A stretch of DNA of 57,401 nt, the filler included, from Sphacelaria rigidula (Eukaryota): NCBI GenBank assembly GCA_964200075.2. It is 6 parts of 6 records of this genome, joined end to end, with 100 filler letters (N's around TTAATTAATTAA, not from the genome) between each part and the next. Parts side by side here need not be neighbours in the genome. Positions count along the whole stretch, not along the records: positions 9,585 to 19,068 come from CAXNAA020008382.1; 5 more parts are not named here. One strand, 5' to 3'. A program made the position numbers and the translations under genes. Under the pieces are notes generated by a model, which was not told where the DNA came from, made no database searches, and saw nothing but the letters and a program-made list of their open reading frames with translations. Numbering within the stretch: position 1 is the first letter of the stretch; every line of letters begins with the position of its first letter. Positions 1-57,401 of the stretch are shown piece by piece.

Positions 1-66
1 TGCATCCTGCTAAGATTGTTCGGCCAAAAGCCCACTGATTATCTTGCATTTGGATGACAGCCTACA

Positions 67-352
67 GGGGGAATATTTTTTGCTCGCATTAATTATTTGA
101 CCATTGACCACGCATCCCTTGGGAGACGGAGCACAGTCACTACTTCTAGAAGAGACCTCCAAAATGTGGGCGCTCATTACGTGTCTTCCATATATTACAC
201 GAAAGCCTTCTACATATCTCATCCCCTCCCTGTCTTGCCGTCCGTGACCTCCATCCATTTCCCAGTATTGCGATCGTTTTCTCACTACTATCTAATGTAC
301 CAAACGATTTCATGCCAGCTTGGTTTACTTGCCACTTTCCTCCCACTAACAT
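67..352 (-). mobile_element. Decayed 3' end of a non-LTR retrotransposon (poly(C)-tail family)
   Basis: Minus strand reads ..SFGTLDSSEKTIAILG..NIWKTRNERP.. then (frameshift) ..APSPKGCVVNGQ.. and a short C-run (plus-strand G-run 67-71). Nucleotide-homologous to 13518-13634 (CGTAATGAGCGCC..GTGCTCCGTCTC..AAGGGATGCGTG). Confidence 0.7.
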
Positions 353-373
353 GTCCCATCCCTACTTGTACAT

Positions 374-478
374 AGTCCACATTCTCTGACTGGTGGGGGT
401 GAGGGTGGGGCTTATTCATTTGTTGCTTGCATGAGTACGCCTCCTCCCCCCCCCAAACCCACCAGATGTGGACTGTAT
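374..478. repeat. Imperfect inverted repeat made of two head-to-head poly(C)-tail fragments
   Basis: Left arm AGTCCACAT..CTGGTGGG..GGGGCTTATTCAT pairs with right arm ATGAGTACGCC..CCCACCAGATGTGGACT. The centre contains the reverse complement of GCAAGCAACAAATGA. Confidence 0.55.
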
Positions 479-3084
479 AAGGTGGGGGTGGGGGGCCAAC
501 TTTCGGAAACCTCCGGCATCAAATCAGAATGAACGCACAGATCGGGAATTTGGCGTACGTCGGGAATTCCGCACAGATGTGCGATGACTCCAAGAAAAAC
601 CTCACTTCCGGCCGTAAGGATGCCTGCTATCGCGGGCAGCCCCTCGTCGCACCTCGAGCTGCAACGGTTTGTCTCGCAGTGCTGTTATCTTGCGGTATTG
701 AGTGGTTCTACGCCGGGGGTGCACAAGGAATTTCTGGGCAGGGGTGCTGGATTTCGAAGCCGATAACGATGACACAGTTACAACAACAGTAGTGGTGTAG
801 GAAATCCAAGTCGCGCTGAACGTGAGGCGAACATGACAAATTATGAGATTTGTCAATGTTTGAGTGACACGATGTGAGTATACCTCAGCCAAGATTTGGC
901 CAAAGAAGTGCACCGCTACGGTAGAACAACTCTACTGGATATCGTCGCGGTTGCCGTGTGTGTGACACCGTGGCGGTGCACACGTGAAAACTATGGAGAA
1001 GCTACTTCACTGAGTCGGGACTCGGTAGCCACTCGACCGAGCACATGGAGACAGACACGTCCCGCAACCCATCCAGAGAGAGGGAAACACATCATCACCC
1101 ACAAAGAAAGCTGAAAGAGTGAAGAAAATACTTGCAGCAGGCAACCGCACCCTGCTTTATTCTCGGCGCACTTGTGACAACCATAGTCGCATTTTTAACC
1201 CCGCTCGTCACCACTCCCTGCACGAAGGTAACGAAGGTGCGACGTACGGATCTACTCCCAACTAGCGATGTTTCACAGCTTGTCCCTTTCCCCTGCACAG
1301 GGAGAACCAGTACGCCTGCTGTGATTTGACTCATAATCGCACGTATCGGCGTTATCGGCCAGAGGTGCGATAAGAAGAAAGTTATAGATGATTTCAAAAC
1401 ACGGTCACACGCTGCGCGCTGACGCGCACTTCTACGGTATCACCATTGGCGCTATCATGGCGGCTATCGCAATCACTTTTCATAAACAATTATAAGAGCA
1501 ACTCCGCTGGCCACGGCATATGCACGAATAACTGCGTGAAAACAGTCTTTTTTGTGTACACAAAGTAGTAGATGTTGTCTCTCCAACAATTATTTCCGTT
1601 CCCCGGCAGAAAAAACAAAAACAAAACGCCGGATGGTCGGCGGCGACCGAAAGGGTTAACGACCACCCACCGGATGTAGGGGATCCGAAAGTCTAGGTCA
1701 TTTCGGGTCCAGCTTGCCAGAAAATTTCGGAATTAAATTTTCATATGATCTCAACATCGATGACCAGATTACCCCCCGCCCCTCGGATGACCTGCGGTCA
1801 GGTGATGTGACAGCAGGTGATCAGTCCTTCCAGAAAATGTTCCCTGGCCAAAGCCATCCTCTAGTAATCGTTCGGAGTTGGTCTCGACAACCACATAGGC
1901 TCAGTTTTTGGACATTCAAGAGTTGTTTTTTCTGCGCTACTACTCTGCAGCCGAACAGCATGTTTTTGGACCGAAGTAGGGGTAACAACGCCCACCACAA
2001 ATCGACCTCCACACCGTATTGCCTCGACAAAGCCAATCTAGAAAGTATGAAGTGTTTCCAGGTGAACGGATTAGTTTTTCTTCCCAAGTCAACCGACTCC
2101 ACTTGTTGGGGTGGAGATAAGAGGTAGTAGCCCGTGGTAAAATCGACACTGCGAACCCGTCGAACAGGAATGGTTGATTCGGGCGCCAGTAATTTGTCCA
2201 TTTTGTATATTTGAATTTTGTGAACGACTGACTGCTTCTCTTCTGGAAACAGACAACAATGCTGACTACCAGAGTAGATGATCCATTGAATCGGCATTTT
2301 TTTCACTTGAAAAAGCCATGAAAATACTCATATAACCCACCATTATGATCGGACAGCTACTATCTCAAACTCTTGCTGAGACCAAAGGACTACGATAGCT
2401 CACCCTTTGCTCGCATAGGGTGGGTATTCGTTGAATCGGAATAATTTTCACACGAAAATGTCGTCAGACCACAACTCAAGATATTAACTCGTGGACGCTC
2501 GAAGGATGAAACAGTTGTCGTCATGTCGACATTCAGCAATGAGGTGTGATCTTCAAGACGGGGCTCGACTTCGCGAAAATGCGGGCACAATAGTGCGTCT
2601 TGTGCATATCTCGTTCTTGAACCCCCACGTTTCGTGCAACAATTTACACCCCCCTCCTGCAGTACATACAGTGGCCCTACAGCCGAGGCCGACCTACTCA
2701 AAACACTACGTTCATTGCTAAATGTATTTACATGTATATCGAGAGAGACGGTGAAAAATCCCGCATCCGACAGGGGTAATGCATTTGAAGTCACCCTGTG
2801 ATATAGGCCGTGCGAAAATGTTGCAAAAAGGTCTCACGAGTGGAGACAAACTCCGCCATACGCCGCCGGTCGAAAGCGAACCCGAGATTCCAATAAACTG
2901 CCGAAAAAACGAACGTAGAGTCTAGTACATGGACTGGTGGCGGGGAGAACAAACCATCGCCCGTTCACGAGAACAAAGTATTCTACATGAACGATTCAAG
3001 CAGCTCCGCAATACGATGATGATTGGTACTAATGATGTCCGAAAAAAGATGCACTCCTCAAATAAGCTCTCACCTTGTTCATCA

Positions 3085-5166
3085 TCAGAGAAACCCCAGG
3101 ATTGTCCTGAACACACCCTCCTCCTCCACCCCAACCGTCACCCGCACAGCCGAAATCAAGTACCAGTTGCCCTTGTCCCCGGCCACGTCCCTGCCCCACC
3201 CAGTCCTGCGATTCCCAAAAATGCTGGCACGCAGATCCACCCCCTTCACACTTTCCCCTTTCCCAGCCACGCTCTCGCCGTATTCCCCCGTCGCAAGCAC
3301 CCCTCCGATTGCCCCGTTCAAGTCATAGCGTTGCTGTACACTCGACCCCGTTCGACGGCTACCGACCTCGAGGACCACCGAACCCCAAACGTTCCGCTGT
3401 GCTTTGATGACAGCTGTCGACGGCACCCGCATCCTGTAGCTATCGGCGTGTTTCACTTTATACGGGAAGCCACCGCCGCCACCATCGCGGCCGCTACGGC
3501 TGCTGCGACCCCCGCTGCTTGGCACGAATCTTGGGAGATTCACTAGGACACCACCGGCCGCATGTCTCGGTTGCTTGTCGTCGGCAGATGCCGTCGTCTC
3601 CGCCGCAATCCAAGACTCACGGCGTTTTCGACGCACGCGCATCATGATGAGCCAGCCCCGACGGCGCCAAACCCTATCCGCGGGTGCCTTGGCTAGCATG
3701 CTAAGGATCTCGTCGAGTCTGTTCCGGTAGACCCCCGGAGACTGAGTTTGTAAGAGCTGTGATGCCACAGCTGCCGGTGTTCGACCCTCCCCATCAGTGG
3801 CTGCCTCGTCGGCGCCGAACCGCAGGAGAAGCTTCACGGAGTCCGCGTGGAGTGCCTTGCACGCGCGGTGCAGTGGGGTTTCGCCGGCATTGCTAGTTGC
3901 GTGCATGTCCGCGCCGGCTTTCAGGAATGCCTCGAGAGTGGCCACAGAGCCGAGACGGTGCCCTGCGGCGATGTGGGTTGCGGTGCAGCCGTGCTCGTCT
4001 CTCGCCTCGAGCTCAGCGTCCCGTTCCAACAACACGCGGACAGCCTCGCCGCTGCCCGACATGGCGCACGCGTGCAGGACGCTCCGTCCGCCACAGGAGA
4101 GGGAGCCCAGGCACGCCCCGTGAGCTAGGAGCTCCCGCATTACCTCGCTGTGCCCGCCGAGCGCCGCTCTGTGCAACGGGGACAGCGACAGGTGCACGCC
4201 GCCGTTGCCGTTCACAACTTCGAGAGAGCTTGCTTTGAGTAGTACTCTAACCATGTTGAGGTTACCGCTTCCCGCTGCAGTGTGCAGCGGCGTTTCGCCC
4301 TCGTTGTCGTGAGTGTCGATCTTGGCCCCTGCGCCTAGCAGGGCTTCTACGACGTCCTCGTGCCCCCTGAAGACCGCGAGATGCAGCGCTGTGCAGTTCT
4401 CGTCGTCAACGGCGTCTTTATTTGCCCCGGCAGAGACCATGGCTTGGACCGCAGCAACATGTCCGCGAGATGCGGCGCGGTGCAGCGGGGACCAGCGTGC
4501 GCTGGAATCATCCTCACTGTCGCTCTGGCTATTGCTGGTATCGGTGATTTCGTTCAACCAGCGATCACCGGTGTATGTGTCGTGGTGGTTCAGAGACCAC
4601 GATCTCCCGCTATGATCGCCGCCGGTCGAACTAGCCTCACTACTACAACTGCTACTACTGGGCACACGTTGTTGTCGCAGTACCGTACTGTTGTGGTTGT
4701 GGTTGTGGTCGGCATTGCTGTTGCTGTTGCTGTCGCATTTGTTGTTGCGCGTCCAACAATATGCACAGTTCGAACGGAAGGGACAGTGACAGCTCCCGGG
4801 TGTAGTGGACGATGCTTTGCCGCAGCTGCTACCGAAATCGCAATTGTTGAACCGCTGGTGTTGATTCCGCTGTTGTTGCTGTTGCTGTCGTATACAGTAT
4901 CCATAATCTGACGCGGAGCCGTCCTCGATGTCTTCAGTCTCGAGTTGAAAGCGAGCGCCGATAGCAGGGGGCGGCGTGATTTCTGTACCGACGAAAGGAA
5001 GCGGGCGCCCCATCACGCACTCGCCCGCTCCGGCTATGATTAGATTCGTCTCAACGCACCGATCACTGCTGCCAGGAGGGGTGTTTGCGAAAGGGATGTT
5101 GGATTGATTGGATGGTTGATCTGGAGGAACAGGCTTGGAGACGAAGGACATCATCCGTTCTCCCAT
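3085..5166 (-). CDS. Ankyrin-repeat protein, single exon, 693 aa
   Basis: Long uninterrupted ORF with about 7 ankyrin repeats (SPLHRAA, TALHLAV, GETPLHTAA, SPLHRAA, SVLHACA, TATHIAA, GETPLHRAC, then GRTP). Low-complexity Q/N/S N-terminus. C-terminal APADRVWRRRGWL..EEEGVFRTILGFL tail. Confidence 0.9.
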   Translation of the reverse strand: MGERMMSFVSKPVPPDQPSNQSNIPFANTPPGSSDRCVETNLIIAGAGECVMGRPLPFVGTEITPPPAIGARFQLETEDIEDGSASDYGYCIRQQQQQQRNQHQRFNNCDFGSSCGKASSTTPGSCHCPFRSNCAYCWTRNNKCDSNSNSNADHNHNHNSTVLRQQRVPSSSSCSSEASSTGGDHSGRSWSLNHHDTYTGDRWLNEITDTSNSQSDSEDDSSARWSPLHRAASRGHVAAVQAMVSAGANKDAVDDENCTALHLAVFRGHEDVVEALLGAGAKIDTHDNEGETPLHTAAGSGNLNMVRVLLKASSLEVVNGNGGVHLSLSPLHRAALGGHSEVMRELLAHGACLGSLSCGGRSVLHACAMSGSGEAVRVLLERDAELEARDEHGCTATHIAAGHRLGSVATLEAFLKAGADMHATSNAGETPLHRACKALHADSVKLLLRFGADEAATDGEGRTPAAVASQLLQTQSPGVYRNRLDEILSMLAKAPADRVWRRRGWLIMMRVRRKRRESWIAAETTASADDKQPRHAAGGVLVNLPRFVPSSGGRSSRSGRDGGGGGFPYKVKHADSYRMRVPSTAVIKAQRNVWGSVVLEVGSRRTGSSVQQRYDLNGAIGGVLATGEYGESVAGKGESVKGVDLRASIFGNRRTGWGRDVAGDKGNWYLISAVRVTVGVEEEGVFRTILGFL

Positions 5167-5514
5167 GCTACGGAATAAACAGGCTGGGTCGATGGTCTTG
5201 ACGCCGGTGATCTTGGGGGTTGTATCGGTAAAAGCGGCGCCGCTTGTTGGTACAGTGCTTGAGCGTGCTCACAAGTCGCTTATGATGCTGGTGTGCTGGT
5301 TCGGAATTAAGTGAGGCGGAGGAATTACAGGTTCCAGCGTTCATCAGTGGGCAGCGGAAATTGCAGTATCTGTAACCAGGACACGTACCTGTACACCACG
5401 ATAAGTGCACAGGGTTGTTTTATGTTAGGGCGAGGTTGCGACAAATACATATTGAGAGCAATTTACATCGAGGCATAGTCACGCCGTTCGACTTCCTTGG
5501 AGGTACAGTAGTAG

Positions 5515-5603
5515 TAGAGGTATCTCGAACTCGAGGTTCCTGATAGATTTTACATTAATTTACAGTCAACTATACCGAAAACCTCGAGTTTGAGATATCT
5601 CTA
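5515..5603. mobile_element. 89-bp MITE with 24-bp TIRs (hAT-like TAGAG terminus)
   Basis: TAGAGGTATCTCGAACTCGAGGTT (5515-5538) versus AACCTCGAGTTTGAGATATCTCTA (5580-5603), 2 mismatches. GTAGTAG direct repeat on both flanks (5508-5514, 5604-5610). Confidence 0.7.
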
Positions 5604-6859
5604 GTAGTAGCATCTTCTCTTAGGAAGTCAAACATTTTTAACATTCCATATCTTTCCAAGAAGGCAAATCCACCGCAGTCTGCATAGCACGTTTGAGACC
5701 TGACCCACAAGTGTAGCCCCGGCTACAGACAGTAGTACCGCTGTTTTGGTGGGAGACACTCCTCTGCACCTGAGAAGTAGCCGACAAAGCAGTGGGCCAA
5801 TCACATCGACCCCTGCCGCGGGCGACTGGCCGGGGACTGCGAACATGTACGTAACTGGCAGAACGTTTCGTGAGGCGGAAGAAGAGGGACAAGTTTTGCA
5901 GACCACAATTGGCCAGTGGATGCGTGATGCGTACCACATTACTGCCAACAGCGGTTGGGAGCAGTCCATTGGGTCCATACCGTGCAAATTTCCAATGGCG
6001 GTGCGATGCGCTGGATCCTCCAGTGCACTGTAGAGCAACTCTCCGAAAGAATGGGAAAAGTGTGGTGCGCGGGCATGGCAGAGTGCGAGTACAGTGCACA
6101 GGACAGTGTAGTACAACAGTACAGTACATTTTTCCGCGTTGCAAGGTGCAAGGTATCTACAACCAAGGAAGGCGGGATTGGGCGCGGATCTGTGCGACAG
6201 GTGTACTATTATAACTGAAACAATCACCAAAACGTCCCAAGTCTCAACTAAGGATGCCATACTACAGATGCCGTGGGGTATTTTGTCCGTATACACTTTT
6301 TACCACTACAGTACCGTACGGACAACATTTGCTGCAAAATACCTCACTGCGGATGTCGTACGTCGTAGGGTATCCTTGCTGTCCGTATACATTTTGCACT
6401 ACTCCCCAACTGGCAACATTCCCTCCATATGCTGCCTCAAAGTGCGGCATTAACAAGCCGAAAAATGAAACACATAAACCTTCATCACGGGCGGCAGGGT
6501 AGTGTCCAGGTCCACGGCGCACCGGCTACATGGTTCAGCGTACTGTGCGAATTCGTGTACCATACACGTTACTGCACTGCGCTTTTCTGTATGGTATTGT
6601 ACTGTAATTGCAACCCCTTTTGCGGCTGGCTGCGATGGCAAGAACGAGCAAATCGACGGCGACGTTTGGCAAATGTGGGCATCTCGACAACTGTCTCTGG
6701 ACCTACAAATATTGTGGGCGACGGGTGTGTGTCCCCGGGAGCGTCTTGTGTCTTTCGGAGATGTCTTGACTTTGGCATATATTTCGTCCGCCGTGGCCCC
6801 GTGGCCATGGTGATATCATGCTATGCGCACCCACGTGCGTTTTCATGAGATTGCATTCG

Positions 6860-7560
6860 AGTCTCACATTAGGGTCGATCGATCATAGACTCACGTTGGG
6901 TTCAAGCAGAATCCGCAGCCTGACCAGAGCGCTCCTGGGTTTCGCCCGTTCCCTGATGGTGGTGGGGAAACCGTGATGCGGGGTGGGACATGCAGACAGG
7001 CTGTTTCAGACAGGACAGCAATGTAGCAGGGCAAGCTCTATGCGGTTGCAGGAGATGTAGTCCGTGTGTTCCAGGTGTGAAGTCTAAATCTTGGTCGGCA
7101 GGTCTGAGATACTTTTATTGCCCAGGTACGATACATCTTACAGTCTTCCAGAGAGTGTGTGCTGTGTAGGCAAGATCTCCAATATTCGGAATTTTATGTC
7201 GGGATCACAGGCGGGAGAGCTCACGCCTTGGAGAAGAATGGTTGATCACCTTGATATTCGGATCTTCAGAGTGGCTGACAGTCCCAAGTGCTCCTAGCTA
7301 CCCAGAACAGAGGGGTATGACATTCTAACAAGAGTATGTCATATCTCTTGACCCAGGACGTGTGTTTTTGTCCAAATCGGCGATCTAAGGGCTGCCATCG
7401 CACACTTTGCCTGATAATATTTTCTTCTCCTTTGCATCCCCTTGCGCTAGTGCTCTCGTATGCCCTGGTCGGGGTTGGGTTATGGTTAGGATGAGCGATG
7501 ATGCACAATCATACATGGCCAGAACATGATTACCTCTATGAATTCCCAAAATGCTTCGGC
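6860..7560 (-). pseudogene. Highly decayed LINE ORF2 fragment (post-RT/C-terminal region)
   Basis: Broken minus-strand frames give ..LDKNTR.., ..STWDCQ.., ..RSALVRLR/GFCLN..SIDPNVRLEC.. These resemble the ILGVxFD, xTWGC and LAQLRSGxC..IDP..C motifs of non-LTR ORF2 C-termini. Many stops and frameshifts. Confidence 0.5.
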
Positions 7561-9484
7561 AACCATTCTTGACGACCGAAGCATTCTACTCGATATCCCG
7601 TGGTGGTTCCATGATTTACGATGTTCTTCTAGGAGGAGTTACCTTTTGTGACTCACGCTCGGTACATTGGTTGAGTCCATTCAACATAAAAACTACCCAA
7701 GTGATCGAATAGCTTTTGATTAGTGCTGGAAACGTGGAGGATGAAAACAAAAGAAGAAAGAAAACACTCCTGTGTTGGCCTTCCTCCTGTGTGATCCCGG
7801 CTGATGCGCCCACATATACCGAAAGGTGTAACCTGGTGTCCAGGATATATGGGATAGCAACGCACAGCACACACTCAAACCGTTTCAGGTTTCAGAGCAA
7901 GAAATGCGGGACTTTCCACCTCCCATCAATCACATGAGAGTTACACCGTGCTCATGCGTAGCAAAATGCAGAATGACCTTGATTGGCCCAAACGTTGCTC
8001 CGCTGCGAGACAGGCAACAGCTGAAAGCTGTGATAATCAATCGCCGAGAATAGACCAGTCCGTGCTGCCCCACTGTGTTTACCCCAACCTGCACGCACCC
8101 GCCTTGTGTCCACGATCACAGCACCCGACTACAACTGAAGTGCCGAAGAAGATACAGCGAACAATTGCACAGCCATCACGTGATTTTTTCATCGTTGTAA
8201 AACGGTGTAGTCGACACTTTGTTCCCACCCAAATTCTGCGCACACCAGAACATCGGCAGGGCACCAGTTCGCGCTCCCTCCAGCGCAGATGAAACGCACA
8301 AAAGCACGACAACAACTACAGGATAGAAATGATGGATGTGGGCAGCGCCTTTTTCACTTCACGGACGGCGAAACAGCCGATACACCATGAAGTTTTTAAC
8401 GGCGTGTAGACAGCACTACGTGCCGACTATTCGTGACACAATTTTCTGTAGCATTCTCGCCCTGGACGAAGGTCAGCAAATCGATACGAAGTAATATGAC
8501 ACATTGTTCTTCCTTGCTCGTTTCGATCATGTCGATGTTAATGCGTAGCTCTAGATCTACAACAGGACAGTGGGCAGCCATTGTCGGTGAGAACGGTAGA
8601 GGATCCTTAAACCACAACCATGTATGGCAGCATGTTCAAGGGAGCATTGATCTTGCTTTTTTGTATGTATGTCTACATAGATGCGTTCACGATAAATGGT
8701 TCGTCATTGCGAGTACTGCAACCTGTTCATGAACATGAGCAGCAGCGTTCAACACCGCCAACAACGTCAACATCAGCAAGAACAGCTGCGAGATGGCACA
8801 GTGTTGGGATAAGCAAGCTAGCTCGAGGTGCGCAAACAACTCGAAGGTAAGGATATCCGCTGCTTAGCTAATTATTAGCTTTTAGTAGCATTCCACTGTC
8901 TTGTGCAATTGGGAGTGAGATATTCACACCCTCATGTGCATGTTGCTGAGGTGTGTGTTATACCCCCGTCACATACAGTCTCGCAGGGATTTTGCATTTC
9001 GGAGCCTCGTGTGAAATATATAAAGGGCAACTGCCTAGAAAAGGTACACATTATTGTTTTTGCCGAAGAGAGGTACAAAAACGGACCAGAAATGCGACAT
9101 CAACAAAACACATAATCTAGACCGTTTCCGCTCTGGATTTTTCATGCACATCAATAAGAGGGCTCCTTGGCACCGGGGCCTCGAAACAAAAACAGAAAAA
9201 AAACCCGTGTTGCTTGTGATATTTGATATACGGCCATGCGCAAAAGCGGAATGTGGTGGATGTGTTGTCTTGCTTCCGGACTTTGCCAATAGATTCACCG
9301 TCAATGGCATATTTACGGGGCAATGGGGTGCTCGTTTGGTGGACCCAGGGTCAAGCCACCGAAGCTTTACAAACGTTGGCAGCGGCGGCGGGAGAAAACC
9401 CGTATGACTGACACTTTCTACGATAGCCCCCCCCAAAAAAGTGCATGGTTTTGGGAGGCAAAATCTTCACGTAAATCGAAATGG

Positions 9485-9584
9485 NNNNNNNNNNNNNNNN
9501 NNNNNNNNNNNNNNNNNNNNNNNNNNNNTTAATTAATTAANNNNNNNNNNNNNNNNNNNNNNNNNNNNNNNNNNNNNNNNNNNN
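9485..9584. other. Artificial contig-join linker (N44-TTAATTAATTAA-N44)
   Basis: 100-bp N run with a six-frame-stop core at 9529-9540. Confidence 0.97.
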
Positions 9585-9634
9585 GCTTGGACTAACGCCC
9601 ACTTCCAGACCCGCCGCGTTTCGGAATATGCATG

Positions 9635-9762
9635 CAGATCTGGGTTCCAACCTGTACAAAACTGCTTGTCGATAGGACTCGGGACTGGTCGTTATGTGGC
9701 CAATCCCCTGTCAAAAGGGGACTGTGAAAAAGGGGATTATCCCCTTCGTTAAGACAGACCCT
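9635..9762 (+). repeat. Interspersed repeat, homologous to 30338-30467
   Basis: Shared ACAAAACTG..ACTGGTCG..CAATCCCCT..CAAAAGGGGA..AAAGGGGAT..TCCCCTTCG.TAAGA in two different contigs. Confidence 0.7.
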
Positions 9763-9914
9763 CACTCCCGGCAACAGCCCCCCCCCTCCACTGGTCGTTC
9801 TGATGTGGTCGATAAATCTCGGCTCGCCCTGATTGGATAGATCGCTCCCAGACTTATTTATTATTATTTTACTAACACGTCGTGAACGTGGTGTTAGTGA
9901 GCTTCAGTCCCAAA

Positions 9915-10038
9915 AGGGTTAAACCGGTTTTCCGGTTAAACCAGCTGAACAACAACGGTTAAACCGTCTTTTTATTCTAATAATAACATCTGCCATCCGG
10001 TAACCGGTTTTGTTCTTGGGTACCGGTGCCCACCTCTA
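9915..10038 (-). mobile_element. Single terminus of a hAT-like DNA transposon
   Basis: Minus strand begins TAGAGGTGGGCACCGGTACC. Subterminal GGTTAAACC repeats at 9917, 9934 and 9957 plus ACCGGT motifs, reminiscent of Ac/hAT subterminal transposase-binding arrays. No second end seen. Confidence 0.5.
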
Positions 10039-10048
10039 CTCCAAACCC

Positions 10049-10468
10049 TCACATATTTAGCGGATCATTAATGATCTTGTTTGCTGGGATTCTTCGAGCG
10101 TTCATCCATAACTGGGCGAAGATTGATGATGGGGCCGGCAGGATCCGTCGAGGCCTGCGTGCTCGACTGTGACTGTACCCACTATAATCATCATCAGATA
10201 GCAGGGTGTCGAAAAAAAAATCCCGCGCATCGTGGGTATCCCACGTATCAATGCAGACCGGGCCATCAGTGACTTCCCCTGCTGCAGCTGTGACTACTGT
10301 GACACCTTTTTCTAATAACCATCTATACATTCTCCAAGTTTCGGCGTCATCTGACGCGAGGTGCGGATTCTTTTCACGCCTAAGCTGGTAAAATATCGCC
10401 TCCCTATTATGGAAAATGACTAACACTGCACTTGAACAGGGATATTGCCAGCCGTTTCCTGAAGACAT
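10049..10468 (-). CDS. Possible small intronless orphan ORF (139 aa)
   Basis: ATG start with protein-like composition (REAIFYQLRRE..ETWRMYRWLLEKG..DARDFFFDTLL). No recognisable domain. Confidence 0.3.
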   Translation of the reverse strand: MSSGNGWQYPCSSAVLVIFHNREAIFYQLRREKNPHLASDDAETWRMYRWLLEKGVTVVTAAAGEVTDGPVCIDTWDTHDARDFFFDTLLSDDDYSGYSHSRARRPRRILPAPSSIFAQLWMNARRIPANKIINDPLNM

Positions 10469-11853
10469 AGGCCGGGTCCTTCACACTACAAAACAGCAAG
10501 AAGCCTTATCACATCAACCCTGGGAGGGGAGACGTCGCGTGCTGCTTTTTTATTTCCGACGAGTTCATGACGCCACTGCACAAGCACCGACGGACCATCA
10601 ACCATGATTGTTTTGCTGGGGATATCTGATGTGTATCACCTCCTCTACCGCCCGGGTGGAGTCATATGTTGAATCGGAACATCTTTGTACTTGAAAATGA
10701 ACGCAAGACCCATACGAGTATGACCAACCCTGGCGCTCAAGGGACAAAAGGTTCCAAAAAAGAAAAAAGAAAACTGGACGAACCCTACCTTGCATACCCA
10801 CAAGGCACAGAAGTAGATAGAGAACGTTTGACGCTGTTTGACGTCGCGATGAATTCCGCATGTTGTTCTGTAGCACTGTCTGATGTGACTACGAGTCATG
10901 TTGAAGGATTGACCGAGCGTAGAGTATGGTAACGTAGTACAGTATATACAGATGTACATGATACAGAACAGTACTGTCCGTAACGGTTGTGCATGTACAA
11001 AACAGTCATATAATCGAGAGGTGTTGTGTCCTGTCCCCTCTTCTTTCTTATGACAACACCGGCGTAATCGTAGTTGCACAGATGTGTCGTGCCTACATAT
11101 TAGTACATTCCTGCAGAACTACACAGATTATATCGCAGGGCCTTCAAAATAAAGACACACTCACCGTGACAGCACACGAAGCAGAATCGATGTTACCGTA
11201 CAACAATAGTAACCGTACACGAAAAATGCCCGGCCGGGAGCACTTCTCTGCAAAACATGCTCACATTGTGTAGCCGTATCTTCTCTATCTCCCTGGGTGC
11301 TAGCTTCATAGCAGGCCTCTTAGTTCTCAGTCACACAGACCTCAGAAAGTAGCAGGTGAGTTTGCTCAGGACAGCACTCGTGCACCGACGTGACCCTGAA
11401 CTGAAAATTTCGAAGTTGTACAGCAGTTGTTGGCATGCCAAGTTTAGGGAGGCGTCGGCCTGCTGGGATGTTGCTGGTCGGTGGTCTCCACATCTCAACC
11501 GTTCGAATTAAACTGACTGTTGAGGTTGCTGTTGCATTCGAACATGCACTGCGAGCAGTATTTACCCTTGTCTATGAAGCCCAAAAAAAAACGCGAGAAA
11601 TATGAGCAACCAGCGAAAATACCCCCTCACGAATAATATATTGTTCTGGCTGTACTTTATCTATCTCTCGTTCTGTCGTTGCTACGGCCCAGCCTGGTTG
11701 TAGACGCATGGGTTGCAAAGAAAGGCAAACAATCATGGAGGATGATTTCGTGTGGTACAAGCTGGGGTTACGCCGCATCCTGTGTGCCCGCTGACACGAT
11801 GGCGATGATACGCATCATGTACAGTACAGACGACTAGTACTACACCCTCAAGC

Positions 11854-14800
11854 ATGGACCATCATCATCATCACACCCTTCGTCATGAAGGCCGAAGCTC
11901 TCAGTTTCTGGCGACTCCCCCTACGGCCTTCGCAGCAGCACGAATACCACACGGTGTCCGTTACACAACCACAACAACCATTAAACATGTGAAACGGACG
12001 GTAGCCGTGGCCGCCAGCAGCACCGACCAGGTGGACCGTGCTCCTGTGTGGGAGTACGATGGCACACAACCAGATCCCGGTAGTAGCAGTGGCAGGAGGT
12101 CTTCATCTGGTGGCTTTAGCAGTGAACGTGTTGATGGTGATGGCGGCGGTCGCCACAGACGTGGTAACAGCGCCCGAAACCGGCAGAGCCCCAGCGAGGG
12201 CGGAGGATACGTGAGCTTCGACTCCGACACCGGCGGCGCAGTATGGAAGTATGACGGCGCCCAAGGCCCTGGCCTCGGCAGCTTTGCAGGCAGCGAAAAC
12301 GACGAACGCCGCGATGGCCGCCGCATGGATAGCAGTAGCTTCAGCAGTGGGCAAGGTCGGGGCAGAGGTAGAGGCGGCCGCGACAGCAACGGCCGCTACG
12401 GGGGAGCGAACAGGAGAGACGGCGATGGAGGGCGCCGGAGCGGCGGACGGTGGTTTTCAGATGCGAACAGTTCCGGCGGGTGGGGGGGCGGTGGTGGTAG
12501 AGGTGCTGGTGGTGGGGATGGTGGGCGGTTTAAAGGAGAGGGGGGGACACGCGGGGGTAGACAAGGTCGAGGACGGCGTAGCGATGGAAAAGATGGAGGG
12601 AAGCGAGGACTCCACTCTGAAAGTGTGAGCATGAGCTGGCTAGCAGAAACACATCAATTTCCTACCTTGACTCGCGTAGCACAATTTGGCGAAGGAATTT
12701 CACGTGTGAGACAGACTTGCGTATTTAGCGGCTATCAGCTGATCAAAATCGTTGAACTCGAGCCCGCTTTGTCCAATTACCTGTGTCATGGCTGCTTGTG
12801 TGTGCGTTCCACGCGTTCTGTACTCGGGAGTGGTCGGTTTTACCTGACTGTTCAAGATGAAGAGGCGTAGGATGTGTTACACGCTCCACGTGCGCTGTCG
12901 GCAGACAGACAGAAGGGGACCAACAACGAGCCGAAATTGTGCTTATCTCACGGCCAACTTTATGCAGGACCTGTTCAACGGCTGCCGCAGGATGATGAAC
13001 ATGGCTGCCGCTACATCCCTGGCATGCAATACTGTGGCGGGCCTGCGTCGAGTACCCACAATGCGACCACAACATATCCGCCCCGTGCACAAGTCCACAA
13101 GCCCACAATCTCCTAGGGTGTATATCTAATCTGTAATTTGCCGCACTTGACGGTCTTCCAAAACCACCTCGTACCGCGTACGTCGCACAGGTCAGGCAGG
13201 GGAAGGAGCTAGCAAGTAGAATCAAGGAGCAGGGCCAGAAACGCGACTGGAAGGGCATTTTGGAATCGCTAGACAAGGGGCCCAAGAACGCCATCGTATG
13301 CACGTAAGCTGAATTGCACGGCAAACAGAGCAAATAGTAAAAGGTCCCTCTTGTTGTTTATGCACGTGCTTCTCGTGTGCGGCCGGCGCTACTCTGATTC
13401 CTTCTTTCTCCCCCACCCCCCCCCCGCCGCCCGCCCCACCAGCCGCTAGCGGCTCCCACCGCGACACAACGAGGCNNNNNNNNNNGCCCTCCCCTTGTTC
13501 CCCCCCCCCCCCCCCCCGTAATGAGCGCCGGAAGGTTGAAGGTGTCTCTAATAGGAGTAGGAACGGTGCTCCGTCTCGAAAGGGATGCGTGATTCGAACG
13601 ACTAAGGCAAGCAACAAATGAGTACGCCCCCCCCTCCACGGGGGTTGGCGTCGGTTAGTAATGACGCTGTAAAACACGCCACTCACTGAGTAAGCTAGGT
13701 AACCAGATTGCCGGTTTTATCGCGCGCTCACGTTTCCTCTGCGTCACCCACGATGGTGGTGGAGCTATAACATGTTGTGCGGGGTGGGAGAACCTCATTT
13801 ACGCGCAAAGGGGATGATCATACTATGTAGTGTTCGAATGGTGAGACGCCCGTGAGGCAGCGTGTATCCCATGGCTGTCTCTGGTAGGGGCGATATCAGC
13901 AAATGAAGCATCTCATTGAAGGCGGTCATCAATACGCAAGATAATCGGAATGCATCGGGCGGAACAAGTTTAAGAGGATGCAGCTCACCCTTCATGCGAC
14001 TCACCAAATACATCACGGCACTGCATGCTTGACGATTGATTGCGATCCGGGTCCGGCGAAAACGCGGCGTGCCCCGTCCCGGCTTTGTAGGGATGCGAGG
14101 TCATGAGTATCCCCCCCCCCTCCCCCCCTCCCTCCTTCTCAGTTGCCCGCACTTTTTCCTGTTCATCTTTTCGGTTGACGTTATGAGTCGCTTCGGTTAT
14201 TTTAGTAAAAACAAATCATGGAAAGCACCTGGCTGAGCGTACTGTCTATATGTATCCTCATAAGCCAACGAAAATCGAGAGAATTCCCTCAAATGCTGCC
14301 TTGAATGACCCAAAATTAGTCGTGTACGAAACACCCTCATTCTCCGACCTTTTCTACACGTATTACATGCCTGTCACACAGAGTGTGGCGTCCGGTCTTT
14401 CCTGTTAGTACTAGTGCATTCATTCTCATTTGATGTTTCATGTAAGTTCTTCACTGTCTAGTATCACCATGTAGATGAGAGTGCTGCGCAGTCGTTCCTC
14501 TCAGCCCCACCGTCTGTGGGTTGCCTGACATGTCTGCGTCTCCAGTGTCGCCATCACGGCCTTGGGCAAAATCGGGAAGTGGCATCTCGCGTTGGACATT
14601 TTGAACGACATGGGCGTGAGGGGAGATGGCACAGACAAGCCCAGGGCCGATGCCTTCCTCTACGCCGCAGCTATCACAGCTTGCGGGAAATATGGAAGGC
14701 CAGTGGAGGTAAATGACATCATGCCTATATCATTGTGGGTATGTGGCACTTTCCGTCACAGCACACGCAGGTGAACCGTCGTTGCTGTTTTTCGTGGACT

Positions 14801-17800
14801 CACGACAACATGAGCTGAAAGAGATGAACACCTGGACCCTACTCTTCGCCCCAGACAACCATCCGTATGCCCCGCACTGCCACAATCAACGGAACACTGG
14901 TCACGGCTTGCTTTCTGCTACGTCATCTCAGCTTCCCTGTCTTGCGTCCTCATTCCCCCCTAACCGCAAAAATACTCGCCAACACCGCAAACTATATTCT
15001 GCACCGTGGCCCCCGACCTTCTCGGACTCTACCCTATATCGCACATGAGAAGGCCGTAGCACTGCTAGAGCAGATGGGAGAACGCTGCATCCAGCCGGAT
15101 GAGGTTTGCTACGGTGCCACCATTGCAGCCCTCAGCGAGGTAGCCGGTAAGCAGACCCGAAGCACTTGGGGAGCGGGCACCAAAGAAGCCACCCCGGTCC
15201 AGGCGGGTCCCAAGGAAACTTCCTGGGGAAGCAAGAGGGAAGGTGGGGCTGTGACCCATGCTGACCGCGCGCCCGGAGAGCATGATGGTGATATCGTCCC
15301 TACGCGAGCCCACGAGAAGGCTGTGGCGTTGATCGAGCGGATGCGCCGCGACGGGCCGAGGTATTTTTCGTAGCAATTGATGAGTATTCTGGTATATGCT
15401 TTTTGTTTTGTTTTTTTATGGAGTAACGAAACGAGCGCGTTGATCCCTTGGGTATGATTCTGTACTCTACGTGGTGAATGTCGCTTGCGACCGAGCCTAT
15501 CGAACGCGTCTCGTGCGCAAACGCTTTGAATGTCGAGGCAGGCTGTGTTTTGTCACTTTGACAAAAAACATGCACAGAGGCGTGCGTCTCGAAGCACGGC
15601 CATACCCGATTCAATTGTTTTGGCGGTATCCGTTTTCCGCATTTCCCATTCACCCTGTTTGCCCACGTATCTTTCCCTTGTCGTATGTTTGTTGTTGTCG
15701 CGTTTGCATGTTTCTGCTTCTGGCGTCGGAATGCTATTCCTTTTTGCGATGGTCTTATACATATGGGAACAATACACGCTAATGAATGGAAATGGTCTTC
15801 GAGGGAACAGTCCCAACGAACAGTGCTACGCGTCGGCCATGACGGCCTGCGCAAGGGCCCTCCAACCTCTGGCGGCCATCAGGTTACTCGCCGCCATGAA
15901 GCAGGACGGAGTGTCCCCGAACTTGATTGCGTTGAACGCTGCCGTGGATGCATGTGGGAAGGTGACACGGCCGATGGTATCCGACAATGACAAGAAATCG
16001 CGAGCGAAGTTTGCGCGTTATTTCGATCTTGTGTTTGAGTGTTACTACAGACTCTTGCAAGGCGACCTCTACACGGTGTAATTGCACATGGAGCGTGTAT
16101 GTATTGTTATTTCTTGTCTCTCGCATCGCATTGAGCATACGACAGTGGAGGAGCATCGAGAAATGCACGTTACTACACAAAACCCCACACAACAACAAAC
16201 AACAACCAAAAAAAAAAAAAACAAAAAAACAAANNNNNNNNNNTGGTTGTGTTTGGGTCTCGCTCGCGGTAAGCGCATGCGCGGGGGGGGAAGACGGGTG
16301 AATTTCGTTTTCTCCCCCCCCCCCCCCCCCCCTCTCCCAGAGTAAGTTGCTGCTCTAGTTGAACCTCCGTCTTATGCAGAGCACTGCGAATACCCCACAC
16401 CCATTGTTGAGTTGACCTTAGCCCCGTGGGCGTGAGAAACCATTTGGAACAACTTACTCGGCCGATTTTCAACGCCGATAATTCGACGCAACAGATAAGC
16501 AGCACCTTCATTGGTTGTGAGCACCATCTGCAAATAACAACGTACTGCATATATGTGCCGTCGCTCGCACCCCCGACTCATGGATATCGTTTCACCAAGA
16601 GCAGCAGAACTGTCATAGCTGTAGTGATCCACCTCGGATCTGTCCGAGAGAATTTCTCACACGAGCGGTTAACGTCACCGAAATAAATTCACAACGAGAA
16701 CGATTGAACCCACTTTGCTACACTGATACGACTCCTTGTTGCTCTCTCTTATCCTCCCCACGACTACAGGGCGGTGCTACAGACGAAGCTGTTCGTCTTA
16801 TGCGAGTCATGGAGAAAGCTTACGGCGTAAAGCCCGACCAAATCACGTACAACACTGCCATTTCCGCACTAACCAAGGCAGGCCGGTCCGCGGAAGCAAG
16901 GTAGGCAAGGTGGCGAGTTATTCCAAATCAGACATTGAACCAGATTTAACATGTTCGGTAGATCCGAGCAGGGGACAGCAGCTTGTGCATTTTATTTTGT
17001 TGTACTGGCAACCGCCGTGTGCTCGGCTCGTATTTTCCGCGCCGCAATGATCGAGTACCTCCTCTTTGTCTCTTTCCCTCTTTACCCTTGTTGTTTTCAC
17101 CTGCTGTGGTCATTTCCTCATCGTACTAGGCAATTGTTGGAAGAAATGCCTTCGAAGGGGCTGAGACCAAATAGGATCAGCTACGCGGCGGCCATGCAGG
17201 TACATGGTTTCTTGTTCGATCAAACTCTAGTGGCACCACCAACCGACGGGAGAGCGTTGGTAGCGCTGTAGCCACCGCTGCAAGTGCCCTTTTCACTGCT
17301 GTCGGCATGTTCGTTGTCAAATAAGTCACACAAGCAGTTATTTGTGGCAACACTGCCTGCTCTGACACGGGTAAATTGTTGAATGAATCATTTTCCGCCC
17401 AGATCGCAACTTTCCAGCTTGTCGAGTCGACCAGTAACTCAACTCGTTCTTCGAGCTACATCCGGTTTCCCCTTGGTCCCCCTCCCCGTTCAGAGTGTAA
17501 TTTACGTTTGTAATGTGGAAAATAATTACACCCGACCGCAAGGGCTTCGCAACAGCCGACGACCCTCGCAACGCGTCCAAGCTCACGGAGCAGATGAAAG
17601 AGGATGGGATTGAAATGGACGTGGTCAACTACGGTGTCGCCATCGGCGCGTGCGCCAAGAGCGCGGACTTGAAGGGAGCGATGAAGCTCTTGAAGGTGAA
17701 ACCATGCCCCCCCCTAATCGCCCACTTTGTCAATTAATAGCTAGGTATGCTTTATCTCCATAGTTGAACATTTTCCTTTTTTTGTTGTGCCTCTTGAGCA

Positions 17801-18306
17801 CGCGATAATGTTTTCTTCTCCTGAAATGAAGATCTGTGAAGACGACGGCCATCCAGAGCATCAAGGTGATGGCTGGTTTCATAAAGCAGGCCTTGAAGTT
17901 TATTCTGAAGACTGCAGGTATGATATAGCTCGTTTCAGAAACCAGTTCTTGAAAACTATGTTGAAGAGCGCAGGTATGTAGCTGCTTTCGGGAACCAGTT
18001 CTTGAAAATATGTTGAATTATGCAGAAATAACTGGTTTCGAAAACCAGGTCCAAACACCTCACATGTAGATTTTTGCCTCGGTCCCAATTATACCTTTCT
18101 TGGGGAAGGGGCTACCGCAGCACTATTCTCACACATTTCCACTCGTTTTTTTCTCATAACCAACTTCAACATTTGCACGTATCAGGAAATGCAAGCTGCC
18201 GGGTTGGAGGCGAACGTCGTGGTGTACAACACGGTACTCGATGCGTGCGCGCGAGCCGGCAATCCTAGGATGGCCAAGCAGCTCATCCAAGAGATGGCCG
18301 AATCAG
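11854..18306 (+). CDS. Pentatricopeptide-repeat (P-type PPR) protein, partial, multi-exon, with Gly/Arg-rich N-terminus
   Basis: Phase-consistent GT-AG exons: 11854-12624, 13191-13303, 14546-14708, 15053-15360, 15811-15961, 16770-16900, 17130-17199, 17543-17695, 18186-18306. Spliced product has repeated PPR motifs, e.g. DAFLYAAAITACGKYGRPVEAVALLEQMGERCIQP, PNEQCYASAMTACAR, PDQITYNTAISALTKAG, NVVVYNTVLDACARAG. 3' end lost at the contig end (19068). Confidence 0.93.
13518..13634 (+). mobile_element. 5'-truncated non-LTR 3' end with poly(C) tail, in PPR intron 2
   Basis: Reads RNERRKVEGVSNRSRNGAPSRKGCVIRTTKASNK*, then GTACG and C8. Preceded by a C-run at 13499-13517. Confidence 0.75.
13645..14130 (+). 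mobile_element. About 470-bp interspersed repeat, copy 1, ending ATGAGTAT(C)n
   Basis: Clearly homologous along its length to 18577-19068 (AATGACGCTGTAAAACACGCC; GGGGTGGGAGAACCTCATTTACGCGCAA; GATTGCGATCCGGGTCCGGCGAAAAC). Confidence 0.8.
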
Positions 18307-18576
18307 GTCAGGACATGGACAATAATTACTGCTTCACGCATCATGACAGGGAATAAGCAAACAGGAGAACAGCAATCTTGTTTGAAGATTGAGTGCGTGT
18401 TGTTCTCAGTGAGTCAGACAGAAGCAAAAAGAGAGGATGACATCGGGTGCCCAACGCCTCATTCGTGAAACTGCTTCGAAATCTTCGGGTCCGAGCGACT
18501 TGTCTCTGCATTGACGACCGCACGGCCCCCATACCCGCCCCCGGGGCGAGTGCTTCCCCCCGAACCCCCTATTGGC

Positions 18577-19068
18577 TTGGTGTCTGCTGGAAATGACGCT
18601 GTAAAACACGCCTCTCACTGCGCAAGCTAGGCAACCAGGTTGCCGTTTTTTTGCGCGCCCACTTTATTTCTGTGGCGGCCATGATGGTGGTCGAGCTAAA
18701 ACATATTATGCGGGGTGGGAGAACCTCATTTACGCGCAAGGGGGATGATCATACCATGTAATGTTTGGATTTTGAGACATCCATGAGGCAGTGTTCAAGC
18801 CATGGCTGCCTCTGGAAGTGGCGGTACCAGAAAATGACGCAACTCATTTGAGGCTTTCATCCGTATGCAAGATAATCTGTACGCTTCGGGCGGAGCAATC
18901 TTGAAAGGATGCAGCTCACCCTTCGTGCGACCCACCAGGCACATCACGGCGCTTTCCGCTTGGTGATTGATTGCGATCCGGGTCCGGCGAAAACCCGGCG
19001 TGCTCCATCTCGCTTTTGTAGGGATGCGAGGTCAATGGTCACATGACGACGGCACGCGAGATCATGAG
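18577..19068 (+). mobile_element. About 490-bp interspersed repeat, copy 2 (runs into the contig end)
   Basis: Homologous to 13645-14110. Ends GGGATGCGAGGTCAATGGTCA..CATGAG, nearly identical to the LINE 3' end on the minus strand at about 98-118. Confidence 0.8.
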
Positions 19069-19168
19069 NNNNNNNNNNNNNNNNNNNNNNNNNNNNNNNN
19101 NNNNNNNNNNNNTTAATTAATTAANNNNNNNNNNNNNNNNNNNNNNNNNNNNNNNNNNNNNNNNNNNN
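19069..19168. other. Artificial contig-join linker
   Basis: N run with TTAATTAATTAA at 19113-19124. Confidence 0.97.
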
Positions 19169-19235
19169 CGTCGATCCTGAGGTGTTTTGAACTACGTCGC
19201 GGTCCTCTAAGCACGCGGTCCTCTCACGCATTACA
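19169..19235. mobile_element. Right end of a TGTAATG..CATTACA MITE (partial, cut by the contig start)
   Basis: CGGTCCTCTAAGCACGCGGTCCTCTCACGCATTACA matches the ends of the copies at 27152-27356 and 27771-27981. Confidence 0.85.
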
Positions 19236-19281
19236 CCCACTTTAGCATATTGAACCGACGGGCGACCGAGGCACATCTTAC

Positions 19282-22200
19282 CATGAAAACGCCCTTCGTA
19301 GCCCACTCCACGATGTGGTGCACCCACGCCCACGAGCCCAGGTCGAACCACCCGATGGAAAAGAACACGTGCAACTCTTCGAGACCTGTAGCGGCATCCT
19401 TGTACTCCATCATGGCCACGCCAGGGAAGCCGTCGCTTGTGATCGGTGTTCCAGATCCATCGAGGTACCTTGTGCAAAAACAGGACACAAGAGACATGCA
19501 CAAACGGGGGGCAGGAGATGCGTTCGATTTCCGAGTTACCTTGCATTTGTTGCCTGCATCTCGACTGCAACTCCACAGTGACCAAATGATCTAAAGTTTG
19601 CGCACGGTGCGGGAAAACCTTCACCTGTCCCAGGATACACATCAACCCGTCCTGCGATTATTATGAGCGTTACTTTCAAATTTAGATTCAAGATAACCGA
19701 GGGTCACTTTCTCGAGAAACTGACAAATCCACTCGGCAAAATGTGGAGTGAAAGGGAGATGGGCAGCAACGGGTTGTCAGATCCACATCCTCTGACACAG
19801 CTCATTCGAGGTCTCGTCAGCTGCTGCCAAGCCACACATTTCGACCTCGGGTCGCTCCTCATGAGGATCGAAAAATAAAGTACGACTACTGTAACGAAAA
19901 CTATTCGTCGGATACCTTGCTTTCTCGAACCCTTTCTAAAAACATGGCCGACGTGATTGCCATATCCCTTAACTGCTGCGTGCGTATGGAGGAGTGTTGG
20001 GCTACAGCAAATTCTAAATCAAAAACGAGTTTCAAAGGCGGGGAAAGTTCTCGTTCTCAATTTTCCTCAAAAGCAATGCCCGACAAGAAGTGATGTTGGA
20101 GAGTATTTTCCGAAAATACCGAGAAAAACGAAACAGGCTGTTCCCTTCATATCACACCTTCATGGTAAGAGGTGGACCACTGACTGCCAAATACGCCATC
20201 CAGGGTGTACTTCATTGTTTTGGTGCTCAGTATATGCGTGATGGGGACGTTCTGCGTATTGCAGCGTATGCCTCTGCCTTCGCCCAAGCAAACGACCGTG
20301 ATATCGCATATCGCTTCGGTACTCACTCGGCGATGGGGGTGGTATTAGGCGTAGCTCCCGTGATGCGAATGGGTCGGGTGAAGAGGTTGTTCATATTAGG
20401 GTCTGTCTGCAGGCCAGAGTTCACGATCCTCGCGCCGGCGCCACCCTCAGCTGTCAGAGAAGGTGTCAAAAAATGCGCAATCAACATCATGCATGGGTAT
20501 GGATGAGAACACGTGCGGAGGAGAATGCCACAGCACAGTGACGGGAATGCACTGTACGTGACGCGAGATACTTCGGCACAATAGAGGCACACACCGACTG
20601 GCGCAAATGCATAGAAATGAGATGTAGGGACTCTGGAATCGCCGCCCATGATGCAAACACTGGAAAAAGGAATGAAAACCAAGAAAGACAAGACGGTCTC
20701 ATGATGTGTTTTCAAAAACCATCTCGAGCATTTCTCCCCGAGGGACACAGGTTTCACGCACCGGTCAGCCTGATGGCGGAAGGCGACGCGAAGTTCCCCT
20801 GCCAGTTCGCCTCAATCCCAAGCTTCGTCGTAAAGTCGGAATGCGCCGACGTTTCAGAAACGTCAAGGTACACAATACGAGCCTTAAACGTGGAGGAGTA
20901 CTCGGACAGAGTGGCGAACTGGGCATCTGTCGCCGGTATTCCTACGTACACGGCGTTGCACCTTCCGTGAGTGGGGTTGATCGTCATCTCCGTCAGAAGG
21001 TCGTCCCCAGGGGACGCAACAATGATGACCTGCGACGCAGTTCACGACAATGTATGGTCACAGAACTTTGAGCGCTAGATTGGGGCAGGGCTTGATAGCA
21101 GGTGGGATATTGTATGGGCCACGAGCGCGGTTCAGTAATCGTACAAAATAGAATGCAGTACGAATACGTTCGTGATGTCGAGTGCCGTTGCGATCTTGTG
21201 TAACGGGATAATCAAGTGGAGAGCTCCATAAAATGACGTTATCGGACACATACGTGCAGCTGACGTTAAACTGGTGGAAGGGCGGGTTCCGGTCGACTCG
21301 TGACTGTGTGCCCGTTTGAAGCCAGGGCGACATGTTTAGTTCAACAATCTCCGGTGGGTGACCGTGGGGTATCGTATCAGGCATAGTACACTACACACCC
21401 CATGTCTTTCGATCGCAAACCAACGAAGTAATGCTACGGTGCACAGTTCATCGTGGCAACTCCCGATGTCACTGCATCGCAAACCGCCAACTCCGGATGT
21501 CACTGCAGACGGTAACGCAAGCACCGCACAAGCATGCGCGGCATCATGGTGCACGTTCCAATGAAGTTCGGTGTGGTGCCACGAAAACACACCGCGTACG
21601 AGGAGCATATTCAAAACACTGGAGGGTAGACCTGCCGTGATCGTGTGCTTACCGGAGGGCCCGACCAGTACCCCTTGTAGAATATCTCCATCATGTACGG
21701 ACCCGCGGTGAACTCAGTCTGGTGGGTCGAAAAGCGCATGCATTAGACAATACACGTCAGACGAGTAACACGGGCGAAACCAAAGAGCGCAAATGCATGA
21801 CGCACGACACTATTTCAGAACACTTGCCACAATACGACACGCTTGCGATAGAATCTGCACGATTCAGCACGAGGTCGACCATGCCAGGGGATTATCTTGC
21901 TTGCTATTATTGGCATAAGGTAATGGCCCCATCAGGCTCGGAAACTTTGGAAACCTTATGTTCTCGGCTAGACATATCGGCATTATGGCGGCTACACCTC
22001 GTTCGCAAATATTTCTTTACTTCATTCCGCGATGCAGATAACCTTGGCACGTGAACATATCAACAAGTGCCACGAGAGGTTGAGGTGACTGCCGCACGGG
22101 CGGGTCCAACTTGACGTTTTTCAGGGTATACGAGATTTGACATTGTTCACTACGTGTACGAACTCACGATTGTCTCAGGGGTGAGGATGCAGGGTACCAG

Positions 22201-23607
22201 ATCCACAAGCACCGTAGCTCCCATCAAATTGGCTGGAGTAGGTGAGGAAGGAAGATCATCGGGAGCTGGGGGGGTAGTTTTGACGACGGATATGTGGGGA
22301 AATAGGTGGAGCGACGGCGGGGGCGAACGGAATGTCAGATGGGCGTACTACTGAAGCTGCGAGTGGGGATGAGCCGTGCCCCCGCGGGAAGAGCGGACCT
22401 CGATGTGCTCGAAAACCCGCGTAATACCAGTCGTTTGATCGGCAGTTTTCGTACCGTCAAGCGTTTCCTGTTGTCAGTCTTACCCCCGATGCTGTAGATG
22501 TTCATGGCGTTACCGCCGCCGCAGATCGTGTTAGCATCACCGGAACACGCCTTGGTGCACGCGGTAGACGGACCGTGCTTATCGATGTCGCTCGAGGCAG
22601 GTCCACACCAGCACTGCAAGAGTAGCACATCGTGGAGGGAGAAAATGCAAACAACCCATTCAGAGTAGAGAACAAGATTGTTCGGAAACAATAACGGCAG
22701 GTTAACTCCTCCTGGGCTATGCATAAGCGGTGATTGTTCAGGGAACAGGGTGGACACTGAATCCACACCACCGACATCCGGTACACATACGGCTTTAACA
22801 TCGACGTTTCACTGGGTGAGACAGGTGATGAGTAGCCCAGCGCTGAAACAAACGAGGTGAACAAGGAGCGGACTACACAAGATACATCTCGCTCTTGTGT
22901 ATTGCTCTCGCCCATAAATACTCGCCCGAAACTGAGGCCCGCCTCATGTGGCTAGTACCAGGAAAACCGAAACGCCGCGGCGAAAACGATGAAGCAAACA
23001 GGAGAGACCATGCAACCCCGCCTCTTATCGCTCTGAAACCCTACGTAATTACGCGGGTACTCTACCGGAAGGTACTCGCTAACAGAGCTAGAAGGCGCGG
23101 AACAAAAGCTTTCATACCGTCAAAGGTGCGAGAACCAAGATCAAGACAGAAAGGACACGCCACTCCGACAGCGTATCATCGCACCTCGTTTCCGTATTGC
23201 ACGCCGTAGTAAGAGTGTGTAGCGTCGGCCTCGCAGAGAGCCTTGCAGCTCTATCGTACGTGGCGAGCAACAGAGACGCGAACATGGATATAAAAAAACA
23301 TGATTGAATGTGGAGCTGGTACGCAGCAATATGAGTGACGAGTATACACGGCGACATGGTCTACTTGGGGACGTCGCCCGTTTGTCGTCGACAACAAAAC
23401 GAGCCGGGTCACACTCATGTCGCAAACTTTCGGGCTGCACCACCACAACCCCTCTTGTTGCAAACTCGCGGTCTTTACCACGATGATCCCCCTTCTGTTC
23501 TTGCTGGTCTCAGTTTGTTGACCTCATCCCCCTCTCTTGAGCGAAAAGATAACATACGGAAAATTCGATTGCGTGTCAACAGCACTCGTGATGCCCAACA
23601 GTGTACT

Positions 23608-23654
<47 letters not shown>

Positions 23655-26600
23655 ACCCCCCCCACCACCACACACCAAACAACCGCACGAGACAGCAAAC
23701 AAAGACACAAAACACACACNNNNNNNNNNGTATCCGAAAAAAAACGACAAAAGATATGCGTTCGCGTGGGGCCCCCAGCCGCGCCCACCCTCAATTCTTC
23801 CCCCCCCCCCCCCCCCCCCCCCCGGGCACCTCTGGACGATGGTTCGGGCTAAATGTCACTGGCTGTTCACGGTCAAAGGTAGATTTCTCAATATAGACAG
23901 CGCCCGACTACAACTGCGATATGATTCAAGGTGACACATTGGCATCAACCCGCCCCACCTTTCCCTCATGGAGGTTTACGTAAGTATAGATCACGGGCTA
24001 TGTCGCCGCGTGCACCCCGGATACCTGCATCGAAACCTTCCCGCTCAAAAGTGTGGACATGGGGTCCTTGATCCCGAATGGGTTCAACTCGTCCCGCCTC
24101 TCGCCCCCCGCCCAGCAGCCCACGAACTACTGTTCTCAACATAACGGTTGAACCCCCAATATGCACGACCGGTTACCATTGCGAACAGCAACTCCGTTTT
24201 TCCTCCCCGCCCTCGCTCACCCACCGACAGCACACGCACCTCAGGGGTCATATCGGGAATGCCCTTAGTGGATTGGGGAAGGATTCGGTCATTTGGGGTG
24301 TCGGCATAACAATCACCGTCACCAGAGTTTGGGGTGTTTGAAGGACCGGGAGTAGGGGTTGGGCCGCGAGTAGGTGTCGGGTCGGGGATGGTCTGAGAAC
24401 CTATCGCAAACGAACGGTCGAGACATAGCACCAGGGAAAGGGCGGGGGGGCGTGAGGGGGGTGCTCGTTTATGGCTTGCCTTCGTTGTTGGACCGTCGAC
24501 CACGCATTCCTTTCGAAACGGGGCAGGGGGGGGGGGGGAGGGGGGGTCATAACACGTATGCACCTGCGGTTCGGAAAAGGTAAACTACGCGCCGCCCAGG
24601 CGACGAGTTCATGCTTTTGGTGTAGCGAGTTTCTTTCAGGTATCCTGATGAAACAGTGAGTAGATGGCATACCCGAGTTTGCCCGCTCTCAATCGTCAAT
24701 CTACAGGGCACACACCGCTGGCATACGCCACGTGGCTACTCATCAAGTGATCGTCGACTAGCACCCGCTTCTCTCTGCAATGTCGACTTATCGGACGGTG
24801 CTGGGCATGCATATTGCGTTTGGTATAGGCTCTGGACTGTAGACCACGGAATCTTACGGAGCATTGGTTTCATTTTTCATCGGAGACGGCCGACCGCTTA
24901 TTGTTCACTTCACGAAACGTGTTGTCGACTCCCACGACATCGCAAGGTTATGACCCATTTTGTGAACTACCGACCGAAGGATATCAGCTTCTCCAATCCG
25001 ACAAAACAAGCTGTGCTCGTTCTCGATGAATTTGAGGGGATAAGGAAACGCTTGCGTTGATATTTATTTCACTTACTGCCGATGCTGTAGACGTTCATGG
25101 CGTTGCCGCCGCCACAAATCTCGTTTGCATCACCACTGCAAGGCATGGTACACGCGGTGGACAGGCCGTGTTGCGATATGTCGCTCGTGCCCGGTCCACA
25201 CCAACACTGTTGGGCAATAGTTCGTGCAAACGTTGAAAAGACGGTAGGGGTAATCTTACTAAATGAGGGAGCAAGCCAGCATACACGTTGCAGGATACAA
25301 GAATATATTCGGTGGTGCAAGCGAATATCAGGTGTTGGTCCGACCTGGGTCACAAATCGAACATTCCGTCCCAGTTCACCTCGTTGTGTGGCTCTTCCCG
25401 GGAAGTCGTGTGTTCTGCAAGACAGACGTCGAACGTGTTTTGAGCAGGAACTGAAACACGGGCAGAGAAAATGCACATTTTGATTCTATAAATATTGTCA
25501 AACTAAGCACTGGCTCAGTGGTATTTTTGACGCGTCAAGGCAGACGTCTGCTCCTGCCCCCTGTACACCATCTACTGTGTGTAGTGAAGGAAATGAATAT
25601 GCACGGCTACGTCAACACGTTTCTCGCACCTCCTTACTGTACTGCACCCCGTAGTAGGCGTTGGAAGGGTCGGCCTCGCAGATGGCCTTGCAGCTCTGTC
25701 GAAAGCCGAACAGGGGTCATCCCCACCACGGTATTGGGCGCAAGGTGTGTGTGCCACGACAGCGAAAGCCAACAGACCAAGAACGGGGGGGGAAAGAACA
25801 CCACTTCATTTTCAACGACTGAACACGGAAATAGGTGAGCAGGGGCGATTGTTTTGACAGTGAGAGCCTGCGGGCCAAAACCCAGGGACGAGTACGTCAA
25901 TCGACCTTCAACGACTCAGCACACAACCAGGGCATGGCAGCACCGCTGGGACAATCCACTCGCGCGTGGCGCTTGGAAGAGAAAGTGGAGAAATATACAC
26001 AGACGAGCACATTATTCACCACGTGCGGTCTACTACATACATATGTTGCTGGACATTCCACAGTGGCCATTCGTAACACCGAGTGCCTCTGAATTGGCAC
26101 CTCTACTATTTTGAATTGGTCAAGTGTAAGCAGCTTCATCTGGCTCTCTTTTCACCCCACCTTATCCCGCAACGTCAGCTTCCGAGCAACGTTCATCGTG
26201 GTAATCTCGTTCCCTTACCTCTCCCTTCACTCCCCATCCTACTTACCGCAATGGTCAGGTCAGCGATGCCCTTCTTGGCGCTGGAAAGGATGCGAGCATT
26301 TTGATTGTCCTCGTAGCATAAACCATCGTCGGGTGGGGGTTCTTGTCCGCCAGTGGTGTATTCGAAAACCTGCATCAGTTGTCAGGGTGTGGACTCAATA
26401 TTCCGTCACTAGCATATTACTGTACAGTCGTCGTGGAGTTGTATTCTCATCGCGATCGGGATCGTGAACAAGCGGAATCGTCGCGTCGCGTAGCCATTCA
26501 ACATAACAAGCAGTATGGTTGCCTCCTCCTTTTTCCAACCGGACTTTTGGTCTCGACTGGCACTCTGCCACGGTCAAACATATCTGAAATACACGGATCT

Positions 26601-27642
26601 TTTTTTCGTGTCATTTCGATCGACAATAGACCACCGCTCGCAGTCACCAAACCTCCCAAGGGATGACGAGCGTATACGTGCAATGAGTCGAACATAAATG
26701 TATATCGAGACATTTCCGTGACTCCCCATTTCTCGGAGGATGTAATGCCACGGGACGTTCAATACCTATCGGGGAAACAGCATATTTTATGTCCTGCGAG
26801 TTGCAGTTCTGACCTGCAAGGCGTTCGATCCGCCGCAGTCTTCCTCAGGGGAGCCCGTGCAGGGTTTGGTGCAGCTGGATTGTGGGAGGCTTCCCAGGCC
26901 GGCGTAGTCCGCCCCGGAGACACCGCACCAGCACTCCGATCCGTACTGCAGCCCGAAGTACTGGTACGTCCCCTTCGTGTTACAGAAATCGAAGCAGAAC
27001 TGTTCCACAAAAACACACATGAACGAACGGGGAGAGAGGAGAAGACGGGGGTGACAGAATTACGGGTGATCGCGCAGTTTCAGCATCAGGTTGAAGTACA
27101 ATACATTGACTCCGAGGGTGTAGCTTCGTCCTCTGTTTTTGGTGGTGGTACTGTAATGCGTGAGAGAACCGCGTGCTTAGAGGACCGCATCGGAATTTGA
27201 ACATCCCTATGGTGAGTGTTAGGGTTAGCGTTAGGGTTATGGTCAGGGGCGTGGTACCTCCAGAGACTGCCCCGATTGGTTTTCAAAAACGTCGATCCTG
27301 AGGTGTTTTGAACAACGGCACGGTCCTCCAAGCACGCGGTCCTCTCACGCATTACAGTACCCCACGAAGACGTCCTCTTTTCGGTTATTATCCGTAGGTT
27401 TGCTACACACACCCCACTTTGCATGTCAGTTTAAATGAACCTCCTCGGAAGGACTCAAGGGAAGTGATGGATGCAGCATCGACTTCAAGGTTGTCATTTT
27501 GTTCTTCAATTTCTCGTTGCCTGACTCGTGGAGTTTGTGTTACCTGCTGGTCGTTCTCAGGGCTGCCCGTGACGCCCAGCTCGAACCGCCGAGCGCTTTG
27601 CGAGTCTGCATAGCATCCCAGATCCTTCGAACCGGTGGCTGC
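19282..27642 (-). CDS. WSC x3 + Agd3-like (CBM87/CE18-family) carbohydrate-active protein, partial, multi-exon
   Basis: Phase-consistent exons (minus): 27642-27544, 26999-26814, 26369-26247, 25695-25630, 25206-25077, 24400-24240, 23250-23185, 22613-22484, 22265-22168, 21718-21653, 21348-21254, 20961-20762, 20450-20327, 19468-19282. Three WSC domains (GCYAD/CYED..C..C..YFGLQYGSECWCG..C..PC.G...E.CGG.NA). Then TDAQFATLSEYSSTFKARIVYLD..NLFTRPIRITG..TTPIAEY..GLEELHVFFSIG..WVHHIVEWATKGVFM, matching my recollection of the Agd3 N-terminal module (QW..LY.YQ..FGVRMV..D; GREQMAFF..HAWI.W.TRGLY). Start exon not identified; 3' exons lost at the contig edge. Confidence 0.88.
27152..27356. mobile_element. 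About 205-bp MITE, TGT..ACA termini, about 36-bp TIR, 4-bp TSD GTAC, intronic
   Basis: TGTAATGCGTGAGAGAACCGCGTGCTTAGAGGACCG ... CGGTCCTCCAAGCACGCGGTCCTCTCACGCATTACA. GTAC at 27148-27151 and 27357-27360. Internal TTAGGG-like units. Confidence 0.9.
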
Positions 27643-27770
27643 CTGCGCACCGGTGACACAAAAGTACGGAGCCGAAGGAGCTGTGGCATTGGATGCGAAT
27701 AATCGCAAACATTCATATATAACGTTCTGGTTATCGATGCACAGGGTGGGACGCCCACGTGTGTCGGCGT

Positions 27771-27981
27771 TGTAATGCGTGAGAGGACCACGTGCTCAGA
27801 GGACCGCATCGGAATTTGAACACCCCTATGGTTAGGGTTAGGGTCAGGGTTAGTGTTGGGGTTAGGGTCAGGGACGTGGTACCTGCAGGGACTTGCCCCA
27901 TTGGTTTTGAAAAACATCGATCTTGCGGTGTTTCGAACTTCGGCGCGGTCCTCTAAGCACGCGGTCCTCTCACGCATTACA
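27771..27981. mobile_element. About 211-bp MITE of the same family, 5-bp TSD GGCGT
   Basis: Same TIRs. GGCGT at 27766-27770 and 27982-27986. Internal GGTTAGGGTTAGGGTCAGGGTTAGTGTTGGGGTTAGGGTCAGGG. Confidence 0.9.
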
Positions 27982-28652
27982 GGCGTGGTAGAAGTATCGG
28001 TGTACAACATCTAGCACACTCTCGATATACTCCAAACTACGCGCATAAAAAACACTGCGCATTTTTTTCATTTTTTCATGTGATATATGATGAGCATTTG
28101 TTTCTCTCCCTCTGTCACTGCATGAGTCACAGGCATGATAGCAGAATACAAGCAAAAAGGACGAATGAATTGAAAGACACGGAGGGAGATCAACGAATAA
28201 CATGTAGCGGAGGAAGAAGGGATGAACTGAGAGTTGAAGTCCACCCAGCCATGAGTCGAGGACGGAAATAGTCCTCCCGCAGAGTTCACCACTTCGGAGA
28301 GGTTTACTGGCTCGTTTTGGTTTCACTGTGAACACTTACGTCCGAATCTTGATCGAGGACTGTGCTCTTGGTGTTTTCCTAGACTAGCGTGCGAAGAACG
28401 CGTTCTTGATCAAATCAGCTCATGCAGCGCCCATTCAAGATCTTGCAACACACGATTGGATTGGGAGCAGTTCCAACTCCTTTTCCCCGAGGGACTTACC
28501 ATGCCTTCGCTGGGACGAGAGATGGGGTTAGAGTCAGGGTTATTTAAAATAATGAAACTTAAAGAATATTATCATCCCCACCAAGTAACAGCCGATTCTC
28601 GAAAATGGGGTTAAAAAAAAATTGAGGCTCAACTCAAAAGCCGTGCTTTCCC

Positions 28653-28752
28653 NNNNNNNNNNNNNNNNNNNNNNNNNNNNNNNNNNNNNNNNNNNNTTAA
28701 TTAATTAANNNNNNNNNNNNNNNNNNNNNNNNNNNNNNNNNNNNNNNNNNNN
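28653..28752. other. Artificial contig-join linker
   Basis: N run with TTAATTAATTAA at 28697-28708. Confidence 0.97.
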
Positions 28753-28785
28753 ACAAATGAGGACGCCCCCCCCCCCCCCCCCCCC
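28753..28785 (+). mobile_element. Extreme 3' end of the poly(C)-tailed non-LTR family
   Basis: ACAAATGAGGACG followed by C20. One mismatch to ACAAATGAGTACG(C)n. Confidence 0.65.
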
Positions 28786-30467
28786 ACACGCGCGCGCGCG
28801 CGTGCCGTCGGATGTTCGCGGAACGGTCATTACTCGCACGTGTGTGTATGACAAGGGGTAGTGGTGACAGGAACATCGCCATGGTTTTCGACGTCGTGTT
28901 CTGTAGTGCACAGAGTACCGCTCTGTCCAAAACGAAAGCCAGAAGGGAACCGATCCTTGCACTAGTCAGCGTCACAGACAATACACGAATACATCACCAC
29001 TCAATAATTCGGCAACCCGATCTTTTTGCTTGGACTGTCCAACTAACCGCCTGCCCTTCTTGTGTGCCGATCAAAGGGCTGGCACATTGGGTATGTGGTG
29101 GAAACCTGACGCCAATCTGTCCAGCGATTGGGAATCGCCGAACGAAGACACACAAAGGACACGAGGAGCTTCCTCTCCGTCATCGCTCCTCCGGTGGCGT
29201 CGTCATCGATACACGTGTACACCTCATCAATTGGGTATACCTAGCCACACCTCCTTATCTTTCGACAAAATCAAACTATCCGAAATTTCTCTCGTTTTGC
29301 AGACTATTTCGGCAGAAATCTCCCAAATCCAAAGGCAGGGTAAACGCCACCGCGAGATTGAAGCCCTAAGGAGACCTTCTTAAACACTGGTAAGATCCAT
29401 TATGAGGCCCACTATTGTCGACGCTGTGTTTTCGTACCGTGAGGCATTTTCTGCGGTAATCCAGGCCAAAGCCTCGCGGGCCCACTTCTAACTTTACCCG
29501 TAGACCGCGAGGGTAGTCCACCTTGATCATACATACTTTTTTCAACGAGAATGGTGCCGACCCAACAGACGGCCTACTCTCGCCGTCTAACGGTTAAATC
29601 GACGGAAATAATCATATTCCGAGTGTGAAATTGCTGGAGACACCAAATCCGAGGTGTTTTTCGCGATATCAATCCTTCATTCATAAAAAAATGACAAACT
29701 CACATCTGACATTGCCAAGTCGGGGTGTTCAAGACACGTCATCGAAAAAGGCAACCTACAAATCGCATCGACGCTATCGAAGTAATTGGGGTGGACATAA
29801 CGTTTTGTCGAAATAGGTTCAAGGTCGGCTGCGCAAACGGCAAGTTGAATGAAGTTTCAGCACTTGGACCGATGGATCCTGACTAACGCATGGCAGGTGC
29901 ATTGACTAACGCATGTTCATTCAGATCAACTTAAGAGCTGATGGTGCCCCCTCGCCATTGTTTCGGTTGTTTCGGTATATTCAATACCTCATCCCCAGTC
30001 GAAGATTTAGGACATGGGAGCATGCGACTATGCAGAAAGCAACCGTATGCTGTTGTTGATGTACATTACGCAAAACAAGGGCGGACGATGGGCTCGCACG
30101 GGAAAAAACAAAAAATGTACTCTAATTTCAACAACGAGTTCCTGCCCTGTAAGCCAGCCCGTGGAAAGCCCAGAATAGTGCCCTGTGAGACGCCCAGAGA
30201 AAGTTCTCCTCAGATGCGACGAAAATTCCAATGTATAAAACGGTTATTGCATCCACGGTGCGCCTCGTGCGCCTTTTATGTAGCCGTACAGAGAGTTTGG
30301 ACTAACACCGCTTTACCGCCGCAAGTTTGAACCTTTGTACAGATTCGGGCTTCGATCTGGACAAAACTGTCTCTCGGTAAGACTGAAACTGGTCGCTTTG
30401 GGGGCAATCCCCTTTCAAAAGGGGATTTTCGGAAAGGGGATACTCCCCTTCGATAAGAACCAGCCTT

Positions 30468-30830
30468 TAGGCCCATTATCGACACTAGTTGTGCGGAGAC
30501 GTCATGAATTTTCGGACTTTTTGGACTTTGCATTCAGACTTCTCCGAAAACGAAACGGCTTGGGTGTTGCTCCGAAGCCTCACTTTTGGAGAAGTCCGAA
30601 AAGCTCGGACGGCAACGCAGCGCATCAGACAGCTACCCTGTGGGTATGCTGTGGAGGTCGCTAGCGTTCTAGAGTAATCAAGTATCTTGCTAGTCCTGAA
30701 CAATTCGGAGCCAGTTCGATTTTTCGTACTTCTTCCCAAAATGAAGGTTCGGAAAAGAAATCAAGCGGTATCGTTCTCGGAGAAGTCTGAACGCAAAGTT
30801 CGAAACGTTCGAAAAATCACACGGACATCG
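30468..30830. mobile_element. Foldback/MITE-like element (AGGCCCATT..ATCGACACT family)
   Basis: 30500-30600 is an imperfect inverted repeat of 30725-30820 (TTCAGACTTCTCCGA versus TCGGAGAAGTCTGAA). The body is homologous to 33450-33610. Confidence 0.65.
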
Positions 30831-31239
30831 CGCGTATAGAATACTTACTTCAGTGACTGTGAAACAAGTAGAGATGGCCACCGTGACACGGGAAGTCTTG
30901 GTTCCATTTCTGTCGTGTTGTAGGGATTGGACGAGGAACGATATAATTGCATGCATTTATCGAGTATCTTGGAATCAATCTACTGATCGTGGCGGCGGCA
31001 GCCACCAAAAATCTGCATACAATGGGGTTATTGTTTATGTTATTTCAACTGCAGTGTCAGGCTCCGTGTGCATCTTGTATATTGGTACGTTTTCATGTAT
31101 TGAAGTAGAACGACAATCACCGCCCTGCATGGGTTCGTGGCATGTTTCCGGGCAACCTACACCGATTTACAAGGGTTACATGCCCCCGTCGAACATGCTT
31201 AGTCACTGGCTCTCTGTCTCTGGAAAAATCCCGGTCAAG

Positions 31240-34200
31240 GTAAGCGCTGGTGACAAGCATACATGCGGTGTCAAAGTGGATCAAACGCTGTCCTGCTGGG
31301 GCAAAACGCGCGTGGCGCCGCGGGGACTTTTCCAACAACTAAGTGTCGGCGCACATCACACCTGCGCACTTAGGAGGGAGGGATCGGCGGTATGCTGGGG
31401 GGATAATATCTCTGGGAGTACATCGAAAGTGCCCAAAAATACGACATTTGTACAGGTGAGTTGAAGTCAATGAAATTATAGACTGGGTCGCATCAACTTC
31501 AAGCATTACTTCAGGGCAACGTTGAATACAGGCCTTCTGCGTACACTAGTGGAAGTAGGCGGAAATCAGGAGACAGTGCGCAGGAAAGGTGAAGAGGTGG
31601 TGCAGCTCCGTGGTTCATCGAAACAAGCATCGCCTGCGGCGATTCCTGCATCTGAGGATGACTTTCCAGTGGCGGGCGAACCGTAGGTGTGTTGTCAGCG
31701 CATATCCCGGGATGGTGCAAGAAAAGGTGAACCATATCAGACACTCGTACAGCAACGGTTTCCGATCATTGTCCCGCATGTGCTCCGTAGGTCGTTGCAG
31801 GTAAGGACAATAGTTGCGGCTTGCGGCAAAATGGGGGAGTCGATTGCTGGGGCAGCAACTCAATGGGTCAAAGTCAACCGCCGCTCGATGTCCAGTTTCG
31901 GCAAATCGCTGCTTCCAACAGCAGGTGTGCGATAGATTTGCTCCGATTATTGATGTATATTGTCGCGCCACGCCACCCGTGTGTTGTAGACCGCGAGAGG
32001 TTTTGCACCGACGAATATTACAAAACAGACCAGCGTCTCGAATGGTGTTGTGCAGTTGAAACCGTCCATTTGCTACCGGTGGATGTGGGAACACGACCCA
32101 ATTTGGTGCCGAACATATATCCAGCCTGGGAAATTCCGGTAGACAACACGTCGCCGAAGTGTATCGTTGGCGGAGAAACCCAGGCGGAGGATGGAGGTTC
32201 GAGCAACGTTCTATGGAGCGAAACACACGTGTTCTCCATTTGTTGAACAGCCGAAATGCCTTACCGGGCGCGAAAACTCCTACCCTCACTCGATGGCTGC
32301 AAACAGCACACGCAAACTTCAGTAGAGCAGCACCACATAGGAATCACAGTATGTGGCTAGAAGGTAAGTTAATGGAATCATGTCCCATAGGTAGCTCGAT
32401 GCTGTCGTTATCGCACCCTGAAACATCGTTCGGACTGATTCTCATATGCAGACATGTATGCGGTTTGACTGTTGCGGGAGCGATTCAGTGCTGGGGGCGA
32501 GATATGCGAGGGGAAACGCAGTCCAGGGAAGGACCGTGGCAGCAGGTAAGCAAGGGCGCCTATGTTTAGCGCAAACGGTACTAGCCATGGTATCAATTTG
32601 ATCCACTCCAACCCGCTTTGTAGCGAATAAGGTCACCAACCTGGTCGCTAGTAGCTCGATGTAGGTGACTGCGCTGGCCACCAGCAGCGTTACCGAGGGC
32701 TGCCGATGGTGCGGCGAAAAAGTACATTCTGAGCCGAGTATCTGGTGCCGAACCAGGCGCATCCTCATGTGAATTATGCGCTGATTTCTACCCTCGACTA
32801 CAGCGGAGTATCGCGCAAGCGCCAGTTCCGTCGCCATATCAACCCACGCAGTCGACTACTAGCTAGAGTGAGCGCCACGCAGGCTATAGTTTGCGCTGCT
32901 TGTTTGAAGTAGCTCTCATCTTCGTGGTCTGTCCATATAGCTTGACCCGCAGAACCGAACGTTTTTGTCGACCTCGAGAAGATCTGTAATAGTGAATCAG
33001 GGAACGGGTCATGTTCACGTTCGGTGTTGTAGCGTAGTGCCTTATGCTACCAGGGTCCCACACGAACAGTTGATTGGCGTCGGCGCGACAAATGCTTTTT
33101 CTGGCACACACTCTGCTCGCATGTCCAATTTGTTTTACCGCTTGGGCCTGTAGGTTACGTGTGGACAGTGGACAACTTGTGGAATACGGGGGGCTGACGG
33201 AGGCATCGAATGCTGGGGAATGAAAAAGGTCTGTCACATCAACAACTCAATCAGTAATGACTGTGGCGATTTTGAGACTATTCTTCGCGGGGTGTTACTC
33301 TTTATCGCATGCCCTAGTTCCGCTTTATATGTTCACCAGAACTCTGCAATGAATGGTGCGCACAAGCTATTTCCAGGTGTTAGGCCCATTGTTATCGACA
33401 CTTTTTTTTCAGAGATCTCAGAACTTTTCAGAGCTTTCGTACTCCGCGTTCAGACTTCTCCGAGGAAAAATCGGCTTGTTCTTATCCCCGAATCTTCATT
33501 TCTGGAGGAGTCAGAAACATTCGTACTGCAGCGCAGCACTTCGGAGAGCTACCCTGTCAATACGCCGTGGTGCTTGCAAGCATTCGAGAATAATCAGGTA
33601 ACTTGCCTTTCCCGACAATTTCGGGTATCTCCGAAGAAAACAGGGGGAGATACGTGACACACGTGACACATTTGAAAAAACGGAAAAAACGTAACTTTGG
33701 GCCATTTAACGCCACGTAAGGTTTGATTTTTCGGACGGGATAAATGCAACGTAACGTGATGTAACATGTGGACCTTGAAGCAGTGTCTCTTGGTGTTTTC
33801 CATGTGTAAAAAAAGGCGTTTTTGTGAATTTTTAACGTGACACGTGACATATTCACGAAAACAAGCAGAGTCTTCGTCACATTTGGAAAGTAAAACGCAA
33901 TGTTAGAGTTCATGCAAAGGATCAAACGTTGCTACACGTTACGCTACATATGTCCCATCCAAAAAATCAAATCTTACGTAGCGTCAAATGACCCAAAGTT
34001 ACGTGTTTTTGAATGTGTCATGTGAAAACGTCACGTATCACGTATTCTTACCTGGAAAAAACAGTGTCGATAATAATGGGTCTTCGTCGCACCTGATAAT
34101 GCGTTTCCACGGGACGTAATTCAGAGTGGTGCAATGTAAGGGGTGAACAGTTCCCAGGTTGAAATCGTTTGGACTCGTTTACCCCGCCCCCAAAACGGCC

Positions 34201-34943
34201 TACGGAGTATGTGAGAGAACGCCACGATTAGCATCCCAATCGACTAGGGATATGTCGAATCGTTTAACAAGCAGGAGTGTCTTGACCCATCTTCTTGTGC
34301 AGCTCCTGGCTCTAGGAGTCCCTCAACGATAAACATATGGGCTAAAATGTGGAACCCCGACCGCGGCGTGACTCTTTCACACCCTGAACAAATGATTTCA
34401 TCGTATTGTAAAACAATGTACTGGGCACAGTATGAAATGTTTTGTCTAATGCAATAGAGGCAATAGTCGATACTCTACGCTTTGCACCTTTGACAATGGA
34501 ATTTTTTGTTCAGAGTGTGGACCCCCTGCAGCATCAGCATCCATTTGCAGAGCATCTTTTGGCCACCAATCGAAGATAGCTCCATTGACACATGGCACAA
34601 AAACCAGGATCTGTGGAGGAGGCTACGGGGCCAACTTTAATCTACACTAAACCGAGCAAAACTTGGCACGATCTTGCCCCTGATCATTTGTTCACCCCTT
34701 CCGCTGATGGGGAATTTATTTCAACAATTTCTAATAGCACCTCGTCGCCCTCGTGTTCTCTTCCGGACAATTGTGGATTGAACGGCGCGTCCGTCCGCCC
34801 AGCTAAACGAGAGCGGTACCATATACGAAGAGGTGTCTTCCTCGGAATTCCACACGTGCGCGGTAAATAATGAAGGAGAGCTGGAGTGCTGGGGAAACGC
34901 GCAGCAGGCAGAACTAGTGCCAGACGGATTCCTGGCGGCATAG
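31240..34943 (+). CDS. Cys-rich RCC1/BLIP-II (CRINKLY4-type C-x10-CWG) beta-propeller protein, 5'-partial
   Basis: Phase-consistent exons 31240-31455, 31791-31924, 32452-32545, 33154-33228, 34803-34943 (stop TAG). Six repeats: VSAGDKHTCGVKVDQTLSCWG, LSVGAHHTCALRREGSAVCWG, VVAGKDNSCGLRQNGGVDCWG, IAASNSRHVCGLTVAGAIQCWG, VTCGQWTTCGIRGADGGIECWG, VSSSEFHTCAVNNEGELECWG. Upstream exons not resolved. Confidence 0.88.
33381..34084. mobile_element. About 700-bp non-autonomous TIR element with a nested foldback, intronic
   Basis: TAGGCCCATTGTTATCGACACTTTT versus AAAACAGTGTCGATAATAATGGGTCTT. Internal inverted arms at 33650-33770 and 33925-34045 (ACGTAACTTTGGG..TTTGATTTTT versus AAAAATCAAA..CCCAAAGTTACGT). 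Confidence 0.75.
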
Positions 34944-36399
34944 GTCTCTTGGCTGGCCCATTTTTCTGGCGATTATTCTTCTTGTCTTTGTCGTGTAGGG
35001 TGACGTGGTGGGTATGTCATTGGTTTTCTGTGCTTGCTGGCGATGCATGTGTAGTATTTTCGCTTTGTTACTGTAAGGTCAAGTGCACCATCCATTTCAA
35101 CCACCGGAAGCACGAAGCTGATACCTGGTCTGTCGAGATAACTTGGTCGCCCGCGAAATGCAGAATGTGCCGGCGATCCTTGTGCTGTCAGCACTCAAGA
35201 AACGACTCCTCATCAGCCAAAGAAATCTTTTTCAACACTGCAAAACATAGCCCGAGAATATCCGCCATTTACAACTCAGAGTTAAAAGCATTTTTCATCG
35301 TCCAAGTAGGAGTTGTGGTTCACGGTTCATGTGGGCAGGAGCAACAGCGATGGTCGATGCTCGAGTAGCTCAGCGCCGTGCTTCCCCTCCTCGTAATGGG
35401 ATCTTACAGCTGAGCCCTGGCTTCAAGCCCTGGCTTCAAGTGTGAGAGCTTGGATTTGACACAGGTCGAGTGTTCTCGTTCTGAATTCATTGCTGCTTCA
35501 TCCTGCCATGGAAACGAGTCGACGGTTTTAGGGGATCGAGCACTTCTATCCCGGGATCTACCGTACACTCTAGCATCGAGTGGTAATCTATGACCATTCT
35601 CGTGACCCGTCGACTTCCTCGATTAATTTGCCGACTCTCGTTGTCACACTCTTGGGTGATGGAAAGCGAAACACAGGCTCATGTCATAAATAGAACCAGC
35701 AATATTCGCTCAAAATCGTTTTGATGTCCACGTGTCATAACCAGGACGCCGCGACATCGTCTTTATCCTATTACAGCTGTGAACCTCTGTCGCGCCTATA
35801 GACACCTATAAACGATGCAAGAAATAATTTAAACGCCAATTTCTCCATCAACACAGACACGAACATCAATCCGAAGTAAGGGTCTCTCTTGTAGGGTCAT
35901 TCATCACTGCGACTGCGAGTTCGCTTCCTACACATGAACGATTCTCATGCATTGCACACTTAGAATTCCTCATCACAGTGCTTCCATCCACTGCTTGCAC
36001 GACACGACTGGCAGGGTCGATAAGCGAGAAGGCTATATTACCCCCGTCCCTCACGGACGCTCATACCAGCCGCCGGCACTGAGCGCTCGATTACAGCAGC
36101 GGTTAGTCTCTACTCCCACGCAAATCCACGCATACCCACAACAATTTCAACACGAACACAAGAGAAGGAGTCTGCACATCAATGTCTCCACCGACACAAA
36201 TATCGTGTTTTCACGCAACTGCACATTACCGTGGCATGGGCTTACAACTACACCATTCCTTATAGATCGCACCCCACGCTCCATGCACAACCGTCCAACT
36301 AAACATATAGGAACCAACGCATGAAAAACCACCCGTTTTTGTACAAGTCGCTGTACAGTCCAAATGCACATATATCGTTAAAAAAAAGGGCACTTTCAT

Positions 36400-38050
36400 C
36401 GCCCTCCCGTGTCTTCCCCCGATCGCGTACTGTATTTTTCACACACTGTGCGCTCTCGTTCTCTCACGCCGACGTGGATTTAGATGCACCTTCCGGCACA
36501 AGTGCGGGGCCTGGGAGCTCGTTTATGGGGAACGCTTCCCAGGTGCCCACGACCTTAAACTCTGCCAACAACCCCGAGGTGTTGAATATTCCCCAAAAGG
36601 ATTGTGTGATGACTTCCTTGATGGTTATGGCTCCCTCGCTAAATTGGTATCGCTTCGTCCCGTCCTCGTCTGACACGATCCGTCACGCCGACAAAAAAGC
36701 GGAAGGGGTGGACGCCACATGGAATCAACGCTATATCCTCGAAGCCATCGTTGTTGGGAGTATTACAGGATACGCACATGGTGGCTTAGACGGCAAGTGC
36801 ACGGTGCCGTGTGGGTATACATCAATACTGCGACGGGTTATATCAGGGCAACGCCTACGGGTGACGTAAAATGCACGTCGGATATGCTAATCCTGCACAA
36901 ACGAACGACTTCGTCTGTGCAAGTCACCATGGGCTCGAGGACATTTGTTGCGTTCCCTGCCTCAACAAAATCAAGAAAATGAACGATCAAGACTGCAGCA
37001 TCATGCAAGCGTTTTCCCATCACCGCATCGTGTAGTGTATGGCATGACAAATGTTGCTTGACCCACCTTCGATTGTGTCGATGAAAGCGTTCAAGTATAT
37101 CTTTCCATCTGGAACCGCAGACAGACCTTCCACCTGTGCGATGAACGTGATGAAATCTCGTCCGTCTTCCGGGCTCCGTTCCGGTTCCCACACGAACCCA
37201 CTGGAACGTATACCGTCAACACCAAGTGCACAACGAGGATATCCAAAGGTGAATCTCAGGCGGGCAGCGAGCGACGCGACAGTGCAATCGTTATCTGCTG
37301 ATGACTAAAAAACACAAGCTGCAAACAATCATACGCTTGTCCTTCCACCCCACCCAAGTAAGAGGCAGCCAATCAACGAATTCGCCCGTTGTAAGGTCTC
37401 CCGAGTGTGTTGTTTGCTGCATTTCAAGAGTCGGCCGATGTCCGGGAGGACTGTGTTGCGGCGTGCGCCAGTTGATACCTCGAGATTCCGTGCGTACTCC
37501 CAACGTCGATTGTTCGACCATGTAACGAACTTCACGGCGTTTTAGCCTCTTGCCCTCATTTCCATGCAGTGTATTCCCCTCAGAGCAGCTGCACTTCGAG
37601 ACAAATACACATGAAGCACACATTTCAACTAGCTGTGGAAGTGCTACTCAAGCAAGTCCGCTCTCAATTCAATGAAAAAAATATAACACACCGTTTGACG
37701 AAGCGGTGTCCCTCCTCCACCAGCAATATGTTGTCGTTGGACGAGAACTTGGTGCAAAATGTCAGCCTTACGGGCACCCGGTTCTTGGCTGTTTTCGTAC
37801 CACGAATTTCCAAAACTACTTTCCAGCAGCTGTCCAGCAAGGTCCGAGGTAGCGGGACGGCCTGCGCAATGATGTGTCATGTTGATGACGATGCACAATG
37901 AATACGTGGACCAGGGCGGGGGCAATATGTCGGGGAGAGGTTATGCTGTTCAATACTGCCCTAAAAAGACGTGGAGTGCGGGGGGTCATTCGACGTCCGG
38001 TGGTATCCAGCCTTGAAGCATTGAGCATTACATACACGAAGTATCATGAT
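36400..38050 (-). pseudogene. Possible decayed transposase-like coding remnant
   Basis: Intron-free, stop-riddled but protein-like minus-strand stretches (..LDSCWKVVLEIRG..VRLTFCTKFS..CFMCICLE..; ..VEGLSAVPDGKIYLNAFIDTIEGGSSNICHAIHY..; ..LIVHFLDFVEAG..). Catalytic motifs not confidently seen. Confidence 0.3.
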
Positions 38051-38164
38051 AGTGTAAAAGCATTGCAAGCATTGGATGCCCGACCGGTGCAGTATAGCAA
38101 GCCAGCCTCCAGCCCTTTTTTATCGATCGGTCATTGCGGTTTCGAATCCTCCCCTTATTTGTAC

Positions 38165-38235
38165 ATGGTCAATGGTCAAACGACTAAGGCAAGCAACAAG
38201 TGAGTACGCCCCCCCCCCCCCTTCCCCCCCCCCCC
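38165..38235 (+). mobile_element. 3' end of the poly(C)-tailed non-LTR family
   Basis: TGGTCAATGGTCAAACGACTAAGGCAAGCAACAAGTGAGTACG followed by a C-run into the contig end (reads VNGQTTKASNK*). Confidence 0.75.
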
Positions 38236-38335
38236 NNNNNNNNNNNNNNNNNNNNNNNNNNNNNNNNNNNNNNNNNNNNTTAATTAATTAANNNNNNNNN
38301 NNNNNNNNNNNNNNNNNNNNNNNNNNNNNNNNNNN
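38236..38335. other. Artificial contig-join linker
   Basis: N run with TTAATTAATTAA at 38280-38291. Confidence 0.97.
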
Positions 38336-39479
38336 AGCCTGTACAGGCTGGTTCAGATTGAATACCCAAAATTTATTCCCCGGCTGATGACGAACGCAAT
38401 ACCCAGCCAATATGCACAAATGTGGTATTATACTGACCGCAATGAACAGACGAAAAGCGTAACATAGCCGGATTTTTGTTCAAGGCCATAGCGGTGGCGC
38501 TATGGACAAAAATATGTCTCGACCAATCAGCGCCTTTCAAATTGTTCGGAAATTGAAAACACGAATTCCAAGCCCAATTTCCACCGAATCTCCACATGGT
38601 TCAAATCGAAGTAACCGTCATCAGCTTGGGAAGCTAACGGAAGGAGCAGATTTGAAAACGGTTACAACGGGGTCGAATTTTGCCCCAAACCGTAATGTTT
38701 CGGTGATGTGGAGCTTTGGCGTCGTCTAATTTCCACACATGATACGCACGAAAGAACCACGGAGCCTCGAGACGATTTCCCTTTTATCTGTTGGAGAAAA
38801 GCTCAGATCATCCTCAAACTTGGCAGTTCCGTAGGTATTGATGCTCCAAATGGAAAAAAAAATTATATCCTTGGCAAGATTTCAAAGTTTCTCCGTTCTC
38901 TACCGGCTTCCGGGGGTCCCAGCATAAAGACCCCAGGAAATCGGTACATAACGCTCCAACACCAAAATTTTGACATCATAGGGTTAGGTGGTATCCCAAG
39001 GAACATGTGTACCAATTTTCGTTGCTCAACTCGAAGAACTGAATCGGCTGGGTCTTTTACCGTAAAAACAACCCCCAAACCCGGCAATTCTGTACTTTAA
39101 TCAAGTAATTACAAACTTTTTTTATACTTCAGCACACACTCTGGCATTTCCTCACGCCGTTTTTTCGAGTTAGACAACGAAAATTTGCACACATGATGTG
39201 GAGGGCACCATCTAAAACTCGAAGACCGTTTTTATTTTTTATTTTTTTTGTTGGTGGCTTTTTATCCAAGGTCGCGGTTGACCCACTTGACCGGGGGAGG
39301 GGTCAGATCCCGACTATCTCGACACACAAAAAGAAAAAACGGTCTTCGAGTTTTAGATGGTGCCCTCAAGAACATGTGTGCATATCTTCGTGGTCTAACT
39401 CGAAAAAACGGCGTGAGGATATCCCGGGGAATATATTTTGGGCGTTCAATCTGAACCAGCTCGTACATATATCTAGGCT
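38336..39479. mobile_element. About 1.1-kb non-autonomous TIR element containing a 270-bp hairpin
   Basis: AGCCT..GCTGGTTCAGATTGAATACCCAAAATTTATTCCCCGG (38336-38383) is inverted at 39424-39479. Internal arms CCTCACGCCGTTTTTTCGAGTTAGAC..GAGGGCACCATCTAAAACTCGAAGACCGTTTT (39150-39233) pair with 39335-39418. Confidence 0.8.
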
Positions 39480-41259
39480 CTGTTCCCCGTCCTCCAACGA
39501 GGGCCATGACCGGTCTTGTCGATATGGCGTGGGAAGGGTCTTTTCGGCGGGTGTAGGGCCGGGAGCCAGGATCGCCTTCAAGGGGTGATCCCATCTCACC
39601 ACCAGCCTTTGCCAAGGCCGTGGTGTGGTGGTAGAGTTGGGTCAGCACGTTGCTCATTAGGCACACCCACCCCTGTTGTAATGCAGCATGGTATGCCAAC
39701 ACCCTGAGTGCGGGCATAGTGGGATTCGGTGTGCGCGCGGAGACAGATGATACCGCTGTCGAAAGTTGGCACGCACACCTTTGATACAACGGAGCGTGTG
39801 CCGGTGTGTTGACTGGTTTCGGCGACAAAGATGGAGGAGGGGCGGTCATCGACGGACGGGTTAGGTCTAGTTGAGCCTCCTGGACGAGACACTGACTACA
39901 GACAAGAACCGGTGTGCATAACGAAGGAGGAAGTGTTTCATCACGAAAGGAAGCATAGGGGGCACTGTTTGAGATCATGGACACCAGCGAGGATGTGCGT
40001 TTGGGTTGGCCATGGACGCTGGTGAGGACAGATGGGAGCGTCAGGAGGTCAACACCGAAGAGGACCTTGCAGCGGAGAAGAGCAGAGCAGGCGGTAATTT
40101 TTTCGTTGAGGGCGGAATACTTTTTTGCTGTTGGGTTTTTGATACAGTCGTTTGTTGTGCATACCATATACAGATGGTATCCCACATTTTCATGGTTGAA
40201 TATAGGGTGAACAGATTCTGTCTTTTGCTCATAGCGCTATGCCGTGTGTAGACTAGACACGCCCTATCTGTTGTGTTTCCATGACGATGCTACTTGACCA
40301 GAACCCGAGGGAGATCGTAGTTCCTGGCTTTTCCTCCTCGTTGCCATCGGCTCTTCCTTTTGTGTTCTCCTTGTCTTTTTGGATCTTCATATCCGACGTC
40401 ATTCAGTCTCCGGTGCGCAGGCTCGGTAAAGGGTCTCTTTGAGCAGCACTCTAGACAGTAGATCTATTTCGGGATTGGTCTCTGTTTTACGCGACAGTTT
40501 CGATTGTCATCTTACTCGCAGTTACTTCTCTGTGTATACACCAGTACGTGGCAAGTTAGTCGGAGATATTGCACGCTGGGACTTTTTAGATTCCAGTTGT
40601 TGTCCTGTAGTTTAATCGGTCTTATACGGATGTATCGCAGTGTAGGTGCCTTTTTTCGTGCAGATGTTTTTGTTTCGTGCTTTCCTCTGCGGGTTGTTTG
40701 GGTTATGGGTATGGGTGGTATGTAGTATGCTCCTTGCACTCTGTGACCACGGGTTCGAGAGGTCGGGCTAATGTGACGAACATAATAACAATAGTAATTA
40801 CCGTCATACTATTCTGGAAGCACCAGACACCGATGGGCGTGTGCCGTAGTTTTGCCGGCAAACAGGCATCATAGTAAACGTAGTAGGTCAGTGTTTTGCG
40901 ACGATAAGGTCACGTTATTCAACACACTGAGGAAACAAGACACGGCAGAGTAAACGAAGTCGATCAAGCATGTAATCCTCAAAGTATGGATGCTCATATG
41001 TCGAACATTTCTGTCGGTACATCCTCAAAGATCTTCGACTCGATTCCTCTCTCTACACCTCACAAGTTTACTACCATAGAGTTACCCGGAGTTGGTCTTC
41101 GTACAAAGTTGGATTACTTGACTTGAGCGTGAACAACGAGAATAGGATCTTTAGTGAGGCTTGGCACCCCCATGTGCTCCTAGCGTACGCAGAACGCGTT
41201 TTCGTCCAAATCAGCGCCAATCGCGGCGAATTGAAGTCTACCGACGCCATACATTGATT

Positions 41260-44200
41260 AGGGAACCCTATACACCTCCCTTAGCCAAGGCTTCCCGGTA
41301 TGCCTTGGGTTGGGGTAAGGCTTAGGGCTTGTGATAGTTGTGAAATGTGTAAACCATGGATAGGCTCTTCCCTCCCCGGGCTGCCTCCCGGCCTGGGGCA
41401 GGTGTGTGAACTGCAACCCTGCACGCACACACATGAAGTGTAGAGGAAATGTATCATCGTCGACAGTAGCAACAACAGCAACAGCAGTAGTAGGGTAGCA
41501 ATCGTCTTGCTTCCCCACCTGATGCTTACGCTCGACGATGATGACGGTACTAAATCCTCGTGCGGCAGAATTTTTCCCGAGAGAGTTTTTCCCAACGACA
41601 AAATTTGCCGCGGCTGCGCAGCCCGCGGCAGCGGCACCAGGTAACCGTCGCCGAAAGCATGGGATACGTAGCAAGGAGAGTAGAACTGCTAGGTATTTAC
41701 ACGTGTGTAAGCACAAGAAACGATGTGGTGGTGGAACCGGTCGAGGCATTTCGAGACTGCTGCCCCCGAAATCATGTCTGATAACAAGCACACACGGAGC
41801 AATGCCAATATCAGGAGAGAACTATATCCTTGCATGTGAAAGGACAGAGGAGAAGAAAAAACGCGCCGCTCGAAAAAAGAGGCGCCGGAGACGAACAGAT
41901 CGGAGGGCTGTCGACAAGAGAAAAAAGACTGCGAGGACGAGGGCCAGGATCGGCGAGCTTACTGTCGGCACCTACAATGTTCGCATGCTCGCTTTCAAAG
42001 GTGCAAACGGCATTGACCACAGCGAGATTGCTCTGAAACCTTGTGAGAGTCTAGATGGCGATGTCGTGGGTTTGCAAGAAACTAGAAGAGATGGCCAATC
42101 GGTGTTCAGTGCGGCGAGATTTACGGTATGCTGTTCTGGTGACACAAACGGGGCGGAAAGGAGGGCAGGACAACATGGGGTAGGGATCGCTATCAAGGAG
42201 TCGATCCTGGAGGAGATGGGGGGAAGAGGTGCTACAGTCGATTACCTCAGTGCTCGACTTTTGAAGGTGAAACTTGAACTACACGGCAAACCCAACGCAG
42301 TATCATTTGCAGTTGGATATGCCCCAACGGAGACCGCTCCGCTGCGCGACAAAAACAACTTTTTGGATGATGTATCCAATATCATCTCACAAGTACCTGG
42401 CAAGGAACATCTATTCGTCATGATGGATGCCAACGCCCGCACTGAAAAACGAGGGGAGGGGTGTGGAGAGAATGATAGCAAGGTATTTGGCGAATACAGG
42501 CGAGGCGTACTGAACGATAACGGTGAGAGGCTACTGGCCTTCGCAGAGAAACAACGCCTTACCGTGCTCAACACGTTCTTCAGAACACCCAAGCGGGGCA
42601 TCTCGTACACTTTCCAAAGCTCGAACGCTGGGTAGGGACGCTATCGTCTTGACTACATTCTCAACAGACAGAGGGACCGAAAACTCATACGCAGCGTCTC
42701 CGTCCGCCGCCCACCACCCGGAAAACGCTAGTCTGATCATAACCTCGTATTCGCAAAGGTCCCGCTTCGTGGTCGCTTCGCGCCCAATCGCAAAATGCGG
42801 AAACATGTACCAAGACGCAGAACCACCGGCCTTAAAAGGCTGATGACTGACCCAGAATTGAGAGCAATGACGTTGCAAACGGCCTTTCCTCTCTACCCCT
42901 TGCCTACAGACGCCACCGCCACTGACATGGCTGTAGGCCTTATCAAGATGCTGATACACTCCGCAGCAGACACCGCACCTCACTAGATAAACCAACGAGG
43001 ATCCCACGGCTGGTGCGCGAGTGCCGAGGCCAAGGCAAACAGCCACACTGCATGGATGGCGAGGGAAACCGCACGGAGAGCATCGGTGCCAACGCCCGCT
43101 GACACCAACCTCAAGAAAGTCTTGAAAAAGACCAATCAGGAACTCGGTCGCGTTAGAGCACATGCGGTGGAGAGATACTTCGAGACCTACGTCAGCTGAC
43201 TTGAGGCGCACATCGCGGAAGGTGGCCAACGCGGTTTCTACAGGCACCTGGAGGGAGTGGATATCGAAGGAAGGGAACTATGTAGCTCACAGCAGCAATA
43301 TATCCTCGACAACAAGGGTAAACTGCTCAGAGACGTGAAGCTCATCCGCGCACGGTGGGTGTAGTGGCTTCACACCCTCCTCAACACCAAGTCGCTCCAC
43401 CTCAACCCAGCAATCATGGACGAACTCCAGGCGCGACTCCCGAGCACGTCGCTGGGCGTGGTGCCTGCGATAGACGAGACAGCGGATGCCATACGATCTA
43501 TGTCCAACGGAGAAGCCGTTGGCCCAAATGAACTGTCGGCTGAGCTGTTAAAGATAATCCTCGACGGTGACGACACTAGCGGACTACAGAGATTCCACGC
43601 TATCATCGTTGACATCTGGGGCGGAGCAGCGGTACCACAAGAATGGGAGGATGCCATCATCATAGTTCTCAACAAAAAAGACGACTGGACGGAATGTGGG
43701 AACTATAGAGGGATGTCATTCGTGTCACACGCCAGCAAAGTGCTCCTCAAGATAACCGCCCGCCGCCTGAGCACCTACTACGAGGGTAATGGAATTCTGC
43801 CTCAAGATCAGTGCGGCTTTCGCCTGAGACGCTCAACCGTCGACATGATGTTCACTGTCCGACGACTCCAGGAACTTGGCCGGAGACAACAGATCCCGCC
43901 CTACATGCGTTTCGTTTACTTCACGAAAGCATACGATTCTGTCAACCGCCCATTGCTGTGGAAAGTTCTGGAACGCAATGGCGTCCCAACCATCATGCTC
44001 TCGATAATCCAATTCCACGATGGTATGCAAGCTCGGGTGCGCACGGACCACGGGGAATACCCGGAATGGTTCAACATCGGACAGGGCCTCCGACAAGGAT
44101 CCGTCCTGGCACCACTGCTGCTCAACAGTTTCTTCACGGCGGTGCTCAGGGTGGTCCTGGCAACCTTCAGCGATGACCCAGACATCTTGGGGGACCTGGT

Positions 44201-45709
44201 GCGAGCCCGAAAGCGCGATAAGGGAGATTTCCACCAGGATTGTGCGGTAACACGGGTCGAGCCAGGCGTGATCATAGCAGTCGCTGCGGAAGGGGTACGG
44301 CCTTTATGGAGTATGCTGCATGCCGATGACGCCTGCATCGTCTCGCAGACATCATCGAGCCTCGAGAAGATGATGATGGTGATTGTGACGATCTATGGGG
44401 AGTTCGGGTTGACCGTGTCGGAGGCAAAGACCAAGACCCTCCGACTGCACTCACAGGCGGGGCATCCCGACATCAACGCGGCTGGCCAGGTATACCAACA
44501 AACAACTTCGTATACCTGGGGGGTTCAATCACGGAGAGCGGCGATCTCTCCGTGGAAATCAATAAGCGCGTACAATGAGTATGGGCGAACCACCACCAGT
44601 ACAAAGTCCAGCTGTACAATCGACCGAGCGCGGCCGTCCACCTCAAGGTCCGCATGATCTAAGCCGAAGCAGATGAGGTGCTTCTGTACGGGTGCGTCAC
44701 ATGGGCCCCTCTAAACGCCCATTGCAATCTACTGCCCACGACCCACGCTGCGTTGCTCGGGCGCTGCCTTGGACGGCCAAGCGCAATAGCACAGATCACG
44801 TTCTGTCATACCGAGAGATCCTCGGGAGGACAGGATGCGAAAGCATCGAGACGATGGTGAAGAAGAGGAGACTTCGCTTCGCCGGTTTTGCCACGCGTAT
44901 GTCACCCCCACGCGTACCGAAACACGTCATGTTTGGGGAGATAGCAGCCGTGAAGGGGCAAGAACGAGAGTTTAATGGCAGGCACAAGGACTGGATCCGC
45001 TGCCTAGCGGAAGACATGAAGATATTTCGGTATCGAATGGCAGGGGTGGACAACTAGAGCGTCGAATGCAGCAGAGTGGCACAGCTGTCCTGAACAGGGA
45101 GCAGAAAGGTTTATGGCGGACTGGTGCCAAAAGGATGACGCAGAGACAGCGATATGGCACGCGAAAGCTGCAGGCCAAGATGTACCGACATCACCTGGGA
45201 CCGACAGTATAACACCAACTAGACATAGCCTGCGCCAGATACGCAAATCATTGTGTGTGGCTTCCGTCTCTGATTTGCTCACCTCTTGTTCCTGTTGGTT
45301 TCTAGTCTGTTTTTTGTTTCATCTGTGCTCCCCCCTCCACTCCCCCTGGATACAAGTCTGGCTCTGTTTTTTTGTCTCTTGTATTCCTTTCTCCACGTTT
45401 CTTCTCCTATTTTTTTATTGCTTTTCTTTCATCCATTTTTTCCTGTTCCCGATCACGAGCTGAATTTTTGCAATCAACTACGTAATGCGAGATGATTATC
45501 TCGTTGTTTGTGTTTGTGTTTAGCGTGTGTGTTGTTGTCATTGCAGTTCTTGTTGCTGCTGCTTCCTTTCTTCTTTCCCTTCTGTGGCTGTTGCTTCTGT
45601 CTTTTTCTGTTCCTTTCCTTCCTTCTTATTTTGCTTTTTTTTTGCTGCCCCTGACCACGGGCTGGATTGTTGCAATCAGCTTATGTGACAAAATCAATCA
45701 ATCAATCAA
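41260..45709 (+). mobile_element. Near-full-length, inactivated RTE-like non-LTR retrotransposon (APE endonuclease + reverse transcriptase)
   Basis: APE motifs TYNVRML, VGLQETR, GVGIAI, YAPT, MDANAR, NDNGERLL, NTFF, LDYIL, SDHNLV (about 41960-42760). RT motifs NYRGMS, QCGFR, KAYDSV, GLRQGSVLAPLL, LHADD, FVYLG (about 43400-44530). C-terminal RRLRFAG..PKHVMFGE. Pyrimidine-rich 3' UTR and (AATC)4 tail at 45692-45707. Multiple stops/frameshifts. 5' boundary approximate; no TSD found. Confidence 0.93.
41538..45057 (+). pseudogene. Disrupted LINE ORF (endonuclease-reverse transcriptase)
   Basis: Fragments 41538-42635, 43416-44657 and 44692-45057 in the ORF track. In-frame stops (e.g. TAG 42633-42635) and YADD changed to HADD. 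Confidence 0.9.
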
Positions 45710-46779
45710 AATATAGCCTAATTTGCGATGCATGTGTCTTCGAAAGCACTGACACCAGATGTCGGTGCCTGTACAAGTCTGTCTGAGAGTCATTCTCCAT
45801 TCTTCCCATTCCGAGACGTGATCGCAGATGACTCACTCACCATGTACGAAATACAGCGCAGTATTTGCGCATGCGAGTAGCATTTACTAAAAGCCATCAT
45901 TTGAGGCCAAGGTTCTCTTCATGATTCCAAAGGATAGTGCGATATTTGTTGGTCGTGCTATCAAATTCACGTCCGATTGTCGATTGACGGCGCGGGTATA
46001 TCACAACAGGACTTAGCAGAATCGATAGCCGCGGGTCTGCACAACGCATGTTGATCAGTGTTAGTTGGCTCCCTATCGATAAAGATATCGTCAACTACGT
46101 GCACGGTGTGTGGGCATGGAGCATGAGGTCGAAACGATCACTATGAAGAAGATATGAGCACGGATGCTTTGCTGCACATGGCTCTTCATGGCGAAATCCA
46201 ACTTCTCTGGGCCTCGTACTACTGTACACCTATGGTGTACAGTTTGCTGTATTTTGCACTTTAGGTGGAAGTCACGTCGTCTGATTGCTTGCTCGTAGTT
46301 GAAAGTCTGTTGACCGGCCTTGCAATCGCGATTAAAAGCCAGTACAACACGGTTTAAGTCAGAGTTGGATGTGGGCTCGACTGAAGCTGAATCAGATACG
46401 CCTTGCTGTCCCGGTACTTGTACGGTTTTTCGACGCCTGTCGCCTTGCTTAATTCACGGCATGAATCGCATCGCGTCAAGTCTTCCGCAATAAGTTTTTC
46501 ATCGTCTGAACAGTACACGGTTCGCACGAATCAGATTTCACACGGGTTGACCCCCCATGCATGTTGATACGAATCATGTGTCATACGGGTTGACTCCCGA
46601 TGAATGTAGAATGCGAATCATGTACCAAGGAGTCATCCAGTATGATTCACGGATGATCAAGTTGTATGTTCAAGGTCGTAGCGCACGAACCACGAACTAG
46701 GAATTTGTATACTCCAAGTAGTATCAGACGAATAATCAGTGTATAATATGTACGAATCACGCTTCCTGTATGAATCAGT

Positions 46780-47765
46780 GGTGGGAAACGTGTAAACTTG
46801 ATTCGTCCCGTATGAACCGAACAATGGTCAAACGACTAAGGCAAGCAACAAATGAGTACGCCCCCCCGTATGAACCGAAGATAGGGGACATGTACGTACG
46901 ATTCATGCTGCATGAACGGAAATAAGGAAATGTGTACGCTTGATTCACCTAGGAAGAATATAAGGTAGGGAACATGTACGTATGATTCATGCTGCATGGA
47001 TGAAAGGGGAGATACACGAGCGCTTGGTTTACCTCGTATGAATGGAAGGTGGGAAACATGTATCTATGATTCATGCTCACGAACGCAAGGTGGAACACAC
47101 GTACATGACTCACGTGATTCATGCTGTACGAATCATAAGAAAATAAACAGCTGGAAGAATCACTCTGGGCGCGTAGATGCGTGCTGTGCCATGCTGTACC
47201 GTACTGTCCGCGGACTGCAGAGTACGCTGCCGGAGTTTTCCTGAAAGCTCTCGCGAGCATGCGGGGACGACTCGTGCTGGTGCTGTGTTCTTCGCGAGTG
47301 TGTGTGGTATTGCATACAGTATGTTCAGGCCAACTGTACCACAGAACACAACATGAAACCACACTGACTATCGATAGCATAGCTCGGGGGAAAACTGGCT
47401 AGAAGAACCTCTCTGGGCACGCAGATGCGTATGTTGTACTATAGTTGATGTGTTCCGTGTGGGTACAAAGATTGGAATTGGGTTTATTGCGGATTTGACT
47501 ATTGAGGGGTTCGCGACCTGTACGCTCTTATTTGCGTACGCCACCTGCAAAATGGCTGCGCCATCGAAGGGTCGCACCTCGTCAAATGACATATGGGAAA
47601 CAACATGTTCACATGATTTATATCATACGAACAGAACGTGGAGAACATGTATGCATGATTCGCACTGCATAAATGAAAAGTGGGAAACATATACACTTGA
47701 TGCGTCTTGTATGAATGGAAGGTAGGGAACATGTACGTATGGTTCATGCCGCATGAATGGAAATT
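46780..47765 (+). repeat. Degenerate minisatellite, about 42-43 bp period, two blocks (46780-47135, 47594-47765)
   Basis: Recurrent GGGAAACATGTACGTATGATTCATGCTGCATGAATGGAAGGT-like units. Confidence 0.75.
46822..46864 (+). mobile_element. 43-bp retro-insertion (poly(C)-tail family) with 15-bp TSD
   Basis: CCCGTATGAACCGAA at 46807-46821 and 46865-46879 flanks CAATGGTCAAACGACTAAGGCAAGCAACAAATGAGTACGCCCC. Confidence 0.88.
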
Positions 47766-47818
47766 AACAGCCGATTTTATATTTTGGGGTTCAAACAAAA
47801 TATGGGGCTGAAGTGGCA

Positions 47819-47918
47819 NNNNNNNNNNNNNNNNNNNNNNNNNNNNNNNNNNNNNNNNNNNNTTAATTAATTAANNNNNNNNNNNNNNNNNNNNNNNNNN
47901 NNNNNNNNNNNNNNNNNN
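47819..47918. other. Artificial contig-join linker
   Basis: N run with TTAATTAATTAA at 47863-47874. Confidence 0.97.
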
Positions 47919-48991
47919 AGGCCACAACAAGCAAAAAATTATGAAAGCGGACCAGAAACGTTGCATCAAACACACGGCAAAATCCCCCCCCCTTCCCCCC
48001 CCCCCCCAAAAAAACAAACAAACAAACCAAAACTGTCACGAAAAAAATGGCCATACAGCGTACTATGTTTGGGTTCAGGCTGAACGAAGCACCTCATATT
48101 GGCGACATCGGCTGGAACGAACCCAAGCGTGGGACTTTCCAGCTGCTCGTTGTGCTCGGCTTGTACCATCTCGATTTGCGTGAAAATTTTGCCTCCAAAA
48201 ACCATGCACTTTTGGGGGGAGGGGGCTATCGTAGAAAGTGTCATATCATGTCATTGTCTAGGGTGAGATTAATTTATTCACGTCCTCGCGTTTTCAACAT
48301 CGGAAAGTGAGACATACTCCTGTTCGAAAAAAAAAAAAAAGCGAATGGAATCGTATCAGCTAGGAGTCAAACCCCACTACTATGATACTGTGCGCCCTAA
48401 CCGACTTCACTATGTACCAGTTACGGTCACGCAACGGTCGCGCGCCGATAATTATACGTGTCGCAAGAGGATCTGGTTCGGTTGGTATCTCACGCACCTT
48501 CCTTAGACCATCACTAACACATACACAGGTCACGCGCTACGTGGATGTATACCATTTGCTCGAAATCCGACAAGAATGTAGCAAGCTATGGCTGATACAC
48601 CCCTTCGACCTACCAACCAACCGTAGCGCCGTGCTACATTTTTTTCATCTACTCGTCGCACTTTGAACCCCTCCCCTTCCTCAGGACGAGTCTGCGGTTT
48701 CAAGTGATCAACCCATCTCTCCCCGGTACACGCCTTGCATTTTGGTCTCGCGGATTGGATCATGACCATCAGCACTCCCGCACCGCGTCAGCTCACACCA
48801 AGCAAACTTGGTCAACTAATGTGTTTACTCACGTTCTCACGCTTTCGTCTTTCGAAGGTGGAAATCAGATACTACGGAGAAAAAACCCAACGCATCGGGA
48901 ATTGATATCCCATTCTCCCGACCCTAATGGCGACAGTCGAACCATTACACCACCGGGGCGCGGCGGCCATAAAAAAAAAAAGTGCGGTTAC

Positions 48992-51900
48992 CTTGTGCGG
49001 CAGCCATGGCTTCGGCCACACCCTCCCGACAACGGGCCGTCACCATTTGCAGCATGTACTCCTGCATCTCGGCCATCGATCCGGCCACTTCCTGTGTGCG
49101 CAACGGCGGCAATTCATACACACACACACACCAACAAAACTCATGATCAAAAATCGATATTCAAACAAAACGTGCGAGACAACCGAAAATGAATACAGTA
49201 CATGCAGAAAGTCACGTTCGATTCGCCCTGACGTTGAAGTTGCTGTGTATCGTACACCTCACATGTAGAGTACACGTACACCTGACCAAAAAAAATCCTT
49301 GGTTCATTTTTTTTCTTCGTCCACGTCACAGGTGACTGCGCACACAAACCACCCCCCACCACTTCACCTGCCCCCTCCCCCCCCCTCCCCCTCCCTCCCC
49401 TCCAGAACAAAATCGAAAGAACTGTCAAACATTACGCAAACATCGTATATAGCTTTCAAAACGAGAAAAATGAGTTTCACTGACCTCCGCCACCCTAGCA
49501 CCAACAGCCTCAGCAAGCGCCTCCTGGTCCACACCCCCACCTGCGCCGGCCCCCACGTTCCCTTCCACCTCCGCCGGCGTCCTATACACCAGAGACGGCG
49601 GAGCTTGTTGCGGCAAGGTGGCAGACCCACCCGTGGCCGACGATATCGCCGCCGTTTCAGCAGTATCAGTGTTGGCGGCCGACAAATTGCCCAGCATGGA
49701 TCGATCTCCGGGACCACCGATCATCGATCCTCCGCGTCCGCCCGCCGCGGCTTCGGCGGTCGACGCAGACTTAGAGGACGGCGACAATTGTTGCGCTGCC
49801 ACAGCGGAACCGCTGTTGGTGACGGGTGCCGTCGCCACCCCGGGCATAGCTGCAAAACCGGCCATCCCCCCATCGCCTGCACCACCTCTAGCAGCGGAAG
49901 CACTGGCGGAGCTCGGTGTAGCGGTACCGCTCATGGCGGTGGTGGTATCGATCAATGACGGCGCTGTTGTGGTCGCTGCTGTCGCGGATGCCATCGACCG
50001 CGCGTGTGTCACACCGGTGGATACAGGTGCGCCGCCGCCCACCGCCGCCGGTACCACAGCTGGGGAGTGGGAAGCACTTGCTACGACAGAGCTCCGGTTT
50101 TCTACTGGGTTCGGCGGCTGGGTCGACGAACGCAAGAACGATGCCTTCGAAAAGGCGTTGGCGGTTCTCGAACCAGCCGCCACCGCCTCCGCCGTGGAAG
50201 GCGAAGAAGTCAAAGGGGAACCAATAGACGGGGATGGAAGCGGGGCGGTCGGGGTGGGCGATCGGATAGCGACCGGCGCAGGTCGAACACTGGAGCCGCT
50301 GCTGACGCTATCTTCAGCCGTGGCTGTTGTTATACTATCTGTTTGCGCCGACGCCGGCGCCGCCGAGCTGCTGCCGAAAGCAGAAATGGGGGTTGAAGTC
50401 GCGACGGGCCGCGAGGAAGGCGCGGGGAAGGATCCCGCAAGATGGGGCGCATGTGATGGCGACAATGGCGGTCTGGCATTGCCTGCTCCTGCCCCCTCGG
50501 CGTCAGGTCTGTGCATCGTGCGCGTGGGGTATCGGCAGCAAGGTGAAGATATAAGGATGGACGGACGGACGGACAAACGGGGGAGCAGATCCGGTAAATG
50601 GAACGGCTAGAAGCACCCACGTATTTTGCGGAAAGGGCAGTCAGTTATCATGCGTGTAGATCAGAACCACTCTTGGCGTGAGTAAAAACGATCGGACAAA
50701 AGCCACCGGTTGACGGAAACCACCACGCATGCCTTGCCAGACATCCAATCTCTTCAGCGGAAAGGCGGGCGGTCCACACGAAAAACAAATTGCTCACTAC
50801 TATGGTCGACACCGCTCGTGGTCCCCAATTCATGTTGAGGGGTGAAAATACTCGTCAAAATCGCAACACGTGCCACTTGTTGCGCGGTCAAGTGGTCGAA
50901 CATATAATGGTCCACCTGGGCAAACCCGTCAGCGAAGATGATGCCAGCGTCGAAATTCCTCCTTTTCCTGCGCTTGCCGTCGCCAAGCCACCGCCTGCGT
51001 ACAAGCTGCTGCCTCCGCCACCCCCCACGCCACCCCCACCGTTGCCGCCCATCAGGAGAGAGCGGAGCGCTAGCGTCGCCGATTGGTCCACGGTCACCCC
51101 CGGGATGGATCGGCCTGTCCTCTGCGCGGACGGTCGAGATGTTGGGTACGGAAATCGTTTCACGAGTGCATACCAGACACCATAGCGATATCCAAGTGGT
51201 TTGCCTGTTGCCGAGGGGGAGTATGCTGTTTCACGGCATTTGGGATTAGACACGGATATGTACACTACTGTGTCGTCGTGCTTGCAAGGCTCACTGTTTA
51301 CGGTCAGTCATCTAGCGGGCTATTGACCATACACTACGAGCGAGAGTGAAGGTACAGCAAGATCATAGTATGACTCTGGTTAAAATGCTGCGGGGTGCAT
51401 CATCACCTCCTTGCATTTGGGAAGACACAAGAACAATGCGACCACGGGGGGGAAACATGGATTGATGCCTTGACACTACGGACCAATCCCGACGAGAGGT
51501 GGTGGGGGATCTTAATTACTACAAAACACTTACACGAGCACACGGAAAGATACGGGCACAAGAAACGCCGATACCTGCGGCACCGAGGCCAAAGGTATCC
51601 GTTCACCGAACTCTCGCCGAGCAAGTCATGCCCTGCAGCAATCAAACACTACACAAGCAGGAACACCCGAGAAGATAACAAGATGAGGGCAACTCATGGC
51701 ACGCACCATCGCTCCAATGTCTCGGCTTGCTTCGCCCCCTGCCGTGGGACTTAAAGCCGCGACAGGGGGTGGCGGCGGTGGATGCAGAGCTCCCGACAGG
51801 CTGGCGGTAAGCGGCGCACCCCCGGCACTGTTGTCGGCCTCCCTGAGCACATGTATCGGACAATCCGAGAGCAGAGGAGAGTCCAATGGGTACAACGTCA

Positions 51901-54900
51901 CAAAAGGCATTTCACAGGGTACTCAGGTGAAATATGCTGAAAATTGATCAATGCTGACGTGACCGTGATGTGCAGGTATCGATGCAACAAGTCCCTTTTC
52001 AAAGGGCAACTCCTCGTGGCCAACCGCAACTGCCCGTGTGCATGCCGCCAAGGACGCGCAGCTTAGTCGCTCTTTCCTCAAGCAACCTTCAGCCAGTCAT
52101 GAGACAGAGCGGCGGGAACATACGTATACCAATACATCTTCCGCATAGCATATACGAGCTGGGTCAGCAGTAAATCTCGCATATGCATGTCACACCACAA
52201 CTTATCAAGTATACCTAATCAGCCCGACTTTAGTACATCTGTGTGACCTGCACACCAACATGGTAACGCACGGAACCGCCGCTAAAAAAAAAAAAAAATG
52301 CACTGCATACTGTATCTCCTACCCGATGGAACAAAAAAAAGGAATCCATCGGGATTCGAACTCGTGACCTCCATAACTGGAGTCAACTACATCACTTGGA
52401 TTAAAGGAGCGCAACCGTGCCACACGAAAAGTTGGATGCTGCGCCAAATATTTGGAATTTTTGGCCGAAATTGCACCAGGATCTCCTCCACACAAGGACG
52501 CACAACGACACTAGGGATGCCCCCGTATTTTTTTTTACAGAGTTGAAGCATTTTTCTAGTTTTTGCAGAAACTTCAAATCGCTCCACCCTTCTGTTTTGT
52601 TTTGTTTTCTTGGCATCCCCGGGAAGCTTATGCGTAGTAATGATAAAAATGTTGTCATCAAACTTTCAGCGCCCGACGCTTCGGATTACCCACCGCCCGG
52701 CCCGGATACATTCGCAGATCACTGTCAGCTGACCTAGCTCGTTCCCGTAAAAAATATGAAACTGTTCTGGAATGACTCAAGACTTTCGAGACCGAAGCGT
52801 GTAGTCGACAACCCTCAACATCGACGCACCCTCGCACACAAATACGGACCTTCCCCGCTGCTGCTGTTGATGCTGCTGATGCTGGTGCATTGTCAAAGTC
52901 GACGACGATCCCCCGGATGCATCTCCGTGGGCAGAAGATCCACCCGAGCCTCCGATGCTGCCGCTACCGCTGGCCGACGGTTCACCCGCCCCCGCCCCGC
53001 CCCCACCCCCGCTTCCTGTACCACTACCGCTGCCGCCGCCGCTACCGATGCCCATGACATCCCGCCCTACTTGGTAAGAGGCATCCGTGCTCTCCCCCCC
53101 ACGGCTGCTTGCAAATATGACATTCGTGCCGGTGGCTTGGCCAACTCCGGCGCCGGAGCTTGTGCCGTCGGCAGTAGCCGTTGCAGCGGCCATGAGAGCG
53201 GCTGCGGTGGCGTCCTCTCTCGTGGTGGAGCCCACTTCCTGCCTTTCCTCCGAGACGGAAACAGACACGCTGGATTGAAGATGTGAGAACAGATAACAAA
53301 ACAGGACATGAGGTTGCAATGAAAATATGACACGAAAGATTACGAGATTCTCGATCCGGCGAAGGAGACAACCCAGAGTAGAGGGACCTGCTGGTTGCTG
53401 GGAGACAATGCCTCTTTGCTGCGGTGCGTGCGTGTCTGTACCACTTCTCAAAAACGAGGGAAAAATAAACCCAATTATGTGTTGTAGCTATTCTAGGGTT
53501 GCTACGTCATGCCCGGACTACTATGAGTGTCGTAGAACGGGTGAAACCAGAGTTGCCGATCCATGCCTTGAAGCGGTTTTCTTCAATATTCAACACGGCA
53601 ACAAATGACACACCTTTGCTCCTCTGCATTGTCATCCCGACTCTCCCTTCCACCCGCCGCCGCTGCTTCCCCACCCTCCTCTCCCGCGGCACCAAGGCTA
53701 GAGGCATCATGGGCCCCAAACGGCGGCGCGCGTGATGACTGCGAAGAGCCCCCCGCGGTGGACGACGCAGGCGCCCCGAAGCTCTCCAGCTCGTGCGGCG
53801 TAAGGAAGTGCCGGAACTCCGGCGACACGGGCCTCTCCTGCGGCGCAGCCGACGGCATGGGAGACGACGACTCCTTTTGACCTTCCTCCGCCGCTGGCGG
53901 CGCTGTCGCCACATCAGCAGCACGTCTCGCCCCAGAAGATAGCATAGGCGATACGCCTTTGCCACCGGCACAACCAGCGCCCTCTCTAGCGGCGGCTGGC
54001 ACAGGACGCGGCGACATGCCTAGCAAAGCGGATGTTCCTGCCGTCGTGGTCCCCGTAGCAGTACTCGTAGCTCTTGGTGACAGGGAAGGGATGGCATGCC
54101 GAGACGACGGAGGGGGGAGCGGAGCGTCTCCACCGCCGCCGCTCGAAGAGGTCTCGCTCAATGAGTCACCCCCAGCGGTCATGGGCCTGACGGCGGCGGC
54201 CGCCGCCGAGGCGACGGCGACGGCGTGGTCACTCTCCTGGTCCCACTCGTCTTGTGCCGCGCCCACCCAGCCCTCGGGGGTCGATTGAGACGACGATTCT
54301 TGGGCTGAAGGAGAGCCCTCAGCCGAACCGGCGGTAGACGTACCCGCACCCCCCGCAATGCTGTCTTCTCCGCTCAATGGCTTCTCCGTTCTCGCTGGTG
54401 TTGCTCCCAGTCGTGCCGCCGGGACACCGGCGCCGCCTCCTGCGCCGTCGCCAAGCATGACTCCCGCGCCGCTGTTGGTGCGGGAGCCGGCGGCTGCGGT
54501 AAAGTCGCCCGCAGGAGTTAGCGGAGACGGGGCGGCCGAGACTGCTACTTGCTGTTGTTGCGATGATCCGACACCAGACCTGCTAGCAATGGATCCTGTC
54601 GGGGTCGTCTTGATTGTCGTGGGTGCGAGGGGCTCGTCGGCAACATCGAGTTTCTGTGGTGGACAGGATTGGTGAGAGGGGGATGAGTGCGCTATGTTTA
54701 GCGATCACTGCCAGGTGACGTGTTGACGGGGCCTGGTTGCTTGCTTACATGCTGTAGACAAGAGAATCTGGGGGTAAAGCCTCGCACAGTCGTACCTGAT
54801 GAGAAGCTAGCATAACGTGCCCGGGCTGGTCTTTTAGCGCCAAGGCTCAGCAATTCCGCCGACACGTGACCACTATCGCACTGTTTTAGGTAGGCACTCT

Positions 54901-56991
54901 TGTCTGGGGTAAGGCACACTGAACGCACCACGATCGCAGCTCGTGCTTGCACGAAACAAACGTGCATGCTACATTAGTGGGTGCAAACGTAGGATAAACA
55001 CCACAAAAGCAATGCACAGATCTCCGGAGCCTCTTCCGCGGCGATCCGTCACCCACAATTCCAATCTTCTCCTTACCTCAACACAGCGAACCCGCATGAA
55101 ACACAGTACCATGCCAGCAGCGGATCGTAACTCTCAAACTGTCGCCATGACTCGAGATTCTACATCATGCCTTCAAAACCCACGAGACGACGAATCCTCG
55201 TGGTCTCCTGGTTCCGACTGACCTTCTCAAATTTGACGCCACTGCCTCCGCCACCTCCTCTCGGTGTAGCTTGCGCGCTAGCTGGTACACCACCCGCACC
55301 GCCCTTGCCTCCGGCGGCGGCAGCAGTGGGAGTAGCCGCGGTGTTTCTCGATCCCATCAAATCCGCGCTCTTCCCCGCCAAAGCTGCTGCTGCCGCCGCG
55401 TTCACTACCGCTTTCTGAGTGGTTACTGCGGGTTTCGGGGCTCGCTCTGCTTTCTCTGCGTCTTGACCTCTCACACCGGGAGGGGGCAGGGCATCCCTCA
55501 CGCTGATGCGGTAGATCTGAACGGGTTTGGTCTGCACGCATATCAGCTGGAGAACTCGGCCTGCTCAGGAGAGAGTGGGGGAATGGGTATACGCACGTTG
55601 ACGAAGAATCGAGCGAGAGAACCGCTTGTGCCTCAGGTATGTAGCACAACGCGTCATGTATACATATATATGCATATATTCGTGTACATGGAGTAGATTA
55701 TCGCCGCGCAAGTTCAGCGACTTTGTACCTTGAGTGAGGACAGCATCCTCGCGGGAAGCACGCGAGCCAAGGGCAGCGACCGATGTGCGTCGCACATGTC
55801 CCAGAACAAACAACTGAAGGTACTGGTCGGTAGCCACACTGTTGCTGGGTCGAACGGTCGTGTAACCACAACCCTCTTACCGTCGCCGGAGGGTGACTCC
55901 TGCTCGTCGTAACCGTATTCTGCCTCTGGCTCCTGCTCCAGCACGGCGAAGCTCTGCACGGGGTGAGCCAGTGCGTAGGGCCGCAGGTAATCCATGCGAA
56001 TCCTGGCAAGATGCACCCGAGACACAAAAAAAAATCAAGCATAACTTCAGGGCGTTCGGGTTTCGCCGGCTCAAGCCACAGCAGTACAATAGTATTTGGG
56101 TGCACACGTGATGTTCACAGTTAAACGAACCGGTGGATCTGCCGGCGGCAGCCTCGTCAACGCAAAAAAAAAACATTAAGCAAGACTGAGATCGTACATC
56201 TCCCCTCAGAGGGCAATCAGCAGCATGAATGTCTTCCCCCCTCTCTCTGCAACCCGCAGTTTCACATCATCATCCAGCGCAACTAAAAAAAAACATTACG
56301 AGTGTGGACCACCGGTGCAAGGATCCCGTACAGCTTTACTCTCACCCGTAGCTCCCTCCTCCGAGATGAAGGGCATAGAGCAGCCCCTCACCCGCATCGG
56401 CAGCGAAGATAAAGTTGCTTTTAGGGTCCATCTCAAGCGACAGCGGACCCACGCCCGGCAAATGCAACTCCTGCAAAGGCAGCAATCCCTCCAACCCGTC
56501 TGCCCCCGGTACAGTGCTCACAGCGGAGGGAGTGGAGGATGACGGAGATGTTGCAAACCGGGTAGGGGCGACCCACACCTAATTGTTTGCACGGGCCGGC
56601 ATGGGCGGGGTGGTGGGTACAGCAAGGCAGATCAATGGCATGCACAGAGAACAACTCATTCCAAATGAACGATCTACCCAAGCAACCTGAATATATGTTG
56701 CATTATTGCTACTACAGAGGCAGCAAACGCCACGGCCGTATCACCGATAGAAACAGCAGTACCATTAATCACACAGCAACAACAATGTGGACAAGGACTA
56801 GAAGATGCAGTATCCAGCAGATAGAAATCGCGCGCTCCCACCTTGAGGAAGCGGTTGTCTTCGTCACCAGTTATTACAGTGGCGCGTGAGTTGCCGAACA
56901 CCCCCCCGCCGGCATCCACGTCCACCACCAACACGCGGTTTAACCTCGATCCCTCCTTGGCCACGCGGAAGGCGCACAAGCAGCTCAATAC
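48992..56991 (-). CDS. EDC4: Enhancer of mRNA-decapping protein 4 (Ge-1/VARICOSE) homologue, internal portion
   Basis: Phase-consistent exons (minus): 56991-56842, 56578-56346, 56002-55881, 55560-55223, 54653-53614, 53269-52850, 51842-51707, 51121-50916, 50508-49485, 49091-48992. Motifs VITGDEDNRFLKVW, FIFAADAGEGLLYALHL, RMDYLRPYALAHPVQSF and LQLICVQTKPVQIY match the end of the EDC4/VCS WD40 domain (ITAG..NRE.KIW; RMDYIAEF...PILSF; V.LYCVQT.AIQ.Y). Then a long S/A/G/P disordered linker and the start of a helical region. Both ends lie outside the contig. Confidence 0.82.
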
Positions 56992-57401
56992 CTGTGGTCG
57001 TCGGTGTGCGGAAAAGGGCTTGAATATGAGGCGCGACGATTTTGCGTGCACTTCGTGCGCGACATACACAATGTACTCCCATACCACACACGTCAAGTAA
57101 TTCGGTATCGCTGAGTCCCTCCAGAATAGATCTGCACAAAACGCAGGTACCTTACCACAGTATTCGACACACGAACGACACTGGGCGATAACATACACAC
57201 GTTAACTAGTTCGGTAGTAGCGCGGAGTCTTTGTCGAACGGATCTACACGAACGCAGGTATTTCACCATAATATTCGAAGCAGAGACGACATCAGGGCAG
57301 CAAAAAAGCCGGGGAGGTGGGGAGGAGGGGGGACAGAGCACGAAGAACGCCAGAATGCATAACAGAAGAAGAGGAGACGGGGGGGGGGGGGGGGAATCAA
57401 T

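Follow-up and report, generated by a model that had tools for sequence, protein, structure and literature searches.

Most LINEs end at their 3' side in poly(A) or in short repeats rich in A and T. Mammalian L1 has a poly(A) tail, nicks its target at TTTT/AA and mobilises the non-coding Alu and SVA elements in trans, while LINEs of the RTE, CR1 and L2 types end in short tandem repeats and have SINE partners that share their 3' end. The closest described elements are found in a curated repeat library of the brown alga Ectocarpus, in which the entries for RTEX-1_Ec32 and RTEX-2_Ec32 read "single EN-RT ORF; (C)n 3'", with target site duplications (TSDs) given as "C-rich" (PMC12477816, supplementary file 1); the RTEX-2 entry also reads "(C)n termini/TSD". 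Other entries of this library are RTE-1_Ec32, listed with "(CAA)n 3'", and the non-autonomous RTEX-N1 and RTEX-N2, which have a 3' end in common with RTE-X and "can be present in tandem" (PMC12477816). The tail is recorded in the supplementary table only, "C-rich" having no occurrence in the main text of PMC12477816. A literature search for RTEX returned only this Ectocarpus paper and a Chlorella preprint whose accessible text is silent on tails. No relevant paper was found on poly-C tails in non-LTR elements, a blank that weighs little because "poly(C)" cannot be searched as written.

The window analysed here is a stretch of 57,401 nt, filler included, from Sphacelaria rigidula, and consists of six equal chunks of 9483-9484 nt with spacers of the form N44-TTAATTAATTAA-N44.

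The motif ..GGCAAGCAACAA(A/G)TGAGTACG, followed by a C-run, was found in this window in three exact places and one near-exact place, where none was expected, and a search for GGCAAGCAACAARTGAGTACG allowing up to three mismatches returned four matches in the window and none in 100 shuffles (Table 1). We conclude with high confidence that a non-LTR retrotransposon, abundant in brown algae and similar by description to RTE-X with "(C)n 3'", ends in this motif and carries a (C)n tail. By nhmmer (seven matches with E<1e-5, plus two weak ones) and BLAST, nine to ten copies of the terminus were detected in five of the six chunks. The recurrence of the terminus with its C-run, as described in the original prediction, was thus confirmed by pattern search, nhmmer and BLAST, but the count of four contigs out of six had to be raised, with the addition of a copy at 24461-24525(-) that had not been listed. 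When the full element was compared to the window by blastn, eight matches of 26-315 nt shared a single 3' endpoint; 5' truncation leaves 9-312 nt in the individual copies, in line with the coincident 3' ends and varying 5' truncation reported earlier. No full-length copy of the element is present inside the window.

Table 1. Position of element copies, tails, duplicated target sites and related features in the window. A: autonomous family; B: non-coding partner family.
Feature	Position	Strand	Remarks
A copy, diverged	72-386	-	~312 nt, longest A copy in the window; C5 tail 67-71
A terminus, ~26 nt	411-436	-	C-rich tail 392-410; immediately 5' of the 72-386 copy
ATGAGTACG, 9 nt	431-439	+	C-rich tail 440-454; head-to-head with 411-436(-)
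A copy, 5'-truncated	13518-13626	+	109 nt, 6-nt internal deletion; nhmmer E 2.4e-19
C8 tail of the 13518-13626 copy	13627-13634	+
B copy, ~0.5 kb, non-coding	13642-14110	+	81.6% over 462 nt to 18574-19034
B tail	14111-14128	+	C10-T-C7
Second B copy	18574-19068	+	C-rich sequence before; 3' cut by chunk end; nhmmer E 5.2e-16
Terminal unit, 65 nt	24461-24525 (with flanks 24439-24546)	-	nhmmer E 6.4e-16
Last 13 nt of terminus	28753-28765	+	copy cut by chunk start; C20 tail to 28785
A terminus, 43 nt	38166-38208	+	96% identity; tail C13-TT-C12 to 38235, cut by chunk end
A terminus, 39 nt	46822-46860	+	97.8% identity; C7 tail to 46867
TSD, left copy	46807/46810-46821	+	(CCC)GTATGAACCGAA
TSD, right copy	46865/46868-46879	+	first three C common to tail
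GGCAAGCAACAARTGAGTACG, exact matches	13606-13626; 38188-38208; 46840-46860	+
GGCAAGCAACAARTGAGTACG, near match	411-431	-	three mismatches
Second LINE, endonuclease-like	41523-42635
Second LINE, RT	43365-44657
Second LINE, (CAAT)n-like repeat	near 45693-45708

The longest of these copies, 72-386(-), aligned to the element by blastn with 76.5% identity over 315 nt and by tblastn with 52-67% identity, and its frame corresponds to residues 1284-1382 of the element's ORF. The copy at 13518-13626(+) lies directly 3' of a C18 run (13500-13517) and is 85% identical to positions 5037-5179 of the L005 element described below. The unit at 24461-24525(-) has C7-T-C13 upstream and a C-rich tail downstream; it begins at the same point as an abundant class of ~61 nt in the organism's sequencing runs.

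An exact 27-nt terminus led to three long public contigs, each ending in the poly(C) element terminus, although these master copies are not demonstrably from the same species as the window. In each of them, an open frame with a minimum length of 1005 aa runs up to ..RNGAPSRKGCVVNGQ(M/T)TKASNK and is followed by a TGA stop, GTACG and then C8-C14. The frame had been predicted to stop only 5 nt before the C-run, and this holds for the intact ORF of the three external copies. On the full L005 contig, the frame is a single ORF of 1382 aa at L005:113-4261(-), the stop of which precedes a C14 run by 5 nt. This ORF matches Exo_endo_phos (E 8.1e-11, residues 193-415), Exo_endo_phos_2 (E 1.4e-07) and RVT_1 (E 6.7e-32), with an N-terminal domain, an AP-type endonuclease, a reverse transcriptase and a C-terminal Cys/His knuckle in this order, and its strongest matches in the PDB were to L1 ORF2p (E about 2e-21) and to R2. 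Self-BLAST of the 5259-nt L005 contig revealed neither LTRs nor terminal inverted or direct repeats in the full-length copy; the sole repeat detected was a local duplication of 80 nt outside the element, in the flank. With a reverse transcriptase, an N-terminal AP-like endonuclease, a common 3' end and a TSD, and without LTRs or terminal inverted repeats, the element has the features of an APE-type LINE. Pairwise homology among the three long copies (95.9% and 79%) stops in the C-run. The genome that contains locus L003 has a single copy.

A second LINE is present in the window at 41523-45712. It is of the RTE/CR1/L2 type, with a (CAAT)n-like end, and its RTE-like RT shares no more than 28% identity with that of the poly(C) family; it was thus rejected as the master element.

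The named protein relatives of the ORF are restricted to Ectocarpus sp. and Undaria, both brown algae, and a C-terminal ..G(C/R/H)VVNG.. motif is conserved among them. Even the nearest gene models from Ectocarpus reach no more than 48-71% identity to the ORF, which indicates another family or species. Like RTEX-1/2_Ec32, the element has a single EN-RT ORF (1382 aa), C5 to C20 or longer tails, a TSD starting with CCC and a brown-algal host. The Ectocarpus elements, which at 5.5-5.9 kb are of comparable length (the L005 contig has an ORF of ~4.15 kb plus a 5' region), are likened here by the description in their entries, and the Ectocarpus models that were compared may not be RTEX-1/2 copies. 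Judged from this description and from homology to unnamed Ectocarpus gene models, the element is a putative member of RTE-X. As an idea, the C-tailed LINE of the original prediction is not new: the type was already listed for Ectocarpus as RTE-X with "(C)n 3'", and the window element is a further C-tailed LINE.

The abundance of the family was apparent from contigs of the organism's own runs, none of which is on record as RNA. At a likeness of at least 85%, 82,399 (X1) and 94,040 (X3) contigs lie on the element, and they cover all of its 30 bins, so that the whole element is represented in the organism from which the window derives. Summed depth reaches 4.4 M in the 3'-terminal bin and 1.0 M in the next one, and none of the remaining 28 bins exceeds 0.47 M. 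Loose ends in X1 at positions 95-97 (1420+378+350) continue as G-runs, beyond which the sequence is heterogeneous. This depth gradient and these loose ends agree with a common 3' end and variable 5' truncation. The terminus also recurs in contigs of runs from three studies. Units of ~61 nt in tandem are indicated by 378 loose ends at position 173 (X1), and by 134 (X1) and 112 (X3) contigs across 10 listed "goes back 73-81" joints. The prediction of an abundant LINE with almost no 3' UTR and a C tail is supported, and was largely right; of the three outcomes that would have spoken against it (a missing RT-encoding master element, an internal C-run or a terminal inverted repeat), each was checked and none was obtained.

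The copy at 46822-46860, with its C7 tail, is flanked by a clean TSD of 12-15 nt starting with C, and in three paralogous satellite units the point equivalent to this insertion is uninterrupted. The clean TSD supports target-primed reverse transcription. It is the only unambiguous one, since C-runs obscure the others or the chunk stops before them. Among the nine copies with a readable 5' flank, five have a run of at least 5 C within 20 nt upstream and two further copies have a short C-rich motif at the expected start of the TSD. New copies often lie directly 3' of existing C-runs.

Every readable copy ends in a C-run, and not in the poly(A) tail of L1-like elements. The shortest of these tails is C5 and the longest C20 or more, and some are interrupted by a single T. 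Since a pure (C)n tail cannot stem from polyadenylation, it must either be copied from a template or be synthesised by the machinery of the element itself. We favour the first possibility, in which transcripts reading through the (C)n of the master copy would probably provide the template for the C-run, with its length varying by slippage. In the corresponding insertion step, the endonuclease would cut the bottom strand within a G-tract, where the top strand reads as a C-tract, and the G-rich 3' end so released would anneal to the C-run in the RNA of the element and prime reverse transcription, by analogy with the pairing of a T-tract to poly(A) in L1.

Alternatively, the tail may be untemplated, with the RT or a host enzyme adding G to the nicked 3' end of the target, or C to the RNA. 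Non-templated addition is established for non-LTR RTs, and the variable tail lengths and single-T interruptions are compatible with it. However, in all three intact long copies a genomic C8-C14 directly follows GTACG, so that read-through transcripts would contain a C-run as template, and we consider this explanation unlikely. Somewhat less probable still is a site-specific insertion into pre-existing (C)n microsatellites, in which case the C-run would be target DNA belonging to the TSD and the element would have no tail of its own. In favour of such insertion, a C18 precedes the copy at 13518, a C13 precedes 24525(-) and C-rich sequence precedes both B copies, and the RTEX-2 entry from Ectocarpus couples "(C)n termini/TSD" (PMC12477816). 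The same can be said of the numerous C/G runs of the window. Twenty-two runs of at least 8 C or G were counted, six of which (five tails) directly follow a recognisable terminus and two directly precede a copy, whereas 14 have no recognisable element adjoining. Against pre-existing (C)n, the inferred empty site at 46822-46867 contains no more than CCC, and at this point the paralogous units read CTT, CCT or CTC; with C7 after the element, at least four C must have been added. The wide variation in tail length also argues against it. The same counts bear on the idea that tails account for the C/G runs that break the assembly, which holds for a minority of the runs but not for the 14 without a recognisable element. 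N10 scaffold gaps were observed within ~100 nt of long C-runs.

Besides the autonomous element, the window contains a non-coding partner of ~0.47-0.5 kb, family B. The copy at 13642-14110 has no long ORF and carries an internal deletion near its end; it was inserted just 3' of the C8 tail of an A copy, with CCCCCCCTCC as a possible TSD. The final ~70 nt of B align with the end of family A, and both have a C tail, so that a 3' module of ~60-70 nt followed by C is shared by the autonomous element, the ~0.5-kb B and a mini-unit of ~61-65 nt. As in SINEs, the 3' end of B is common to its partner LINE, but no Pol III-type head (tRNA, 5S, 7SL) was found, Rfam at its gathering thresholds giving no matches and ARAGORN no genes over the whole window. 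In these respects B and the ~61-65-nt unit resemble RTEX-N1_Ec32 (604-607 bp) and RTEX-N2_Ec32 (188 bp), which by their entries are non-coding, have a 5' head of unknown origin and C-rich TSDs, occur in tandem and share ~60-100 bp of their 3' end with autonomous RTE-X; B is likened to them by description. Among the rows of that table considered here, no Ectocarpus family is as short as the tandem unit of ~61 nt.

Because a B-like sequence follows an A tail in two independent places (13634 to 13642 in the window, and after the C14 of L005), the C-run could in principle be internal to a composite repeat of the form A 3' end - (C)n - B. This is highly improbable, since the C-run gives way to unrelated sequence or a TSD in L001, in L002 and in the copies ending at 46867 and 24439, neither L001 nor L002 is homologous to L005 past the run, and B occurs without A at 18574. 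Furthermore, agreement between sequences beyond the run is only 0.36-0.44 in more than 2000 contigs, where loose ends are heterogeneous; continuation into conserved sequence, which would have spoken against the original prediction, was thus not seen. A homopolymer assembly or sequencing artefact, or the terminal inverted repeat of a DNA transposon, can practically be dismissed in spite of the N10 gaps near the C-runs, given that three independent public contigs combine the terminus with an intact RT ORF, and given its presence in run contigs of three studies, the clean TSD of the 46822 copy and the lack of a terminal inverted repeat in the full-length copy.

The retrotransposon with a templated (C)n tail would share several properties with L1, namely an AP endonuclease and an RT, 5' truncation, variable TSDs, a homopolymer tail with a priming complement, insertions into the tails of older copies and non-coding partners mobilised in trans. 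It differs by a tail of C instead of A, by its single ORF and by the near absence of a 3' UTR. Its partners have a specific 3' module in common with the LINE, as in the "stringent" type; Alu, by contrast, has nothing but the A tail in common with L1. With LINEs of the RTE/CR1/L2 type, the element would have in common a genomically templated tail other than poly(A) and a 3' module shared with non-autonomous partners, but its tail is a mononucleotide C-run. With 5 nt between the stop codon and the tail, the coding sequence extends into the cis-acting 3' end. The RT may recognise the shared 3' module, which would explain both the trans mobilisation of the non-coding partners and the tandem pile-up at older C tails.

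A more tentative proposal is that the last ~61 nt of the ORF and the (C)n form a self-sufficient module, consisting of a hairpin recognised by the RT (CGUCUC/GGGAUG) and of priming between a G-tract and the C tail; we regard it as possible but rather doubtful. A single 6-bp hairpin is kept in seven of seven sequences, with one double-sided change, which in so few sequences is below proof, and folding of the whole module RNA was not consistently better than that of shuffles (Z from -2.8 to +1.8 in seven sequences). If it were self-sufficient, each copy would recreate its preferred target, a C-run, and thereby give rise to tandem arrays and to part of the C/G tracts. The module would then be among the smallest LINE-dependent retroposons known, and a natural case of a homopolymer other than poly(A) serving as priming tail.

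More generally, elements with (C)n tails offer a natural test of how far pairing between the 3' tail and the target drives target-primed reverse transcription. The family is very abundant, with tens of thousands of the organism's contigs lying on the element, and it gives rise to homopolymer tracts and tandem mini-arrays, at which brown-algal assemblies from short reads break up and which can mislead gene models.

The window consists of six equal chunks (9483-9484 nt each) separated by N44-TTAATTAATTAA-N44 spacers, with three N10 scaffold gaps inside chunks, a G+C content of about 52%, and genes of eukaryotic type (ankyrin, PPR, WSC, and RCC1 fragments; short exon-like ORFs). The 21-nt terminus of family A, the poly(C)-tailed LINE, was matched four times with at most three mismatches, and not once in 100 shuffles. 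Every site was inspected by eye, then compared by BLAST and nhmmer. As originally claimed, all copies in the window share a common 3' end point and have differing 5' starts. The terminus is also recurrent, but it occurs in five of the six chunks and not in four, one copy, at 24461-24525 (-), having been overlooked.

Repeats and homopolymer runs in the window. Short repeats, dispersed or local, are 86-94% identical and unrelated to the poly(C) family; these and the imperfect palindromes (68-76% identity over 100-400 nt) come from self-BLAST.
Feature	Position	Strand	Details
Family A copy	72-386	-	~312 nt; C5 tail; diverged
Family A copy	411-436	-	~26 nt; C-rich tail 392-410
Family A copy	431-439	+	9 nt; C-rich tail
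Family A copy	13518-13626	+	109 nt; C8 tail
Family A copy	24461-24525	-	65 nt; C-runs both sides
Family A copy	28753-28765	+	at least 13 nt; C20; cut by chunk start
Family A copy	38166-38208	+	43 nt; C13-TT-C12; cut by chunk end
Family A copy	46822-46860	+	39 nt; C7
Second LINE	41523-45712	+	unrelated to family A
Second LINE, endonuclease-like ORF	41523-42635	+	weak Exo_endo_phos
Second LINE, RT ORF	43365-44657	+	RVT_1 E 3.3e-21; decayed frames after
Very long run	23612-23663		C43
Very long run	23800-23823		C24
Very long run	16314-16332		C19
Very long run	57379-57394		G16
Imperfect palindrome	5509-5609
Imperfect palindrome	30505-30819
Imperfect palindrome	33649-34039
Imperfect palindrome	39143-39425
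Short repeat	9409-9484		vs 48166-48243
Short repeat	19169-19235		vs 27290-27356 and 27917-27981
Short repeat	27152-27357		vs 27771-27982

Two very short termini lie head-to-head at 396-454 with their tails outward, in the order G-rich run, reverse-complemented ~26-nt terminus, 9-nt terminus, C-rich run. This arrangement looks like twin-priming-like initiation at either side of a single break, or could have arisen by chance or rearrangement.

The clearest insertion site, at 46807-46879, reads CCCGTATGAACCGAA, the 39-nt terminus with C4, and CCCGTATGAACCGAA again; the duplication starts with C and can be read as 15 nt with a C4 tail or as 12 nt with a C7 tail. The copy was inserted within a diverged satellite (46500-47765; units of ~84 nt, ..catgtacgtatgattcatgctgcatgaa.., 74-86% alike), three paralogous units of which (near 46930-46980, 47010-47060, and 47686-47735) are all unbroken at the equivalent point. 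Where the target has CCC, these units carry only CCT, CTC, or CTT, and the C-run therefore arrived with the copy. This insertion bears the hallmark of target-primed reverse transcription in which a short G motif of the nicked strand pairs with the tail.

Public collections were scanned for the exact 27-nt terminus, which was found in two metagenome contigs (L001 and L002) and in one contig of a "bacterial" MAG (L003). In all three, it forms the end of an open frame (at least 1005 aa) whose last residues are ..RNGAPSRKGCVVNGQ(M/T)TKASNK, followed by TGA, GTACG, C8-C14, and then unrelated sequence, in agreement with the reading frame and near-absent 3' UTR originally proposed. The RT-encoding master expected upstream was found in L005, the full 5259-nt contig, with a single 1382-aa ORF containing Exo_endo_phos (E 8.1e-11), Exo_endo_phos_2, and RVT_1 (E 6.7e-32) domains; its closest solved relatives are human L1 ORF2p (E ~2e-21) and R2 proteins. 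A Cys-x-Cys...His...Cys motif C-terminal to the RT is invariant across the alignment. Over ~3.03 kb, L001 and L002 are 95.9% and 79% identical to L005, both alignments ending inside the C-run. No LTRs or TIRs were found in the full-length L005 contig, which argues against the terminus being the TIR of a DNA transposon.

The L003/L005 contig, filed in an "uncultured bacterium" MAG, carries a complete eukaryotic (brown-alga-type) LINE present as a single copy in that 4.6-Mb genome, and is probably mis-binned eukaryotic DNA. Upstream of the element, an inverted fragment at L005 4735-4790 (+ strand of the locus) resembles the 3' module of a related family (GGTGCTCCGTCTC...GGTCAATGG..CATGAGT) and has no clean C-run; it may be the element's 5' boundary or an older copy.

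Sequencing runs matching window positions 13486-16233 were considered; all were Logan contigs, coded organism A and "algae metagenome". Contigs of four runs were aligned to L005 with a likeness of at least 85%: 82,399 from X1, which may be the window's own sample, 94,040 from X3, 4,926 from X5, and 4,578 from X7. They cover all 30 bins of L005 in X1, X3, and X5, and 29 in X7; the RT-coding body of family A is therefore present in these runs. Summed depth in X1, which does not equal copy number, was 4.4 M in the terminus bin, 1.0 M in the next, and from 32 up to 0.47 M across the remaining 28.

The loose ends and joints listed are the best-supported ones (5055 further loose ends and 1221 further joints exist). 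Among them, the loose ends at 95-97 (1420, 378, and 350 contigs in X1; 1407 and 390 in X3) lead into G-runs (C-runs on the strand of the element) and diverge after that (agreement 0.36-0.44). Genome-wide, the C-run is therefore where the element truly ends, with variable length and unique flanks, and not an internal tract followed by conserved sequence. Listed loose ends at 171-173 (378 in X1, 31+60 in X5, 32+56 in X7) enter G-runs too, and at ten of the listed joints the contigs jump back by 73-81 nt, from 171-175 to 95-101 (134 contigs in X1, 112 in X3). Many copies are thus only ~61 nt long, follow a C-run, and are often arranged in tandem; in the window, the copy at 24461-24525 (-) begins at the start position of this class (TGCCCCGTTTCG..).

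Family B, the ~0.5-kb partner element (13642-14103 vs 18574-19034, 81.6% identity), begins at one common point directly after C-rich sequence, and neither copy was found to contain a long ORF. Its end, ..GTAGGGATGCGAGGTC(AATGGTCACATGACGACGGCACGCGAGATC)ATGAGTA followed by C10-T-C7, shows its last ~70 nt to be a diverged form of the family A end. No tRNA, 5S, or 7SL-like head was found with Rfam and ARAGORN. A B-like start adjoins the C14 of L005 as well. We attribute this A-then-B order to insertion into an older tail rather than to a composite unit, because B occurs without A at 18574 and because A runs into unrelated DNA at four other sites.

A hairpin (CGUCUC...GGGAUG) was retained in all seven aligned 3' ends; it is altered on both sides once (C-G to U-A, in the 24461 copy) and on one side three times, and its loop is GAAA in A and different in B. 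Folding Z-scores of the 3' module were -2.8 and -1.5 in the two intact copies and ranged from -0.6 to +1.8 in the rest. The stability of the whole module is thus unconvincing, and the hairpin is a lead only.

Family A is thus a LINE with an AP endonuclease and an RT, a common 3' end, and 5' truncation; its TSD begins with C, its tail is added at insertion, its 3' module is carried by non-coding partners, and tandem mini-units exist. A C-run precedes family A or B copies in five of nine readable 5' flanks, and a short C motif in two more. We propose that the endonuclease would nick at G-tracts, that the G-rich 3' end of the nick would pair with the C-run of the element RNA, and that the RT may recognise a ~60-70-nt module overlapping the ORF end. 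Untemplated addition of the C tail is possible; we favour a templated tail, for which the probable template is the (C)n of the donor itself within a read-through transcript, because polyadenylation cannot yield a C tail.

The tails had also been proposed to explain the C/G runs that break the assembly, which holds partly at best. Among 22 runs of at least 8 nt in the window, six (five tails) directly follow a recognisable terminus and two precede a copy, but 14 have no element alongside. The C43, C24, C19, and G16 runs have no recognisable terminus beside them, and N10 gaps lie 57-71 nt from some; such runs may represent tail-only (zero-length) copies or homopolymer tracts of independent origin.

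As for the other repeats, the second LINE terminates near 45693-45708 in a (CAAT)n-like repeat, resembling Ectocarpus RTE families listed with a "(CAA)n 3'" in PMC12477816; for its RT, 905 relatives were found at E<=0.001, none above 57% identity. The imperfect palindromes are possible foldback or MITE-like elements.

Named relatives of the family A ORF were confined to Ectocarpus sp. gene models (48-71% identity) and a short Undaria match, whose C-termini retain ..G(R/H)VVNG..AK. In PMC12477816 (supplementary file 1), RTEX-1_Ec32 (5867 and 5511 bp) is given as "single EN-RT ORF; (C)n 3'" with a "C-rich" TSD, and RTEX-2_Ec32 with "(C)n termini/TSD". RTEX-N1_Ec32 (604-607 bp), with a "60 bp 3' end 83% RTEX-1/RTEX-2", "can be present in tandem" and exceeds 6000 copies according to the main text; RTEX-N2_Ec32 is 188 bp. 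Every feature found in families A and B has a counterpart in this table, and family A is a putative RTE-X by published description and host, not by phylogeny. The main text makes no mention of a C tail ("C-rich" occurs 0 times), and no other poly-C-tailed LINE was found in the literature, where "poly(C)" is not searchable as a term and the search is accordingly weak. The poly(C) finding is real and was correctly interpreted in the original prediction, and its kind is already catalogued in Ectocarpus; its interest now lies in the proposed C-tail priming mechanism and in the ~61-nt tandem module.
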